IMG/VR virus record: IMGVR_UViG_3300013093_000022
Location: 62,514 to 126,513 of that record
Reading direction: 5' to 3' (one strand)
Source of the DNA: a virus
DNA length: 64,000 nt
Shown piece by piece: positions 1 through 64,000 of the stretch (positions within the stretch are counted from its first letter, which is position 1; each line of letters starts with the position of its first letter). Below the pieces are notes generated by a model. It saw nothing but the letters and a program-made list of their open reading frames with translations. It was not told the origin of the DNA and did not search any database. Both the position numbers and the translations under genes were made by a program.

Positions 1-296
1 GCCAATGTGAAGAAGAGCGACGACGCCGAGTTCTCCCTCTTCAGGACCTGGCCCCGCACGATGTCTTTTGACACGTCGTACTGGATGCCGTTGTGCCGTA
101 TCAGGATGGTGACGTCCGGGGCGTAGACCGCCGTTCCCATCGGGGGAGGGTTCAGGGTCGGGAAGGTCGCGTTCTGGCTGTGGTTCCCGATCGCCGTCTG
201 GGTACCGGCGCTGGCGTTGGCCGGGACCCCACCGATCGCGCCGCCGGTGGTCGTGGTCCCCGGGGCCGACGCCGACGGGGTGTTGGGCGCGGTCAA
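1..296 (-). CDS. 5' part of probable baseplate hub / tail-associated protein (runs off window)
   Basis: Not in the ORF track. Manual translation from TTG at 296 (TTGA overlap with the upstream stop) gives MTAPNTPSAS...PDVTILIRHNGIQYDVSKDIVRGQVLKRENSASSLFFTLA, open to position 1. Lies downstream of the tape measure gene. Confidence 0.7.
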   Translation of the reverse strand, partial: MTAPNTPSASAPGTTTTGGAIGGVPANASAGTQTAIGNHSQNATFPTLNPPPMGTAVYAPDVTILIRHNGIQYDVSKDIVRGQVLKRENSASSLFFTL

Positions 297-931
297 AACG
301 CGATACCCCCGGTGAGGGCCTGGGTGATGCCGGGGATGACCGACGCCGTGCCGCCCGACAGGAGGTTGCTCCCCAAGGTGCTCTGCACGGCACCGTAGAG
401 GGCGGCGTTGCCCTGGGTGACCGCCCCGCCGATGAAGTCCTCGGCCAGCGTGAACAGGGTGTCGACGTTGCTGCCGACCGACGTGCTCTGGAACAGCCCC
501 TGCCAGCCGCTGGCGAAGCTCTGGAACACCTGCAGGTTGCTGACCAGGGACACCACGAGCTGGAACTCGACCTGGGTTCGGGGCGCGTAGTTCCACCTCA
601 TCCCCCCGGCCTTCGTTACCGGGATGATCCCGGTCCAGTTGTTGATGTTGCGCTCCGGCCAGTTCAGGGTCACGCCGGGCAGCCCGGTTGAGTTCGAGCT
701 CTGCGAGTTGACCATGTTGGTCCTCGCCCAGTCTTGCCACTGCTCCCACACCGCCTCGCTGGGGAACACGACGCTGCACACCAGGTCGGGCTGGAAGGCC
801 TTGATCGGGAAGTACTGCGCCTGGGTCTTGGTCTGGACGCCACGTATCTCGCCTGAGATCGGGGAGTTGAAGCTGACGACGTTCAGGTAGAAGTCGGGCT
901 GCCCCACCCCGCTGACCCGGAGCTGGCTCAC
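293..931 (-). CDS. baseplate/minor tail protein
   Basis: 212 aa, strong GC3 bias, coupled start/stop overlaps, post-tape-measure position. Confidence 0.65.
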   Translation of the reverse strand: MSQLRVSGVGQPDFYLNVVSFNSPISGEIRGVQTKTQAQYFPIKAFQPDLVCSVVFPSEAVWEQWQDWARTNMVNSQSSNSTGLPGVTLNWPERNINNWTGIIPVTKAGGMRWNYAPRTQVEFQLVVSLVSNLQVFQSFASGWQGLFQSTSVGSNVDTLFTLAEDFIGGAVTQGNAALYGAVQSTLGSNLLSGGTASVIPGITQALTGGIAF

Positions 932-1137
932 TGCTGCCTCGACTTCCCGAGCGCACCGATGCTGCCGCCCGCCGGAGGGGGCGCGGCCGGCGGCTCGCCA
1001 CTGGCCGACGCCGCCGTCGCCGGGAACAGGAAGCCTACGGTCTTGCTGAACATGAAGCCGTTCAGGTCGGTGTCGGGCCGTGCGGCGACCGTGATCGGCG
1101 ACGACATCTTGACGTTCGACGTGTAGCGCATGGCCAC
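928..1137 (-). CDS. small hypothetical tail-region protein
   Basis: 69 aa, fills the gap, stop overlaps the next start (GTGA). Confidence 0.6.
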   Translation of the reverse strand: MAMRYTSNVKMSSPITVAARPDTDLNGFMFSKTVGFLFPATAASASGEPPAAPPPAGGSIGALGKSRQQ

Positions 1138-1150
1138 AGGACGATACCCC

Positions 1151-1870
1151 CTACCCGCCTATGTAGCTGGCGATTGAGCCGATGATGTTTCCCGCCCCGG
1201 GAATCCCGGGGACCGGTGGGGCGGTCTGGACGGTCGGTGCCACGGGGTTCAGTGTCGACTGGAACCCCGACGACCCGCCGTACTCGTTGTTCGGGATGTT
1301 CACCCCGGCGAAGTCGAAGTTGTTGAAACCGGACGTCACGAACCCGATGCCGTCGGAGATCGCCTTGAACGCCTGGTCCAGTGAGGCCGACGTCTGGACG
1401 CCCGAGATGTCCTCTTGGATGCGGAAGCTCAACTCCAGCTCACGGACCGTCTCCCCGACCGCGTCGTGGTAGGGGAGGCTGTCGGCGAACACCTTGAGAC
1501 GCCAGTTGCGGGTCGTGTAGGTGAACGTCGCCGCCAGCCCGTTGCGCTGCTGCACCATCAGGTCGCGCACCCACTGGACGACGTACATGGCGTAGTTCCA
1601 GCCGCCCTGACCGCAGTCGATGGTGACCTTCAGGTTGTCCATCTTGATGCCCAGGATCTGGATGACCCGGCCCCCGTAGGTTTCCGTGACGAACGTCTTC
1701 ATCTCGTAGTTCCAGGTGATCGAGTTCGGGTTGGTGCGGAACTGGAGCGGGGCACCGACCGCCGGGTGGCTCAGGGTGCATATCCCGCGGGCCGCTTGGA
1801 GCTGGGTCGGGGGCACGTTGAGGCTCGGCGCGGCGACCTGCGGGATCGGCGACGGGGTGGGGCTGGTCAT
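1151..1870 (-). CDS. probable tail tube initiator / baseplate protein
   Basis: 239 aa, directly after tape measure (TGATG overlap); FRTNPNSITWNY motif resembles myovirus tube-initiator proteins. Confidence 0.6.
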   Translation of the reverse strand: MTSPTPSPIPQVAAPSLNVPPTQLQAARGICTLSHPAVGAPLQFRTNPNSITWNYEMKTFVTETYGGRVIQILGIKMDNLKVTIDCGQGGWNYAMYVVQWVRDLMVQQRNGLAATFTYTTRNWRLKVFADSLPYHDAVGETVRELELSFRIQEDISGVQTSASLDQAFKAISDGIGFVTSGFNNFDFAGVNIPNNEYGGSSGFQSTLNPVAPTVQTAPPVPGIPGAGNIIGSIASYIGG

Positions 1871-4218
1871 CAGTGGGCCCCGGTCGACGTGTTCGGCCCG
1901 TAGCCGACCGGCTCGTTGTTCACGCTCGCCCCGCCGACACCGGCGTTCGCCTGCTGCTGGTTCGGGGTCAGCGGCACCGGGTTCGGCGACGCCGAGGCGT
2001 TGCCCTGCTTGTCGATCGAGATCCTCACCGAGGCGGGGGAGAAGTTGACGTGGGTCTGCCCCCCGGTCCGGAAGGCCTGGTCCGAGTTCGCCGAGGTCTG
2101 GGCCAGTGTGATGCCCGGGCCGTCGTCACCCTTCTTCCGCCACTTGGCCTGGCCGCTGGCCAGGGCCTGGACCTGCTCTCGGTTTCCCGACAGGGCCGCC
2201 CACTGTCCGCCCTGGTTGACCTCGACCTGGTCGGCACCGTACTGGCCGACGATCTGGCTGATGATCGGGTTCTGGGCCTCGGCGTTGATGTTGTAGTGGG
2301 CCTGGTCTATGACCTTGTTCCCGTGGTCCCACGCCCTCCCGGCCGCGTCGAAGTCGCCGTGGAGCACGTCGGCCCCCGCTTTGACCATGTCCCAGACTCC
2401 GTCGCCGACGGCCCCCAACCCCTGGCCTACATCAGCGACCGCGCCCATCTCCGGGTTGACCTCGCCGACGATCTTCTGGCGCTCCTCCTTGCCCTGCTTC
2501 GCCGGGTTCTGCCCGCCCATCACCTGGAGCACGAACTGGATCGACTGCTCGGTGTCCATCTGCTGGCCCGGGAACATCCGCTGCGAGATGTTCATGAACA
2601 CCGCGACCCGGTTCAGGAACCGGGGGTCGCCACGGTCGGCCGGGTATCCCCGGAAGAGCTTCCTCACCAGGTTCTCCATCGCCTGGCCGCTCACGTCGTT
2701 GGCGTTCATGCCCTTCGACTGCATGTACGGCAACAGCATCTGGGGGTTCAGGCCCGGGACCCGGACACCGCTGTAGGTCTCCAGCAGGGCCGACGAGGCG
2801 GCGGTCGAACCGGCGCTGCCCACCATGTTCCCCCACTGACCGGCCAGCGCCTTGTTGTCCTTGAACCCCCCGAGGGCGTCGAGCATCGCCTCCGACGCCT
2901 CCGGGCCCCCGGCACCGCCCGAGATCAACTGACTCGTGCCCTGGGTGAACATCCGGTCCAGGTCGGGCTGGCTCAGGTAGCCGGTCTTGGACATCTCCTT
3001 GAGCGTGCCGAGCGACGCCGCCAGGCCCATGACCGACTGGCCGCCCTCGGCGACGTTCTTCCTCAACATCGAGACCGTGTCGCTGACCTGGATGTTCATG
3101 TCCTTCAGGTTCTGGGCCATGAACTGGGTGACCGTGTCGAACTGCTTGCCCTTGTACCCCTCCGACAGGCCGGCCATGATGACCTGGCGCGACTGCTCGG
3201 TCGAGATGAACGGGTTCAGGGCCAGCGACCGGATCCCGACCTCGGTCTCCATGCCCTCGGCGGCACCGCCGCCGTTGATCGACCCCAGGTTCTTGTAGTT
3301 CTGGTAGATCGAGCCGCCCTTCTCGAGGAAACCCAGACCGGCCAGTCCCAGGCCCACCGGGCCGGTGATGCCGCCCAGCTTCCTCAACAGTCCGCCGCCG
3401 AGACCGGCCATGAGCGATCCCCCGGGCAGGCCCGGGAGGCCCTGCTGGGCCGGCCCGGAGCTGTTCGGGGCCGCCTGCGAGTTGGGGCGCATCATGTTGC
3501 CCACCGCGCCCAGGACCTTGTTGCCCATGCTCATGGCGCTCAGCCCCGAGCCGCCGCCGACGTTCATCTCGTTCGCGATGTTGTTCAGCAGCCCGCCGGC
3601 CCCGAAGCCGCTCGTGATCCCCTGACCGGCACCCCCGCCGCTGGCGGTATTCATCGCCTGCTGGGCCTGGATCTTGTCCCGGGCCTCGACCCGGGCAGCC
3701 GACGCCTGCATGTCGGCCGGGGCCCCGCTGCCCGTCACTGGGATGTCGCCCGGCTGGATCCGGTTCCTGCCCGTCTGGGCGTTCACGTACTTGTACGGGT
3801 CCTGCTGCTGGATTTGGTCGGCCGTGTTCGGTGCCGGTGCCCGGCCCGACCCCATCCCGGCACCCATCCCGGCGAAGGCGTCCACATAGCCTTGGGGGGC
3901 CGACCGGGACAGGGGCAGCGCTTGGGCCGAGCTGCCCCCCCCGACGCCGCCCATCGCCCTCTGCTGCAGGTCGGCGTTGCGCTCCAGTTGGGCGGCCAGG
4001 TTCCGGTAGGCCTCGGTGGCCATGTTCCCGGCCTGCACCATCTGCTGGATGTAGCCGACGAACGTGGTGCTGCTCTTCGCGGCGGCCTCGACCGAGGCCC
4101 GGAAGTTGTTGATGCCGGTCGACATCTCCTTCAGCGACTGGATGCCCTCGGTGGGGACGTCGATCGAGACCCTGGCGGCGACGTAGTCGTCGCCTTGGGT
4201 GAAGCCCGGCCCGGTCAC
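1870..4218 (-). CDS. tape measure protein
   Basis: 782 aa, G/A/M/Q-rich helical protein immediately downstream of the frameshifted chaperone pair. Confidence 0.85.
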   Translation of the reverse strand: MTGPGFTQGDDYVAARVSIDVPTEGIQSLKEMSTGINNFRASVEAAAKSSTTFVGYIQQMVQAGNMATEAYRNLAAQLERNADLQQRAMGGVGGGSSAQALPLSRSAPQGYVDAFAGMGAGMGSGRAPAPNTADQIQQQDPYKYVNAQTGRNRIQPGDIPVTGSGAPADMQASAARVEARDKIQAQQAMNTASGGGAGQGITSGFGAGGLLNNIANEMNVGGGSGLSAMSMGNKVLGAVGNMMRPNSQAAPNSSGPAQQGLPGLPGGSLMAGLGGGLLRKLGGITGPVGLGLAGLGFLEKGGSIYQNYKNLGSINGGGAAEGMETEVGIRSLALNPFISTEQSRQVIMAGLSEGYKGKQFDTVTQFMAQNLKDMNIQVSDTVSMLRKNVAEGGQSVMGLAASLGTLKEMSKTGYLSQPDLDRMFTQGTSQLISGGAGGPEASEAMLDALGGFKDNKALAGQWGNMVGSAGSTAASSALLETYSGVRVPGLNPQMLLPYMQSKGMNANDVSGQAMENLVRKLFRGYPADRGDPRFLNRVAVFMNISQRMFPGQQMDTEQSIQFVLQVMGGQNPAKQGKEERQKIVGEVNPEMGAVADVGQGLGAVGDGVWDMVKAGADVLHGDFDAAGRAWDHGNKVIDQAHYNINAEAQNPIISQIVGQYGADQVEVNQGGQWAALSGNREQVQALASGQAKWRKKGDDGPGITLAQTSANSDQAFRTGGQTHVNFSPASVRISIDKQGNASASPNPVPLTPNQQQANAGVGGASVNNEPVGYGPNTSTGAH

Positions 4219-4231
4219 CTACCACACCCCC

Positions 4232-4636
4232 TCACTGCCACGGACCCCACTCCTGGCCGACCGCGCTCGCACCCGACACGGTGTGGGTGCCGTTCAGGAC
4301 CTGCTGGAGCCTGCGGTCGTCCTTCCACTTGCGCTCCTGCTCGGCGAAGTACTGGTCCATCTCGGCGACGTCGGTGACCGGGGCACCCTCGGGGTCGGAC
4401 CACTGGCCCAGCACCTTGTCCTTGAAGAACTTCATCCAGTTCTCGGGTGCCAGGTACAGGGTCAGCGACTCCAGCATCTTGTCCCTGTCCTCCAACTCGT
4501 CGCGGCGGCGCATCCAGAAGGCGTACGACTGGGCCCAGTGCTGGACCTTGTTCACCGACCTGCTGGTGAGGTGTCCCCGCTCGTAGGCTAGACGGACCAG
4601 GGCTTCCGACCTGGGGTCTAGCCGGTCAATTTTCCC
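4232..4636 (-). CDS. tail assembly chaperone GT, -1 frame extension
   Basis: The -1 frame is open from the slippery site (KIDRLDPRSEALVRLAYERGHLTSRSVNKVQHW...) into track ORF 4232..4555; fused product ~305 aa. Confidence 0.85.
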   Translation of the reverse strand, partial: GKIDRLDPRSEALVRLAYERGHLTSRSVNKVQHWAQSYAFWMRRRDELEDRDKMLESLTLYLAPENWMKFFKDKVLGQWSDPEGAPVTDVAEMDQYFAEQERKWKDDRRLQQVLNGTHTVSGASAVGQEWGPWQ

Positions 4637-5148
4637 AATTTGATCGCCAACTCCGCGAACTCTTTGTCCAGGTTCAGGATGTGCGGGTAGGCCTCCATGA
4701 TCACCGAGGCGTGGGCCTTCCGCAGGACGTTCAGCTTGGCCTCGAAAACCGACTCAGGGGACTCGTCGGACGACCAGGGGGTGTAGATGGGGCGACCGTC
4801 TATGGTCTTGATTCCGGCGGCGCACGTGGCCAACTGGACGGCTCTGGCGTAGGCCTCGGTCCCCAGGTAGTCCTTGGTGAACACCCCGACGCGGAGGTCG
4901 TCGTCGACGTTCAAAGACTCGATGCCGACGCTGTGGCCCATGACTGAGATCGTCTTGGCCCTCTTCCCGCAGTTCAACAGGGTCGCGAAGGCTTCCTGCT
5001 CCTCGTCGTCGGGCTCCCACACGGTTTCGGTGTCGTCCCCGCCGACCAGTCGCCGGGTCTGGGGGACCGTGATCTCCTGCGGGGGGATGAACGACGACGT
5101 GGGGTCGTCGGTGAGTCCGGTCTGCTCGGTGAATCCGGTGGCTGCCAT
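4618..5148 (-). CDS. tail assembly chaperone G
   Basis: 176 aa acidic protein, GAGGAG RBS, between tube and tape measure, ends at the slippery site. Confidence 0.85.
   Translation of the reverse strand: MAATGFTEQTGLTDDPTSSFIPPQEITVPQTRRLVGGDDTETVWEPDDEEQEAFATLLNCGKRAKTISVMGHSVGIESLNVDDDLRVGVFTKDYLGTEAYARAVQLATCAAGIKTIDGRPIYTPWSSDESPESVFEAKLNVLRKAHASVIMEAYPHILNLDKEFAELAIKLGKLTG
4630..4636 (-). other. programmed -1 ribosomal frameshift site G GGA AAA
   Basis: XXXYYYZ heptamer GGGAAAA three codons before the chaperone stop, canonical for actinophage G/GT genes. Confidence 0.9.
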
Positions 5149-5184
5149 GCGGGGAACTCCTCAAAAAGGAAAAGGCGAACGCCT

Positions 5185-5221
5185 CTACTCTTTACCTGGG
5201 TGAATGCCCGGTCTTTCACAG
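5185..5221 (-). promoter_or_regulatory. putative phage late promoter CTGTGA-N22-AAAGAGTAG
   Basis: Member of a bipartite motif family seen upstream of many structural genes. Confidence 0.6.
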
Positions 5222-5261
5222 GCACCAGGAGTTTATCCCCGAGCGTTTCGGACCAGCAAAC

Positions 5262-5411
5262 TCACCGATATTCGGTGTCTTCGGTCCTTTTCATAGTGCC
5301 GGTCGGGATCCGGGCACCGCCCAACAGGCCAGCCACCTCCGACACGGGGGGCACCCCTCGGGCCTCCCGGTTCGGCAGCCCGTACTGCTGAGACTGCGGG
5401 GTGATCTGCAT
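5262..5411 (-). CDS. possible 49-aa hypothetical protein
   Basis: ATG 1 nt after the upstream stop (MQITPQSQQYGLPNREARG...); below the track cutoff. Confidence 0.35.
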   Translation of the reverse strand: MQITPQSQQYGLPNREARGVPPVSEVAGLLGGARIPTGTMKRTEDTEYR

Positions 5412-5412
5412 G

Positions 5413-5601
5413 TCAGGCGGCGGGCTTGTTCGGGACCAGCCAGGTGGCGACCACGGTCAGCACGCCCAGCAGGGTCGACACCAGGGGCTGGTCGGGCAGG
5501 AATGGAATCTGGTTGTAGGCGGTCAACAGGGTTACCGCGACGCCGACCGCAGCGACGGCCGCCTTGCGTGCCGTGGCGACCCAATCCAAGAAGTTCGTCA
5601 T
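5413..5601 (-). CDS. small 2-TM membrane protein, holin-like
   Basis: 62 aa, two hydrophobic helices, ARKA start and WLVPNKP end typical of small actinophage holins. Confidence 0.65.
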   Translation of the reverse strand: MTNFLDWVATARKAAVAAVGVAVTLLTAYNQIPFLPDQPLVSTLLGVLTVVATWLVPNKPAA

Positions 5602-5623
5602 CTCATTCGTCCCTTTTTTGTGG

Positions 5624-6094
5624 TTAAACGGGCGTCGTGTAGCAGTACTGCATGGTCAGGGTCTTGGGCAGGGTCATCGTCCCGATGTTGATGTTCTCGC
5701 CCTCGTCGATGTCGGTGATCACCACGTTGTGGTACACCCTCGAGCGCATGAAGCCGGTCGGCGACTTGATGACCTTCTGCATCGTCACCGTCCCCAGGTT
5801 GATCTGGGCCTGCAGCACCTGAAGCAGGTTCGCCGTCCCCTGCAGGCCGGGCAGCATTGACCAGACCGGCTCGTTCCACAGCTCGTAGAACGTGCAACGC
5901 AGGGTGCCGCACCCGACCGCGAGCGCGGTCACGATCTCCAGCGGCACCGACTCGTCGATCGGCTGCACCGCCTGGGCGGTCGCCACCGGGGCCGGGGGCG
6001 TGTCCTGCATGACCTGGAGGTAGGCCAGGCGCTGGCCGTTCCACATCATGGTGGTGAACCCGGAACCACCGATCCTGGTTACTGACGCGACCAT
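5624..6094 (-). CDS. tail tube protein
   Basis: 156 aa, beta-rich, immediately downstream of the sheath. Confidence 0.8.
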   Translation of the reverse strand: MVASVTRIGGSGFTTMMWNGQRLAYLQVMQDTPPAPVATAQAVQPIDESVPLEIVTALAVGCGTLRCTFYELWNEPVWSMLPGLQGTANLLQVLQAQINLGTVTMQKVIKSPTGFMRSRVYHNVVITDIDEGENINIGTMTLPKTLTMQYCYTTPV

Positions 6095-6112
6095 ACTCTG
6101 TCCCCTACCCTA

Positions 6113-7723
6113 CTAGTCGCTCTGGAGCGTGTTTGACGCGCCGCCGAAGTCGTTGACCGCCGAGCTCGACGGGCCAGCGGCCGAACTCATCAAGCCGCTC
6201 TGCGTGTTCTGGGTGGTCGTGAAGTCCGACGCATTCGGAGACGCCCCGGTTGAGGTTACGGTCCCGGTGCTCAGGTCGATCCCGAAGGTCAACACGATGT
6301 AGTTCAACGGCATCGAGGGCTTCCAGTTGTACGAGATTTCCAGCACGTCGGGGTTGGTGATCAGTTGGCGTACGGTCAGGGAGTTATAGCCCGCGATCAG
6401 GCCGTTCACGAGCAGCGACTGGAGGCCGGCCTCGGCGGCGGCCTTCACATTGATCATCGTGTAGTCGTAGATCGGCTGGCCGATGAGGTTCGAGTTCTGC
6501 AGGTAGGCCCGCAGCGTGTACACCATCGAGTCCTGCTGGCCGACGATGTTCCACTCCCGGTGGAAGAGGTCGGCGTTGTTGGTGGTCACCCCGTGGCGGA
6601 CCCACATCCGGCCCCCGTTCGGGGGTGCCATCTCGATGACCATCAGCCCGTTCTGCGACTCGAAGCTCTTCTGGCTGTCGTTCACGCTGTCGTTGATCCC
6701 GGCGAAACCGGTGATCGCCTTGTGGGTCAGGGGTTGGGCGGCGCTCATGCTGACCGCCATACCGGCCAGGGCGCACGCGATGTACTGTCCCCCCAGGTTG
6801 ATGGTCTGGCTCAGCTCCGGAGAGTAGTACGAGAAGCTGGTCGGCGAGACGAGTGCGATCCGCTCGTCGTACAGGTCGGAGGCGTACTGGATCCGCTGCG
6901 TGCTCGACACCGTGTTCCCGGCCGTGCCGTCCATGCCGAGGATCGCCCGCCGCTCGAAACGGCTCGCCGACTGCTGGTCGACGTGCTCCTGGACCGCCTG
7001 GTTCAGGGGGCCCAGGTACGATCCGCTGCACGGCACCACGACCGACACCAGGGCCTGGTCGTTGAGGAGCTGGAGGGCGTTGTAGTAGTCGCCGTAGTTG
7101 GGGGCGCTCGGGTTGGCCGGATTCACCGCGACCGTCATCACCTGGCTGGCACCGTTCAAGAAGGCGAACTTCGCGCCCAAGGTCAGCTCCGACTGGACGA
7201 CGAAGCCGTTCGGGTTGGTGGTCGTCGGGACCGACGCGAACGGGGCACCGTACATGGTGACCACGTCGTTGTAGGTGTAGAAGACCTGCGGCTGGTAGTA
7301 GCTGGCGTCGGTGTAGGTGTACGAGATCTGGACGACCTGGCCGACGTTGATGTGCCCCGAGATGACGCGGGAGATCGCGTACGCCGAGGCGGCGGTGCCG
7401 CTCGCGGTTCCGTTGACCGACACGACCGTGTAGTCGGTGTTCAGGGTGTACACCTGGCCGGTGCTGGGGTTGGACACCACGATCGTGGCCTGGTCGATGC
7501 CCAACTGGGCCAGGGTGGCGTTGATCGCCGGGACCGAGGTGCTGGTGTCGGGGTTGATGACGATGCTCTGCACGAACTTGTTCGACCCGATCGACAGGCC
7601 GACCAAGGCGACGGCCGTGGGGATCGCGTTGTTGATCGCCAGGACGGTCGTCTCAGTGGGGTTGGTGTAGACCCCGGGCGGCAGGTACCTGGAGAAGTCG
7701 ACAGCCTGCGACGGAGTGCTCAT
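6113..7723 (-). CDS. tail sheath protein
   Basis: 536 aa; N-terminal YLPPGVY and C-terminal PSMPLNYIVLTF sheath signatures. Confidence 0.92.
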   Translation of the reverse strand: MSTPSQAVDFSRYLPPGVYTNPTETTVLAINNAIPTAVALVGLSIGSNKFVQSIVINPDTSTSVPAINATLAQLGIDQATIVVSNPSTGQVYTLNTDYTVVSVNGTASGTAASAYAISRVISGHINVGQVVQISYTYTDASYYQPQVFYTYNDVVTMYGAPFASVPTTTNPNGFVVQSELTLGAKFAFLNGASQVMTVAVNPANPSAPNYGDYYNALQLLNDQALVSVVVPCSGSYLGPLNQAVQEHVDQQSASRFERRAILGMDGTAGNTVSSTQRIQYASDLYDERIALVSPTSFSYYSPELSQTINLGGQYIACALAGMAVSMSAAQPLTHKAITGFAGINDSVNDSQKSFESQNGLMVIEMAPPNGGRMWVRHGVTTNNADLFHREWNIVGQQDSMVYTLRAYLQNSNLIGQPIYDYTMINVKAAAEAGLQSLLVNGLIAGYNSLTVRQLITNPDVLEISYNWKPSMPLNYIVLTFGIDLSTGTVTSTGASPNASDFTTTQNTQSGLMSSAAGPSSSAVNDFGGASNTLQSD

Positions 7724-7755
7724 CGGCAGAAACCCCTAACGGTCAGTAAATGTCT

Positions 7756-7792
7756 TCACTCTTTAGAGGGGCAGACCGGTGCCGGTTCACAT
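7756..7792 (-). promoter_or_regulatory. putative phage late promoter ATGTGA-N22-AAAGAGTGA
   Basis: Bipartite motif ending about 32 nt upstream of the sheath ATG. Confidence 0.6.
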
Positions 7793-8716
7793 CACCGGGT
7801 AGTCGACGTTCACCCCGTTCGTTTGCCCAGTCATGTCAAAGGGCGCGTACCCTGCGGGTATGACCGGGGAGTTCCCCAGCCACGCCTGGGGGGTGTAATC
7901 CTGCCCGGTCTCGGAGACCGTGACCCCCGACCGGATCTCGGCCAGGGTGTACAGGCCGTCGTTGTTGTACGAGAGGTTGAACTGGCCGACCATGTCGACG
8001 CTCCACGAGTCCTGGTAGGTGAGCAGGTCGTCGGAGAAGGGGGTGCCTTGGCTGGCCTGCTGGCCGCCGGGCAGGAGGGTGTCCAACTGCAGGGTCATCG
8101 CCACGTACGGGTTCTGGTCGAGGGCGGTGATCAGGCTCCGGTACTGCTGGGTGTCGGCCTGGGGCCTGGTCAGCAGGAGCTGCGGGGTCCGGGCGAAGGC
8201 CAGGACCGAGATCAGCGAGTCGGACAGCCGGTCCCGGTCGAGGCTCTTGAGGGCCAGGATCGTCATCGTGATCCGGCCTTGGAAGGTCCAGTCCTGGATG
8301 AACGACCACTCCCCGGTCTCGGGGTTCTTGACCTGGACCTCGTGGCCCAGGCCCGACCGGTTGATCTTGGTGACCGAGAACTCGACGAACACCGACGGGT
8401 ACTCGACCTGCTTGAGCGGGTAGTCGAGGGCGATCTGGACCTTCTGGGTCTTGTCGAACGACATCGAGCCTTGGAGGGCGTCGCGCAGCGCCTGGACGGT
8501 GGCCGTCTTGACCGACTGGATCAGGCCCCCGTCGGAGCGGGGCAGGGGAGGGATCTGGACCGACCCGCCGGGGGGGAAGTCGTAGTCGGCCATGAACACC
8601 GACGGCCCGAACTCGGGGTGGTCGGGGCCGAAGGTCTCGGGGAGCTCGACCGGGAACGCATCCGAGTTGGACACCGGTGCCCCGGGCTCGCCGGGCGGCG
8701 TCAGGGGCCCGGTCAC
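7787..8716 (-). CDS. probable tail terminator / neck protein
   Basis: 309 aa, directly upstream of the sheath; DYPLKQVEYPSVFVEF motif. Confidence 0.6.
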   Translation of the reverse strand: MTGPLTPPGEPGAPVSNSDAFPVELPETFGPDHPEFGPSVFMADYDFPPGGSVQIPPLPRSDGGLIQSVKTATVQALRDALQGSMSFDKTQKVQIALDYPLKQVEYPSVFVEFSVTKINRSGLGHEVQVKNPETGEWSFIQDWTFQGRITMTILALKSLDRDRLSDSLISVLAFARTPQLLLTRPQADTQQYRSLITALDQNPYVAMTLQLDTLLPGGQQASQGTPFSDDLLTYQDSWSVDMVGQFNLSYNNDGLYTLAEIRSGVTVSETGQDYTPQAWLGNSPVIPAGYAPFDMTGQTNGVNVDYPVM

Positions 8717-9165
8717 GAGAACCCCTGGTCCCGCATCAACTGGTTGATGTCGTAGTCGCCGACCGACTTTTGGGGTCGGCCGTAGTTCTCGGCGTAGTGC
8801 TGCTCGGCGGCCGCCTTGGCCTTCTCCGGGGTCTTGAACCGGCCCAACTGCTCGGGCTCGTCGCTGAGCGAGTACCTCGGCGAGGTGATGCTGCCGTAGT
8901 CGCCGCTCGGCGGTTCAATGGTTTCCATGCCTTGGTGGAGACCGTGGTGGTTGACACCCCAGACGACGGGGTTCCTGCCTCCCCCACCCCGGTAGATATG
9001 ATACTTGACGTGGGTTTCACCGAAGGGTGGGTGCCACTTTTCGGTACCCGTGTTCGTGCCGGGCCAGCGGGGCCGCCAGTCGTCGTGCGGCTCGTCGGGC
9101 GGGAGGACGACGTCCTCGGCGGCGATTCTGAAGGCGAACGTGTCGCGCTGCGTCTGGACTCTCAC
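8713..9165 (-). CDS. leader-bearing paralog 3 (candidate capsid cargo protein)
   Basis: 150 aa; N-term MRVQTQRDTFAFRIAA, C-term YDINQLMRDQGF; GTGA-coupled. Confidence 0.8.
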   Translation of the reverse strand: MRVQTQRDTFAFRIAAEDVVLPPDEPHDDWRPRWPGTNTGTEKWHPPFGETHVKYHIYRGGGGRNPVVWGVNHHGLHQGMETIEPPSGDYGSITSPRYSLSDEPEQLGRFKTPEKAKAAAEQHYAENYGRPQKSVGDYDINQLMRDQGFS

Positions 9166-9785
9166 CGGAACCCCTCGTCCCGCATGATCTGGTTGATGTC
9201 CATTTCGCCCAGGCCGCTGCCCTGCCGCTGCGTGTGCCTTCCCCAGGCGGTCTCAGCGGCACGCTGGGCGCTCTCCCGGTCGGGCTGATAGCCCCACAGC
9301 TCGCCCCGGCTGCCGTCTTGGAACCTCTCGTCCTCGAGGGTCGTCCCGAGGGGGCCGCCGGTGTGGGAGATCTGGTCCCAGCAGTCGGGGTCGCACTGCT
9401 TGCCCGGCTCGGCACCGCACATGCCGCACTCCAAGTCCCGGTCGCCCGGGTCGAGGTGCTCCCACCCGTGGGAGGTGGCGGGATCCGCGCCGCCGGGGCC
9501 GTGGTAGGCGTGGATGGACCACAGGTAGGGCTCGCCGACGATGGTCTTCTCGTGGTTGACCTGCAGGGCGTGCGGACGCTCGCCGTGGTAGACGATGGCG
9601 GTGGACAGGTCCTTTGGCTTCCACGGGGGCGACCCGCCGTACAGGCCGCGCTCCTGCCCCTCGTTGTAGTAGTCCATGTGGTCGGCGGTGTCCGGCAGCA
9701 CGAGGCCGCGCCGCCAGTCGACCGGTCCGGGGCCCGCGATTCTGATGGGAAACGTGTCCCGCTGGGACTGGACGCAGCGGGTCAC
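9162..9785 (-). CDS. leader-bearing paralog 2 with inserted Cys4 zinc module
   Basis: 207 aa; N-term MTRCVQSQRDTFPIRIA, internal CGMCGAEPGKQCDPDC, C-term MDINQIMRDEGF. Confidence 0.8.
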   Translation of the reverse strand: MTRCVQSQRDTFPIRIAGPGPVDWRRGLVLPDTADHMDYYNEGQERGLYGGSPPWKPKDLSTAIVYHGERPHALQVNHEKTIVGEPYLWSIHAYHGPGGADPATSHGWEHLDPGDRDLECGMCGAEPGKQCDPDCWDQISHTGGPLGTTLEDERFQDGSRGELWGYQPDRESAQRAAETAWGRHTQRQGSGLGEMDINQIMRDEGFR

Positions 9786-10282
9786 GACCTCTCCCCGAAG
9801 ATGTCGCCGTAGTCGTCGTTCAGTTCCTGCCCCGGGCCCATCAGCGACTCGTAGTCAACGCCGGAGTCGCCGCCGCCTCGGGAGCGGCTGCGGTGGTTCA
9901 GCCCGTGGAAATGGGCCTCGGCGGCCGCCTTCGCCTCATCATGGGTGGGGTAAATGGTCTTGCCGTTGTCCCCCTGCCACAGGAGGTCCCCGTCTCCGTT
10001 GCCGTAGTCGCGGTGGTTGCCCGACTGCCCGTCCTCGTCCTCAAACGGCTCATTGGTCCAGACGCCGTATCCCCAGCCGATGGGCGGCAGGTCGTGCCGC
10101 ACGCGGGACCAGCCGTCGGGGCCGGGGGGGTCTTTCTGGTGCTCCAGATTGGTCTGGAGGAAGTCCCCGAGCTCGCTGTAGGCTTCGGCCCCGCGACCAT
10201 CGCGGTCGTCCTCCCAGTTGAACTGGAGCCCCGAGGCCAAGATTGACCTCGCGAAACTGTCCCGTTGCGTCTGTATCCTCAC
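9782..10282 (-). CDS. leader-bearing paralog 1
   Basis: 166 aa; N-term MRIQTQRDSFARSILA; shared EAKAAAE helix. Confidence 0.8.
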   Translation of the reverse strand: MRIQTQRDSFARSILASGLQFNWEDDRDGRGAEAYSELGDFLQTNLEHQKDPPGPDGWSRVRHDLPPIGWGYGVWTNEPFEDEDGQSGNHRDYGNGDGDLLWQGDNGKTIYPTHDEAKAAAEAHFHGLNHRSRSRGGGDSGVDYESLMGPGQELNDDYGDIFGERS

Positions 10283-10740
10283 AGCTCACCCCTGATCGCC
10301 CGTTTGATTTCGTTCTCGATGTCCTTGCGCGAGTCCTGGAGCGCCCGCCGGATCGCGTCGTGCATGATGTTCGTCGGCTTCAAACCGGGGTGACGCCACC
10401 TCTGGGCCCGCCACACCCTGCCCCGGTGGGGGATGTCGACGTAGCCGGGGGTCCCGACCACCCCCTGACCGGCGCGCCGGTAGTGGGGCCCGTCGCCCTG
10501 CTTGCAGCCCATCGGCAGCGTCCGGCCCTCGACCCACTTCATCAGGAAAGGTTTGGTCCCTGACTCCTGGTACAGCAGGTACCGGGTCTCGGTCCGGATC
10601 CCGACCTGCCCCGTTTTCGCCATCGGCTCCAAGGTGCGGGCCGACCTCCAGCCCTTGCCGGTCATGTCCTGCCGGGCGTACTGGACCGCCTTGTAGGCCA
10701 CCGCGCGGGCCAGGTCCTCGGGGATCGGTATCAGCGCCAT
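10279..10740 (-). CDS. neck / tail-completion protein
   Basis: Start revised to ATG 10740 (MALIPIPED, TGATG overlap); basic, with YQESGTKPF and RHPG motifs typical of HK97 gp10-like tail-completion proteins. Confidence 0.65.
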   Translation of the reverse strand: MALIPIPEDLARAVAYKAVQYARQDMTGKGWRSARTLEPMAKTGQVGIRTETRYLLYQESGTKPFLMKWVEGRTLPMGCKQGDGPHYRRAGQGVVGTPGYVDIPHRGRVWRAQRWRHPGLKPTNIMHDAIRRALQDSRKDIENEIKRAIRGEL

Positions 10741-11630
10741 CAGACCAGCACCGCCACGCCCGACTGGGGGGAGCCGAAAGCGATCAGCACCAGGCCCGGG
10801 CTCGGGTACGAGACGTCGGCGCTGACCGCCTGGCCGTCGACCACCACCGTCACCTCCGGGTCGTGGCCCAGGGCGTGGGCCACCGTCCACAGCGCCGACG
10901 GCGCGGTCTGGGTGTAGGTGATCATCTGCGGGCTCCCTCCGCCGGCCCCCGGCAGGAACGGCGTCCCCGGCGGCGGCGCGACCGGGGGCCCCGACGGGGG
11001 GCTGGCCGGGACCGGGTTCGGCGGTGCCGACGAGCCCACGTTCCTGTCGGGGAACGACCAGCCCTCCACCGGGAAGGCCGTCACCCCTTTAGTTCTCGGC
11101 GGCACCCAGTTCACCGTGGCCGCCTGGCCGATCACGTCTCGCCACGTCTGCCCGTACTGGGGGCCGGTCCGCAGGCTGTTGCGGGTCACGGCCGTCACCT
11201 CGAAGAACTCACCGGCCCGGACCACCGTGTTGTTGTCGCCCCACTGCCTGACCCGCACGATGTAGTCGTGCTCGACCAGCATCGGGAAGGCCTCGCACTG
11301 GACCTGGCGCTGGTCGGCCTCCAAGGTCCCGAACTGTCCGTACTGCTCGGTCACCACGTGGTCGGTGAACTGGCACCAGGCCACGGCCGCCATCTTCACC
11401 CCGCCCTGGCCGGTCGCCTCGCTGAACCACGAGGTGCCGTAGCACACCGGGCACTGCTCCTCGGCGTCCAGGTACTCGCTCGACGCGCACCGGGGGCAGC
11501 GTTGGACGTCGTCCTCCTCCCGGTACATCGACAGCAGGACCGCCCTCTCACCGTGGTATTGGAGAGAGTCCCGGACGCACGAGCGCAGGTAGGTGACCGT
11601 GTACGGCTCGGTGAGCTTGACGATCGACAT
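10740..11630 (-). CDS. probable head closure/neck protein with Zn ribbon and C-terminal appended domain
   Basis: Start revised to ATG 11630 (MSIVKLTEP); CPRC...CPVCYGT; Pro-rich linker, then a WTVAHALGHDPEVTVV domain. Confidence 0.65.
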   Translation of the reverse strand: MSIVKLTEPYTVTYLRSCVRDSLQYHGERAVLLSMYREEDDVQRCPRCASSEYLDAEEQCPVCYGTSWFSEATGQGGVKMAAVAWCQFTDHVVTEQYGQFGTLEADQRQVQCEAFPMLVEHDYIVRVRQWGDNNTVVRAGEFFEVTAVTRNSLRTGPQYGQTWRDVIGQAATVNWVPPRTKGVTAFPVEGWSFPDRNVGSSAPPNPVPASPPSGPPVAPPPGTPFLPGAGGGSPQMITYTQTAPSALWTVAHALGHDPEVTVVVDGQAVSADVSYPSPGLVLIAFGSPQSGVAVLV

Positions 11631-11632
11631 GG

Positions 11633-13270
11633 TCAGGCGATCGGGGGGCCGAGGAAGCTCAGCTCGACCCAGCAGGCCTGGCTGTTCCCCGGGGTGCTGG
11701 AGTGGAAGAGCCAGCACGTGTACTGGGAGTTGTGCTGGGCGGTCACGTGCAGCACGTCGCCGTACCTGAAGTTGTAGGTGAACGAGCACGACTGGGTCTG
11801 GGCGAAGCCGGGGGCGTAGCCGTTGCCGCGCATGAAGTTCTTCGCCAGCCGGGCGATGTCCTGGCCGTTGACCGTGAAGCCCACCCCGGCGTTGTCGAAC
11901 GAGTCGTACCCCGGGTCCCAGCAGATGGAGGCGTTCACCTGGTAGACGCCGGTCTCCTTGATGACGATGTCGGTCTGGCTGGTCGACACATTGATGAACG
12001 GGTCGGGGATCCAGTTCCCGAACAGGGTGTCGAAGCCCAGAACGGTCGGGTTCAGCGGGTAGACCTGCTGCCGGAACTGGGCCTGGGCGATGATGTGGGG
12101 CTTGTTCCCGATCGGCAGCAACTGCCAGGTCATGCCGCTGTTGCTGGTGTAGTACGGGAGGTCGGCGACCGACACCTGGGACAGGCCGTTGGGGACCGTC
12201 TGGGCGGTCTGGCCCTGGCCGGCCTGCATGCCGATCCCCCAGCCCCGGTACGAGGGGCCGACGCCGACCGAGTTAGCGTTGTCGACCACCGCCAGGACCT
12301 GCTGGCCGTTGGCGTACACCAGGTAGGTGTTCCCGACCGCCTTGAACAGCCACGTCGTCCCGGCGGTGCTGGTCGGGCACACCGCCCCGCCCAACAGGGC
12401 CTCACCCGTCGGGCCGGTCGTCGTGCAGTACACGTACACCCCGGTGTCCTGGACCGAGTACCTCACGTACGACTGAAGGCTCGACGAGGCCCGGAGGTAG
12501 AAGTCGTTGCTCGGCGACGGGTTTGACGAGTACCGGGCCTGCAGTAGGGTCGACCCGGTGACCGCCGTGATCTGCTGGTCGTCGGTGGCGAAAGGGCTCG
12601 CCACGCTCTTCTCGATCACCCGGCACGTCACGTTCGCCCCCGGGTACCAAGCGCAGACGCCCGCCGACGGGGCACCCATCGACCCGTCGCCCGTCGACCC
12701 GGTCACGAGGGTCGGCGTGAACACCGTGCTGTCGAGGCTCGACGCGCTGTTGCGGGTGTTGAACGTGTACGTGTACTGGGTTCCGGTGGTCGGGGCGATG
12801 GCCGGGAACTGCCCCCAGACACGCATCGTCTGGGTGTCGGACTCCCAGATCATCTGCCCGACCTGGGGGTCGACCGGCCGGGTCTGGGTCGTGCAGAGCA
12901 GGAAGGGCTTGTTGAAGATGTCGCCCGAGTTGTAGTCGTGGGCGTGGTTGCCGGGCGCTGCCTGGGTGGCGTTGCGGCCCAGGGTGTGGTGGATCGACGA
13001 GATCGACGAGTCGGTGTCGGCGTTCTGGTGGGTGTTGACTTGGCTCAGCCGGTTGGTCGGCCAGACCCCGTTGCCGTCGGCCGTCGAGTGGTCGTGGGCC
13101 AGCGGGGCGGCGTTCGCCTCGAGGGCCTGGATCGCGGCACCCAGGTCAACGTGGGCCTGGTAGTGGTTACGGCCGTCGCCCCCGTCCGACGAGAGGCTGG
13201 TCGTCTCCGGGTTCGTCGGCGGGTTGAACGTGTCGATGTACGGCGATGTGCTGGGGTAGACGATCCCCAT
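11633..13270 (-). CDS. minor tail / fibre protein
   Basis: 545 aa; HHTLG..QAAPGNHAH knot motif, TRP...GQMIWESDT motif, beta-sandwich and C1q-like C-terminus. Confidence 0.7.
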   Translation of the reverse strand: MGIVYPSTSPYIDTFNPPTNPETTSLSSDGGDGRNHYQAHVDLGAAIQALEANAAPLAHDHSTADGNGVWPTNRLSQVNTHQNADTDSSISSIHHTLGRNATQAAPGNHAHDYNSGDIFNKPFLLCTTQTRPVDPQVGQMIWESDTQTMRVWGQFPAIAPTTGTQYTYTFNTRNSASSLDSTVFTPTLVTGSTGDGSMGAPSAGVCAWYPGANVTCRVIEKSVASPFATDDQQITAVTGSTLLQARYSSNPSPSNDFYLRASSSLQSYVRYSVQDTGVYVYCTTTGPTGEALLGGAVCPTSTAGTTWLFKAVGNTYLVYANGQQVLAVVDNANSVGVGPSYRGWGIGMQAGQGQTAQTVPNGLSQVSVADLPYYTSNSGMTWQLLPIGNKPHIIAQAQFRQQVYPLNPTVLGFDTLFGNWIPDPFINVSTSQTDIVIKETGVYQVNASICWDPGYDSFDNAGVGFTVNGQDIARLAKNFMRGNGYAPGFAQTQSCSFTYNFRYGDVLHVTAQHNSQYTCWLFHSSTPGNSQACWVELSFLGPPIA

Positions 13271-13284
13271 TGGAGCCCCCTCGG

Positions 13285-13638
13285 CTAGACGATGGGAACC
13301 CCGCCGCTGCGGGCGATCGACGCCTCCAGGTAGAAGTCCATGACGAAGTCGAAGTTACGGGTCACCAGGCTCTGGGCGGTGGCCGGGGTGTACCAGGGCT
13401 TGCCGTAGTTGGAGCTCGTCGTGGCCGTGGTGCCCTTGGCCTGGGCGTGGGACAGCGAGGCGAGCTCGGAGGTGATCCCGGAGGCCGGGGGGTTGACCAG
13501 GTAGTCGAACACGGTCCCGCCGCCACCGGCCGAGGCGTAGGCCCCGACGTAGAGGTTGCCCAGACCGGGGGTGCGGCTCAGGTAGGAGCCGGTGAACGTG
13601 GTCGGCAGCGGGCCGGACCAGGGTGTGGGTGCGGACAT
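13285..13638 (-). CDS. small virion protein (paralog family with 13702 and 16880 ORFs)
   Basis: 117 aa, AGGAGGAG RBS. Confidence 0.75.
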   Translation of the reverse strand: MSAPTPWSGPLPTTFTGSYLSRTPGLGNLYVGAYASAGGGGTVFDYLVNPPASGITSELASLSHAQAKGTTATTSSNYGKPWYTPATAQSLVTRNFDFVMDFYLEASIARSGGVPIV

Positions 13639-13663
13639 CGTTTGCTCCTCCTGCGGAAGTTTC

Positions 13664-13699
13664 TCACTAATTCAGGGGGCGGGCGGCCCCCGATGACAG
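13664..13699 (-). promoter_or_regulatory. putative late promoter CTGTCA-N21-AATTAGTGA
   Basis: Bipartite motif. Confidence 0.6.
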
Positions 13700-13701
13700 C
13701 G

Positions 13702-13974
13702 TTACGGGTGGTGGTAGTTGAAGATGTCGGACGCGGTGACCGCATACAGGGCGGCCGCGTGGGTCACCGAGTCGGTGGCTGCGGTCGTCATGTTCGACGG
13801 AGGGCTGGCCAGGGCCGAACTGATGTCGATCGGCCGACCGACCGTGGCGACCGCGCCGACGCCGAACTGGCGGACCTGGTAGGCCCCCGTGTACAGCACC
13901 GGCAGCGACGGCGACGTCCCGTAGTACTGCTCCTCCGGGTTTTCGAAACCGGTGTATCCCATAGGGCTGCTCAT
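13702..13974 (-). CDS. small virion protein (paralog family)
   Basis: Start revised to ATG 13974 after GGAGGAGG; YTGAYQVRQFGVG motif. Confidence 0.75.
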   Translation of the reverse strand: MSSPMGYTGFENPEEQYYGTSPSLPVLYTGAYQVRQFGVGAVATVGRPIDISSALASPPSNMTTAATDSVTHAAALYAVTASDIFNYHHP

Positions 13975-13985
13975 GCTCGCCTCCT

Positions 13986-14021
13986 CCACCTATTCTTTGA
14001 CGGCCGGTAAGCCCGTCACAG
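13986..14021 (-). promoter_or_regulatory. putative late promoter CTGTGA-N21-AATAGGTGG
   Basis: Bipartite motif. Confidence 0.65.
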
Positions 14022-14024
14022 TGC

Positions 14025-15005
14025 CTACAGTCCGCCCGGGATACCGGCCCCGTGGTTGGTCGAGCCCCATGAGATCGACGGTGCCGCCGGGTAGAACCGC
14101 CACGAGCGGACCTGGGAGGCGTAGGTGCCCGCCTGGAAGATGCCCAGTGCGTTGCCGCCGTAGATGCCGCCGCCGACCAGCAGGGCACCCCGGCCTAGGC
14201 TGAGCAGCTTCCTCTTCGCCATCTTGGTGTATGTCACGTACTCGGGCCACTCCTGGGTCCAGATCGTGTTCCACCGCTGCTGGTAGTCGCGCCGGTCGGC
14301 GAACGTGATGTTTGAGCCCTGGAACACCGGGATCTCGGTGTAGGAGGCGACCAGGAATCGGACCACCTCCAGGTAGGTGCCCAGGACCAGCAGGCCGTGG
14401 AAGTCTTGGTTGACCTCCTGGGTGTCGGGCCCCACACCCCAGTACATGACCGGGAAGCCGATCAGGTTCATCCGGGTCACGGCACGCTTCTCGCACTGGG
14501 CCAGCCGCTCGTAGTCGAAGTGGGTCTGGAACGGCTCGATCAGGTTCGGGCCGCCGGTCGACGAGTCGAACAGGTCTCCCAGCATCCACGACACCTCCTC
14601 GACGACGCTCCTCTCCGAGTCGCGCAGGGAGTCGTAGAGGGGCATCTGGTTGAGGATCTGCGCGTTGTCGTAGAAGGAGAGGGTCTGGCCGTTGACGGCG
14701 TAGGTCCACACCATCGTCAGGACTCCCCGGTACATGGTGTTCGGGGGCCCGATGTCGTAAGAGTAGTGGCCGGTGTCGACCCAGGTGATCTGGTCGGCGG
14801 TCGCGGTGACGATCAGGTTGCCGGGCGGCTGGGACAGCAGTTCGCCCGGGTTGGCCGGGTCGGCCTGGTTGAAGTACACGTTCAGTTGCAGGCTGCCCGG
14901 GTCGGCGTCGGTGTACGAGGATCCGTTCGTGATCGACAGGGCCGTGTAGCCGGAGCCGTTCTGGGAGATGAACTTCCGGACCAGGGTCTGATCCTGGAGC
15001 TTCAC
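14025..15005 (-). CDS. probable head-to-tail adaptor
   Basis: Start likely GTG 15005 (GTGA overlap); N-terminal Ig-like part, then a helical adaptor-like domain (DRRDYQQRW). Confidence 0.65.
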   Translation of the reverse strand: MKLQDQTLVRKFISQNGSGYTALSITNGSSYTDADPGSLQLNVYFNQADPANPGELLSQPPGNLIVTATADQITWVDTGHYSYDIGPPNTMYRGVLTMVWTYAVNGQTLSFYDNAQILNQMPLYDSLRDSERSVVEEVSWMLGDLFDSSTGGPNLIEPFQTHFDYERLAQCEKRAVTRMNLIGFPVMYWGVGPDTQEVNQDFHGLLVLGTYLEVVRFLVASYTEIPVFQGSNITFADRRDYQQRWNTIWTQEWPEYVTYTKMAKRKLLSLGRGALLVGGGIYGGNALGIFQAGTYASQVRSWRFYPAAPSISWGSTNHGAGIPGGL

Positions 15006-15130
15006 TGCTGCCCCGATTCCTCTAGGGTCGTGTCGGACGCCATCTTCGGCGACACCACGTACTGGCCCCACGGCAACATCCTGGAGATGACCGCCGGGTC
15101 GTTGTAGACGTTGGGCGAGGGTTCGGTCAC
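15002..15130 (-). CDS. 42-aa hypothetical protein
   Basis: GGAGGAGGG RBS before GTG 15130 (MTEPSPNVYNDP). Confidence 0.55.
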   Translation of the reverse strand: MTEPSPNVYNDPAVISRMLPWGQYVVSPKMASDTTLEESGQQ

Positions 15131-15146
15131 GCCGCCCTCCTCCCCG

Positions 15147-16499
15147 CTAGTCGAGGTTGTAGGTGGTGGACTGGACCTGCGCGATGGTGATGGTGGGCTG
15201 GGTGCCACCGGTCCCGGAGATGAACCCGAGTCCCATGATCTGGCCCGCCGCCAGGCTGGCCGAACCCACGGTGCCGCTGAAGTGAGAAGAGCTACCGGTT
15301 GTCATTCCGAACCCGGTGGCCGACGGTGCGACGTGGGTCGTGACAATCGAGTAATAGTAGGCAGAGGCACCGGTGAAGGTGACCTGGACCTCGACCGTCA
15401 TGTTGTCGGCGACGGCGGTCTGGGTGCCCAAGGACACCGTCGCGTCCACCGTGTCGGCGGTCGTCCCGTTCGGGCCCCGGTAGAAGACGAGGCTGAAGGT
15501 CCCGGTTCCGTTGGCGTTCTTGTTGATTGCCACGTCCCAGATGAACGTCGTCTTGTTGGCGGTCACGCCGGTGAGCAAGGTTGACGGCAATGCCAGGGCG
15601 CTGCCGGGAATGTATACCGCCGTGCCCGCCGTGGGCTGCGCCGAGTACGCCGTGGTGTTGAAGTTGGTGATCCCGTTGGGCAGGTTGGCCGGAGGAATCG
15701 GGGTCGAGGAGTTGAAGGCGACGAACCACTGGGCGGCCGTGGTCGGGGTGTTCGTTTTGGCGACGAACGTCGCCGTCTGACCGCCGAGCAGGGTCGTGAT
15801 CGTGTTCAGGCCCGACGACTGGACGGTCACCGCGCCCGTCGACTGGTTCACGATCGTGTACGAGTAGCCTGCGTTGACGCCCGTCGTCGGCAGGGCCACC
15901 GTCTGGGTCGAGGTGCCGGTGAAGATCTGGGTCTGGGCGCTGGCGATCGTCAGGGTCGTCGTCCCGGCGGCGGTCGCCGTCGAAGTCTGGGCCGGGAGCA
16001 GGGCGTTCGCCGAGAGGTTCTTGCTCGCGTCCCACTGGGCGACCGTCGACGCGGTCGGGGTCGAGGTCGGGGCGGTCGCCAACACGTACCGGGCGTCCAT
16101 CCCCGACAGAGGCACGTCGGTGCTGACCACGTACCACACCGACTGGGAGAGCGAGTACAGCAGCTTCACCGCCTGGTACTGAAGGGACAGCGACAGCGAA
16201 ATCCCGTCGTTGGACCGGTTGAAGTGGTCGGAGCCCGAGGCGGCCACCGTGACCGCGTTCGTGCCCGGGTCGACCTTCTTGACCACGATCAGGGCCTGGT
16301 CGACCGGTGCCGAAGGCAGGGTCACCGTGACCGGGGCCGACGTGGCGTCGACCGGCACCAACTGGCCCGGCGAGGCGGTGTAGTTGGCGGTCTGGACCGC
16401 CACCGGGGCCAGTTGCAGGTTGTCGATCGCGGCCTCGACCGCGTTCTCGGCGGCGGCGGTGAACTGCTGGCCAGAGGCCCAGTTGGCGGGGAGTGTCAT
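15147..16499 (-). CDS. T/S/A-rich fibre or decoration protein
   Basis: 450 aa; two repeats of a VDATSAPVTVTLP / TQTVALP...YTIVN domain. Confidence 0.75.
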   Translation of the reverse strand: MTLPANWASGQQFTAAAENAVEAAIDNLQLAPVAVQTANYTASPGQLVPVDATSAPVTVTLPSAPVDQALIVVKKVDPGTNAVTVAASGSDHFNRSNDGISLSLSLQYQAVKLLYSLSQSVWYVVSTDVPLSGMDARYVLATAPTSTPTASTVAQWDASKNLSANALLPAQTSTATAAGTTTLTIASAQTQIFTGTSTQTVALPTTGVNAGYSYTIVNQSTGAVTVQSSGLNTITTLLGGQTATFVAKTNTPTTAAQWFVAFNSSTPIPPANLPNGITNFNTTAYSAQPTAGTAVYIPGSALALPSTLLTGVTANKTTFIWDVAINKNANGTGTFSLVFYRGPNGTTADTVDATVSLGTQTAVADNMTVEVQVTFTGASAYYYSIVTTHVAPSATGFGMTTGSSSHFSGTVGSASLAAGQIMGLGFISGTGGTQPTITIAQVQSTTYNLD

Positions 16500-16515
16500 A
16501 TTTTTAACCTATTCC

Positions 16516-16857
16516 TTAGAAGGTGCCGGGGAGTTTGATCGGAAGAACATCGCCCGCCCGGCCCCGGCCTGTGTAGTCCTGGGGGGAGCCGGTGTCGGCG
16601 GTGTAGACGCCTTGCTGGTCGAAGTCCAGTTCGAAGTTCTCGGCCTCGACCTGGTGCGGGTCGGCGGCCATCTCTGTCTCGACCGTGACCTGCTCGGCGG
16701 CGATTCCCCACGCGGGGGCGTTGGAGCCCATCGAGTCGAGTACCGAGACCCACGACTCCCCGCCCGGGTAGGAACCGGCACGCGACTGCCGTACCGGGAA
16801 GCCGACCGAACTCAGCCAGCCCGGACCCTGAACGCCCTGGACGCCGGGGAACGTCAT
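16516..16857 (-). CDS. hypothetical virion protein
   Basis: 113 aa, AAGGAG RBS. Confidence 0.7.
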   Translation of the reverse strand: MTFPGVQGVQGPGWLSSVGFPVRQSRAGSYPGGESWVSVLDSMGSNAPAWGIAAEQVTVETEMAADPHQVEAENFELDFDQQGVYTADTGSPQDYTGRGRAGDVLPIKLPGTF

Positions 16858-16879
16858 CTCTTCTCCTTCGCGCAGTCGA

Positions 16880-17395
16880 TCAGAACGGGACGATGCCCTG
16901 CTGCTGGCCGGTCGTGGTGACGGTCACGGTCGGCTCGGTGCCGCCGGTCAGGTTGTACTGCCGGACCGCGATCAACTGGAGCGGCACACCCGACGCGAAA
17001 CCGGTCACCGTCCACGGCCCGCCCTGGTTGCCGGAAACGGTCACATTGGCCACCTCGCCGCCCAGGGCCCGCAGCGCGGTCTGGACGTTGGCGGCGGTCG
17101 CGTTGTAGTTCAGGACCGACGTCGGGTTGCCGTAGTAGCCGAGGACGAAGTTGCCCCCGTTCGGGCCGCCGTTGACCGTGATCGTCTGGGTCGTGAAGCC
17201 GAAGAACTTCGCCTCCAGGGTCAGGGCCGTCTCGGCCTCGGCCGTGGTCCCGGTCGCCGGGGGGTTGGCCAGCGAGTCGAACACCGAGATCGGCGGGGTC
17301 GGGGCCGGGGTGAGGATGCTGCCCACCCCGAACTGGCGCTGCTGGTAACCGGCGGTGTACGGGTTCGAACCCGACAGTGGCAGTGGGGCGCTCAT
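16880..17395 (-). CDS. virion decoration protein (paralog N-terminus plus actinophage surface domain)
   Basis: 171 aa; C-terminal QTITVNGGPNGGNF...YNATAANVQTALRAL...GGPWTVT domain. Confidence 0.75.
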   Translation of the reverse strand: MSAPLPLSGSNPYTAGYQQRQFGVGSILTPAPTPPISVFDSLANPPATGTTAEAETALTLEAKFFGFTTQTITVNGGPNGGNFVLGYYGNPTSVLNYNATAANVQTALRALGGEVANVTVSGNQGGPWTVTGFASGVPLQLIAVRQYNLTGGTEPTVTVTTTGQQQGIVPF

Positions 17396-17991
17396 CAGTT
17401 CTCCTTGCTGCGGCTGGGCGACGTCACCGTCACCGACTTGATGATGTCGGAGATCGACACCGACTCTTCCTCGGACCGGGCCTCGGTGATCTCACCGGTC
17501 ATCACGTCCATCACCTTGTCGCCGATCTTCACCGGCGACGGGTTGGTGAACTCGTCGATGTCGTTGCGGAACTGGGACTGGGCGACACGCTTCTTCACCG
17601 ACCGGTCGATCAGTCCCTGGGTCTGCTCCTTGGCGTCGATCGCCCGGCTCTGCGGGGCATCCTCGACGACCAGCTTCGCCTTGATCTCGGTCAGCACGTT
17701 CCCGACGACAGACTGCTCGGGTGCCATCAGGCCCATCATCTCGTCCTCCAGGTCGGGGGAGATGGTGACCTTTCCGGCGGCGTAGTTGCGGGCCACGCCC
17801 GGCAGGTCGAGGGCGGCGGGGGGCAGGTAGGCGATCGAGTCGGGGCCACCGGAGGCCTTCAACTCGATGTCAACTTTCTGCCCGTTCCCGGCCTTCTCGT
17901 GCAGGGTCCACGGCAGGCCGGTGTTGTTCCGGATGAACAGCGACTTCTTCGACGCCCGGAGTTGGGCCATCGTGTAGGTCTTTTCGGTCAC
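17395..17991 (-). CDS. hypothetical protein
   Basis: Start likely GTG 17991 after GAGGGAAGG (MTEKTYT). Confidence 0.7.
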   Translation of the reverse strand: MTEKTYTMAQLRASKKSLFIRNNTGLPWTLHEKAGNGQKVDIELKASGGPDSIAYLPPAALDLPGVARNYAAGKVTISPDLEDEMMGLMAPEQSVVGNVLTEIKAKLVVEDAPQSRAIDAKEQTQGLIDRSVKKRVAQSQFRNDIDEFTNPSPVKIGDKVMDVMTGEITEARSEEESVSISDIIKSVTVTSPSRSKEN

Positions 17992-18017
17992 AGGACCTTC
18001 CCTCGATTCTGGTTCTT

Positions 18018-18053
18018 GCACCTATTGGTCAGCCGGAGTATAGCCGACTACAG
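18018..18053 (-). promoter_or_regulatory. putative late promoter CTGTAG-N21-AATAGGTGC
   Basis: Bipartite motif. Confidence 0.65.
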
Positions 18054-18055
18054 GG

Positions 18056-21000
18056 TCAGAGGTAGAACGCCAGGAACTCGCCCGAGTTGCCCGCCGAGTA
18101 GGGCTCGACCGAACTGTAGAGGCGTCCATGCCCCGACGAGAGTGGCTTCGAGGTCTGGGTGACTGAGGCGACGACCCGGCCCGTGCTTCGGAATGTCACA
18201 CCGGTGACCGTGGTCGGCGCGACGATGCCGACCAGAGACCCCCTGCCGTGGATTGAGGCGGGAATGAACTGGCGAACAAAAACACTGGGGGCCGAGAGCA
18301 TTCCATTCCCGGCGGGCAGCGCAGACACGGCGAACCGGATCAGTTCGGTCGCCGAGTCGCCGCCCGACCCGCGCAGGGGCACCGACACGAAGAACCTGGC
18401 CGTCGTGGCGGCGGTGAAAGCGCCCCGGCCGGTGAGGGCGGCGGGAGACTTGAAGACCGGAACCGTCTTGGCGGTGAGGGAACCGTGGCCGGTGGGGGAC
18501 GCCGTGGCGTACCGGCGGGGTATGGTGGCCGCCGTCAGCGAGCCTTTGCCTGACACTTTCTCGGTGTAGTCGATCAGGTCGACGGCGGTAAGCCTTCCCT
18601 GGCCGGTCAAAGCCTTTGAGATCGGCACGATCTGTTTGGTGGTCGCGGCCAGGGTGCCGTGGCCGGTGACCGCCTTCGAGATCGGGATGACGGCCCTGGT
18701 GGTCGCGGTGAGGGCACCGTGGCCGGTGACGGCCTTGTTGACGAAGAAGATGGGCACGAATACCCCGGTCAGGGCACCCGAGCCGTGGGTTTGAGCCGCC
18801 GAGTTGATCGAGTACATGCGGGCCGCCGCAGACACGGTGCCCCGGCCTGGCAGGGCGGCGGCGGAGGCGAGCCTGGGGTAGGCGGCCCCCGACACGGTGC
18901 CGCTGCCCGCGAGGGGGGACGACCGGCTGAACCTAGGCGTCGCCGCCGCCCCAAGGGTGCCCCGCCCAGTCAGCGACGCCGACAGCCTGGGGGTCGCCTT
19001 GGCGGTGAGGGTGCCGCTCCCCTGGAGCGTGGCGGGGGCACTGATCCTCGGGACGGTGGCGGTTGTGATCGTGCCCCGGCCCTTAAGTCCCGGGGTGCCG
19101 ACGCTGAACCTGGGGTAGGCGGTCCCCGCGAGTGCCCCGTTCCCAGTCGGGGAGCCACTGTCGGGGATCCTCGCGAAGTCGGACAGGGTCAGTGATCCGG
19201 ACCCGGTGAGGGCGGCGGTCCGGGAGAACCTTTGGTATTGGGAGGCCGACAGCGAGCCGCTCCCGGCCGTGGCGGCCGACCTGACGAATTGGGGGGTTGC
19301 CGGAGCCGACAGCGAGCCCCGACCGGCCGCTTGGCCCGTGAACGAGAAGCCGGTCGCCAGGGCGGTCGCCGACACCGACCCCTGGCCCCTGGCCGTGGGT
19401 GAGATCGGCGTGTATCCGAAAGGCTTCCCGGTCAGGGCGACCGCGATCGCCACCCAGTTCTGCGACGAGGCCAGGGTCGTGGAGAAGGTGGGGTTCTTCA
19501 GCCCCGACTCCTCCCCGACCAGGGTCGGGTAGGACACCCCGTTGACGTAGCCGTCCACGGCGATCTGCGACTCCGGGGCCGCGTAGGTTCCGAAAGACGA
19601 GGTGCTATTGCTGCCGAACGACTGCAGCACCAGGTCGCCGGTGCCCGCCGTGACCGACTGCGACGGGGTGGACGACGTGGCGGTGGCCGTCTGTGCCGAC
19701 CCGATCCCCACACTGCCGACGTAGGAGACCCCGTGGGCGGTCAGGATCGAGCCGTACCCGCCCCCACCGGAGGCGTTGATGACTATTTGGTTGGTGCCCG
19801 CAGACGGGTTGGTCAGCGAGTAGATGAAGGATTTGTGAGCCGACGCCGACACCGACCCGACCAGGTTCATCGCCGCGCCGTTGTAGGTCACGCCGGAGAC
19901 GTTCGCGCCCCCGTAGCAGTAGTCGTGGAGCACCACCATGAGCACGCCGCTCAGCGACGCCGCCGACGACACGGTGTGGTTCCAAGACATCGAGCCGGTG
20001 CCGCCGATGGACAGCGACTTGCTCGACACCGAGTCCCGGACCGGGGGAGCGGCACCGGCCAAAGAGCCCTGGCCGGTCAGCGACTTCGAGACGATGAACT
20101 TGGTCGAATTGGCGTTCGCCGAGAGGGAGCCGTGGCCGGACAGCGGGACCGATACGTTGAACTTTAGGGCGGCCGACAGTGTGCCGCGACCCGAAACCTG
20201 CGCCGTAAGCCCTGGGACGGCTTTACCGGTCAGCGAGCCGTTGCCGTGCGGCGACGACGGGGTCGGGATCCTAGGTGTCGTGAACCCGGTCAGCGACCCG
20301 GCACCGGTCAGTGGGGCGGTCGCGGCGATCCTCGGATAGGTGGCCGCCGTCAGGGTGCCGCTGCCGGTCAATGCGGCCGACCGGCTGAACCTCTGGGCGG
20401 TCAGGCACGTCAGCGAGCCGGAGCCCGACAGGAGGGCGAACCGGGCGAAACGCGGGGTAGCGGTCGCCGAGACGAGGCCGTGGCCGGACAGGGCCGACGA
20501 CGCGGAAAAACTGGGGGTGCAGGAACCGGCGAGGGTGCCGTGGCCGGATACCGAGGCCGCCGAACCGAAACTCTGGTAGGTGGCACCGGTCAGGCGGCCG
20601 TTCCCGGTCGGCGACCCGTTGTCGGGGATCTTGGCGTAGTCGGACAGCGACAGGGCCCCGTGGCCAGTCAGCGAGACCGAAACCGAGAGCCTCGGGTATC
20701 GGGTGGCGGACAGGGACCCGTTGCCCGTCAAGGCAACCGAAACGGGTATTCGGGCGTACTTGGCCGCCGACAGGAGGCCCTGGCCGCTTGTCGACGCCGA
20801 CCGGGAGAAAATCGCGTAGCAGGACCCCGACAGGGATCCGCTGCCCGAGAGGCCCGTCGGGCGGGAGTACCTGGCGTACGCGGCGGCCGCCAGCGTCCCA
20901 GACCCTACCGGTGAACCGGTGTCGGGAATCTTCGCGAAGTCGGAGACGGCCAGGGTGCCGTGGCCCGAGACCGGGGCCGTCTGGCTGAACACGGGCCTGG

Positions 21001-21214
21001 TCGAGGCCGACAACGATCCGTGGCCGGACAGTGAACCGGCCCGGTAGGTCGCCGTGGAGCCGGAGAGGGCACCGTTACCGGTTAGTGAGGCCGACGCCGA
21101 AGTCGAACCCGACGAGGGCGGGGTCCACAGGAACGAGGTCGGGCCGTTCATCCCGGCCAGGCCGACCAGGCCCCCCGACGCTACCGAGAGCGAGGGTTCG
21201 GTCGCCAAAGCCAC
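18056..21214 (-). CDS. long repeat fibre protein (GxGxL[ST]A repeats) with an inserted globular domain
   Basis: 1052 aa; dozens of ~19-aa degenerate repeats such as SLTGHGSLSA, interrupted by a ~200-aa beta domain. Confidence 0.8.
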   Translation of the reverse strand: MALATEPSLSVASGGLVGLAGMNGPTSFLWTPPSSGSTSASASLTGNGALSGSTATYRAGSLSGHGSLSASTRPVFSQTAPVSGHGTLAVSDFAKIPDTGSPVGSGTLAAAAYARYSRPTGLSGSGSLSGSCYAIFSRSASTSGQGLLSAAKYARIPVSVALTGNGSLSATRYPRLSVSVSLTGHGALSLSDYAKIPDNGSPTGNGRLTGATYQSFGSAASVSGHGTLAGSCTPSFSASSALSGHGLVSATATPRFARFALLSGSGSLTCLTAQRFSRSAALTGSGTLTAATYPRIAATAPLTGAGSLTGFTTPRIPTPSSPHGNGSLTGKAVPGLTAQVSGRGTLSAALKFNVSVPLSGHGSLSANANSTKFIVSKSLTGQGSLAGAAPPVRDSVSSKSLSIGGTGSMSWNHTVSSAASLSGVLMVVLHDYCYGGANVSGVTYNGAAMNLVGSVSASAHKSFIYSLTNPSAGTNQIVINASGGGGYGSILTAHGVSYVGSVGIGSAQTATATSSTPSQSVTAGTGDLVLQSFGSNSTSSFGTYAAPESQIAVDGYVNGVSYPTLVGEESGLKNPTFSTTLASSQNWVAIAVALTGKPFGYTPISPTARGQGSVSATALATGFSFTGQAAGRGSLSAPATPQFVRSAATAGSGSLSASQYQRFSRTAALTGSGSLTLSDFARIPDSGSPTGNGALAGTAYPRFSVGTPGLKGRGTITTATVPRISAPATLQGSGTLTAKATPRLSASLTGRGTLGAAATPRFSRSSPLAGSGTVSGAAYPRLASAAALPGRGTVSAAARMYSINSAAQTHGSGALTGVFVPIFFVNKAVTGHGALTATTRAVIPISKAVTGHGTLAATTKQIVPISKALTGQGRLTAVDLIDYTEKVSGKGSLTAATIPRRYATASPTGHGSLTAKTVPVFKSPAALTGRGAFTAATTARFFVSVPLRGSGGDSATELIRFAVSALPAGNGMLSAPSVFVRQFIPASIHGRGSLVGIVAPTTVTGVTFRSTGRVVASVTQTSKPLSSGHGRLYSSVEPYSAGNSGEFLAFYL

Positions 21215-21231
21215 GATCTACCCTCCCCCTG

Positions 21232-21240
21232 TCACCTATT
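21232..21240 (-). promoter_or_regulatory. AATAGGTGA late-promoter proximal element
   Basis: Perfect proximal element; distal element weak. Confidence 0.5.
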
Positions 21241-21824
21241 TAGGGGGTGACAGTGACCGTGTTCGACACCTCCGAGGTGGCGGTGTGGCCGTAGTGGTCG
21301 GTGGCGGTCACCGTGAACGAGACGTCGGCACCGGGGGTCAGGCCGGTGACCGTCAGGGTGACGTCGCCACCGGAAACGACCGGGGATCCCGACACCGTCA
21401 CGGCACCCGAAGGGTCGGACACGGTGTACGTCCACGGGGCGTTGGGCGACGACGGTTGCGGGAAGGTGAGGGTCGCCTCCGAACCCGCGATCGGGTTTGC
21501 GACCGGGGTCGCCGACCACGCCAGGGGCACGTCGGCGGTGAAGGTGGCGGCGAACTCGCTGGGCGTGTAGCAAGTAATCGTTTCGCCGTCCGACACGATC
21601 CAGTCGTGTTCGTAAGCGACCTGGGTTTCAAGCCGGGGCTGGACGAAGCTGATCTGCCAGATCGGTGCCTCGATGGTGCCCTGGCACAGGGCGTTGGTCT
21701 GGTAGCCCAGTTGTGCCCCGACGATCATGGCCGTCATGGCGTCGGCGGGGTGGTCGAAGTCCACCTGCCATGCGCTGAACGTCGGCGCGGCGGGAGGGGT
21801 GATGAGGGTGGGGTTGATGGTCAT
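21240..21824 (-). CDS. Fn3/Ig-like domain protein
   Basis: C-terminal TVTGLTPGADVSFTVTATD...SEVSN fibronectin type III signature. Confidence 0.75.
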   Translation of the reverse strand: MTINPTLITPPAAPTFSAWQVDFDHPADAMTAMIVGAQLGYQTNALCQGTIEAPIWQISFVQPRLETQVAYEHDWIVSDGETITCYTPSEFAATFTADVPLAWSATPVANPIAGSEATLTFPQPSSPNAPWTYTVSDPSGAVTVSGSPVVSGGDVTLTVTGLTPGADVSFTVTATDHYGHTATSEVSNTVTVTP

Positions 21825-21839
21825 GTGTCAGTCCTTAAA

Positions 21840-22571
21840 TTAGATCGCTGGTGCTAGAACGGTGGACATTGCTGTGTAAAACCTCGCGTAAGATGCGGTG
21901 CCGCTGATGGTTCCGGTGAAGGTCTTCGTGGTGCTTGCATCGGCAATGTTTGAGCCGACGTAATATACCCCCGCACCGTTCCAGCCGCTTAAGTTGAACC
22001 TTTGATCCCCCCCGGCAGGGGAGGTGATGCCGGAAGGCGAGTTGAAGCAACTGAACATGAATCCATTTACGACCATATTGTTGACAGGGCAGGAAATGGT
22101 GTTACTGAGGCTGATCGCCGCTGTTGTTGACGTAACCGGATTCACTGTGGTCGCCTGACTGGTGACATTCAAGTAGGACATTGAGGAAATACAGGTCCAG
22201 ACTGCGTTGCCGCCAAATGTGATGTAGAGGCTTACCGGGCCTCCGCTGACATTCGGCAATCCGTATCGGGAATACATCCCAGCGGTACTCAAGCCAGATT
22301 CTGTAAAGGTGACCGACGAGAGAAGCTGCATTGCGGTTCCCGACGACCCACCGTACTGGACGCTGGTTATTGGCACGCGGTCGGTCACAACATCTACAAT
22401 CAAATACGACCCCGCCGTGGCAACACTGTTGATTGAGTAAGTGGTGGCGTTGATATACTGCTGGTAGGTCGTCGGGTAGCCCGTCCCGCTCTGGTCGTAT
22501 TTGACAGCGATCCCCTCCGATGGCTGTGGGGCAATTGGCCTGATCGGGAACCGACGCAACAGGTGCGCCAT
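21840..22571 (-). CDS. low-GC fibre/appendage subunit
   Basis: 243 aa; N-term LLRRFP; beta-rich domain. Confidence 0.75.
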   Translation of the reverse strand: MAHLLRRFPIRPIAPQPSEGIAVKYDQSGTGYPTTYQQYINATTYSINSVATAGSYLIVDVVTDRVPITSVQYGGSSGTAMQLLSSVTFTESGLSTAGMYSRYGLPNVSGGPVSLYITFGGNAVWTCISSMSYLNVTSQATTVNPVTSTTAAISLSNTISCPVNNMVVNGFMFSCFNSPSGITSPAGGDQRFNLSGWNGAGVYYVGSNIADASTTKTFTGTISGTASYARFYTAMSTVLAPAI

Positions 22572-23251
22572 CAGAGCCTCGCCATCCCCACCGCACTCGA
22601 CATAGGCATTTGCATTTGACTCAATCCCTGCGGCGGCACGTCCACGTTGGTGTAGGTGTAAATCCAGGCCGCGCCGTTACCCCCTGACCCACCCGGACCG
22701 TAGTAAAAACTGCCGCTATTTCCCGCACTCCCAGGCGAACCACCACTACCAAATACCGCGCTAGCCGCAGTGCCCCCTAAATAGGTTTTAAAATCAAACG
22801 TGAAGTTTCCGGCAGGTTGCCCCTGAACAGCGTCGTATCCTGCGGTGACGTAACCTGCAACGCCGCCAGCCGCCGTTAAAGACCACGATCCAGATGAGGC
22901 GGAACTGTTACTCCCGGCGATGCCGGGATAGGCGTAACCAGCGTAAGGCAAGGGACCGCCAGCGCCACCCGCGCCGACAGTCACAGTGATTTTTGCGCCG
23001 ACCGGCACCGTCACACCAACTGCGAGGGTTTGGCCTTCCCACTTGCCAGCGCCACCGCCGCCGCAGTAGGTTCCACCACCGGAACCACCACCCCCGCCGC
23101 CGATCAACACCACGTCCACGAAGTTGACACCGGCAGGAATCGTGAAAGCAAACGTACCGGGCGTGTTGAGTTGGAGGGCGAGCTGTTTATAAATCGGGGT
23201 TGGTAAAAAAACTCGTGTCTGCGGGTATCCGCGACCAAGGCGAGATGCCAT
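22571..23251 (-). CDS. low-GC glycine-rich-domain fibre subunit
   Basis: FTIPAGVNFVDVVLIGGGGGG...TVTVGAGGAGG glycine-rich domain. Confidence 0.8.
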   Translation of the reverse strand: MASRLGRGYPQTRVFLPTPIYKQLALQLNTPGTFAFTIPAGVNFVDVVLIGGGGGGSGGGTYCGGGGAGKWEGQTLAVGVTVPVGAKITVTVGAGGAGGPLPYAGYAYPGIAGSNSSASSGSWSLTAAGGVAGYVTAGYDAVQGQPAGNFTFDFKTYLGGTAASAVFGSGGSPGSAGNSGSFYYGPGGSGGNGAAWIYTYTNVDVPPQGLSQMQMPMSSAVGMARL

Positions 23252-23252
23252 G

Positions 23253-23906
23253 TCAGATCAGCCCCCCACGAGTCATCATGGTAGTGGCTGTTATTTGGGA
23301 ATAATTTTCCGGCAGGGTCAGGATGTAGGGGTTGACGTAGGCGTAGAACCAGATTGCCCCCTGACCTCCAGCGCCGCCACCGTAAGCAAAAAAAGATGGC
23401 CCCCCGCCGCCACCCGGCACCGCGCCAGTTTGACCGAAACCCAAAGAAATTAGTGGACCGCCAATGTAGCTTCTCCCATTGTAGCTAATTCCCCCAGGTG
23501 ACGTAGAGGAAGCGGTCCCAGCATTCTGCGCTCCAGCCGCGACGAGGCCGGACCAGCCAGTAGAAGTCGCCGTGGTGTTGCCCCCCACCCCGAACCCGTA
23601 GACTCCACCACCCCCACCGGCACCGACTGAACCCGCAATGGTGGGACCGACCTGAGATACCTTGACTGTTGCCCACGCCCAGTTTCCTGGGTTACCTACG
23701 AAGCCGTAGCCCCCACCGGAGCCGCCACCTAAAGCGACCACGTCCACATACACTGCACCCACTGGAATTGTGTAGGTGTATGCACCTACTGCGGTGAATT
23801 GTGCCATCGCATTGTTGGAGTGGACAGTGCCGGGTGCAGACTGTTTGGCCCAACCCGTGTAAGGCTGGGTGGACTGCATTGGGAAGCCTCGACCGATGAC
23901 GGGCAT
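23253..23906 (-). CDS. low-GC glycine-rich-domain fibre subunit
   Basis: YTIPVGAVYVDVVALGGGSGGG; paralog of the 22571 ORF. Confidence 0.8.
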   Translation of the reverse strand: MPVIGRGFPMQSTQPYTGWAKQSAPGTVHSNNAMAQFTAVGAYTYTIPVGAVYVDVVALGGGSGGGYGFVGNPGNWAWATVKVSQVGPTIAGSVGAGGGGGVYGFGVGGNTTATSTGWSGLVAAGAQNAGTASSTSPGGISYNGRSYIGGPLISLGFGQTGAVPGGGGGPSFFAYGGGAGGQGAIWFYAYVNPYILTLPENYSQITATTMMTRGGLI

Positions 23907-24652
23907 CAGAACAACCTCCCCCTGGACATAGGGATTGTCACCGGAACCTGGGAAGGCTCCTTAAGGTACGGGGTCTGTATCAGCGGCACAGCGATAGAGC
24001 AATACCCGAGGCTGCCGCTCGACGTGGTCGCAAAGGTCGCGGGAGGAACGGCATCACCAATATACAGCGTAGAACATGCAAAACGTTCTGTTTTTGTGAG
24101 ATAACCCGTCACCGCTGTATCGCTGAGTGCGGCCCCCATCCACGCCTGGGAAATGAGCTGTCCACCCGACACTGTTGTTGAGATGGTTCCGGCAGTGTTC
24201 TGTCCTTGGAGGATGACAGGTATTCCGAATCGTCCGACGTTGTTATACGAAACTGAACCAACATAAACACCATTGGCGTTAATGTTACAGTTGGAAACAG
24301 AAACGGAAATCGTCTGAGTACCCTTGGGTGGATTGCTCAATCCGAAAACAAAACCATATCCCCAAAAATAATAGCTGGCGATAAACAGGTAGTAAGGACC
24401 AACCTGATAGGCGATTGGTGTCATGCTTAATCCCCCACAGGAAACATTCACCGTGGGCGCGGAGTTATAGACATCTACTTCCACATAAACCAACAAAGCA
24501 TTGCCAGCTATGGTGTGAGAAAAGGAGGGGTTTGCTGCCCCTGTCCCACCAGCGAAACCCGCACCAGCGGAGTCGAACGTGATCGGGGAAACCGCGCCGT
24601 CCGACAACGTCAAGGTAGAGGCGACGGGTAGGGTGCGACCAAGCCGTGCCAT
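23906..24652 (-). CDS. low-GC fibre/appendage subunit
   Basis: 248 aa; N-term MARLGRTLP, C-term QVPVTIPMSRGRLF. Confidence 0.78.
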   Translation of the reverse strand: MARLGRTLPVASTLTLSDGAVSPITFDSAGAGFAGGTGAANPSFSHTIAGNALLVYVEVDVYNSAPTVNVSCGGLSMTPIAYQVGPYYLFIASYYFWGYGFVFGLSNPPKGTQTISVSVSNCNINANGVYVGSVSYNNVGRFGIPVILQGQNTAGTISTTVSGGQLISQAWMGAALSDTAVTGYLTKTERFACSTLYIGDAVPPATFATTSSGSLGYCSIAVPLIQTPYLKEPSQVPVTIPMSRGRLF

Positions 24653-25380
24653 TACAGGTACGCTCCGCGACTCATCGTTACTGGAACCTGATTGTAAAGT
24701 TCCGGCAGTGCAGGGGGGAACGGTAGGGGGTTAAGTGGCAGAGAAAAGGAACTCCAAGCATTGGCGCTAGCGGTAGCCGAAATGTTTCCAGAGGTAGATG
24801 TTCCCAGTAGAACTTGCTGTGTTGACGCAATCGTTCCGCTGTAGCCGGAACTGTAAGAGGTCATTGCGTTGAAGATCAGCCCATTATTTTCCAACCCGGT
24901 CACGGTTTGGCTGATCGACGTTGTAGTACCGCTGGCGGTCTGTATTCTCCCCACCGAACCAACATTGCGGAACGATATCGCGTTCAAACCCAAGGCGCTG
25001 TTGTAGCCGGTATTTGCCGTGTTTGATATTGTCTGTAGTCCTTGCGGCGGGTTCCAGAGTAGGTATAAAAGAGCGCTCTGCGCCTGATTGACTACGTTAA
25101 CGTAGTTTAGAACGGCAGAAACGAATTTCATCGTCTGACCACCGACACTGATCGTACATGGGTTTCCTCCAATCGGACCCTGCGTATACAGAGTCACGAA
25201 AACGAGTAACAAGTTGCCGTAGATGTACTGTTGCTGTGTCGGGGCATTGCTAATCGCAATCGTGAACCCAGCATTGCAGCCTGGACCGACAACGTCCACC
25301 GTGACCGGGGAAAACGGGGCAATGCGGGGAGCAAGCTGATTATTCTTTGTTGAGGCGAGTTGGCTGTGAAACCTCCCCAC
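24652..25380 (-). CDS. low-GC fibre/appendage subunit
   Basis: 242 aa; GGAGGGGAGG RBS; paralog of the 23906 ORF (NPPxGxQTIS). Confidence 0.78.
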   Translation of the reverse strand: MGRFHSQLASTKNNQLAPRIAPFSPVTVDVVGPGCNAGFTIAISNAPTQQQYIYGNLLLVFVTLYTQGPIGGNPCTISVGGQTMKFVSAVLNYVNVVNQAQSALLYLLWNPPQGLQTISNTANTGYNSALGLNAISFRNVGSVGRIQTASGTTTSISQTVTGLENNGLIFNAMTSYSSGYSGTIASTQQVLLGTSTSGNISATASANAWSSFSLPLNPLPFPPALPELYNQVPVTMSRGAYL

Positions 25381-25403
25381 GACGACCTCCCCTCCGCGAA
25401 ATC

Positions 25404-25427
25404 AGTTCACCAGAACAACGGTGAACT
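25404..25427 (-). terminator. 8-bp hairpin, possible weak terminator/attenuator
   Basis: AGTTCACC-N8-GGTGAACT directly after the stop, at the GC boundary; poor U-tract. Confidence 0.35.
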
Positions 25428-25927
25428 CACTCCTCCCAGATGCAGTAGCACAGGACGGTCGTCGCCGCAGACGTCGAAGGGGTGGCCCGAATCCGAAGGC
25501 TGTACCCGGCGTTCGCCTCAACCTCTCTCCCGAGAGGGAACTGCTGCTTGAAGTAGGTGCTCAGGTCGTACGTCATCGCCAACAGCCGGGTCGCGGTGAT
25601 CGTGCCCTCCGCGCTCGCGTTGAACCCGGTCGCCGCCGTGCCGGTCGTGGCCTGAGACGCCGGGCCGGTCGTGTCGTTGTAGTTCGAGATCGTCCCGGCG
25701 GTGACCGTGGCGAACACGGTGCCGGTCTCGATCAACTCCATCTGGACTGGGCTGGTCGGGGCGGCCGCGAACATGTACCCCCACTCAACGACCCGGATCT
25801 TCTTCAGCGGGGCGATCTGGAGAATAGTTTTCACCGTCCCCGAAGAGGTCGAGGTAGCCGTCCCGGCCATAGGTGCCGTCAGGGCAGTCGTGGACGCATT
25901 CCACGAGATGAAGCAGGGTGCCGCCAT
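25427..25927 (-). CDS. hypothetical virion protein
   Basis: 166 aa, GAGGAG RBS, T/A-rich beta protein. Confidence 0.75.
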   Translation of the reverse strand: MAAPCFISWNASTTALTAPMAGTATSTSSGTVKTILQIAPLKKIRVVEWGYMFAAAPTSPVQMELIETGTVFATVTAGTISNYNDTTGPASQATTGTAATGFNASAEGTITATRLLAMTYDLSTYFKQQFPLGREVEANAGYSLRIRATPSTSAATTVLCYCIWEE

Positions 25928-25952
25928 TGTTACTCACTCCTCGTAATCGATG

Positions 25953-26672
25953 TCACGCTATCTCCAGGGGTACATCTTCCAGCCCGGCCTCCCGGGCCTG
26001 TTCCCACGTCTTCACGTCGGGGTCGATGGCCAAAGCGGCCTGCGAGTGGCCGTACCCGATCGGGACCTCGGTCAGGTGTCCGCACCCGATCCCCGAGTCG
26101 AGCCACACCTTGAACCCTTGCTGGCGTGCGGCGTGGCAGAACCACAGGTCGTGGCCGACCAGCGGCGGCTGGGCGTCCCACATCGGGATCCTCGGGTCCC
26201 AACCCTCGAACACCCGGCGGTGGATCGACGTCAAACCCATCGCCACCCCGTCGACCGGGTACAGGGCTGGGTTGTCGACCATTACCCTGGTCACCTCGGC
26301 CGTCAGGGGCGAGAACATCGGCGGCTTGACCTGCATCCAGGCCATCACGTGGTGGGGGGCGTCGTGCTTGAAGTAGGTGGTCCCGACGATGTCATAATCC
26401 GCACCGTCGGGGGCGTCTCCGTAGGTGGAGATCCGGTTAAGGGCGTCCAGCGGGGGAATCATGTCGTGCTCGTAGACGACCACCCGGTCCCAGTCGTCGC
26501 CGAAATGCTTGTACGTCAAATCGACCAGGGTCGCCATCGCCTGGGGCAGGTAGATGCCCTCGGTGGCGACGGTGCCGACCACGTGGTCCTTCTTCAACTG
26601 CAGCCACTGGAAGAACCAGTTCACCGACACCTGTCGGTACATGGGGAAGGCGACGACGAGCCGATCGGTCAC
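25953..26672 (-). CDS. glycosyltransferase (GT-A / family-2-like)
   Basis: Start likely GTG 26672; VVVYEHDMIPP (DxD-like), GLTSIHRRVFE, GHDLWFC, GFKVWLDSGIGCGH motifs. Confidence 0.8.
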   Translation of the reverse strand: MTDRLVVAFPMYRQVSVNWFFQWLQLKKDHVVGTVATEGIYLPQAMATLVDLTYKHFGDDWDRVVVYEHDMIPPLDALNRISTYGDAPDGADYDIVGTTYFKHDAPHHVMAWMQVKPPMFSPLTAEVTRVMVDNPALYPVDGVAMGLTSIHRRVFEGWDPRIPMWDAQPPLVGHDLWFCHAARQQGFKVWLDSGIGCGHLTEVPIGYGHSQAALAIDPDVKTWEQAREAGLEDVPLEIA

Positions 26673-27217
26673 GGGGCCACACCGAAGGAGAATGAGTTCA
26701 CGCCGGTAGAGTAGCACTGCGACTGGCCCGAACCGTTAACGACAACAACCTCGCCACTGTCGCCCGGATTGCCGCCCGGCGAGTCGATCGTGATCTCGGT
26801 GTCGGAGACAACTGTGTAATCGGGCGTTAAAGGCCCGCTATCGGTCCCCAGAACGATCAGAATCGTCCCGGTGAAGAACTGGCCGGTGACGGTGATCGTG
26901 TCGCCCCCAGAGGGGCTCAGGACGGTCGGGGAGATGCCGGTGATGACCGGGACCGCCGAGTACAGGTACTGGCCTTCCGGTGCCACAGGGGAAATCCCAG
27001 AGGGGCCGGTGACCGTGACGTCGACCTGTCCGACGGCATTCGCCGGGGCGACGGCGGAGATGTAGGTGTCCTCGACGACCTCCCAGCCCGTCGCCTGGAC
27101 CGAGCCGAAAGTCACGGCGGTCGCGTCGGTGAACCCCGAGCCCTCGATGCCGACGGTGTTGCCGCCGACCGTGGGACCCGAACCCGGCCAGACGCCTGTC
27201 ACGACAGGGCTGGTCAT
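26669..27217 (-). CDS. IPT/TIG (Ig-like) two-domain protein
   Basis: Start revised to ATG 27217; PVVTGVWPGSGPTVGGNTVGIEGSGFTDATAVTFG, repeated twice. Confidence 0.85.
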   Translation of the reverse strand: MTSPVVTGVWPGSGPTVGGNTVGIEGSGFTDATAVTFGSVQATGWEVVEDTYISAVAPANAVGQVDVTVTGPSGISPVAPEGQYLYSAVPVITGISPTVLSPSGGDTITVTGQFFTGTILIVLGTDSGPLTPDYTVVSDTEITIDSPGGNPGDSGEVVVVNGSGQSQCYSTGVNSFSFGVAP

Positions 27218-27221
27218 GCTC

Positions 27222-27569
27222 TTAGGTCTGGGTGAAGGTCGGGGTGACGACGATCTGGCCCTGTGCGCCCATGACGACCGAGGTGATGCTCGCATTGTCG
27301 GTCATGTTATTACCCGACGACGACGACGCGATCAGCATGTAGGTGTAGGTGGCTGCCGGAACGTTGATCGTGACTGCGGTACCCGACTGGACACCGGCGC
27401 TACCGGCCGACCAAGTGGTCTGGACCCGGGCGTAGGCCGGGGAACCGCCCGAGGCCTCACCGGTCGGAGTCGACGAGGTGCCGGGGCTCGCGGTCGCCAA
27501 ACCGATCCAGTTGCCGTAACCGGCGTACGCGGCTGCCAGCGAGGTCAACGTCGCGGTGCAGGTAACCAT
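27222..27569 (-). CDS. small structural/tail-fibre-associated protein
   Basis: Start ATG 27569 after TAGGAG; GLATASPG...EASGGSPAYARVQTTW motif common in actinophage structural genes. Confidence 0.75.
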   Translation of the reverse strand: MVTCTATLTSLAAAYAGYGNWIGLATASPGTSSTPTGEASGGSPAYARVQTTWSAGSAGVQSGTAVTINVPAATYTYMLIASSSSGNNMTDNASITSVVMGAQGQIVVTPTFTQT

Positions 27570-27601
27570 TGATGCTCCTAAAAGGGTGAGATTGAGGTTC
27601 C

Positions 27602-27638
27602 TCACCCTTTACTGCCGGGGTCGGGAGAGGCTTTACAG
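27602..27638 (-). promoter_or_regulatory. putative late promoter CTGTAA-N22-AAAGGGTGA
   Basis: Bipartite motif; proximal element is one arm of a 10-bp inverted repeat (27581-27610). Confidence 0.6.
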
Positions 27639-27640
27639 GA

Positions 27641-27979
27641 TTATGACTGGATGGCCGCCGACAGGGCAAACCAGGCCTGTGCCGACGACGAGTAGCGGAA
27701 ACCGAAGAAGCCGGTCTTGCCGGGGCCGACCGTGTAGAAGCTCACCATCCCGGCGGTCAACAGCACCCCCGCCGGGAAGGTCACCGAGACGGCGACGGTC
27801 GGGGCCACCACCTCGACCAGGAACATGGCCTGGTCGGCCGGGCCCGACGGCAGTGCGACCGTGTACGGACCGTAGGTGGTGACCCGGGCGCTGGTCGACG
27901 GGTAGTTTGTCTGCAGGTACTGCAGGTCGACGTAGTCGTTCGGCCTCGACGGCGGCTCGCCGAAGTTCTGTAGCGACAT
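27641..27979 (-). CDS. hypothetical virion protein
   Basis: 112 aa, GGAGGGGG RBS. Confidence 0.7.
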   Translation of the reverse strand: MSLQNFGEPPSRPNDYVDLQYLQTNYPSTSARVTTYGPYTVALPSGPADQAMFLVEVVAPTVAVSVTFPAGVLLTAGMVSFYTVGPGKTGFFGFRYSSSAQAWFALSAAIQS

Positions 27980-27993
27980 GAAGAAACCCCCTC

Positions 27994-28029
27994 CTACCCT
28001 TGGTGTGGGGCGGGAGGGGGCTCCTACAG
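27994..28029 (-). promoter_or_regulatory. putative late promoter CTGTAG-N21-CAAGGGTAG
   Basis: Bipartite motif at the point where structural genes resume. Confidence 0.55.
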
Positions 28030-28037
28030 GTGGGAAC

Positions 28038-28601
28038 TCAGTAGCCGATCTTGGCCAGGCAGACCGGGCCGATGCCCCGCTCCTTGGACGCCAGGACGTC
28101 CAATTTGCGGCCGCAGATGAAGCACTGGTCGAACTGGATCGACAGGGCCTCGATCTCGGCGACCGACAGCTTGGTGCCGTTGGTGGCCAGCCTGTACTGC
28201 ATGCCCGGGGCCTTGACCCAGTCGACCCGGTGGGCGTCGGCGTGGTTGGCCGGGACGACCCTGTGGCCGGCCGTGGTGAACTGACCGCGCTTGGCGTAGC
28301 GGATCACCTTGCCCTCGGCCTTGAACTGGCGGACGGCGAAGATGTCGCCGCCCATCGAGTAGACGCCCAGCTCGGCCGGGACGTCGGAGCGGGGGGCGGC
28401 CGACTGGACGACCTTCTTGGGGGCCGCCTTGAGGGTGACGATCCACTCGATGCCGCCGCTGTTCGTCATGCCCTTCTTGGCCTCGGCGAACAGCTCGTCG
28501 CGCTGCTCGGCGGTGACCTCGCGCTCGGTGAGGAGGGCGCGGATGAGGTTCTTGCGGCCCTCGGAGATGGGCTCTCGGGCCCAGACTGCGTTGTTGGTCA
28601 T
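28038..28601 (-). CDS. DUF6011-like zinc-finger protein
   Basis: Start revised to ATG 28601; C-terminal CFICGRKL...SKERGIGPVC. Confidence 0.75.
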   Translation of the reverse strand: MTNNAVWAREPISEGRKNLIRALLTEREVTAEQRDELFAEAKKGMTNSGGIEWIVTLKAAPKKVVQSAAPRSDVPAELGVYSMGGDIFAVRQFKAEGKVIRYAKRGQFTTAGHRVVPANHADAHRVDWVKAPGMQYRLATNGTKLSVAEIEALSIQFDQCFICGRKLDVLASKERGIGPVCLAKIGY

Positions 28602-28609
28602 AACCGTTC

Positions 28610-28637
28610 CAACATAGGGGCCGGCGGCTTTATTCCC
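28610..28637 (-). promoter_or_regulatory. ECF-sigma-type promoter GGGAAT-N18-GTTG
   Basis: One of 4 identically spaced copies; 8 nt before an ATG with no RBS. Confidence 0.75.
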
Positions 28638-28654
28638 GATCCGGCAGAGACTTT

Positions 28655-28852
28655 CTACCAGACCGGAGAGTCGACCGGCTCGTTCTCGACCGCGATCAGC
28701 ATCGGCAGGAAGGGCAGGTCCGGCAGGGCCAGGATCCAGTCCTCGAGGCCGCAGTCGCACCCGACCCGGACGCGGATCTGGTGGACCCGGGGGTGGGGCA
28801 GCGAGTCGTCCATCAGGGTCGCCAAGATCATTCGTTCAGGTTTGCTGCACAT
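28655..28852 (-). CDS. hypothetical protein
   Basis: 65 aa, GAGGAG RBS; CSK...H...CDC possible zinc site. Confidence 0.6.
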   Translation of the reverse strand: MCSKPERMILATLMDDSLPHPRVHQIRVRVGCDCGLEDWILALPDLPFLPMLIAVENEPVDSPVW

Positions 28853-28919
28853 GTGACGGCTCCTCTTCTCAGACGGGTCACAGATCCTATTCCACTCTGA
28901 ACTGATTCACTTGCTACTG

Positions 28920-28949
28920 ATTGTACGGCGAAACGGGCGACCTTTTCAG
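28920..28949 (-). promoter_or_regulatory. possible SigA-type promoter (CTGAAA-N18-TACAAT)
   Basis: TACAAT -10 element in an AT-richer intergenic gap. Confidence 0.35.
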
Positions 28950-29170
28950 GGTGCCACCTCCTGCAGGTGCCTCTTCATCTCATCGGGGTGGGACCGGAAG
29001 CCGGTCCAGTCGATGCTCCTGAGCGGCTCGAGGTCGAGGGAGAACACGGTCGCGAAGATCCTCATCCCGGGCAGGACGACGAACGAGTAGTGGCGGACCC
29101 CGTCGCTGGCCCAGTAGACCCACGCCCCCCGCGACTGGCGGTGGGTGAAGTGGAGGGCCCCGCCCATCAC
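28946..29170 (-). CDS. hypothetical protein
   Basis: GTGA-coupled to the upstream gene. Confidence 0.6.
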   Translation of the reverse strand: MMGGALHFTHRQSRGAWVYWASDGVRHYSFVVLPGMRIFATVFSLDLEPLRSIDWTGFRSHPDEMKRHLQEVAP

Positions 29171-29484
29171 CACCCCCGGAGCCAACTCTCGGCCTCGCCG
29201 GGGTTCCGGCGGGCCGCCGTGACCGCCTTGCGGGCGGCCGCTGCCATCTCCCGGGCCGCCTTACCCGCACCGGTGCGTCCGTCCATGACCTCGCGGCCGA
29301 AGATCTGCCAGCCGTCGATGGTCGTCGGGACCGGCCTGACCTTGCCGCCCCACCGGGCTGCGTCGACGACCGAGTCGATCAGCAGGGCGAACACGGCCCG
29401 GGGCTCGGTGTCGCACGCCCCGAACTCGGCGTGACGCTCCTGGACCTCTTGGAAGGCCTTGGCGGTTTCCTTGAATGTGGTCAT
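29167..29484 (-). CDS. hypothetical protein
   Basis: Start revised to ATG 29484 (MTTFKETAK) after GAGGAGG. Confidence 0.7.
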   Translation of the reverse strand: MTTFKETAKAFQEVQERHAEFGACDTEPRAVFALLIDSVVDAARWGGKVRPVPTTIDGWQIFGREVMDGRTGAGKAAREMAAAARKAVTAARRNPGEAESWLRGW

Positions 29485-29822
29485 GCTTCCTCCTCGTGTT
29501 GTGTGGACAGGACGGTCTCGGTCTGGCGCTCCAGGTGGTCGCGGATCGCCCGCAGCATCACCTTGTAGGCGTCGTGGCGGTCGAAGCCCCAGCCGGTGAG
29601 GCCCAGCGGGGTGTAGGTGCAGCCCGGGCCGTCCACGCCGTCGACGAAGGCGTAGTCGCCGTCCCCGATCCAGGGCATCTTGACCTCTGTCGGGAAGGGT
29701 CGGCGGGCCAGGGTCGACCCGGCGTGCTTGGCGTGGACCTCCCGCGCCTTGCCCTCGACGACGGTCTGGACCGAAGCGCCGTTCGGGAGCCGGACGATGT
29801 AGAGGGTGTCGGGAGTGGTCAC
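29481..29822 (-). CDS. hypothetical protein
   Basis: 113 aa, coupled overlaps, AAGGAGG RBS. Confidence 0.7.
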   Translation of the reverse strand: MTTPDTLYIVRLPNGASVQTVVEGKAREVHAKHAGSTLARRPFPTEVKMPWIGDGDYAFVDGVDGPGCTYTPLGLTGWGFDRHDAYKVMLRAIRDHLERQTETVLSTQHEEEA

Positions 29823-29989
29823 GACTGCGCCTCCTTCTGGTGTAGTGCCAGCCGATCCTCGGCGTGCTCGCGGGTCTTGCCTTGGGAGACGTAGCCACAG
29901 CTACAGTGAGCCCGGTAGGGGGTCGGGTTGCGGTGGTTGCGGCCAGACTCAATGATCTTGCGAGTTTTTTCGTGGGTGTGGTTGATCAT
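29819..29989 (-). CDS. small zinc-binding protein
   Basis: Start ATG 29989, 8 nt after an ECF promoter; H...CSCG...H pattern. Confidence 0.65.
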   Translation of the reverse strand: MINHTHEKTRKIIESGRNHRNPTPYRAHCSCGYVSQGKTREHAEDRLALHQKEAQS

Positions 29990-29997
29990 GCTCATTT

Positions 29998-30025
29998 CAA
30001 CCGCAGTTGATCCCTGTTTATTCCC
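29998..30025 (-). promoter_or_regulatory. ECF-sigma-type promoter GGGAAT-N18-GTTG
   Basis: Identical spacing to the other copies. Confidence 0.75.
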
Positions 30026-30038
30026 CGATTGGGGAGAA

Positions 30039-30158
30039 TTATTTGCGCCCCTTGCCGAAGCGGTCGAGGCAACGCTCGGCAAGATGCAACAGCGAGACGG
30101 CACTGAAGGCGGCGGCCACCGCACCCACCGCCGAACCGGCGACGACCATGAGGGTCAT
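30039..30158 (-). CDS. 39-aa single-TM peptide
   Basis: MTLMVVAGSAVGAVAAAFSAVSLLHL...; ATGA-coupled. Confidence 0.55.
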   Translation of the reverse strand: MTLMVVAGSAVGAVAAAFSAVSLLHLAERCLDRFGKGRK

Positions 30159-30235
30159 CTCCTGTCCAGGGCGGCGAAGGCGAGCGACACCACCGAGAAC
30201 ACGGCGATGAACGAGAACAGGACCAGGTCGGTCAT
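30155..30235 (-). CDS. 26-aa single-TM peptide
   Basis: MTDLVLFSFIAVFSVVSLAFAALDRR; GAGAGG RBS; not in track. Confidence 0.55.
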   Translation of the reverse strand: MTDLVLFSFIAVFSVVSLAFAALDRR

Positions 30236-30247
30236 GGTGGAATCCTC

Positions 30248-30601
30248 TCAGACGGCGATCTTGGTGGCGATCATCTGGTCGCCGCACCCGGGGCACGGCT
30301 CGCCGTAGGTGTAGCTGGTGTCGAGGTCCTTGACCGACGCCCCGACCTCGGACAGGTCGTTGGGACCGGCGTCGTCCTTCCACTGGGGGTTGTAGAAGCA
30401 GCCGTGCTCCCAGACCGCCTTGATGTGCTTGCAGGTCCGGTCGGCGGGCTCGCCCTTGAAGTAGGCGTAGGCCGGGCAGTCGCAGTGGGCGAAGCCGGTC
30501 CCGGCCAGGGAGACCGTGTACACGCTGCCACCCGACCCCTGGACCGAGAAGGTGGAGTAGTACTGGGGGCAGAACCCCACGGTGACGATGTCGGCGCTCA
30601 T
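30248..30601 (-). CDS. SWIM zinc-finger protein
   Basis: Start ATG 30601; GSGGSVYTV...CDCPAY...TCKHI. Confidence 0.8.
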   Translation of the reverse strand: MSADIVTVGFCPQYYSTFSVQGSGGSVYTVSLAGTGFAHCDCPAYAYFKGEPADRTCKHIKAVWEHGCFYNPQWKDDAGPNDLSEVGASVKDLDTSYTYGEPCPGCGDQMIATKIAV

Positions 30602-30825
30602 GCTCGCTTTCCTCTCAGGTAGTCGGCGACGAACCGTTCGGCGGACTGCTTGGCCGACTCCTTGGAGGCGAAGCCCTCGCCGTGGCCGACCACGTGGGCG
30701 TCGTGGACCGACCAGCGCCACGACACGAGATCGTAGACGGCGGCCGTGACCCGGCCGATCTTGAGCTGCTCGTCCTCGTCTCCCTCCGAGTACGGCTCCC
30801 ACTCGCCGGTCAGTGTCAGATCCAT
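30598..30825 (-). CDS. hypothetical protein
   Basis: 75 aa; WRWSV...G.ASKESAKQSAE. Confidence 0.7.
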   Translation of the reverse strand: MDLTLTGEWEPYSEGDEDEQLKIGRVTAAVYDLVSWRWSVHDAHVVGHGEGFASKESAKQSAERFVADYLRGKRA

Positions 30826-30983
30826 CGCCGTCCCTCCCTGGTGGGCAGGTCCCGCTTGACGATGTGGGCGCTCTTGTCGCCCCGCCGGTAGCGGCGCTCG
30901 TAGCGCAGGTTCAGGGCCGGTGTGGGCGTGGGGAACGTGGCCAGCAGGACGCCGGCCCCGCTGTACACCTCGTAGGCGGTCAT
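30816..30983 (-). CDS. hypothetical protein
   Basis: Start revised to ATG 30983 (ATGA overlap). Confidence 0.6.
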   Translation of the reverse strand: MTAYEVYSGAGVLLATFPTPTPALNLRYERRYRRGDKSAHIVKRDLPTREGRRWI

Positions 30984-31102
30984 TTGGCGGTCCTGAGAGC
31001 GACGTGGCCGCACGAAAGGGTCATGCGGAGCCGGTCCATGCCGCCGAAGGCGTACGGCTCGGTGACGCGGGCCTGACGGCCGCACTGTGGGCATGTGGTC
31101 AT
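30980..31102 (-). CDS. 40-aa zinc-ribbon peptide
   Basis: MTTCPQCGRQ...LSCGH; strong AGGAGAGGG RBS; not in track. Confidence 0.65.
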   Translation of the reverse strand: MTTCPQCGRQARVTEPYAFGGMDRLRMTLSCGHVALRTAK

Positions 31103-31109
31103 GCTTCCC

Positions 31110-31473
31110 TCTCCTGTTGATCCTATCGTCGTGTGTGGTGCCCGAAAACTTAAGGGAGCACCCAGCCAGCCTTCCGGTTCCCCTACCCTCCCCGGATTGT
31201 GGCCACGCCCCGGCTGCTCTTGAGTACTACGTCCAACTGTTCTCCTGCTTCACTCGCGGCGGATTTCGCCCTCCGTGCCGCCTTTCGGCGACTCCCCCAC
31301 CTAAGGGGCTCGTCCTTCGTTCAGGGATCGCTCTTCAGGGGCTGCACCACTTAAGGTGTCTGTCCTGAGCCGCTTGCGGCAAAGAGTCGTGGTCGTTAGC
31401 CGTCAGGGACGCTTCTGGGGTACTTGCACGGTACCTCGCAGGTCTGGATGCTCTCTTCAGTTGTCGGTCTTAC
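31110..31473 (-). ncRNA. putative structured non-coding RNA / long 5' leader
   Basis: ~360 nt with no credible ORF between an ECF promoter and the next RBS; multiple hairpins, including a GAAA tetraloop and three CCUUARGU loop motifs. Confidence 0.6.
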
Positions 31474-31481
31474 ACACGGTC

Positions 31482-31509
31482 CAACAGAACGGGGCCCGGG
31501 TTTATTCCC
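31482..31509 (-). promoter_or_regulatory. ECF-sigma-type promoter GGGAAT-N18-GTTG
   Basis: Identical spacing; would drive the putative ncRNA. Confidence 0.75.
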
Positions 31510-31534
31510 CGGGCCCCGAACTTTCTTCCCGCCG

Positions 31535-32305
31535 CTAGTCGAACCGTTCCTGAGCGTCCTTCTGGGTGGGCTTCGGCAGGCTCGCCAGGTTGATGAAGTC
31601 GCCGCTCAGGTCCTTGCAGGCGTGGACCGGCTCACCGGCCAGCCAACGGTTGTACGTCCTGATCCAGACCGCGTACTCGTTCATCAGCGCCGTGTAGCTG
31701 CCCGTCCCCCCGATCTTCAGTGGGCGGACGTTGATCAGGCGGCGGCGCATCGCGCCGAAGGTGGCCCGCTCGGTCTCGTCGCCGCACACCCCGGTGGCGA
31801 CCCCGGTCGCGAACTCCATGTGCTTCACCGGGTCGGCACCGGCCCGGTCGAGGTGGATGTGGAGCGCCGCCAGCGCCGAGGCGGTGATCGACTTGTTCCT
31901 GCCCGAGGCCGTCTTGGTGTACGGCGACTCGTCCGACAGCGCTATCGCCCACTGGACGATCGGACGCCACTCGTCGTTGAAGACCTGGACGTAGTCGGCC
32001 ACCAGGCCCTTGTCCTGGGTGGCGACCATGCCCATCTCCTCGACGATGAACAGCCGGGCGACGGCGGCGAGCCGCCCGACCAGGGACATCCTCGCGCCCC
32101 GGGTCTGGAGGACGTTGCCGATCGTGCGGGGCTTGTTCATGTCGATCACGTCCCCGGCGGAGGGCTCAACGCCCTCGACGATCATCATCGGGACGTCCTG
32201 GGACTTGTCGTTGATGTTGACGCCCATCCCCGTGTGGGGAATTGCAGCCGTGCGCCACGGTGACAGCAGTTCCACCTGCTCCCTCGCCGTCCAGATGCGC
32301 CTCAC
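31535..32305 (-). CDS. leader peptide fused to the C-terminal part of a ParB/DGQHR-like protein
   Basis: Start likely GTG 32305 (GTGA overlap): MRRIWTAREQVELLSPWRTA, then VPMMIVEGV...DVIDMNKPRTIGNVL. Confidence 0.6.
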   Translation of the reverse strand: MRRIWTAREQVELLSPWRTAAIPHTGMGVNINDKSQDVPMMIVEGVEPSAGDVIDMNKPRTIGNVLQTRGARMSLVGRLAAVARLFIVEEMGMVATQDKGLVADYVQVFNDEWRPIVQWAIALSDESPYTKTASGRNKSITASALAALHIHLDRAGADPVKHMEFATGVATGVCGDETERATFGAMRRRLINVRPLKIGGTGSYTALMNEYAVWIRTYNRWLAGEPVHACKDLSGDFINLASLPKPTQKDAQERFD

Positions 32306-32508
32306 ACCAATTCTGGTCGCACACCGGGAACTTTCCACCCCGCGTACGTGCCCCTCGTTGACACGTAGCAGCCACCCACGACGGTCTTGCGGGGGATGTC
32401 TTTCGGGTGGCACGCCGAGTACGGTACACGGCGGTGGTGGGCCGAGGCGGGGGCGTTCGCCAGGCACACGGCGACGGCGATCAGCCTCATGAAGCGACGC
32501 CGGTTCAC
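32302..32508 (-). CDS. small protein with signal-peptide-like N-terminus
   Basis: MNRRRFMRLIAVAVCLANAPASA; AATTAGTGT motif overlaps the start. Confidence 0.45.
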   Translation of the reverse strand: MNRRRFMRLIAVAVCLANAPASAHHRRVPYSACHPKDIPRKTVVGGCYVSTRGTYAGWKVPGVRPELV

Positions 32509-32538
32509 ACTAATTACACGTGCGATATTGGCCAGTAT

Positions 32539-33447
32539 TTAGGCTCGGAGAACGGCGAGAAACTGATTCTTGTTGAAGATGCGCTCCAACTCCCCCAGTC
32601 GCTGCCGATCAACCACCACCAGTGGCTCTGAGAGGTCCCAGGAGTCCCGAATCCGAGGTTGGGGACTGTTGGGGTGGTCCCAACCCTTAGTCTCGATGGC
32701 GAGCCCTTCAACTAAAAAGTCGGGACGATACTCGTGGCCGTCAAGAATAAACGGACGGTCGTCGGGCCACGGTGCCCAAGAAATATTTAAGCGAGTCAGG
32801 CAAGCGATGAATCGAATCTCGTAACCACTGTTGAGATTTACTTCACCGTGACGGTAGTGCTGTGCCCGTTTTCGGCTGTGCTGCAAGTTGGAGCATTTTA
32901 ACGAACAGAACATCATCTGCCCCGGCCACGTTCCAGGGCGGGAAAATTCTTCTTTGCACTGCTGACAGACGGCAGTCTTTCTGGGGATGGGTTTGCGGCC
33001 TGGGCGAGATGTTCGATGTTCGCTGCAGTAAATCCGGTTGTATGACCCCGTGGAGACGCCACACACCTTGCACTCTGGGTAGTGAATGCCACTTGACCGA
33101 GCAATTGCGGCGCACTTCACCGAACAGGTGTTGCGGTCCTGACGGGCGTAGTGGGTGAATTCGTTACCGCATACGGTACACGTACTGGCGGCCCTAGCTT
33201 CCTGTGCCGCCATTTTTCCTCGGCATTTTACGGAACAGGTGTTGTAGGGCTTGCTCCTGCGGTATTTGAACTCTTCGCCGCACCCTGGGCAGACCTTGAC
33301 TATCCAAGTTTCCTGAGCCTCATAAGTGGCTTTCATGTTGCGGGTGCGGAGTTCCTTCCCACACGCGGTTGAGCACGTCCGTTTTGTTCGATATCTGGGC
33401 TGCTCGAACTCGTCGCCGCAGATCTCACAATTACTTTTGTCAGACAA
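32539..33447 (-). CDS. free-standing homing-type endonuclease: tandem Cys4 zinc repeats plus PD-(D/E)xK nuclease
   Basis: Five CxxC...(C)SxxC-type repeats, then SGYE...YRPDF...IETKG; lower GC; start likely TTG 33447 after GGAGGGG. Confidence 0.8.
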   Translation of the reverse strand: MSDKSNCEICGDEFEQPRYRTKRTCSTACGKELRTRNMKATYEAQETWIVKVCPGCGEEFKYRRSKPYNTCSVKCRGKMAAQEARAASTCTVCGNEFTHYARQDRNTCSVKCAAIARSSGIHYPECKVCGVSTGSYNRIYCSEHRTSRPGRKPIPRKTAVCQQCKEEFSRPGTWPGQMMFCSLKCSNLQHSRKRAQHYRHGEVNLNSGYEIRFIACLTRLNISWAPWPDDRPFILDGHEYRPDFLVEGLAIETKGWDHPNSPQPRIRDSWDLSEPLVVVDRQRLGELERIFNKNQFLAVLRA

Positions 33448-33504
33448 AGCAAAACCCCTCCATTTCGGTTGGTTACCCAACCTTACATGAAGGGGCCTTG
33501 CTTT
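33446..33504 (-). terminator. long hairpin: capsid-gene terminator and/or RBS-sequestering structure
   Basis: AAAGCAAGGCCCCUUCAU pairs with AUGGAGGGGUUUUGCUUU (18 bp with G-U), plus an inner GGUUGG/CCAACC stem. Confidence 0.75.
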
Positions 33505-33538
33505 TCAAACTAGGCTTGGTTTACACCCGCAAGAGTTA

Positions 33539-34540
33539 CTAGCTCTTACGAAGTATAACTATGCCGCGTGGGTTTAACACAGCCATCCCGACGAGCTCGT
33601 CCATCACCCATCCCTTGTGGAACTGCTCCACGAGGTTGTTCTCGGTGACGTCCAGGCTGTACATGACCGGGAACACGCCCAGGAAGGACGGGTCCGGGGT
33701 CAGGTACGTGGTGCCCGGGGGGATGATGATCGACTTGCCGATCTGGAACTCGCCGAACTGGACGATCCGCTCACCGGCCACGACACTGTCCTTGAAGGCC
33801 CAGCCGGTCGTGTTGATGTCCCACCTGTAGAAGTCACGGTACTCCTGCGGGTTGCACAGCAGACGGGTGCTGTCCAACATGCGCTGGTCGGTGAAGGTCA
33901 CCGCCGTGTACAGGTCGTCCGGGGACAGGTAGGTACCCGCCACCTGGATCTCGTTCGGCAGCGACCCGGTGCCCGGTGCCGAGGTCGGGTCGACCGACCG
34001 GTACTGGGCCGCCGAGACCTCCAGCAGGGTCACCAGGCGGGCGTCTTCCTGACGCATGATCGCCTGCTTCGTCATGTCCTGGGTGTACTCGACGATGTTG
34101 GACCGCAGGTAGTACAGGTCTTCCTTCTTGATCTTCGGGAAGGAGGCGATGCGGAACAGGAGGATCTCGACACGCTTGCCCTCGAAGGGCGTGATCTTGA
34201 TCTCGCCCTCGTCGCCGTGCAGGAGGTACGCCTGACCCAGGTCGTCCAGGATGTCGTACTGAATGGGCACGCCGGGGGTCAAAGTGTCCTCCAGCAGAAC
34301 ATTCCGCAGAATACCCTGGTAGCGAAGCTGAAGCTGGATCGGGCCGATCATCGACTGACCGAGGCGAACCATCCCATTCTGGCGGTCGGCCAGAATGTTC
34401 GCCAGCTTGACCTGCTTGTCGCGGGCCGACAGCTTACGCCCGCCCATCTTCCGCATCGTCGACTGCATGTCGGAGACGTACTCGTCGGACTTCTTCGCGA
34501 ACCGGCCGAAGCCGGAACCGGTAGCAACAGGAACAGCCAT
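33539..34540 (-). CDS. major capsid protein
   Basis: 333 aa, HK97-like size; follows protease/scaffold; very high GC3; ends GMAVLNPRGIV; resembles the Bxz1-type MCP. Confidence 0.88.
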   Translation of the reverse strand: MAVPVATGSGFGRFAKKSDEYVSDMQSTMRKMGGRKLSARDKQVKLANILADRQNGMVRLGQSMIGPIQLQLRYQGILRNVLLEDTLTPGVPIQYDILDDLGQAYLLHGDEGEIKITPFEGKRVEILLFRIASFPKIKKEDLYYLRSNIVEYTQDMTKQAIMRQEDARLVTLLEVSAAQYRSVDPTSAPGTGSLPNEIQVAGTYLSPDDLYTAVTFTDQRMLDSTRLLCNPQEYRDFYRWDINTTGWAFKDSVVAGERIVQFGEFQIGKSIIIPPGTTYLTPDPSFLGVFPVMYSLDVTENNLVEQFHKGWVMDELVGMAVLNPRGIVILRKS

Positions 34541-34554
34541 TGTCCTACCCCTTC

Positions 34555-35091
34555 CTAACTCGCCGAACCGACGGCGACGGAACTGGCGAAGTTGAACGGG
34601 TTCAGGCGGACGAGGATGACCGAGGTCGACTCCACGTCAATCAGCTCCGCGATCGCGTTCGAGTTGTTCGCGCCGGTTGGGGTGAGAAGGCCGACCGAGT
34701 TCCCGGTCAGCAGCACACGGCCGCCATTGACAGGGTTCAGGCCGGACCAGTTGGCGGTCGCGTCGAACGCCGGGGCGACGACCTCGAAAACCGCGTCGAT
34801 AGCGCCGGTCCACACCGTGAACAGGTTGGTGCCGGTCGCTGTCACCTCGTCGATGCCGAGGGACGGGGCGCAGAACAGGGCCGAGAGCCCGAAGGGCTTC
34901 TGGTTGGCCGCGCCGGTGTAGGGGGTGAAGACTTCAGCCGTCTTGCGGCACATCACCGAACCAGGAAGGATGTCGAACGAACGGCTCCAAGACGGGTCCA
35001 GGAATCCGCCGTACGGTGTCGCCTGGTGCTGCGCGTAGATCGGGCGCAGGGTGCGCTTCTGGGCCGGGTTGGCCACAGTGGGTCGGAACAT
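34555..35091 (-). CDS. capsid accessory/decoration protein
   Basis: 178 aa between scaffold and MCP; strong AAGGAGG RBS. Confidence 0.7.
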   Translation of the reverse strand: MFRPTVANPAQKRTLRPIYAQHQATPYGGFLDPSWSRSFDILPGSVMCRKTAEVFTPYTGAANQKPFGLSALFCAPSLGIDEVTATGTNLFTVWTGAIDAVFEVVAPAFDATANWSGLNPVNGGRVLLTGNSVGLLTPTGANNSNAIAELIDVESTSVILVRLNPFNFASSVAVGSAS

Positions 35092-35129
35092 AACTCTCTT
35101 CCTCCTTTCAGAGGTGTCTAGTCAGGCCC

Positions 35130-38100
35130 TCAGAAGAAGAGGGCGCTGTCGGTGTCGGGATCACTGGCGGAAATCCGACGGGTGCTCGCCACGCGCTGGT
35201 TGGCGAATCCGACCGGAATCCCTCTGGTCCCGCGAGAGCCTGCTGCGGCGACCTTGCGTGCGGTCTTCTTGCTTTGCTTGCCCTGGTCCGCGACGACCGC
35301 CTCGAGGACACGGATCCGGTCACGAACAACCGGCGAGCGAAGGGTTTCGAACCGGGCGGTCAGAGTCCACCGGTCCTTCTCCGAGTAGGTACCCGGGTAG
35401 GCCTTGATGTAGGCGTCGGCCAGACGAACGGCCTCCACACCCGTGGCCAGCTTCCTGGACTCCTTACCCTTGTCGGGTGCCCAGGTGCCCGCGTTACCGT
35501 CCACGACATCGAGGACCGGGTCAGCGAGCTGGTCACCGGCGTTGTGCGCGAAGTCGCTGAGATCGAACTGCGATGCCTGCGCGTCTGCGTCGGTAACATT
35601 CTTGACAGGAGCCTCGACGTCGATCCGGTCCTGTGGTGCCGCCACGCTCAAAGACTCGTCCTGAGCCCTGCGTTGACGCATATTGCCTCCCTCGAACTTG
35701 CGGGCCTCGGCCAGAACGTATTCCAGCGTCGGGAACAGTGTGGCCAGCTTGGCCTGCGGGTTCTGCCACCGGGCCGAGTACGAGGCGGCGGCGCGGCGGA
35801 TGAAGTTGGCGTTGCGGTGCTGGCGTGCAGTCCGGCCGGTCGCCTTGTGGAGCCACGAGTCGAAGGCCCGGAAGGCGTGGATGGAGGCGTCCTTGGGCTG
35901 GGTTTCGACATTGTCCAGGGCCAGCGAGTCGAAGTCGTCGCCCGCCAGTTCCTGGACGTCGGTGCCCGACAGTTCGGGGTCGACGGTCGTCGGGTCCTCA
36001 AGTTCCTCGGCGTAGAAGTAGCGGTTGCCTCGTTTCACGACAGGAACGGCGGCCGCCTCGTAGAAGGTGCGGCCGTTGAAGTTCGGGTGGTCGGCGGTGA
36101 GCATGGCCACCATCTTGCGGGCCATCGCGCCGCGCTGGGCCGGGGGCAGGGCGCGGACCACGTCGGCCAGGCGCTGGTAGTGGCCCGGGTCGAACTGGGG
36201 CCGGCGCGAGGCCACCAGGTTGTTCTCGGTGTTCGAGATCGGGGAGTCGCCCTCGACCGGGGCGGCCACCGCCTCGGCACCGGGCACCTGGGAGATGAAC
36301 ACCTCCTCGGAGTTGCCCTGGCTGTCGTCGATGCCGTACGGGCCGCCGTCGGTGTGTCCGCTGTCGTCGGCCATGAAGTGCCGCCCCTTGGCGGTCCGGC
36401 TGGCCAGTGTGGTGCGTCGCATGGTGCCTCCTCGCTTATTGCCACGCGAACGTGCGCTTCTCACAGGATCGGCGTAGAGGTAACCAGATTCCTTCTTGTT
36501 GCCTCCATCAAGGTGGTCGTCAACAATGTCCTTAATGCCGTCCATAGTGTCGGCAGAGTGCATGCCTTTGCCGTCAAGCATCACGGAGTACATTCCGTTG
36601 CCGCGATGCCGAGAAATGGAATGATCGCGGTAGGATGACCCCGATTCATCGTCACGATAATCGAGGGCAGCCCTACGGCGGGCTTCCATCTGCTGGCCGT
36701 CGGCACCGGCGTAGTCCTCGTCGTAGTCGCCCATAGGGTCCGAGTCGTCGTCACCGTCGTCGTCGTAGTCGCCCCCGTCGCCGTCCTCAAGGCCCTCTTC
36801 GCTCTCAAAGGCCTCGATGTCGCCCTCGGCCTCGTCGAGCAGCGACTCGATGTCCCCGCCGCCCATCTCCGGGCCCATGTCCTCGCCACCCATGTCGGGG
36901 CCGCCCTGCTCATCCCCGTAGCCCGGGTCCTCGTCGCCGTAGCCCTCGTCGCCGCCGTAGGCCTCGTCCTCGGGGCCCGCCTCGTCGCCGTAGCCTTCGT
37001 CCTCGTCGGCCGCGTAGTAGCGACTCATGCCTACTCCTTTGGTGGTCCGTCTACCCTTTTTAAGTTCCGGGGGGTTGATTGGCATTACAGGGTTGTTTTT
37101 TTTCTTACCGCTCGGCATTGCCACCTCTTCGGCAGATTCCGAATTGCGGTCGTCGTCGAGGCCGCCCTTTTCCTGGTCGGCGTCCAATTTGTGGGAGCGG
37201 TCCATCGACGGTGCCCGCAATTCCATCGGGCTCTGCACCCAATGGTGAAAAAGGTCGGTGTCGTCGTCCGACTCGTCGCGCAAAGTGTCGATGTCCTCGG
37301 GGGCCTTGTTCTTCAACAGGCGGGGCAATTCGGCCTTCTTGTACCAGTGGGCCATGAAGTCGCCCTTTCTCTTCGCCTTCTTGATGGTCGCCCCGTACAG
37401 GGCCCGCAGGTCCTGGTTCGGGTCCCACTCGTCGACACCCAGGTTCTTGGCCCCCAAGGCGTTGCGGTACGAGGCCAGCGCCTGTTCCTTGGCGTGGTCG
37501 GCGCTCTCGGCGTGCCCCCAGTTGGAGGGCCTGTAGTCAACAATGTGCGGGTTGTGGGGGTGCGGGCCCCCCTCCTCGTGGACCCACTGCCAGCGCGAGT
37601 CGGGGAAGGTCTCGTCCGGCGAGAAGACCGACAGCCGGTGGCCGCCGGGCAGGACCGCCACTGAGTGGGCACCCGACTCGTCCGAGAACTGGACGTCGTC
37701 GACGGCACCGGCCGACCTGCGGTTCGCTGAGATGACCCGCGACACGACCGCCGTCTCGTCGGCCGGGTCGAACACGTAGCTCAGCTCGAAGAAGCCCAGC
37801 TTGTAGCACTTCTCGTACACCAGGGTCCGCTTCCCGGTCTTGGCGTTCTTCATGTGCTCGCCCTTGTGCAGCAGGATGTGGTCGCACATGTTCGACTCGT
37901 CGGTCGCCCTGTGGTCGCAGACCGAGCAGATCGTGAAGCCCGCCTCGACGCCCATCGACACCGAGTCCAGGCCGCCCGACACGATCTCGCGGGCCAGCTT
38001 CGGGAACCGGACCGCGTCGGTCTCCATGATCGTCTCGACGTATCGGTCGGCACCCTTCTCGATGTAGCGGGCAGCCACCACCACCCCGCGCGCCCTCTCG

Positions 38101-38360
38101 GGATCCTCGTTGCCGTGGTTGACGAACACCGGCTTGCCGACGAACGTCTTGTAGTACTTCTTCAACTGGCTCGACGGCCAGGCGTCGTAGTTCTGGTTCA
38201 CCCGGGCCGAGATCGCCCTCACCTGGGTGTACACGAAACCCGGTTTGGCCTTCCACCCCTCGGCGGCGGCCCCGGCCTTCCGGTAGTCGGCCACCAGCCG
38301 GGTCGCGTCGTCGCCCGAGAGGGAGGCCCCGACCTTGGAGGAGCTGATCCTGCGCTGCAC
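35130..38360 (-). CDS. capsid maturation protease fused to scaffold-like polyprotein
   Basis: N-terminal TFVGKPVFVNH...SVSMG...FFELSYVFDPADETA prohead-protease motifs with a Zn insert; very acidic C-terminal modules. Confidence 0.8.
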   Translation of the reverse strand: MQRRISSSKVGASLSGDDATRLVADYRKAGAAAEGWKAKPGFVYTQVRAISARVNQNYDAWPSSQLKKYYKTFVGKPVFVNHGNEDPERARGVVVAARYIEKGADRYVETIMETDAVRFPKLAREIVSGGLDSVSMGVEAGFTICSVCDHRATDESNMCDHILLHKGEHMKNAKTGKRTLVYEKCYKLGFFELSYVFDPADETAVVSRVISANRRSAGAVDDVQFSDESGAHSVAVLPGGHRLSVFSPDETFPDSRWQWVHEEGGPHPHNPHIVDYRPSNWGHAESADHAKEQALASYRNALGAKNLGVDEWDPNQDLRALYGATIKKAKRKGDFMAHWYKKAELPRLLKNKAPEDIDTLRDESDDDTDLFHHWVQSPMELRAPSMDRSHKLDADQEKGGLDDDRNSESAEEVAMPSGKKKNNPVMPINPPELKKGRRTTKGVGMSRYYAADEDEGYGDEAGPEDEAYGGDEGYGDEDPGYGDEQGGPDMGGEDMGPEMGGGDIESLLDEAEGDIEAFESEEGLEDGDGGDYDDDGDDDSDPMGDYDEDYAGADGQQMEARRRAALDYRDDESGSSYRDHSISRHRGNGMYSVMLDGKGMHSADTMDGIKDIVDDHLDGGNKKESGYLYADPVRSARSRGNKRGGTMRRTTLASRTAKGRHFMADDSGHTDGGPYGIDDSQGNSEEVFISQVPGAEAVAAPVEGDSPISNTENNLVASRRPQFDPGHYQRLADVVRALPPAQRGAMARKMVAMLTADHPNFNGRTFYEAAAVPVVKRGNRYFYAEELEDPTTVDPELSGTDVQELAGDDFDSLALDNVETQPKDASIHAFRAFDSWLHKATGRTARQHRNANFIRRAAASYSARWQNPQAKLATLFPTLEYVLAEARKFEGGNMRQRRAQDESLSVAAPQDRIDVEAPVKNVTDADAQASQFDLSDFAHNAGDQLADPVLDVVDGNAGTWAPDKGKESRKLATGVEAVRLADAYIKAYPGTYSEKDRWTLTARFETLRSPVVRDRIRVLEAVVADQGKQSKKTARKVAAAGSRGTRGIPVGFANQRVASTRRISASDPDTDSALFF
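36432..36466 (-). promoter_or_regulatory. intragenic late promoter CTGTGA-N20-AATAAGCGA upstream of in-frame ATG 36422
   Basis: Bipartite motif immediately followed by GAGGAGG RBS. Confidence 0.6.
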
Positions 38361-38363
38361 GGG

Positions 38364-41300
38364 CTACCCGTCCTCGTAGTGGGTGCCCCGCAGGTCGAGG
38401 CTGCCCAGGTTCCGGGCCCCCTTCGGGTGCGACTCGTCCTCCAGCTCCCGCTGCTCGGCCGGGGTGTAGTTGCGTCCCGCCGTGCGGAGCATCTTCTGGG
38501 CCGCCGCAGCGATCCCGTCGTCGCTGTGCGACGGCTCGTCGAGGAACCCGCCGCCCGAGGCGTGGAAGCGTCGAACCACGTCCGAATCGTCGAGGCTGGC
38601 GGCTTTCGGGACGGCTTTGAGGAGTTCGGTGATGGGCTTGCCCATATTCGCGACACCTCCCCCTTCACCGTCCTCCTCGTCGTCTTCCTCTTGGTTCTTT
38701 CTCTTTGGCCCGACCTCGCCCAGGCCGACGTCGCCCTTGTCGTAGGCGAGGTTCTTGGGGTTGTTCGGGTTGAAGTAGCCCCGCTCGCCCCCGTCGAAGG
38801 CGTCGGCCTCGTACACGAGCGAGGCACCCTTGGTGTTGCTCAAATCGCCGACCGTGTGGCCGCCGGACTGCTCGGCCGCCGACTCAAAGCCGCCGTGGCC
38901 CAGGCCCTCACCCGACCCCCCGGCGCTCAAGTGACCGGCCGACACCCCGCCCAGGGACCCGTAACCGGCGTCGCCCGAACCGGCGAAGTCCCCGTTGGCA
39001 CGGACACGGCGCGACTTCTTCTGCTGGGGCAGCCGCTCGCTGTACACCGTGACGTCGCCGTCGCAGTCGGTCATCCAGGTCTCGTTGTGGCGGGGCCGCT
39101 CATGCTCCTTGACGTAGTCCTCCGACGTCGTCGACCACTCCTGCCGGTTGGGCCCGGAACCGGCGAACGAGTAGTCCATCCAGTTGGGTCCGCCCTTGGT
39201 CAGGAAAGCGCCGTCGGCCTCGAAGTACATCTTCGCGAACCTCTGCGGGTCGCTGCTGCCGTGGAACAGGTGGGTCAGCCCGGACAGGGCGCTCCCGATG
39301 CCGCTGCCGATCGAAGGGATCAGCGACGCCCCCTCGCCCAGCAGGGTCGGGACCATCGACATCATGTTCGCCGCACCGGCACCGCCGCCCATCTGGGGGC
39401 GCTGCCTCTGCTGGTCGGAGTCGGTGCCGCTCGGGGTGCCGTTCGGCTTCGGCGGGGCCATCGCCGTCCCGTTGTTCCCGTCGTGGGTGCCCTGCATGGG
39501 GCCGCTCGGGATGATCTGCTGGCCTTGGGCGTTCGTCGTCGGCTTCCGGGGCGTGTTCACCGAACCGCTCGGCGGTGCCACCGACTTGTAGGCCCCGCCC
39601 TGTCCGCCCGGGGTGCCGGGGGCGTTCGGGGCGGTGCTTGAAGCCGCTGCGGCGGCAGGCTCGTCGTCGTCGTCGGCACGCTTCCACAGCGCGGCCTGTT
39701 TCATCGCGACCAGCGGCGAGGCGTCGAAGCCACGCTCGTGGAGTTCGTCGACGACGTTCCTGACCTCGTCGTTGTGGTCCCGGCAGTCCTGGAAGTGGTC
39801 CGACGGCTCGTCGTTCGACAGGTCGCGCAGCCTGTTCAGCAGGTCCTCGTCGGCGACCATCTTCAGCGACGAGAAGTGGACGATCCCGTCCTTGGGCATG
39901 TCCTCAATGCCCTCTGCGTGCCATGCGAAAGCCGGGTGGTGCTCGGTGATCTTTCCCTTGGCGGTCCGGCGGGCGTCCTTGCCCCACTGCTTGCGCTCGT
40001 GTTTGTGCTGCTCCCATTCGGGCAGGGCCTCGTAGCCTTCCACGGCGTCGGCCCAATTGTTCCTCTGCTGCTTGGACCGCCAGTCGTCGGGGTCGCCCAT
40101 GTAGTCTCGGGGGTCGCCGGTCGCGACCCCACCGGCCAGTTTGCGCCGGTCCCGGCGGCGGGCGTCCTTGACGTCGCGCCCGGGGGCTTGCCGGTCGTTT
40201 CCAGACTCCCCCTCGTAGGGCAGGGGTGCGTACTCGGTGTGGTCCACCGGTGCCCCGTTGCAGCAGTCGGTCACCGGGTACTCGTGGCCTTGGGCGTAGG
40301 GTCCGCGCTCGTCGTAGTTGGGCTCCTCGTACTCCCAGTGGATCGGCGGTGCCGGGGCCCCGCAGTTGTCGCACACCTCGTGGTTCCCGGCGGTGTCGGG
40401 CATCGGGTCCTCATAATCTGAGGGGTCGAGGTCCTCGGGGCGGGGGTCGGCACCCGGGCCCAGCAAACCGGCCCGGCGTCGAGAGGCCATGATCTGGTCG
40501 GGGCCGGTCGTCTCCCGGTCGTCGCCCAGGTCGGTGAAGTAGTGGTTCTGCTCGTCCGACAGCTCCGGCACCCAGTACAGGTTCGGTGTCAGCCGGTGGG
40601 GCTGGTGCTTGAGGACGTCGGCCTTCTTCTTGTAGGCGTCGTCGGGGTTGTTGCCGTACCCGTCCTGGTCGTAGTCGCGCTCCCATGACGGGGAGCAGCC
40701 CGAGTCCTTGCCCTGGACGAAGTCGAAGACCTGCTCGGCCTGCTCCCGGGTGGCCGGCTCCTCCAGCGAGGTCAGGAAGTTGTCGGCGGCCGTCATGTCG
40801 ACGTGGTTGTCGTTGTTCTCCTTCGCCCACGACTTGAACTCGTCGACGACCGACCCCTTGCGCTTCTTGAAGTGGTGGGGGTTGGTCTTGGCCTGCTGGG
40901 ACTGCTGGGCCAGGTAGGTGGCGTAGCCGTGGGAGCACAGGCGGCCGACGAACGTGAACTTGCGCTTGAAGGCCCACTTGCCCCACTCGCAGCCGCACTT
41001 CCAGTTCGCGATCGCCCTCTTGCCGCCCGAGAAGCCGCCGTTCGGGTAGGCGGAACCGTTGAGGATCATCACCTCGTAGGTGGCGTGGTCGCCGTCGACG
41101 CTGGCCAGGATCGCGTTCGAGTCGGACGCCTTGACGTGGACCCCGCCGTCGCGCAGGATCCGGACCGCCTTCTGCCGGACGTCCTTCCAGGCTGCGGTGC
41201 GGATCGACCTGTCGGCCAGGACCAGGTCCATCCACTCGCCGGTCTCCCGGTCGAGCCCGGCGTCGAGCTCCATCGAGCCCTTGCGGACGATCGCCCCGTA

Positions 41301-42461
41301 CGGGTCCTGCCGGAAGCGGCCGACCTCGCTGTGGTCGGGGGCGTCGGGGATTGAGGCGTACCTGTCGCCCAGACCGGCGGGCCGCTCCCATTTGGCCTCG
41401 TGGTGGGCGAACGGGTCGTCGCCGTGGTCCTGGTGCTCGACCTCGCGCCGGTTGCCGCAGTCGTTGCAGCGGACCGTGGTGTCGTCGCCGAGAAGCTCCT
41501 CGTCCTCGTGGTCGCACGTGTCGGGGTCGTACGGGAAGTGGTCCTCCTGGACCCGATCCGGGCCCTCGCTGCGGAGCCGGTGCTCCAGCCGGGCGGCGTC
41601 CTCGTATTCGGGCGAGTTCAGGTCAACCTTGTCGGGGTTGAACAGGTCGAGGGGGACGATGCCGCCCGACTCGTGGAACAGTGAGCTCTCGTGGTGGGTG
41701 TGGCGCTCGTCGTCGTAGGCGGCCTTGCCGGTGCAGTAGGGGCGGCACTCCTCGCCAGCGTCGGCACCGCACGCCCCGCAGGGCTCGTCTTGGTGGGCGG
41801 CGTCCTTGGCGAAAAGGTCTTTGTGCAGGTTGAGTTCCTGCTGACGCTTTTTATTCCACTCCTGCTGCCGGGGACTGTGCTCCCGGACCCAATCCGGGTC
41901 GTCCTCGGGGTCAACCTCAAAACCATCTTCGTCGTGGTAGGCCGCGTCCTTGGCGAACAGGTCGGGGTTGGGGCCCGGTCCCTCAGGCTCGTCGCGCCCC
42001 TCACCGGTACGGGAGTCGGTCCATTGGGTCCGCTCGTCGGCGTCGATCTCGTGGTCGGGGGAGATCGTCTGCTCGTCGCGGAAACCGTCGACCGGGTACT
42101 GGGGGGTCCAGTCGTAGGGCAGGGTCGTCGAGTTGTCGAAAACGTGGCCCGACGGCTCGAAGCCGAAACCGCCCGACGCCTCGCGCCGGGTGCCGTGGAT
42201 CGCCCAAGCGTCCCCGCCGTGGTGGCCGCCGCCGAAGTGGGGCTCCTCCATCGGGGTGCCCGGGGTGTGCTCGGCGTAACCGGCCGCCTCCATCTCGGGG
42301 GCGTACGAGAACAGGTCCTCGCCGGCCGTGATGATCGCCGGGTCGGTGGCGTCCATCCACATCTCGAACCCGTAGCCCGCCACCTTGTAGCGGGTCTTCC
42401 CCATCCGGCCGCGCTCAACGCCGACGATGTCGCCGTCACCGAACTGAGTATGAATGGTCAC
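38364..42461 (-). CDS. large modular acidic head-associated protein with SWIM zinc finger
   Basis: 1365 aa; WKCGCEWG...LCSHG; several Cys4 mini-modules; many basic-x-Ala motifs. Confidence 0.8.
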   Translation of the reverse strand: MTIHTQFGDGDIVGVERGRMGKTRYKVAGYGFEMWMDATDPAIITAGEDLFSYAPEMEAAGYAEHTPGTPMEEPHFGGGHHGGDAWAIHGTRREASGGFGFEPSGHVFDNSTTLPYDWTPQYPVDGFRDEQTISPDHEIDADERTQWTDSRTGEGRDEPEGPGPNPDLFAKDAAYHDEDGFEVDPEDDPDWVREHSPRQQEWNKKRQQELNLHKDLFAKDAAHQDEPCGACGADAGEECRPYCTGKAAYDDERHTHHESSLFHESGGIVPLDLFNPDKVDLNSPEYEDAARLEHRLRSEGPDRVQEDHFPYDPDTCDHEDEELLGDDTTVRCNDCGNRREVEHQDHGDDPFAHHEAKWERPAGLGDRYASIPDAPDHSEVGRFRQDPYGAIVRKGSMELDAGLDRETGEWMDLVLADRSIRTAAWKDVRQKAVRILRDGGVHVKASDSNAILASVDGDHATYEVMILNGSAYPNGGFSGGKRAIANWKCGCEWGKWAFKRKFTFVGRLCSHGYATYLAQQSQQAKTNPHHFKKRKGSVVDEFKSWAKENNDNHVDMTAADNFLTSLEEPATREQAEQVFDFVQGKDSGCSPSWERDYDQDGYGNNPDDAYKKKADVLKHQPHRLTPNLYWVPELSDEQNHYFTDLGDDRETTGPDQIMASRRRAGLLGPGADPRPEDLDPSDYEDPMPDTAGNHEVCDNCGAPAPPIHWEYEEPNYDERGPYAQGHEYPVTDCCNGAPVDHTEYAPLPYEGESGNDRQAPGRDVKDARRRDRRKLAGGVATGDPRDYMGDPDDWRSKQQRNNWADAVEGYEALPEWEQHKHERKQWGKDARRTAKGKITEHHPAFAWHAEGIEDMPKDGIVHFSSLKMVADEDLLNRLRDLSNDEPSDHFQDCRDHNDEVRNVVDELHERGFDASPLVAMKQAALWKRADDDDEPAAAAASSTAPNAPGTPGGQGGAYKSVAPPSGSVNTPRKPTTNAQGQQIIPSGPMQGTHDGNNGTAMAPPKPNGTPSGTDSDQQRQRPQMGGGAGAANMMSMVPTLLGEGASLIPSIGSGIGSALSGLTHLFHGSSDPQRFAKMYFEADGAFLTKGGPNWMDYSFAGSGPNRQEWSTTSEDYVKEHERPRHNETWMTDCDGDVTVYSERLPQQKKSRRVRANGDFAGSGDAGYGSLGGVSAGHLSAGGSGEGLGHGGFESAAEQSGGHTVGDLSNTKGASLVYEADAFDGGERGYFNPNNPKNLAYDKGDVGLGEVGPKRKNQEEDDEEDGEGGGVANMGKPITELLKAVPKAASLDDSDVVRRFHASGGGFLDEPSHSDDGIAAAAQKMLRTAGRNYTPAEQRELEDESHPKGARNLGSLDLRGTHYEDG

Positions 42462-42479
42462 AGACCCTCCCAGATATGC

Positions 42480-42515
42480 TCACCTATTGAGCAGGGGAGA
42501 GGCGCGAGACTACAG
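42480..42515 (-). promoter_or_regulatory. putative late promoter CTGTAG-N21-AATAGGTGA
   Basis: Best match to the consensus. Confidence 0.7.
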
Positions 42516-42551
42516 GTTTACGACGCCGTTTCCCCCGACGGCGCTCGCCCC

Positions 42552-43331
42552 CTAGTCGAAACTGATCGGCAGGGTGTCGGGCACCAGCTCGACCAGCAGC
42601 CGCCGGAAGCCGTCCATCGTCACCCGGGGCTGGGGCACGTCGAGGACCAGTCCCCCGGTGTTGGCGTCAAGGTGGCTCTGCGGCAGGACCGACATCCAGC
42701 CCCGCTCGATCGCCCACTGCATCACCCGGTACCGCCTGTCGCCTCCCCGGCCGATCCAGTTCCGGCCCTCCAAGTGCTTGAACAGCCTGTTCTGGCCGAC
42801 CTTGATCCCGGCCCGGGTCAGTGCCTGGGCCGTGTCGCGGACAGACATGTCACCGCTGGCGTTGAGGATCCTGTCGGCCACCAGGGCCCGGGGCCTCAAT
42901 TCCTCGACCTCGGCCGCCAACTCCTGGACCCGGCGTGCCGTGATCGACAGGGCCCGGTGGACGATCTCGTCCTCGGTCAGCGCGGGCCGGGGGTCGCCGT
43001 ACCGGCCTGTCCTGCGGATGGCCGGGAGAACCTCGCCGGTGATCCAGCGCCGGAAGCGGACCGCCTCGGGCTTGTCGCTGCGGATGACGACCTCGTACAT
43101 GCCCGACTCGGACACGATGACCGTCTGGCGCATCTGACCTCGGGCATTCTCAACCTCAGTTTGACTGAGGTTCATTGCATCAAGGCGGTCGGCGACCATC
43201 GACGGGTTGCCGATGTTCAGCACCGCACACAGGTCGGCCAGGACGAACCACGGGTCGCCGTCGACGAGCAGGACACGGACCTGGTGGGTGTCGAAGACGA
43301 ACCCCTCAAGATCGGCGGGGCCGACGCTCAC
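42552..43331 (-). CDS. BRO-N / KilA-C phage antirepressor
   Basis: DGDPWFVLADLCAVLNIGN, VSESGMYEVVIRSDKPEAVRFRRWITGEVLPAIRRTGRY, GQNRLF. Confidence 0.92.
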   Translation of the reverse strand: MSVGPADLEGFVFDTHQVRVLLVDGDPWFVLADLCAVLNIGNPSMVADRLDAMNLSQTEVENARGQMRQTVIVSESGMYEVVIRSDKPEAVRFRRWITGEVLPAIRRTGRYGDPRPALTEDEIVHRALSITARRVQELAAEVEELRPRALVADRILNASGDMSVRDTAQALTRAGIKVGQNRLFKHLEGRNWIGRGGDRRYRVMQWAIERGWMSVLPQSHLDANTGGLVLDVPQPRVTMDGFRRLLVELVPDTLPISFD

Positions 43332-43846
43332 GCCGTCACCCCCTTACGGGCGACCAGTGCGGACAGCTCCGCCCGGCCGATGGCCGGGTCGGCGATCACG
43401 GCGCGGGCGAACGCCTTGAGGGCGTCGGCGGCCTCGTGGTACTGCTTCCAGCCGCAGGAGAACAGCACGTCGTGCTTGTCCTCGCCCCCGTAGGGGCCGT
43501 AGGGCTGCACGTCGGCGGTGGGGCACCCGTTGATGCAGATATCGTCGGAGTTGCGGTGCTCGTAGGCCGCGAACGTCCAGCCGCCGACCGAGACCGTGAT
43601 GCCGTGCTCTCGGCAGTTGTCAAACGTCCCGAAGTCGAGCAGCTCCTGCTCGCGGTAGAACTCGTCCAGCAGGCCGGCCTCCCCGAAGACACTGGAGGAG
43701 ATGCGGACGTTCTCGTTGCCCGCCGCGATCTCGTCGCGGGTCTCCAAGGTTCCCAAAGTCTCGGGGAGCAGCTCATGGAGCCTCTGGGCGGCGGCGTGAC
43801 GCTGGTCGATCAGGGCGGTGAGGGCGGAGGCGAATGTGTTGGTCAT
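43328..43846 (-). CDS. hypothetical protein
   Basis: 172 aa, leaderless ATG 8 nt after an ECF promoter. Confidence 0.75.
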   Translation of the reverse strand: MTNTFASALTALIDQRHAAAQRLHELLPETLGTLETRDEIAAGNENVRISSSVFGEAGLLDEFYREQELLDFGTFDNCREHGITVSVGGWTFAAYEHRNSDDICINGCPTADVQPYGPYGGEDKHDVLFSCGWKQYHEAADALKAFARAVIADPAIGRAELSALVARKGVTA

Positions 43847-43854
43847 AGCCGGGT

Positions 43855-43882
43855 CAACAGCGCACGCCCCGACACTATTCCC
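43855..43882 (-). promoter_or_regulatory. ECF-sigma-type promoter GGGAAT-N18-GTTG
   Basis: Identical spacing to the other copies. Confidence 0.75.
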
Positions 43883-43898
43883 GGGGTCGGGGAAACTT

Positions 43899-44162
43899 TT
43901 AGGCGGCGGCGGGCTCCTCGCCCGGCAGGGGTGCCACCAAAGCGCTCGTCACCGGCACGCCCTCCGAGTGGTCGCTGACCTCGCGGGTCACCCACAGGTA
44001 GCGGGACGTGAAGTCGGGCTCGGGCCACTCCAACTCGACCGCCGTCTTCGACAGGGCCACCCGCATGTTCGCCCGGCCGTCCGGCGACGAGAAGTCGTGG
44101 CCACGCCACGAGCCCCAGAAGATGCCCCCATTGGGGCACTGCAGACCGTATTCCAGCATCAA
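43899..44162 (-). CDS. hypothetical protein
   Basis: 87 aa directly after the portal; start at 44162 or 44159. Confidence 0.65.
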   Translation of the reverse strand: MMLEYGLQCPNGGIFWGSWRGHDFSSPDGRANMRVALSKTAVELEWPEPDFTSRYLWVTREVSDHSEGVPVTSALVAPLPGEEPAAA

Positions 44163-44171
44163 AGACCCTTC

Positions 44172-47100
44172 TCAGAAGTTCCGACTCGGCCGCGTCCCCG
44201 TGATCGACTCGTAGTCCTCCAGGAGGCGCTCCAAGAGTTTACGGGACTCGGGGGCACCGCCGCCAACGATCTCCGGCCAGTCGGCCACGATCTCGGCCTC
44301 GTGGCCCTGGGCGTGCAGCAGCTCGTAGAAGCCCGGGTCGTGGACGAGCCTCTCCACCGACACCGGGGCGGCGGCACGCCGGTGGATCGCCTGCTCCACC
44401 CTCGACTGGTCGGCCAGGTACGACCTGCGGTACGACGACGGGCCAGACTTGAAGTTGCGGAGCTTGTTGGCCAGCTTCGCGATGTCGCGGGGCGAGGCCC
44501 CGCCCCTGCCCGGCAGGTGGACCGGCGGCAGCCGCCGGGCACCCTCCTTCGGCTGGCGGGCTGGCAACTCGCCGCTGCCCCGCCACTCGTCCGACTCCTC
44601 GGGGCGCTGCCGGTTCTTCGGCACGATCACCTCCGCCGAACCGCCCGGTGCGGACACCTCTCCGCCCGGCGGGAAAGCCGACGGGCCCGCCGCCCTCGGC
44701 CCGTGCATCGTCGCCGTCACCTGCTGCTGACCGGCGGCCGGTGGGGCGGCCTGCTGCTGGTCGGCCGACTGCTGCTGGGCGTCGCCCGCTAAGGGCTGCA
44801 TCGTCGTCCCCGGCAACAAGCCCATCATCCCCGCCGGAGACGCCTGAGCGATCTGCTGATCCATCATCTTCGTCTGGTCCTCAAGCTGCTCGGTCTGAGC
44901 CAAACCCTGACGCAACTGCAGGGTCGCCATCAGGTGCTGGGTCAACTCGGGCGGGTAGGCGTAGTCCTGCTCGTCGCACATCTGCTGCAGGACGTGCATC
45001 GCCTCGGCCTGGGCTAGGCCCTTGTCGATCGTCTCCTGGGCCTGACGCTCCAACTCCTGCTCAAACTCGAACGGGATGTTGATCGCCAGGGTCTTGTCCG
45101 AGATCGGGACGCCCAACTGCTTCAACTGGGACACGAAGTTCCGCTCGGTCGCCTCGTCGCGCAGGTTCAGGGTGTTGTGCGACACCAGGCCAGCCGTAAC
45201 ATGGGTGTGGGTGCTGGTAATTCCCAGGGTAACGATATCGCCGCCCTCGGGGAGGTGAGTCACCGACAGGACCTGGTCCCACTCGACCGGACGCGGGGCC
45301 TTCCTCCCCCGTGTGGATGGTCGGGCCATGTCATCCAGCGCGGCGATCTTGGTGCCGATCATCGGTGTCAGGGTGTCGCGCAGCATCTGGAAGTAGTGGT
45401 TGTTGCTGACTGTCAGGTGGTTCACCGACTGCATGCCGGGGCCCTTTTGAGACTTGTACCGGTAGGCGTAGGAGCGGACTTGGGCGCGAATGCCCAGCGA
45501 CTCGAAAAGCACCTGGCAGTCGTCCAGCAGGGCACGGTTGACTGAACCGATCTTCAGTCCAGAACGACGACAGGCGTAGCCGTCGGCGTCAAAATATCCG
45601 GACAGGAACGCGGCGCGACCCTTGGCCCCTGCCGCCCAGACCATCGGCGGAACACGTTTGGTGTGGCCGTTCTCGCCCCACATGCCCTGCTCGCGGAGCA
45701 GGGTGTGTAGCGGGTTCCGCAGCACATTTCCCTTCCAAGGTGCAGGCCGGGAGAACGCCCGGTACCAGACCTTGTCGGTGCGGGCATCGGCCTTTCGGCG
45801 AGCAGTAAGACCCATCCGCTCGGCCTGCTCGCAGACGAATGCATCCACCTCGGGGTCGCTGACCGACAAAGACACATGAGTGGTGGAATAATTTCCATCA
45901 CCGACCAGCAACCCCAGAAAGCGCAGCATGTCTATGTCGTCGTCGGAATCGACGTGTGCCGTCAACTGACCGGCGGACGTGCGGATCAGGCTGTCAGCGG
46001 TAAGATTTTCGGCCGACACCCACCCCCGGCTGGTCCAGAACGGGTGGTCGGCGGTGCAGCGCACCGTGCGCCCAGTGGCAGTGGCCACCTCAACCAGGTG
46101 GTCGCGGTGCTCGATGCCGGTGTGTAGCGCGGTATCAATAACGTAGCCGGTGCCGTCCCAAGCGATGACCTCATCGCCGGTCTGGATGTCCTCAACATTG
46201 CGCTGTCCGGTAGGCGTGAGGACCTGCGTGCCAGGAACGACACAGGCGAACTTCACCTCGGGGATCAGCAGCTTCGGTACCCGGACCGTGTACTGCTCGC
46301 CCGTCTCCTCGTCCTCCTCGACCACCGTCTCGTAGATCGGGACCCGCGTCCCGCCCTTGAGGTCGTAGTCGTAGAACTCCTGGGCCTCCGACACGATCTC
46401 CATCCTCTTGCGGAGGTGGCGGACGACCTTGTTCTGGGCCGATTTCATCAGTTGCTCGCACACCTCGCGGTTGATCGCCGTCCCGGCGTAGGTGTCGCCC
46501 GAGCCGCCCATGATCAGGCCCTGCCCGATCCCCCACGACTGCATGATCTGGGCGTCGACCCGGTCGTAGTCGGTGTCGAAACGGGGTACCGACTCGCGGC
46601 CGAACACGCTCGTCACGTTCAGCCCGAAGTTGTGGCACAGCAGCTTGAAGTCGGCCGCCAGCGCCGACTGGATGTCGTCCCGCAGGTCCTCCAACTCGGC
46701 CTGGTCGGGGATCCACGGCTCGCCGTCGCCCATGTTCTCGATGCCCAGCGTCGCCAGGATCATCGGCGCGTACAGGCGATCGCAGTTGTGAACGGCGATC
46801 GGAGAGCAATACGAGTTGTCCTCTTTAACTTCGAGGTTGTACACCGTCTCTGTGACCTGATGGTGCCTGACGGACCGGACCTCCACCCAGTACCCGCCGC
46901 GATCGTTTCTGGCCGCACGGCGGGGCGTCTTGACCGCTGTTACGGACCCCCCTGTCCAGCCCCGTTCGGCGTCCCGTTTACCCGAAAACACCGAGGTGAT
47001 CATTCCGGCTCGGCGCATCAGCCACGCCGCAGATTCCTGCAGGGTTCGGTGCTTGGCCACACCAAGGTCACGGACATGGTTGCGGCAGCCATCGCCGTCA

Positions 47101-48872
47101 AGCCACCCCTCTACAAGGTGGTGTGTTTGTTCGGGGGTGAGGGTGAAGGCCCACGACGGAAAGCGTTTAGTCTCGCCGACGCCACACATTTCCCGGAAGA
47201 AAGGGCCCAGCACGGTGCTGTTCAGTTCCACGTTGATCGACTTGATGCGAGACCCATCCGAACGAAATCCTGTGGCTTTGACGATCGCGTCAAGTCCGAA
47301 AACATCCTTGATAACTTTGGCGGCCCGGGCAGCCTTATCAGATTCACCCTCGCCGACCACAATCCGAACCGATTTGCTGTTGGCGCTTCCATCTGCGACG
47401 TGAAGGCCGATCAGCCACAGCAGGTCGTCGGTGACCTTAAACTCGTCACCGCAGGACCGGACTGCTCTGTTTCTTAGGGCCGACAAGATTTTCTCGTCCA
47501 GGTGCTCACCCAAAAAGAGCGAAACCTTTTCCAGACCGGGGGAATCGGGGTGGAGAACCTGATCGTACTTCCGAACATCGGCGGCCCTCACAAAGCCTTC
47601 AGAAAAATTGGAATGGCTGTGCATGTTGTATCGGGCCGGGACGTTTACAGGCCGCCGGACATAGACCGGGTGCTCACCCGTCAACGTCATCGGCCGGTCG
47701 TACCACCAGTTCAGAGTGACGCCCGGTTCGTCGGCCTCGCGGATCATCGTCCGGATAACCTTCCGGTACCTTCCCCTGTGGGTCAGTACGGCGTCACCGG
47801 CCTTGACGTTCTGGATCTCAACAACGCCATTGGAGGTCAGAACGGGCTGGCCGTAGACCAGACACACGGCATCTTGTGCCGCGTTGAGGCTTTCCTCCAG
47901 CATCAGGGTCCGGAACGACCGCAGCAGGTGGGGGGTGCCCCGTAGGTCCCACCAGGCGGCCTTGTTGACCATGCGGCTGACCAGGGCGTCGGAGATGTCC
48001 AGCCCGTCGTTCTGGGCGGCGGCTGAGATGATCTCCGGGTAGTTCTTCGTGAGTTGCTGGTACTCCCAGGTCCGCTCGTACTTCTCGGACGGCGACTCGC
48101 CCGCCAGGGCCATCCCGCCCGGGCCGGTACGCAGCGACTCGACCAGGTCCTTCACCAGGAGTTGGACCCTCTCCTGCTCCACGAACAGCGACTTCGACAC
48201 CCGGACCATGTCGGGGTTCAGGATCTCCTCCGACGACCAGATGCCCAGGTCTTCGTTGAAGTGGGCCAGGGCCGTCACCTCGCCGACCATGAAGTACTCG
48301 CGCAGCAGGCCGTCGGGCAGGAACTCCTCATAGTTCAGGTCGTTCATGAACATCTGGGTGTAGAACTTCTCGATCTCCGGGTCCTTGCACACGAACTCCA
48401 GGCCCATGACCGGGAACTTCGAGTAGATGTCGATTAGCAGCGGGACTAGGGGGTGGGTGGCGAAAAACAGACGACACCACCTTCTGAGCTCGGTCAACTC
48501 GTCGGGGTCGTGGACGTTGAACGGGACGCCCTTGTCCATGAGGCTGCCCAGGGGCTGGCGGACCTTCGGCAGCACCATCTGGGTGTTGGCGGCGGTGCGG
48601 GTCATAGCCCCGCCCGAACCTGCCCGCCGGAACCTGTCCTGGCGCATCGCGGCCATCGCGGCCCGGTTCTGGACGTCGCTGACCGTGCCACGGCTCTGCA
48701 AGTCGGACGCCACCTTGCGGGCCTCCAGGCGGGCCATGACGGGGTTGTTGGGCATGGGGAAGCCGGAGGCCTTGAGGCGGCGCATCTCGGCGTCGCCGTT
48801 GCCCACGTAGAGGCCGGAGGCGGTCACCTGCCGGGCCGAGTGGCGCTGGTCATTGATCGGGAAGTCGGCCAC
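44172..48872 (-). CDS. portal protein precursor with two inteins (spliced ~849 aa)
   Basis: Helical extein (LIDIYSKFP...EEILNPDMV...RGTPHLLRSFRTL) located between terminase and protease; two intein blocks. Confidence 0.8.
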   Translation of the reverse strand: MADFPINDQRHSARQVTASGLYVGNGDAEMRRLKASGFPMPNNPVMARLEARKVASDLQSRGTVSDVQNRAAMAAMRQDRFRRAGSGGAMTRTAANTQMVLPKVRQPLGSLMDKGVPFNVHDPDELTELRRWCRLFFATHPLVPLLIDIYSKFPVMGLEFVCKDPEIEKFYTQMFMNDLNYEEFLPDGLLREYFMVGEVTALAHFNEDLGIWSSEEILNPDMVRVSKSLFVEQERVQLLVKDLVESLRTGPGGMALAGESPSEKYERTWEYQQLTKNYPEIISAAAQNDGLDISDALVSRMVNKAAWWDLRGTPHLLRSFRTLMLEESLNAAQDAVCLVYGQPVLTSNGVVEIQNVKAGDAVLTHRGRYRKVIRTMIREADEPGVTLNWWYDRPMTLTGEHPVYVRRPVNVPARYNMHSHSNFSEGFVRAADVRKYDQVLHPDSPGLEKVSLFLGEHLDEKILSALRNRAVRSCGDEFKVTDDLLWLIGLHVADGSANSKSVRIVVGEGESDKAARAAKVIKDVFGLDAIVKATGFRSDGSRIKSINVELNSTVLGPFFREMCGVGETKRFPSWAFTLTPEQTHHLVEGWLDGDGCRNHVRDLGVAKHRTLQESAAWLMRRAGMITSVFSGKRDAERGWTGGSVTAVKTPRRAARNDRGGYWVEVRSVRHHQVTETVYNLEVKEDNSYCSPIAVHNCDRLYAPMILATLGIENMGDGEPWIPDQAELEDLRDDIQSALAADFKLLCHNFGLNVTSVFGRESVPRFDTDYDRVDAQIMQSWGIGQGLIMGGSGDTYAGTAINREVCEQLMKSAQNKVVRHLRKRMEIVSEAQEFYDYDLKGGTRVPIYETVVEEDEETGEQYTVRVPKLLIPEVKFACVVPGTQVLTPTGQRNVEDIQTGDEVIAWDGTGYVIDTALHTGIEHRDHLVEVATATGRTVRCTADHPFWTSRGWVSAENLTADSLIRTSAGQLTAHVDSDDDIDMLRFLGLLVGDGNYSTTHVSLSVSDPEVDAFVCEQAERMGLTARRKADARTDKVWYRAFSRPAPWKGNVLRNPLHTLLREQGMWGENGHTKRVPPMVWAAGAKGRAAFLSGYFDADGYACRRSGLKIGSVNRALLDDCQVLFESLGIRAQVRSYAYRYKSQKGPGMQSVNHLTVSNNHYFQMLRDTLTPMIGTKIAALDDMARPSTRGRKAPRPVEWDQVLSVTHLPEGGDIVTLGITSTHTHVTAGLVSHNTLNLRDEATERNFVSQLKQLGVPISDKTLAINIPFEFEQELERQAQETIDKGLAQAEAMHVLQQMCDEQDYAYPPELTQHLMATLQLRQGLAQTEQLEDQTKMMDQQIAQASPAGMMGLLPGTTMQPLAGDAQQQSADQQQAAPPAAGQQQVTATMHGPRAAGPSAFPPGGEVSAPGGSAEVIVPKNRQRPEESDEWRGSGELPARQPKEGARRLPPVHLPGRGGASPRDIAKLANKLRNFKSGPSSYRRSYLADQSRVEQAIHRRAAAPVSVERLVHDPGFYELLHAQGHEAEIVADWPEIVGGGAPESRKLLERLLEDYESITGTRPSRNF
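45174..46244 (-). mobile_element. intein 2 in portal with LAGLIDADG endonuclease (357 aa)
   Basis: KFA|CVVPGTQV...TADHPF...FLGLLVGDG...FLSGYFDADG...VSHN|T. Confidence 0.93.
46785..47864 (-). mobile_element. intein 1 in portal with LAGLIDADG endonuclease (360 aa)
   Basis: DAV|CLVYGQPV...TGEHPV...LIGLHVADG...LVEGWLDGDG...VYNLEV...AVHN|C. Confidence 0.93.
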
Positions 48873-49259
48873 CTATCCCTCGACCCTCTGCATGCAGACC
48901 TCCGAGTACCAGACCTCGTCGGGTGCCTCCGGGTAGGCCTTCTCGTCCAGCGCCACCAGGAACATCGGGACGACTGGGCTCGCCAAATCCTCGGGGTTGA
49001 ACGAAACCCTCACCACGTGGCCGACGCCGTCGTAGACCTGGCCCCCGGTCTTGCACGACACCTTGTCGCCCTCCTTGTACGGGACGGTCAGGGCCAGGAA
49101 GGCCAGCAGCGCCGCCTCGCGGCTCTCGGGCATCAGCGACGCGCAGTCCCGGCAGTAGTCGCGGTCGGCACCGTCGACGACCGCGATGGCCCGCATCTTC
49201 TTACACCCCCAGCACAGGGATGTCCTATCCCCGGGTGTATCGCTGGGTTCTGTGGTCAC
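48873..49259 (-). CDS. hypothetical protein (CxxC...CxxC plus SH3-like part)
   Basis: 128 aa abutting the portal start; start uncertain. Confidence 0.6.
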   Translation of the reverse strand: MTTEPSDTPGDRTSLCWGCKKMRAIAVVDGADRDYCRDCASLMPESREAALLAFLALTVPYKEGDKVSCKTGGQVYDGVGHVVRVSFNPEDLASPVVPMFLVALDEKAYPEAPDEVWYSEVCMQRVEG

Positions 49260-51165
49260 GGCTGTGCCAATCGGGGGAGGTCTTTCCCTCGCTCACACCT
49301 TTGGACCGGGTGTCGGTCTTGGGGAGGTGGTCACTGGGGAACGGGTCGTCGTCATCGTAGTCGTCGCCGTTCGCACGCCGCAAACGCCGAGAGCCTTTAA
49401 TGCGGGGGTCGTCGGGTCCGGGGCTGTCGTCGGGATCCCAATTCAAAGGGGTGCATGTCTCATCCTTGATGTGCAACTCCGGCGGCGTCCAGAAGTGTTT
49501 GACGCACCCGTGGACCTTGTTGAAGTAGTTCTGAAGTGTCGGATCCACCGGGTCATCGTCCGCCCCGTCCAAGCGGTTGGTGATGTGGGTCCACATAACA
49601 TTGCTCAGCATGGAGCCGGGAAATGAGGGGTCCGACCGGCGGCGCTCGTGCTCACGCGCCAACTGGCCATCCTTAAGCTCGACGACTTGGTCCATGAGGT
49701 CTTGGAGCTCAACGTCGTCATCCGTGCCGTACATGTCACCAGCGCCGGGCGGCAGGCCGGGACCATCATAAGGCTCGGGTTGCCAGTCCCCGTCCTCCTT
49801 CGCACGCCGCAAACGTGTGCGACGGTTCGCGACGATGACATTGTCTCGGACCGGGATCTCGCGGGCGATGAACTTCTCGGCCGCCGCCTGGTGACGGTCG
49901 CCGCCGGTGCCGATCACGTACGTGTTCCAGATCTTGCCGCACTTGCAATGGTGGTAGTCGGGGACCTGTACAGGCTCGCCGCACGCACACTCAAAACGGC
50001 GGGGCTTGTTGGAGATGTAGCCGTTGAGGTGGTTGTCCCACTCCCAACCGGCGACCCTGTGCCGCTTGGGTGACACGGACGGTCCCCAGCCCATCCAGGC
50101 CCGCTTACGGCGGCCCAGGTGCTTGATCTGGTCCTGGAAGATGCGGGCGTGGTCCTCCTCGTCGGAGATCACCTCCCGCATCGCGGCCGCAGCGTCGGGG
50201 TCGCCCTCCCGCATCGCGTCGTCGGCGTAGTCGTCGTACTCGCCGATCGTCTTGATCTCGTCGCCCTCGGCCTGCATCAGGTCGTTGCGGAGGTCGGCGC
50301 GACGCCGCCCACCCTCCTTCGGCGGAATCGGGGCGAACGAGTCGCCCGGGTGCGGGTACAGCCCCAAGGCGTAGCCGTTGTAGGGCTCCGCGTGGACCCC
50401 TATGGACCGGAGTTGGTCCTTCAGCGTGTCGTCCGCTGCGGCGTAGTCGGTCCAGCCCGGCCGCCCCTCAAACAGGATGTGAGGGCCTGGGCCGCTATCG
50501 CTCGGGACCGTCTCCCCCGTGAACGGGTGCTGGTAGGTGGGGAGCCAGTCTGGGTGGAGCATCGGCCCAGCCCCCGACTCGTAGGCCTTCCGGCCGGACG
50601 GCACGTCGTCCCGCTCGCCGTGCTCCTCGTCCCAGCCCATCCAGTCGCGAACCATGTTCAGGGCCCGGCGCTGGGTCAGGTCATCAAGCCGGGGCTTGCC
50701 CTTGGCGGTCCGGCGTCGGGACAGCATGTACCGGCCCAGGGCCTCGTTCGCCGAGCGGTGGGCGTCGCGGTCGGTGATCCTCCCGGCCGCATGGTGGTCG
50801 GCGATCTCGGAGATGATCTGCTTGAACACCGCGTCCGGGTGGTGGCCGGCACCGACACGGGCACCGAACTCGTCGCGCACCGTCGACGGCGACTTCGACC
50901 ACGGCTCGTCGGGGCTGGAGGACCGCTTCCGGCGGGCGGTCTGGGTCGGCAGCTTCGGCAACTGGGGCAGCTTGGTCGTGGCCGGGGTCAGGGCCGCCCC
51001 GCCGACGCCTTGGCTCTTCAGCTTCTGGACCCCCTGCGGGCCGACCCTCTTCCGGTTCACGAAGTCCTGGGCCGCGCCCGGGTCGCCCCGGTTCAGGCCC
51101 TGCTGCTCTGCCTTCTGTTGGGCCCTCTGCCAGTCGGCCATCAGGTCGGCCCGGCGGGGCCTCAC
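49225..51165 (-). CDS. modular head-associated protein with half-ferritin and zinc modules
   Basis: 646 aa; EGDEIKTIGEY...DEEDH; CACG...CKCG; possibly also made as a -1 frameshift fusion. Confidence 0.78.
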   Translation of the reverse strand: MRPRRADLMADWQRAQQKAEQQGLNRGDPGAAQDFVNRKRVGPQGVQKLKSQGVGGAALTPATTKLPQLPKLPTQTARRKRSSSPDEPWSKSPSTVRDEFGARVGAGHHPDAVFKQIISEIADHHAAGRITDRDAHRSANEALGRYMLSRRRTAKGKPRLDDLTQRRALNMVRDWMGWDEEHGERDDVPSGRKAYESGAGPMLHPDWLPTYQHPFTGETVPSDSGPGPHILFEGRPGWTDYAAADDTLKDQLRSIGVHAEPYNGYALGLYPHPGDSFAPIPPKEGGRRRADLRNDLMQAEGDEIKTIGEYDDYADDAMREGDPDAAAAMREVISDEEDHARIFQDQIKHLGRRKRAWMGWGPSVSPKRHRVAGWEWDNHLNGYISNKPRRFECACGEPVQVPDYHHCKCGKIWNTYVIGTGGDRHQAAAEKFIAREIPVRDNVIVANRRTRLRRAKEDGDWQPEPYDGPGLPPGAGDMYGTDDDVELQDLMDQVVELKDGQLAREHERRRSDPSFPGSMLSNVMWTHITNRLDGADDDPVDPTLQNYFNKVHGCVKHFWTPPELHIKDETCTPLNWDPDDSPGPDDPRIKGSRRLRRANGDDYDDDDPFPSDHLPKTDTRSKGVSEGKTSPDWHSRDHRTQRYTRG

Positions 51166-54104
51166 CCTAAAGGGGGGCGGCCCCTGGGGGGTTGGCGACC
51201 TTGGGACGACTTCTTCCTGCCCGGGGCGAACTTGCCGTACTGCTCATCAAACGGGTTGTCGCCCGGCTCGTGGAGATAGCCCTTCGTCAGGTTCAGCCCG
51301 TAGTTGTAGTGGCCGCCGCACTGGCTTCCCTCACTGTCGCAGTGCTCACAGCCGGGCTCCGGCTCCCCCCGCTCGAGCCGGTTCATCAGGGCGACCTCGA
51401 AAAGCTCCGGTGTGAGCTCCCCTGAGCCGACCATCTTCTTGCGGACATCGCGGAGCCGCTTCGGGAACTCGTTCATGTCAAGTATTTGCCGACCCAGGTA
51501 GTTCGCGTCGTGCGGGTGCATGCCCAGGTCCTTCAGCTTCTGGGCGTACTCAGGGGACGGCTCCCTTCCAAGCATCCCCGGGAAGTACATGGGGTAGCTG
51601 GCCGACCCGTCTCCGTAGGTGAGGCCGCTGGCGGTGCGAATCCCGGTGGAGCCGCCGCGAACGGCGGCCTCACCTAAAGGGCGGCGGCCCCTAGAGGACT
51701 TCCTCTTGCGGCGCTCTGACTTGTCCGCGCAGTCCTCGCAGTGGAAGTCCAAGTCGCCGTGACCGCCGGTCTCAGTGACGTACATCTGATCCTTGGGCAT
51801 CTCGACCCCGCAGGAGGGGCAGGAGGCGTGGTCGCCGTCGTCCCAGTTCCCGGCCTGACGGCGACGGGACGCCCCTCTCCCCTTGCAGTCGTGCGACTTG
51901 ATCATCCGCTCGGCATCGGGGCCGGTCATTGCCGCGCCGCAGTCCGGGCATTCGGCCCGGCCCGCCTGACGGCGGCGTGCGGACTTGCGGTGGGTGTCGC
52001 ACTTCTCACACGAGCCCTCGGCGCAGGGCTTGGTGCCCGGAACCCTCTTGTAGCCCTCCCAGCACTCGCAGTTCTTGGCCTGTCGCAGGCGGCGGGCCTG
52101 CATCTGCTGCGGGGCCTGCTGCCCGGCCAGACCGGCCGCAGCCGGGTCGACCTGCGGCATCCCACCGCCCTGCGGGGCACCGCCCGGCTGCTGGGGCATG
52201 ACGTTCACCGTACCCGCCGGTGGGGACACGTTCAGCGGGTTCGTCAACTGCTCGGCCTGCTGGATCGTCACCAAGGCCTGCTGCAGCGGGGCGATCGTCT
52301 CCTGGAACTCCTGGGCCTTCTCGTTCAGGACCTTCGTCAGGGCCTCGTCGGCCTGCTGCAGGTAGTTCCGGTCGGCCAAGAGGCGCAACGCGGCGTGGTG
52401 CCTGTTCGGGCGCGAGGTGTCATACCCCTCGGGAACCGGCCAGCGGGCGTCCGGGTCGCCCGGCTCGCCGCGCTCCAGTTGACCCTCGGGCCTCCCGCTG
52501 TAGGGGTTGCGGGCGTCCCCAAAGGCCCAGTCGTCGAGGTCCATGACGTTGTGCTCAGCGGCCGTGCGGCCGCCGATCATCCCGGCGATGATCTGGAACT
52601 CGCGGCTCGCGGTCGGCATCATCGGCTGCGCCGGGTTCATCGCCATGTCGGGGGTCGTCGACGGGGCCGCCGGTGTGGTGCCGGTGCCGGGCCCGCCCTG
52701 CGGGGGCATCGCCGGGGGTCCCGACGGGGCAGCCATCGGGGCGTCGGCCCGCATCAACCGGGCGATCCGATAGAACTCCGGGTACATTCCCGCCCCCTTC
52801 ACGAAGTTGTGGTCGCCGTCGTCGTCGTGGCGCTCCACCTCGTACGGGCTGGACGACCGCGAGTCGGGGCCGACGAAGTCACGGTCAACTTTGCCCTCTG
52901 CGCCCTGGTCGACCCGGCCCTTGTACGAGTCGAAGTCGCCCTCGGGCTCCAGCCGGTCGTAGGTGTGGGGCTCGTAGGTCGAGTGGTTGTCCACCTCGGG
53001 GTGGTCGCGCTCCTCCTCGAACTCGGCGTAGTAGCGGCGGCCGCCCCTGGGCATGCCGGTTTGACCCAACCCGGGGACCGGGGCGGGGGGCGGCGCTGCC
53101 GGGTTCGGGGACGGGGTGGGGCCACCGGCGGGGGGAGCGGCTGCCGCCGGTGCCCCGAGCGGCTTGTACAGCTTGTCGCCCGGGTGGATCAGGTCGGGGT
53201 TCTTCCCGATGTCGGTGCCCGACGACATAGCCCCGGTGTTGGCCTTCTCCAGGTCGCCCAGGTCGGATCCCATGCCCTTGGCGATGTTGCTCAGCGTGTC
53301 GCCCGGCTTGACCGTGTACTCGCCGTCGCCGATGCTCCCCGGGGCGATGTCGCTCGCAGACCAGGAGGGGCCGCCGCTCCCGGAGACCCCGGAGAGTGGC
53401 TTCCCGAGGCCGCCACCGGCGGCAGGAGCCCTGCCGGGGCCGGCCGCCGGACCGACTGGGACGGTGTCGCCCGAGAGGACCCCCTTGTTGTAGGCGGCCG
53501 AGTTCTCCGCCGCCGCGTTCTCCGACAGGCCGGTGGGGCTCTTGGTCGGGACCGGGACGCCGTTGTTGCGGTACACGGTCACGGGGGCACCGGGACCGCT
53601 GCTCCCAGGAGGTGGTCCGTTGGGGTTGGCCTTTGGAGCCGACTTTGGAGCCGACTGAGGGTCATTTATCCCGCCGCTATTGAATCCGTTGGCGAAACTG
53701 GCACCGCCCGCGAATGCGCCGGGTGCATCTACCGTCGGCCTCGGCGCTCGCCCCTCATCCAAGCCACCACCATTGAATCCGTTGGAGAAACTGGGCTCTT
53801 CGTTTTGATCGTCGGCCGTCCGGCGGGTCGACGCCTCGCGCCACTCCCGCTCCAGGGTCTTCAGGACCTTCTTGTACACGCCCAGCCGGGCGTGCAGGTG
53901 GGGCTCGATGGTCTTGCAGATGTCGACGTAGGCCAGCTTCGCCCGGTCGTGGAAGGCGTCCCGGTCGTGGGCACCGAACAGCCACGGCCCGTGCTTCTCC
54001 CGGACGTCGTAGGTGGCGGCCGCCAACTTGTCCTGGGCGGCCTGCTTGCGGACCTTTTCCTCGTCGTCACCGAACGACGCGACATCGAAAACACCGACGG
54101 ACAT
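51162..54104 (-). CDS. modular head-associated protein with LysM domain
   Basis: Start revised to ATG 54104 (GAAAGG RBS); YTVKPGDTLSNIA...NPDLIHPGDKL LysM at ~53160-53321; several Cys modules. Confidence 0.8.
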   Translation of the reverse strand: MSVGVFDVASFGDDEEKVRKQAAQDKLAAATYDVREKHGPWLFGAHDRDAFHDRAKLAYVDICKTIEPHLHARLGVYKKVLKTLEREWREASTRRTADDQNEEPSFSNGFNGGGLDEGRAPRPTVDAPGAFAGGASFANGFNSGGINDPQSAPKSAPKANPNGPPPGSSGPGAPVTVYRNNGVPVPTKSPTGLSENAAAENSAAYNKGVLSGDTVPVGPAAGPGRAPAAGGGLGKPLSGVSGSGGPSWSASDIAPGSIGDGEYTVKPGDTLSNIAKGMGSDLGDLEKANTGAMSSGTDIGKNPDLIHPGDKLYKPLGAPAAAAPPAGGPTPSPNPAAPPPAPVPGLGQTGMPRGGRRYYAEFEEERDHPEVDNHSTYEPHTYDRLEPEGDFDSYKGRVDQGAEGKVDRDFVGPDSRSSSPYEVERHDDDGDHNFVKGAGMYPEFYRIARLMRADAPMAAPSGPPAMPPQGGPGTGTTPAAPSTTPDMAMNPAQPMMPTASREFQIIAGMIGGRTAAEHNVMDLDDWAFGDARNPYSGRPEGQLERGEPGDPDARWPVPEGYDTSRPNRHHAALRLLADRNYLQQADEALTKVLNEKAQEFQETIAPLQQALVTIQQAEQLTNPLNVSPPAGTVNVMPQQPGGAPQGGGMPQVDPAAAGLAGQQAPQQMQARRLRQAKNCECWEGYKRVPGTKPCAEGSCEKCDTHRKSARRRQAGRAECPDCGAAMTGPDAERMIKSHDCKGRGASRRRQAGNWDDGDHASCPSCGVEMPKDQMYVTETGGHGDLDFHCEDCADKSERRKRKSSRGRRPLGEAAVRGGSTGIRTASGLTYGDGSASYPMYFPGMLGREPSPEYAQKLKDLGMHPHDANYLGRQILDMNEFPKRLRDVRKKMVGSGELTPELFEVALMNRLERGEPEPGCEHCDSEGSQCGGHYNYGLNLTKGYLHEPGDNPFDEQYGKFAPGRKKSSQGRQPPRGRPPLG

Positions 54105-54137
54105 GGGGCACCTTTCAAGAGCGGAGAAGAACAACCT

Positions 54138-54172
54138 CTACCAATTGCGTCGGTGAAACACGGGAATTACAT
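54138..54172 (-). promoter_or_regulatory. putative late promoter ATGTAA-N20-AATTGGTAG
   Basis: Bipartite motif. Confidence 0.6.
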
Positions 54173-54391
54173 CTTGAACCCGAAGCCGGCCCGGTCGTCC
54201 CAGTCCCACGTGTACCGGTCGTCGGGCGACAGGGGTGCCGTGTCCCGCTCAAACGACCCCGACTGGCCGCCTGAGATCTCTCCCGGCTCCAGTCCCCCAT
54301 CGGGCTGCTGGACCACGATCAGCGGCTTCTCGGTGAACCGGACCCCGAAGCTGAACACCTCGGCACCCAACAGGCTGAACCAGACCCTCAT
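54167..54391 (-). CDS. hypothetical protein
   Basis: 74 aa, GGAGGGGG RBS, preceded by an AATTGGTGG element (54404-54412). Confidence 0.7.
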   Translation of the reverse strand: MRVWFSLLGAEVFSFGVRFTEKPLIVVQQPDGGLEPGEISGGQSGSFERDTAPLSPDDRYTWDWDDRAGFGFKM

Positions 54392-54454
54392 GGCGTCCCC
54401 CTCCCACCAATTACGGTCAGGAGAGGGGCGCGAAAACGGTCCCGGAGAAGACTA

Positions 54455-54482
54455 CCGGCGACGGATTGGAGTAAATCGCCGG
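54455..54482 (-). terminator. possible intrinsic terminator
   Basis: CCGGCGA/TCGCCGG stem followed by TAGTCTTCT, downstream of the phosphoesterase. Confidence 0.35.
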
Positions 54483-54530
54483 GACTCGACGGGACCGCTT
54501 CCAGAAGCCACGGTAGCAGCAAGAGAGGTC

Positions 54531-55700
54531 CTAGACAACGGTCAGATAGGACGGGGTCCCCGACTCCAACAGGTACACCAGGCCGCCCCGCCGCGACGTC
54601 GACCCGTGCTTGTCCCGGTACCAGTCGGAGCCGCAGTCGTAGGTCGAGGCGCTGATCGCGACCCGGTTCTCGTTCGACCGGACCTGCATCTCATGCCAGT
54701 GGCCGAACTGGAGCAACTGTGCCGCCCCGGGGGGCTGGTTGTTGATCGCCTGCTGGGCCCACCAGGTGAAGGCCTGGTTGCGCGACCACTGGTGGCCGTG
54801 GGTAACGCAGACGGCGGTGTTGCCGACCGGGACGGTCATCATCCCGCACCACTTGTCAGGGGTCCTCACCTCGACATGGCCGTACGACCCCTTGTTCATC
54901 CGCAGGGCGTCGGACACCTGGATCGCGCACTCGGTGGCCCACCCGTTGCCGGGGTACACGTTCTGCACCCTCGTGGCCTCGTCGTGGTTGCCGTTCACCA
55001 CGTCCAGGTAGACCCGGTCAACCAGCGGGGCGAACTCCTCGACCGTGTGCATCATCAGGCGACGGAAGATACGGACCTGCTCGGTGATCGGCTCCTGGGT
55101 CAGCCAGATGTTCTTGCTCGACTGGGACACCACGCCCTCGATGCAGTCGCCGGGCATCGAGATCTGAATCCCCTCAATACCCAGCCTCTTCAGGTTCTTG
55201 AAGTGCTGCTTCGCCAGGGACACCGAGTCGATGTAGCGTTCCACGATCTGCTCTGTCGACCCGTCCCTTGACCGCTTGCCGATCTGCAGGTCCGAGGCCT
55301 GGAACACGAACCAGTGCGGGCCCGACCCGGGGGCGGGTGACTTGCGGGACCTGTCGACGACCGCCTCGATGTCGACCGCCGACGACATGGCCGGGTTGAC
55401 GCACGCGAACTTGTAGGCGTGCAGCCACACCGTCTCGTACTCGCCGGTGTCCTTGTCGCGGGACCTCTGCTGCCAATGGGATTGTTTGAGGACCGAGCCC
55501 AGTTTGATTTTCTCCGGGTCCTCACCGGCCGACTCCAGGGCCTGCCGGAACATGGGGCTGAAGTCGGTGGGCGGGTCGCCCCGCAGGACCCCGGTCTCCC
55601 ACACCCCCGACGACCCGTCGAACTCGATCCTCGGTGAATACGAGGACTCCTGGGCCTCTGTCCGTGCCTTGGAGATGTCGTCGGCGGCGCTCACAATCAA
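54531..55700 (-). CDS. calcineurin-like metallophosphoesterase (MRE11-like)
   Basis: SDLQ, GDCIEG, GNHDE, HGH, GHWH motifs in the canonical order. Confidence 0.88.
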   Translation of the reverse strand: MIVSAADDISKARTEAQESSYSPRIEFDGSSGVWETGVLRGDPPTDFSPMFRQALESAGEDPEKIKLGSVLKQSHWQQRSRDKDTGEYETVWLHAYKFACVNPAMSSAVDIEAVVDRSRKSPAPGSGPHWFVFQASDLQIGKRSRDGSTEQIVERYIDSVSLAKQHFKNLKRLGIEGIQISMPGDCIEGVVSQSSKNIWLTQEPITEQVRIFRRLMMHTVEEFAPLVDRVYLDVVNGNHDEATRVQNVYPGNGWATECAIQVSDALRMNKGSYGHVEVRTPDKWCGMMTVPVGNTAVCVTHGHQWSRNQAFTWWAQQAINNQPPGAAQLLQFGHWHEMQVRSNENRVAISASTYDCGSDWYRDKHGSTSRRGGLVYLLESGTPSYLTVV

Positions 55701-55948
55701 CCCCTATTCAGCAGGCATTCCCGTACGTGCTTACGGAAAGTGGAGGCCTGAACCTTCAGGCCGTGAGGTTGGAGAATGGTAAGTAGCTTCTCCCGGGAGA
55801 GGCCGTCGTGGATCCACGACTCGACCTCGTCAATGAGCTGTCGGTCCTGACCCTCGAGCCAGGCACAGACCGTGCAGAGGTGGGGCTTGGTGAGCTGCTC
55901 GCGCCCTAGGCGAATGTCTTCGAGGATAGACATGGGGCGATCATACAC
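55697..55948 (-). CDS. small Zn/HTH protein
   Basis: CTVC...FRKHVREC; typical partner upstream of phage metallophosphoesterases; start may be 55933. Confidence 0.7.
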   Translation of the reverse strand: MYDRPMSILEDIRLGREQLTKPHLCTVCAWLEGQDRQLIDEVESWIHDGLSREKLLTILQPHGLKVQASTFRKHVRECLLNRG

Positions 55949-55980
55949 AAGTTGTCCACAGATGCACCAACAGCCACTTC

Positions 55981-56946
55981 TCAGTAGCCGCGCCGGTGGG
56001 GCAGGGAGTTGCCGAGGGAGACCATGTCGCCGATGCAGGCATCCATCTGGGGGTAGTAGAGCCAGTGGGGGGCGTTGGTCCCGGCCGCGAAGAAAATCAA
56101 ACCGTTTATGATCTCCTCCACCATTCCGATGGGGGTGAAAAGTGCTGCTGCGATTTCGATGGTGTTCACGAAAGTCGGGTTCTGGATCTCACGGAATATG
56201 AGGTTGCCGACCCTTCCAGCGGAGGCAATGGCAGTCCACGGATTCATCCCTGTAGGGGCGGCCGTATAGATGTCCCCGTGATTGGCGCACGAATTGACCA
56301 GCCACGCCCCGTCGGGTGCCTTCATGTTCGCGATGTCGGGGGTGTAGTCCAGGTTGCCGCCGATGCCGCCGGTCTCCACGCCGTCCTGCTCAATGTCCTC
56401 GCTCAGACCAGCCAGCGCATTCCCGTGAGCGATCCCCGGGCACCTAAAAGGGTCACCGAAAAGGTAAATCCGGTAAAAACAGGGCAATAAATGGGCGTGG
56501 GCACCGCTAACATTTAATACATAATTTCTGAAATAGGACATTACGCTCATGGCACCCTGGCTGTAACCGCTCATAGTGATGACGAAGCCATTCATGTTTC
56601 CATGCTGGGCGTACCAGTTGGCGGCGTCGTATTGAATGGACGTCGCCAGATTGGCGGCACCGGTCGCGTACGAACTCCCCATCGGGATTGTTTGGGCCGG
56701 GTAGCCGATCATCCTCGACGCCCACAGCCCGTCCTGGACGTTCATCAGGCCACCGGCGATGCCCGACGAGAAACCAGACCAGGTGCCGGGGTTGCCCTGG
56801 CCGTCGGTGCCGTCGCCTAAAATCACCGCCGGGGGGTCCGGTGCCCCCGGGTAGGCGGTTCCGTCGACGGCGTAGAAGTAGCCCGCCGGGGCGTAGTCGA
56901 GGCCGTTCCCCGCCGCCCGGACGTTGACGAACAGGCTACTGGTCAC
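55981..56946 (-). CDS. lysB: lysin B (cutinase-like mycolyl-arabinogalactan esterase)
   Basis: GYSQGA nucleophile elbow, FGDPFR, GDIY, C-terminal PH. Confidence 0.85.
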   Translation of the reverse strand: MTSSLFVNVRAAGNGLDYAPAGYFYAVDGTAYPGAPDPPAVILGDGTDGQGNPGTWSGFSSGIAGGLMNVQDGLWASRMIGYPAQTIPMGSSYATGAANLATSIQYDAANWYAQHGNMNGFVITMSGYSQGAMSVMSYFRNYVLNVSGAHAHLLPCFYRIYLFGDPFRCPGIAHGNALAGLSEDIEQDGVETGGIGGNLDYTPDIANMKAPDGAWLVNSCANHGDIYTAAPTGMNPWTAIASAGRVGNLIFREIQNPTFVNTIEIAAALFTPIGMVEEIINGLIFFAAGTNAPHWLYYPQMDACIGDMVSLGNSLPHRRGY

Positions 56947-57313
56947 GGCTGCCCAGGGCCTCGTTCAGGGGGCTGGCCGCCTTGGGCGAGGAGGATTGGT
57001 TGTTGACGCTGAGATGCTCGTCGTCGTTGATGTGCGGGTTCTGCGACAACAACCACTTGGTGCAGGTCCTGACCATGTCGTAGAGGTCGTACTCATTCCC
57101 GTCGGCTAGGGTTGCGGTTCTGGTCAGCAGCTTGGCGAGGCTGGTGATCTGGTCCCACCGCGACGGGGAGACGTTGGAGCCCTCCGGGTTGGCGTAGTCC
57201 ACGGCCCGGCCGAACATATGGGCGTCGTAGAACATGGCCACCAGGGCGTAGGGGAGGGCATTGGTGCCGTCGGTGCCGTTCCCGGCGTTGCTCACGTCCT
57301 GGTCCGCGCTCAT
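56936..57313 (-). CDS. hypothetical protein in lysis region
   Basis: Start revised to ATG 57313 (MSADQDVS), ATGA overlap. Confidence 0.7.
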   Translation of the reverse strand: MSADQDVSNAGNGTDGTNALPYALVAMFYDAHMFGRAVDYANPEGSNVSPSRWDQITSLAKLLTRTATLADGNEYDLYDMVRTCTKWLLSQNPHINDDEHLSVNNQSSSPKAASPLNEALGSRDQ

Positions 57314-57723
57314 TTCCTGTTTCCCTCTTCTTCTTCGTCGATCAAAAGGTCCGCCAGGAGCTCCTCCGGCGGCTCCGGCCTGTCCTTGTGGTCGGTCCAG
57401 TTGTCGTCCACCCACTGCATGACCCTCCGCAGGTACGAGAGGGCGAGCGCATACATGCGGCCGACGTGGGCGGCACGCTGCTCGGCGACGTCGCTGCGGG
57501 CCTCGGCGATCGCCAGGCGGCGCTCGACGTCGGCCAGCCTCTGCGAGAGCGCGGTCGTGAACGAGGCCCAGTCGGCGGTGGCCGCCTGGCGCTCGTGGGC
57601 GCGGGCGCTCATCAGGACCGCCTCGATCTTCTTCTTCCCGGCGCGGCGACCCAACTCGGGTGCCAGGATCACCCCCAGAAAGGTCAGCAGGGGGCCGAGG
57701 TAGTTGACGACGTTGTGCCACAC
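57310..57723 (-). CDS. membrane-anchored coiled-coil lysis accessory protein
   Basis: N-terminal TM helix, coiled coil, W...PEPPEEL end typical of actinophage lysis cassettes. Confidence 0.75.
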   Translation of the reverse strand: MWHNVVNYLGPLLTFLGVILAPELGRRAGKKKIEAVLMSARAHERQAATADWASFTTALSQRLADVERRLAIAEARSDVAEQRAAHVGRMYALALSYLRRVMQWVDDNWTDHKDRPEPPEELLADLLIDEEEEGNRK

Positions 57724-57739
57724 GGTGATCGCCCCCGGC

Positions 57740-58450
57740 TTAGATGAACATGAGTTCGGGCGGGAAGTCCTGGTTGCTGGGTCGGGCCGCAGCGGTCCTC
57801 ACGGGCGGCCTGTGCAGGGTGCTGACCTTGCGGACGAAGGCGGCTGTGATCGCCCGGGAGCGGGCCCGTGGGAGGGTGCTGGTGGCCTCTTGGGCGAAGT
57901 TGGCGGCCCGGGTCTGGAGCTCGTCGAGCGGTACCCGGTGGGCACGGGCGAACTTGGCGGCCTCGAGGTCGACGAAACGCCGGTCGGCGGGGGACAGATT
58001 AGCCTCGGCCCGGTGTTTGCCCTTGTAATCGCCGTCGAGGGCAATGTCGGCGAAGTCCAGCCCCTTGCCGTTCTCGCCCCAATAATGGTCGGTCATCAAC
58101 GAGTCGTACGGCTCGTCGGACATGGTGTGCCGCCACGGCTCGTCGGGGTCGGTGTCGTGCTTTCCCGCCCCCCTGTCGGCACCGGCGGTCAACAAATGGC
58201 GGCGCAGTCCGGTCAGGGCCGAGAGCTGCTGCTCCAGTTCCGCGACACGATCCAGAGAAGCAGCCGAGAAGCCAGCCGACCCGATCCTCGCCTGAGCAGA
58301 GCCGAGGAGGCGGCGACACAGTCCCAGGCGACGGTCGACAGACTCGACGCTGCCGTCAAACCAAACTTCAGCCTCCCGACGCCATTGGGCGGCCGGAGAA
58401 ATAGCTGCCTTAGACCTAGCATATTCAGCCTCGGATTGGATTCGCACCAC
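57740..58450 (-). CDS. hypothetical head-associated protein with leader-like N-terminus
   Basis: 236 aa; MVRIQSEAEYARSKAA; ends DFPPELMFI, similar to the protease/scaffold end DTDSALFF. Confidence 0.7.
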   Translation of the reverse strand: MVRIQSEAEYARSKAAISPAAQWRREAEVWFDGSVESVDRRLGLCRRLLGSAQARIGSAGFSAASLDRVAELEQQLSALTGLRRHLLTAGADRGAGKHDTDPDEPWRHTMSDEPYDSLMTDHYWGENGKGLDFADIALDGDYKGKHRAEANLSPADRRFVDLEAAKFARAHRVPLDELQTRAANFAQEATSTLPRARSRAITAAFVRKVSTLHRPPVRTAAARPSNQDFPPELMFI

Positions 58451-58457
58451 GACCTCC

Positions 58458-58492
58458 TCACCTGTTCCAAATGAAATCAGGGGTTATTACAG
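58458..58492 (-). promoter_or_regulatory. putative late promoter CTGTAA-N20-AACAGGTGA
   Basis: Bipartite motif directly followed by GAGGAGG RBS. Confidence 0.65.
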
Positions 58493-58753
58493 GGAGGTCG
58501 GCTTGTCCTTCTCCGGCGAACGGCGGTAGCAGTAGACGACCTCGTCGTCCACGGTCCTGACCCCGTCAAAGACATACGCCAGAGTCCGGGACTTCTCATA
58601 CGCGACCTTCTGGGCGAGGGGGCTGCGGACCGTCTGCCGGATCTCCTCCATCACCGTCAACGGCACGGCGAAGAACACGCTGGGCCGCTCAGGGGCGTTG
58701 ACCTCCTGGGTCAGGCCGTCGCACTCCCCACCGTACAAGGTGACTCTCAGCAT
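58487..58753 (-). CDS. hypothetical protein
   Basis: Start revised to ATG 58753 (MLRVTLYGGECDG); AATAGGTGA at 58788-58796. Confidence 0.7.
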   Translation of the reverse strand: MLRVTLYGGECDGLTQEVNAPERPSVFFAVPLTVMEEIRQTVRSPLAQKVAYEKSRTLAYVFDGVRTVDDEVVYCYRRSPEKDKPTSL

Positions 58754-58815
58754 CGCCCCGCCCCCCTCTCCCGGCACCGAGCCGCGCTCACCTATTAGGG
58801 AAGGGGGGAAGGCGG

Positions 58816-59028
58816 TCATGTCTCCCGCAGGCCCGGGTCGTAGTCGGGGTCCGGGGCCGGGCCCCAATTGTAGCCCGAGTCCTCGTCGTCGGCGGCCCGC
58901 TTCAGCACAGGGCCGACCCTCAACGGGTCTACGTGATAGGCGTGGTCAGGAGAGGGGCAGTCGTCCAGGTCCTGAAACCTCATGACGCGCTGGGACTGCC
59001 CCCGCTGGGTCGCGACTTCTCTGAGCAT
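58816..59028 (-). CDS. hypothetical protein
   Basis: 70 aa, GAGAGGAAGG RBS; contains LKRAADDED motif. Confidence 0.6.
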   Translation of the reverse strand: MLREVATQRGQSQRVMRFQDLDDCPSPDHAYHVDPLRVGPVLKRAADDEDSGYNWGPAPDPDYDPGLRET

Positions 59029-59049
59029 GGCCTTCCTCTCCCTGCCCCG

Positions 59050-59358
59050 CTAGGGGCCTCGTTGACCTAGGATCTGGCTCAGCGGGACATTCTGGAAATA
59101 GCCGTGCGGGGTGCTCACCAGAACCGAGAGGCTCGACGGGTACACGTAGACGACACGGCAATGGGGAAGGACCATCCCATTGGTCGTCACCCAGTTGATG
59201 TAGTCGCCCAGGTTCGGGCACGGCCCCACATCGGGGGCCGACTCCAGCATGTCCAGCTCGGCCCACATGGCGTCGGAATCAACGGTCTGCCTCATGCGAA
59301 TCACCACCATAGTCATCAAAGGGAAAATGCCAGTGGACACCATAACAGGACCCCCCAC
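59050..59358 (-). CDS. hypothetical protein (start uncertain)
   Basis: SH3-like C-terminal part; true start probably downstream of 59358. Confidence 0.5.
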   Translation of the reverse strand: MGGPVMVSTGIFPLMTMVVIRMRQTVDSDAMWAELDMLESAPDVGPCPNLGDYINWVTTNGMVLPHCRVVYVYPSSLSVLVSTPHGYFQNVPLSQILGQRGP

Positions 59359-59372
59359 CCGGGGCGCAATAC

Positions 59373-59612
59373 CTAGGAACAGTTCAGATGCGGGGTGTTG
59401 GGCGGGGTCACGAATCCCCTCGACTCCTGACCGGGATAGATGCCCAGCATCATCATCAACTGGGCCGCGTCGGCGGCGTCAATGGAGCCGCCGGCCACGA
59501 CCCGGCGGGCGTGGGCCCTCTGGTCCTCGGTGAGGTCCGGGCGGTCGTCGTCGCCGACCCGGCCCTCGTCGCACTGGGCCATCTGGTGCTGGGGGTTGAA
59601 GCGGTGGGCCAT
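59373..59612 (-). CDS. hypothetical protein
   Basis: Leaderless ATG 59612, 7 nt after a SigA-like -10. Confidence 0.6.
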   Translation of the reverse strand: MAHRFNPQHQMAQCDEGRVGDDDRPDLTEDQRAHARRVVAGGSIDAADAAQLMMMLGIYPGQESRGFVTPPNTPHLNCS

Positions 59613-59619
59613 GACACAC

Positions 59620-59648
59620 ACAGTAGCCGCGACTCAAGAAGCTATCAA
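59620..59648 (-). promoter_or_regulatory. SigA-type promoter TTGATA-N17-TACTGT
   Basis: 5/6 match at -35, TAnnnT at -10, 17-nt spacer. Confidence 0.5.
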
Positions 59649-62600
59649 CCCCGCCTCTGAACGCCTTTCGGCGTCTTCGGTTCCCGGGTGTGGATGGAGT
59701 TCAGGCTGGACGGCTCGTACCGGCCCCGGCGGTGCCTCCCGTCGGTCATGGCACGCCTCTCTTGGATCACCTCAGACGCCGGACGCCACGTCTTGTCCTC
59801 CATGAACTTGTCCATCTCGCGGCCCGACTTCAGACCGGACACATTAGACGAGCCGTAGGCACCGGCGGTCAGCCTGTCCGACGACCACCGGTCGAGCGCG
59901 TCACGCAACAGGTCGACCGCCACCACCATGACCGCGTCGGCCAGGTCCTTCGTCACCACCGGGCCCGTGTCCTGCTTCACGACCCGGCCGTTCCTCTCCG
60001 ACAGGAACTTCAACTCCAACTCCAGCAGGCACGACTCGTTGTCCAGGTAGAAGCTGTCCGGGAAGCAGTGGATCCAGCCCAGGTTGAGCGCCGACTTGAA
60101 CTTCTCACACCGGACCTGGTTCTCCTTCTCGGTGAACGGCAACTCGACCACCCGGATGCCGGGCATGAACTTCTGCCGCAGCGATGCGATGAACGAGGCG
60201 CTGTTGTGAGAAACCACGCCGTTGGCGATGTAAGACTCAGGGCCGGGGACGGAGAGGTCGTAGCAGTCGGTCACAGAATCCTCAATGCGGGACACCCTCA
60301 CCCAGTACTCGTCCCCGTGTCGCTGATGTTTACTCCTAAGACCAACACCACGCCCCGAACTCCCCTGAACAACATTAACGGCTTGGACGAGTTCCTGCTG
60401 CTTCCGCGAGCAAGAAAACCCAACTTCGTCGGCGAAGTCAAGCAAGTCAAGACCGTACATCTTGATGCGCCATTGGTCTCGCACCTCACCCCTATAGCGA
60501 TAAGTGCCCGACCAGAGAGTGGAGAAAACTCCGATTGACAGCAGCAGTTGCTGTACCACCTCGGCGATGTCGTAGGAGGTTGTCGTAGCCTCAATCCAGA
60601 CCTCCCCCTCCCTACCAAAGCAGACGCCGCCATCACCCTCAAAGTATCCGCGCAAGAACGCCTTGACGACTTCGGCGGGGGACGTCCGAATAACCCAGGG
60701 AACCGCCTTCTCCGTTGCCCTGCCACTTAGGCCCAATTGGCGCAAGAATCGGGGAATCCGGCCACCCTTCCGCACCGTTCCCCAGTGATACTTCCCCATC
60801 CAGTCATCCACGGTTTTGGAGGTCCAGGTTCCCCCGAAACTCTTCTCCATCAGGGTTCGGTACCGCTCAACCAACTCGTCGTCACTGTTACCGAACCGAC
60901 AGTGAAGATCGGTGTAATCGCCCTCGGCCACCAGCAGACCGAGAGCCTCCCCCAATGCCTCGTCGCAGCCCGGGGACCACTCTCCTGTCCAGTTGGGCAG
61001 ATTCGTCAGATCAAACTCTTCACTGGGGAGCATCGTATTGCGCTTCAGGCAGAGCCAGTCGCCGACCTCAATGTTCCCGCCGACCTCGTAACCCCACGGC
61101 TCGTCGGCGTGCCAAGGCCTCGCCTTGGCTTTCCTGACCCACAACCTATGCTCGGGCGTGATCTCAATCGTGTTGCCCAGTTTGGTGGTGATCTTCCTAG
61201 TCGGAACGACACCTTTGTGAAACCCCTGCCTAATCACCGCAGTCTGGGTATGGGACTCCACGCCAAGGTTCAAATCCACGACTTTCCCGACAGGAACCTC
61301 GTCTCCGACGATCTCATCAACTCGAAGCAGGCCACGTGCCGTCGGCACAAGGGTTGATCCAGCGAGGCAGTTCCACTGGTCGAACGAAATCTTCTCGGTC
61401 GACATGAACCGGGACAGGATGTCGTCAATGTCGGAGTGGACCTGCACGTAGTCGATCGTCCGCTTGTGGGTCTCGGCGTCCTCGGGGAAGTCCATCGGCC
61501 GCCACACCTTCAGGAAGTCAAACACCACGTGGGGCCAGACCCGGCCGTGCTCGTCGGGCGGGGCGTCCTCCAAATGGGCGACCGCCAGCGAAAAGTTCGC
61601 GCCGGTGCGGCCCGGGTCGCAGTGGATCCGATACTTGCGGTCAAACGTGCCGTACGCCTGCGGGGCCAGCGGCTCGCGCCAGTCGGGGTCGCGGTACATG
61701 GCATCGACCTTGTCCGAGTCGAGGTACTGGTCGAGAACCTCGCCGAACTGACCCTGCTTCTCCACCCGGAACTTGTCGGGGTCGCGGAGCCTCTCCCGAA
61801 TTTGGCGCTCGTCGGTCAGGTCGGGCTCGGGCGACTTGTCGAATTTGTACCGAACGCCCAGGACGCGGCGCACGTCCCTCCAGTCGCGGTACAGGTCCCA
61901 CGACGAGCCCTGGAAGATCAGCCACGACGGGTCGCAGTCAAGTTCGGCCTGGCGGCCCACGTTCATCAGGTTCTGGCGGGCCTCGTCGGCCATGCCGGTC
62001 TCATCGCTGTAGCTGCTCATCAGGACCCGGCCCGACTGGTACAGGACGTAGAACTGGCCCGCCTTCGTCGCCGGGGACGACGGGATGTAGGTCAGAGAGT
62101 CGTTGCCGAACTGTCCCAGCGACGGCTGCCAGGCGTGGTAAATCTCGGTGTCGGACTTACTCGACCCGGTCTGGACGTGGAACGCGAACTCGTCGTACAG
62201 GTTGGCGAACGAGGTCTGGCCACGTCCCGACACCGAGTTCGTCGCCAGGGCCACCCCGACCAGAGAGGCGATCTGGTGGTCGATCGGGATCCTCGCGACC
62301 TTCATCTCCGAGATCCGGCGCAGGTCGGCCGGGGTTCGGATCCGCAGGATCGCGTCCTTCGACTCGGCGATCCACGGCGGCTGGCCGTCGGGCCGGAAGT
62401 ACTTGCACTGCTCGACCATCGTCCGGACGTCGGCGAACAGTTGGCGGGCCGCCTGGGTTTGGGAGGTGCCTCCGACGTTGAGGTACACATCCTTGCCACG
62501 GGCGACCCCGTACACGGCCTGCGGGTCGTCGAGCGAGTGGAGGTAGGCGATCTGCTCACAGGCCAGCAGACCCCCCATCGCCCCCTTCGAGGCGCGTCGG

Positions 62601-62953
62601 CCGAGGACCATCTGGATGTGGGGGAACCGGCGGTAGCCTCGCTGCTTCAGGTACTCGACCCGCTGCCAGATGTCGGGCTGGACCCCGAACGTCTCCCGGG
62701 CCAGGGTGAAGCCCTTGCGCCACTCGTTGATCACGTCGACGTCGTACTGGGTCATCTGCTCGGTCTCGAGGAAGATGAGCTTGAGCAGGGTCGCCTGCCT
62801 GGGGAAGATCGGGAATCCGCAGAAGCTGGGGTGGATCGCGAAGTCGACGATGCTGTCCCACGGTGCCCGCCGGTTCAGGCCGCCGACCACCATCTCGACG
62901 GCGTCGAACCCCTTGGCGGCGAGCCTCTCCTGCTCCCGGGGGTTGAACGCCAT
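59645..62953 (-). CDS. terL: terminase large subunit precursor with one intein (spliced ~713 aa)
   Basis: Walker A LGRRASKG, Walker B LYDEFAF, nuclease HCDPG, SFDQWN|S and KDLADAV motifs. Confidence 0.9.
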   Translation of the reverse strand: MAFNPREQERLAAKGFDAVEMVVGGLNRRAPWDSIVDFAIHPSFCGFPIFPRQATLLKLIFLETEQMTQYDVDVINEWRKGFTLARETFGVQPDIWQRVEYLKQRGYRRFPHIQMVLGRRASKGAMGGLLACEQIAYLHSLDDPQAVYGVARGKDVYLNVGGTSQTQAARQLFADVRTMVEQCKYFRPDGQPPWIAESKDAILRIRTPADLRRISEMKVARIPIDHQIASLVGVALATNSVSGRGQTSFANLYDEFAFHVQTGSSKSDTEIYHAWQPSLGQFGNDSLTYIPSSPATKAGQFYVLYQSGRVLMSSYSDETGMADEARQNLMNVGRQAELDCDPSWLIFQGSSWDLYRDWRDVRRVLGVRYKFDKSPEPDLTDERQIRERLRDPDKFRVEKQGQFGEVLDQYLDSDKVDAMYRDPDWREPLAPQAYGTFDRKYRIHCDPGRTGANFSLAVAHLEDAPPDEHGRVWPHVVFDFLKVWRPMDFPEDAETHKRTIDYVQVHSDIDDILSRFMSTEKISFDQWNCLAGSTLVPTARGLLRVDEIVGDEVPVGKVVDLNLGVESHTQTAVIRQGFHKGVVPTRKITTKLGNTIEITPEHRLWVRKAKARPWHADEPWGYEVGGNIEVGDWLCLKRNTMLPSEEFDLTNLPNWTGEWSPGCDEALGEALGLLVAEGDYTDLHCRFGNSDDELVERYRTLMEKSFGGTWTSKTVDDWMGKYHWGTVRKGGRIPRFLRQLGLSGRATEKAVPWVIRTSPAEVVKAFLRGYFEGDGGVCFGREGEVWIEATTTSYDIAEVVQQLLLSIGVFSTLWSGTYRYRGEVRDQWRIKMYGLDLLDFADEVGFSCSRKQQELVQAVNVVQGSSGRGVGLRSKHQRHGDEYWVRVSRIEDSVTDCYDLSVPGPESYIANGVVSHNSASFIASLRQKFMPGIRVVELPFTEKENQVRCEKFKSALNLGWIHCFPDSFYLDNESCLLELELKFLSERNGRVVKQDTGPVVTKDLADAVMVVAVDLLRDALDRWSSDRLTAGAYGSSNVSGLKSGREMDKFMEDKTWRPASEVIQERRAMTDGRHRRGRYEPSSLNSIHTREPKTPKGVQRRG
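60203..61369 (-). mobile_element. intein in terminase with LAGLIDADG endonuclease (389 aa)
   Basis: QWN|CLAGSTLV...TPEHRL...ALGLLVAEG...FLRGYFEGDG...CYDLSV...VSHN|S. Confidence 0.94.
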
Positions 62954-62971
62954 GTACTGATGCCCGCCGGG

Positions 62972-63232
62972 TCAGGCGCGGGGCAGCTCGTCGCGTGCCG
63001 GGAGGAAGCTGGCCGGTGCCGAGTTGGGGACACCCTCGCTGGCCAGGCTGGCCAGGCTCGACACCAGGGCACCGATCGCCCCGGCCGACAGGGCCGTCTC
63101 CCACGGCACGGCCGCCAGGCCTCCGGCGAAGCCGGTGCCGATCACGCCCAGCACGCCACCGGCGAATGCGTGGATGCCGTTCTCGAACAGCCGGACCCAG
63201 AAGGCCTTGGTGAAGATCTGTCCCATCGTCAT
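62972..63232 (-). CDS. holin (r1t-like)
   Basis: Start ATG 63232 or 63226; FTKAFW...HAFAGGVLGVI...VPW...LVSSLASLAS, two TM segments. Confidence 0.8.
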   Translation of the reverse strand: MTMGQIFTKAFWVRLFENGIHAFAGGVLGVIGTGFAGGLAAVPWETALSAGAIGALVSSLASLASEGVPNSAPASFLPARDELPRA

Positions 63233-63555
63233 CAACCGATCTGCTGCTCGACGGCAGCCTTGATGGAGTCCACGTCGATAGACGCGGCCTTGCACAGGGC
63301 CTCGACGAGGGCCTGGGTCTGCAATTGCTCGGCACGCAGGCTCAGGATGTGCCCGTACAGGTCGTCGTTCTGTGTGGGGGTGCGGGGCCGGTCGTTGAGG
63401 CGCAGGGGCAGGGTGACCTTCGTCAGCACGGCCGCGACGGCCCCCCGCAGGGTGAGCGGGTTGCCGTTGGGGTCGGGCAGCGGCTGGGCGGCGGAGGCCG
63501 ACAGTTCATTGGCCACCTGGGCCAGCAATTGGGCCGGAGTAATCGGGTCGCTCAT
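63232..63555 (-). CDS. lysis-cassette hypothetical protein
   Basis: 107 aa, AGGAG RBS; DDLYGHILS motif reminiscent of endolysin C-terminal regions. Confidence 0.7.
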   Translation of the reverse strand: MSDPITPAQLLAQVANELSASAAQPLPDPNGNPLTLRGAVAAVLTKVTLPLRLNDRPRTPTQNDDLYGHILSLRAEQLQTQALVEALCKAASIDVDSIKAAVEQQIG

Positions 63556-63564
63556 GTGCTTCTC

Positions 63565-63756
63565 CTATTTCCTGTTCAGATTGTAGCGGTCGAGAATGAC
63601 GTCGGCAATCCGGGAGGAATGGGTGAAGTCGACCGTGTTCACCAATTCGACGAGATCGGAACGCAGCACCGCGTCGTCGAATGCCTCCTTGCCGTATATC
63701 TCACCGCCCCTTCCCCCGGTGAATGACGGCTCTTCCGACAGTGGTTTGATGGCCAT
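63565..63756 (-). CDS. hypothetical protein
   Basis: Start revised to ATG 63756 (MAIKPLSEE). Confidence 0.6.
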   Translation of the reverse strand: MAIKPLSEEPSFTGGRGGEIYGKEAFDDAVLRSDLVELVNTVDFTHSSRIADVILDRYNLNRK

Positions 63757-63766
63757 GCAAATGCCC

Positions 63767-64000
63767 CTACCTACCGAATCCGAAAACGCCGGGAATGGAG
63801 GACAGAAGGGTCCAGATGCTGTCGTCGGTCGGGAGGCCGGCGAACGTGTCGGGCTCTTTCGGAGGGGGCGGTGGGCCGGCCGGTACGGTGCCGAAGAGGA
63901 CGTTGATGTCGTCGCCCCTGTAGGCGTTGCAGTCGACCGGGATCCCGCAGACCGTGGCCTTGTCGGTGAACTGCCAGGCGGCCGGTGCGGCACCCCCGTA
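63767..64000 (-). CDS. lysA: 3' end of endolysin with GH25 muramidase domain
   Basis: Manual translation YGGAAPAAWQFTDKATVCGIPVDCNAYRG..., the GH25 C-terminal WQFT...VDxN signature; upstream of the holin. Confidence 0.75.
   Translation of the reverse strand, partial: YGGAAPAAWQFTDKATVCGIPVDCNAYRGDDINVLFGTVPAGPPPPPKEPDTFAGLPTDDSIWTLLSSIPGVFGFGR

Follow-up and report, generated by a model that had tools for sequence, protein, structure and literature searches.

Two copies of a probable -1 programmed ribosomal frameshift cassette in a phage gene of the phrog_2922 family

In tailed phages, -1 frameshifting has been annotated almost only in the tail assembly chaperone genes (G/GT, lambda type), which are flanked by the tail tube gene and the tape measure gene. 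In this structural-region gene, a -1 shift on an X XXY YYZ heptamer shortly before the stop codon adds a C-terminal extension to a minor form of the protein. In phage T7, a -1 shift near the end of the virion protein gene 10A leads to 10B, a longer minor form found in the particle, and the major head protein of Lactobacillus phage A2 reportedly also has a longer minor form in the particle that arises by a -1 shift. A shorter protein is the outcome in dnaX (tau/gamma) and copA (CopA(Z)) of E. coli, where an in-phase heptamer is followed by an immediate stop in the -1 frame. According to sections of PMC4066793 and PMC13313380, the transposase ORFs orfA and orfB of IS3-family elements overlap, orfB being in the -1 frame, and the overlap contains a heptamer with RNA structure downstream. 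Among the joined frameshift genes of SEA-PHAGES genomes, 2397 of 2476 are tail chaperones according to a section of PMC10885494.

The locus described here lies in the window (the whole 64,000-nt stretch of viral DNA that was analyzed), in which one gene is probably decoded by -1 programmed ribosomal frameshifting at two copies of a conserved cassette located at module borders, giving forms of 811, 980 and 1626 aa from ATG 54104 (Table 1). The proposed cassette begins with codons for a short basic peptide and an X XXY YYZ heptamer; a stop codon follows within a few bases, and in most cases there is also a GC-rich hairpin. At the downstream copy, unshifted ribosomes would terminate to give the 980-aa product and shifted ribosomes would enter ORF2 to give the 1626-aa product; at the upstream copy, one G fewer moves the same TGA into the -1 frame, so that shifted ribosomes would make the 811-aa product and unshifted ribosomes would continue. 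The downstream copy is very likely a working frameshift site, and the upstream copy probably yields a real truncated product. We infer that ribosomes do shift at these sites, at some rate, and that the nested products have a role in the virion; the two sites would presumably set module stoichiometry.

In comparison to the tail chaperone, the extending site resembles G/GT in logic, but the phrog_2922 gene lies upstream of the portal gene and holds several cassettes including a truncating variant, and which module borders carry cassettes differs among relatives. The phage also has its own chaperone frameshift site, G GGA AAA at window positions 4636-4630, with phrog_2792/2992 matches on both parts; this chaperone pair (4235-5148) precedes the tape measure gene (1870-4218), and the two-cassette gene is 46 kb away, in agreement with the earlier suggestion of a frameshift outside the usual chaperone locus. 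The upstream copy and 12 further truncating (class II) sites in relatives follow the same logic as dnaX and copA; however, those are single sites in cellular genes, whereas here a single gene combines a truncating with an extending site, and one form can take the place of the other from relative to relative. T7 10A/10B and the A2 head protein each involve one site and one extension in a known capsid protein, and the phrog_2922 protein differs in being modular and not the major capsid protein. IS3 orfA/orfB encodes a mobile-element enzyme, and no transposase-like domain was found here. The phrog_2922 proteins Myrna gp87, Catera gp87, Pupper gp86, Phrappuccino gp44 and E3 gp68-gp70 have homologous modules and likewise precede a small gene and the portal gene. 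These proteins are recorded as plain hypothetical proteins and in some cases as methyltransferase, E3 gp70 carries the labels structural protein, joined and pseudo, and none of the five records examined annotates a frameshift at the cassettes. Literature searches found no published frameshift in the phrog_2922 gene family, and the main text of the Myrna capsid paper (PMC7150772) does not mention gp87.

ORF1 and ORF2 would, as part of the same frameshift reading and with the same good probability, belong to a single gene whose product is a large, modular protein associated with the virion (phrog_2922), since they match the phrog_2922 profile at successive positions (E 3e-23 for ORF1 and 1.5e-33 for ORF2) and are fused as a single ORF in eight relatives (L005, L013, L016 and L017, the L handles denoting lineages, and Myrna gp87, Catera gp87, Pupper gp86 and Phrappuccino gp44). 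The annotated single-ORF relatives all lie ahead of a small gene and then the portal gene, and the gene in the window is likewise followed by a small conserved gene and then the portal gene. The term head protein used in the sequence-only reading would derive solely from this gene position and from the "structural protein" label of the Rhodococcus phage E3 homologue. ORF1 includes a LysM domain, and the inter-cassette module encloses a Cys/His cluster. Searching with the latter module returned only three representatives, one of which is the window's own; the other two are in modular proteins, at residues 187-305 (60% identity) and 196-313 (56% identity). For ORF2, a PDB sequence search gave only a weak match to bacterioferritin (E 2.7e-4), and an ESM Atlas search with its conserved module gave no usable match. 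Searching the phage collection for near-identical DNA gave no match.

Table 1. Positions in the window of the reading frames, the proposed cassette copies and the predicted RNA structures.
Feature	Position	Strand	Remark
ORF1 (modular protein), 980 aa, start ATG 54104	51162..54104	-	phrog_2922 profile positions 578-650
ORF2, 646 aa, -1 frame relative to ORF1	49225..51165	-	phrog_2922 profile positions 926-1014
Inter-cassette module, 170 aa, frame 0	51165..51674	-	
Cassette copy 1, truncating type (class II): basic codons, slippery heptamer, -1-frame stop	51666..51692	-	
Copy 1 candidate slippery heptamer C CCT TTA	51675..51681	-	in phase; 172 further codons open in frame 0
Copy 1 -1-frame TGA	51670..51672	-	3 codons from first heptamer base
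Predicted stable RNA structure behind copy 1, 13-bp outer stem starting inside heptamer	51616..51676	-	
Cassette copy 2, extending type (class I): extra G between heptamer and TGA	51158..51185	-	
Copy 2 candidate slippery heptamer C CCT TTA	51168..51174	-	in phase; -1 frame open 649 codons
Frame-0 TGA ending 980-aa product	51162..51164	-	overlaps GTG 51165-51163
Predicted GC-rich stem behind copy 2, irregular, of moderate stability	51119..51164	-	

The two cassettes form a 28-column direct repeat on the minus strand, in which copy 2 differs from copy 1 by one additional G and two substitutions. In a blastn-short self-comparison of the 4880-nt two-ORF region, this pair was the top off-diagonal direct repeat (92.9% identity, 1 gap, score 21), and a score of 21 was reached in none of 300 codon shuffles (best shuffle score mean 14.2, maximum 18). 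The -1 frame of copy 1 reads CCC TTT AGG TGA and frame 0 of copy 2 reads CCT TTA GGG TGA; the copy 2 heptamer lies 3 codons ahead of the frame-0 stop, inside an 82-nt overlap of both frames. Rereading the sequence bore out what the sequence-only reading had described: a segment of about 28 nt occurring twice with the extra G downstream, both heptamers in the X XXY YYZ phase of ORF1, the -1 frame stopping and frame 0 continuing at the upstream copy, the reverse at the downstream copy, and three product lengths that follow from the coordinates. A simpler relation was considered, in which the copies would differ by a one-base indel that preserves the downstream frame, but the frame arithmetic does not fit; the copies therefore have the cassette in common and not the module behind it. 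CCCTTTA occurs five times on both strands of the 126.5-kb record, and the other three occurrences (genome 8931, window 11085 and 27605) were rejected as frameshift sites, being out of phase with long sense ORFs.

Codon choice at the cassettes is unusual, as had been noted for TTA: it accounts for only 5 of 749 Leu codons, four of which are inside cassettes, and CCT, TTT and AAA make up 11% of Pro, 8% of Phe and 7% of Lys codons, respectively. Across the family the encoded residues vary (PL, PF, PK, GK, GF) while the XXXYYYZ pattern is constant, and rare codons are used; on this comparison the cassettes are under selection at the level of nucleotides. Part of the nucleotide conservation could nevertheless reflect a peptide motif or recent exchange of cassettes, as the peptide (G/S)RRP(F/L) is conserved and its Arg codons are all CGC, a codon that makes up 50% of Arg codons. 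In the relevant part of PMC4066793, C_CC.U_UU.A, C_CC.U_UU.U and C_CC.A_AA.A are among the shift-prone, under-represented heptamers of E. coli; H_HH.U_UU.Y and V_VV.A_AA.R are given there among the most efficient, a set that does not include C CCU UUA.

The RNA behind the heptamers is predicted to fold in both copies. Behind copy 1 the structure has a free energy of -40.3 kcal/mol (z -4.45 against shuffles), a stability that was reached by 0 of 200 shuffles and by 3.4% of local windows; by eye, an alternative local hairpin of 7 bp with a UUCG loop can be drawn 6 nt past the heptamer. The outer stem of copy 1 is nearer to the heptamer than the usual spacer of 5-9 nt. The copy 2 stem (-24.1 kcal/mol) has a z of -1.82 against local windows, 5.6% of which are as stable, and a z of -0.64 against shuffles, which is not significant. 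Taking 20 family sites together, the 50 nt behind them are more stable than the local background (mean z -1.04; t-test p 0.0017, Wilcoxon p 0.0037). At the truncating-type sites of Myrna, Catera and Pupper no notable structure was found behind the heptamer (z +0.7 to +1.15), and these sites may shift little. A Shine-Dalgarno-like stimulation by an upstream G-rich stretch was also considered and set aside; its spacing would be about 6 nt, whereas the dnaX stimulator stands roughly 10 nt away.

The truncating arrangement proposed for the upstream copy is not confined to the window: 13 in-phase family heptamers leave frame 0 open, namely the upstream copy and 12 in relatives, and their distances to the -1 stop are 3, 2, 2, 4, 9, 4, 4, 4, 2, 4, 4, 7 and 3 codons. 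A -1 stop within 4 codons is thus present at 11 of 13 such sites, compared to 10.5% of all codon positions (P = 1e-9; 7e-8 after collapsing related sites). The two forms also replace each other at equivalent places. At the orthologous junction J1 the window and L007 have an extending cassette, L009 has a truncating one and L005 has none; in a second cassette type, the same one-base toggle between heptamer and stop distinguishes L007 from L005; and Myrna, Catera and Pupper carry a truncating-type cassette, with an extending type at E3 gp68->gp69.

It is unlikely that only the downstream site works, with the upstream copy an inert duplicate (either a recombination joint or a stretch kept for the (G/S)RRP(F/L) peptide), and with near -1 stops merely limiting the cost of accidental slips. 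The movement of modules would agree with a recombination joint, as the inter-cassette module occurs elsewhere in two proteins and module order differs in L027; conservation extends beyond the heptamer to the Arg CGC codons and to a 13-mer core of copy 1, found in phase in 8 lineages; the cultured cluster C phages lack downstream structure at the truncating-type site; and the outer stem of copy 1 abuts the heptamer. A need for the peptide, however, would not require the rare CCT with TTA or TTT, nor would it allow five different residue pairs at the same place, and of the window's two sites it is the upstream copy that has the more stable downstream structure. The near -1 stops are expected whether the upstream site works or is inert, and are not decisive between the two.

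The evidence for a working downstream site comes from the family as a whole. An in-phase heptamer is found 3-8 codons ahead of the 0-frame stop in 9 lineages including the window (window, L004/6/7, L009, L010, L012/L011, L019/L022, the L021 second junction, L027 and E3 gp68->gp69), among 12 -1 transitions found in total; no +1 transition was seen in the family. The heptamers at these sites are C CCT TTA/C or C CCA AAA, within the pattern XXX(A/T)3N, and their presence at -1 transitions has a binomial P of about 1e-15 or lower (calculated on 9 of 11). A heptamer is lacking at three of the family's -1 transitions, those of L018, the L021 first junction and E3 gp69->gp70, and at the last of these E3 gp70 has its own start, GAGGAG-N7-ATG. 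Six metagenome lineages were checked for starts, and in these the -1 frame is free of start codons until 36-240 nt past the 0-frame stop; the first ATG, GTG or TTG follows at 204 nt in the L004 group, 138 nt in L010, 144 nt in L012, 240 nt in the L019 group, 48 nt in L009 and 36 nt in L021. In three of these (the L004 group, L012 and the L019 group), homology to ORF2 already begins ahead of that start. The check named by the sequence-only reading, a heptamer kept at the equivalent junction in relatives and a downstream ORF that does not initiate independently, is in this manner decided in support of it, and the truncating arrangement likewise recurs in relatives.

The same data bear on a more ordinary explanation, judged quite improbable, in which ORF1 and ORF2 are two neighboring genes, ORF2 starts at GTG 51165 by GTGA translational coupling and the heptamers are inert. 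The GTG overlaps the stop, so termination-reinitiation could make ORF2 separately, and GTGA/ATGA overlaps always place the next gene in the -1 frame; E3 gp69, which has the same overlap as the window junction, is annotated with a GTGA-type GTG start, and an ATG 24 nt further in the window was chosen as the start by another gene caller. Against this, both parts are one ORF in the eight relatives, the six lineages just mentioned have no start at the junction, and an in-phase rare-codon heptamer is present at 9 of 12 such junctions. The purine-rich stretches nearest to GTG 51165 are, by eye, an AGG that abuts it and an AGGGG 15 nt upstream; thus it has no well-spaced Shine-Dalgarno sequence, as had been stated before, in contrast to E3 gp70.

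A broken gene, either as a pseudogene or because a homopolymer run was misassembled or misread, would be conceivable given that the window is a metagenome assembly, that C and G runs flank the heptamer and that the record of the E3 homologue gp70 has a pseudo flag and a join, but it is highly improbable. The cassette sequence is real and not an assembly slip, since both copies recur unchanged in contigs of three other samples. Of these, an RNA-library contig (X4 record 6, 50966-51735) covers the two copies together, with 0 differences and 0 gaps, and X3 has two contigs with one copy each; the DNA contig X1 has a depth of 64.8. In addition, the ORFs stay open for 980 and 646 codons, and the same -1 arrangement recurs in 8 further lineages from different samples. 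The RNA-library contigs are taken as evidence of presence only and are silent on the level of transcription and on rare slipped transcripts. Slippage of RNA polymerase instead of the ribosome, listed as the other known route to a -1 frame and with nothing found in its favor, can be dismissed as very improbable, as known transcriptional slippage needs longer homopolymers than the runs of 3+3 or 3+4 bases here and the RNA-library contigs, which drop rare variants, have no inserted or lost letters at either site.

If programmed frameshifting is indeed at work in this gene, the cassette may tentatively be viewed as a portable recoding unit, placed at the module borders of a shuffling virion protein in actinophage-like viruses and behaving as a tunable valve. 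The choice between an extending and a truncating form at each border would then set which nested product is the major one, and with several valves per gene a single mRNA would yield C-terminally nested isoforms in a ladder-like series. Were this the case, cluster C mycobacteriophages would make an unrecognized truncated gp87. The phrog_2922 family would become the second conserved recoding family of tailed phages after the tail chaperones, and gene models would change for many metagenomic phages, for E3 and for the cluster C phages Myrna and Catera. The family would also offer a natural series for studying the origin and movement of frameshift sites and the way they set product ratios, with the same signal lengthening or shortening the protein, sometimes at one junction in related phages. 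These predictions can be tested directly, as cultured relatives and the hosts Mycobacterium smegmatis, Rhodococcus and Gordonia exist. With respect to the N-terminus, an alternative ORF1 start is the TTG at 54134; when the translation is numbered from this TTG, the alignment with relatives begins at residue 12.

ORF1 and ORF2 match one PHROG, phrog_2922: ORF1 aligns to positions 578-650 of its 1237-position profile and ORF2, which lies in the -1 frame of ORF1, to the later positions 926-1014. A single ORF holds both parts in Mycobacterium phages Phrappuccino (gp44), Myrna (gp87) and Catera (gp87) and in Gordonia phage Pupper (gp86), where it directly precedes the small gene and the portal gene; both parts likewise share one ORF in the uncultured contigs L005, L013, L016 and L017. 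The comparison indicates that ORF1 and ORF2 are one gene. The virus record is 126.5 kb long with 65.5% G+C, the window being its second half, and all annotated genes near the two ORFs share their orientation (see table). Pfam matches place intein splicing and LAGLIDADG domains in both the portal and the large terminase genes.

Features of the gene neighbourhood and of the tail-chaperone locus, in window coordinates
Feature	Position	Strand	Remarks
Large terminase gene with intein	59645-62953	minus	
Endolysin-like gene	near ORF1	minus	
Exonuclease gene	54531-55700	minus	
ORF1	51162-54104	minus	980 aa from ATG 54104; LysM domain
Upstream repeat copy	51692-51666	minus	heptamer 51681-51675
Downstream repeat copy	51185-51158	minus	heptamer 51174-51168
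ORF2	49225-51165	minus	646 aa
Small conserved gene	48873-49259	minus	phrog_2858
Portal gene	44172-48872	minus	intein-like (Hint and LAGLIDADG) domain matches
Tail assembly chaperone genes	4235-5148	minus	heptamer G GGA AAA at 4636-4630, 5 codons upstream of the stop of ORF 4618-5148
Tape measure gene	1870-4218		next after the chaperone pair

The upstream segment recurs downstream with one additional G. In a self-comparison of the 4880 nt that span both ORFs, the pair ranks as the best direct repeat, aligning over 28 columns with 92.9% identity and 1 gap, and its score is reached by 0 of 300 codon shuffles. The sequence-only reading had claimed two C CCT TTA copies with reciprocal frame outcomes, and phase, stops and open frames read from the sequence bear this out: both heptamers lie in X XXY YYZ phase; at the upstream copy the -1 frame closes after 3 codons and frame 0 stays open for 172 more, and at the downstream copy it is frame 0 that closes after 3 codons, the -1 frame staying open for 649 codons as ORF2. 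Counting both strands, the whole record has five CCCTTTA occurrences, and a long sense ORF runs in phase at these two only. The second-ranked direct repeat in the gene (53794-53772 and 53701-53679, 23 nt, 95.7%) scores 20, above the best codon-shuffle score of 18; the third (49815-49799 and 49386-49370, 17 nt, exact) scores 17, below it.

Assembly error at the cassettes is excluded for practical purposes, because RNA-library contigs from three other lake-water samples and a DNA contig of depth 64.8 are identical to the window wherever they overlap it; both copies lie within a single RNA-library contig. The stretch 50700-52100 is present in lake-water RNA-library contigs from several studies, RNA libraries making up 19 of the 21 listed runs; the phage recurs in samples of this kind, and such contigs indicate presence, not transcription.

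Relatives were drawn from 20 uncultured loci (L004-L023) and L027, from the genome collection. By tblastn, both halves are present in 15 of the 20 and the ORF2-like part only in five (L008, L011, L015, L020 and L023). All 12 frame transitions in the family, counting the loci, the window, L027 and Rhodococcus phage E3, are to -1 and none to +1. Conservation of the heptamer in relatives, which had been proposed as a check, is borne out at 9 of the 12, where an in-phase heptamer stands 3-8 codons upstream of the frame-0 stop: C CCT TTA in the window, L009 and L012/L011; C CCT TTC in L010 and between E3 gp68 and gp69; and C CCA AAA in L004/L006/L007, L019/L022, L027 and the second junction of L021. 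The three transitions lacking a heptamer are L018, with a TTG/GTG/ATG cluster at the overlap (485-494), the first junction of L021, a 181-nt overlap (4949-5129), and E3 gp69 to gp70, a plain GAGGAG-N7-ATG start. L014 differs again: its two parts share a frame and are separated by 723 nt (5130-5854). As E3 gp68 matches the N-terminal part of phrog_2922 and gp70 the C-terminal part, the set includes a cultured phage. E3 gp70 (4914-8432) is annotated as a two-piece join flagged pseudo, and frame 3 is open from 4545 to 8432, through gp70 into gp71. L027, in which the phrog_2922 halves are joined by the heptamer, is a 149.6-kb contig binned in an uncultured Gammaproteobacteria MAG, and looks like a phage contig inside that bin.

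Independent initiation of the downstream part is the alternative to be weighed. Scoring ATG, GTG and TTG, the first start in the -1 frame lies past the frame-0 stop by 36 nt in L021, 48 nt in L009, 138 nt in L010, 144 nt in L012, 204 nt in the L004 group and 240 nt in the L019 group. Judged by sequence, the downstream parts of the L004 group, L012 and the L019 group cannot be produced by initiation at a standard start codon, because ORF2-homologous sequence precedes the first start there. On comparative evidence, the downstream site is very probably a conserved programmed -1 frameshift joining ORF1 and ORF2.

When the family ORFs were scanned in all three phases, 24 XXX(A/T)3N heptamers were in phase, against 6 in each other phase, the latter counts excluding 6 junction heptamers counted twice. 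At 13 sites frame 0 is open and the -1 frame closes at once: the upstream copy of the window, L009 (5889), L010 (5802), L017, L016, L013, Myrna, Catera, Pupper, L005, L020, L007 (6150) and L019 (5728), with -1 stops at 3, 2, 2, 4, 9, 4, 4, 4, 2, 4, 4, 7 and 3 codons. Over 16118 family codons a -1 stop lies within 4 codons at 10.5% of positions (median distance 40 codons), and its presence within 4 codons at 11 of the 13 sites has P = 1e-9, or 7e-8 with related sites collapsed. The orthologous border before the module that begins ORF2 carries the extending form (frame-0 stop) in the window and L007, the truncating form (-1 stop) in L009 and no cassette in L005. The one-base toggle between heptamer and stop that distinguishes the window's two copies also occurs in a second cassette type, which has an A-rich heptamer: its stop is in frame 0 in L007 and in frame -1 in L005. 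Both classes are predicted to yield the same product pair, a shorter protein that terminates right after the cassette and a longer one that continues past it, with the class determining which of the two requires the shift. On the same kind of evidence, the upstream site is probably a frameshift site of the truncating type, belonging to this cassette family. Truncating frameshifts are known from dnaX gamma and CopA(Z), and extending ones from G/GT, T7 10B and the phage A2 head protein; the two cassette classes would follow the respective logic.

The residues encoded by the heptamer vary (Pro-Leu, Pro-Phe, Pro-Lys, Gly-Lys, Gly-Phe) and the slippery pattern is retained. TTA makes up 5 of 749 Leu codons in the family genes, four of them within cassettes, and the other heptamer codons are also rare (CCT 11% of Pro, TTT 8% of Phe, AAA 7% of Lys); a 13-base core that takes in heptamer bases one to six is found in 8 lineages, in phase every time. 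This pattern argues that selection acts on the nucleotides at the cassettes. The 75 nt starting from the upstream heptamer fold to -40.3 kcal/mol (z -4.45; 0 of 200 shuffles equally stable), against z -0.64 at the downstream heptamer; among local windows the sites rank at 3.4% and 5.6%, respectively. With 50-nt windows from the sites' own genes as background, the mean z over 20 family sites is -1.04 (t-test p 0.0017, Wilcoxon p 0.0037), with no notable structure at the Myrna, Catera and Pupper sites. Predicted RNA structure thus lends support to the family and to the upstream copy; for the downstream copy it is no more than moderate.

In passages of PMC4066793, C_CC.U_UU.A, C_CC.U_UU.U and C_CC.A_AA.A are described as shift-prone and under-represented in E. 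coli genes, and H_HH.U_UU.Y and V_VV.A_AA.R as among the most efficient heptamers. Tail chaperones account for 2397 of 2476 joined frameshift genes in SEA-PHAGES genomes, according to passages of PMC10885494. The proposed frameshift had been placed away from that locus, and this holds, as the phage has its own chaperone -1 site elsewhere, whose 134-codon extension matches the C-terminal part of phrog_2992. A full-text literature search found no account of frameshifting in the phrog_2922 family, and five fetched phage records carry no frameshift annotation at the cassettes. The cassettes would represent a known mechanism in variant form, in a gene family for which no published description was found, and the cultured family members allow their frameshifting to be tested.

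Besides its LysM domain, the protein has several Cys/His clusters and a weak ferritin/rubrerythrin-like stretch (50117-50335, ORF2 residues about 277-350; Pfam E 0.004, below cutoff); ORF2 weakly matches bacterioferritin in the PDB (E 2.7e-4), and the E3 homologue gp70 is labelled 'structural protein'. Comparison indicates that modules shuffle, because the inter-cassette module is found at a different position in two other modular proteins, P0004 (727 aa, residues 187-305) and P0005 (848 aa, residues 196-313), and module order differs in L027. The cassettes may double as joints for this shuffling. Cassette-like peptides (..GRLPFD.., ..SRHPFE..) occur in P0004 and P0005. By eye, short basic motifs of the form (S/T)RR(R/K)QA repeat at module borders of ORF1, ORF2 and relatives, for example before a conserved W-G-W-G module.
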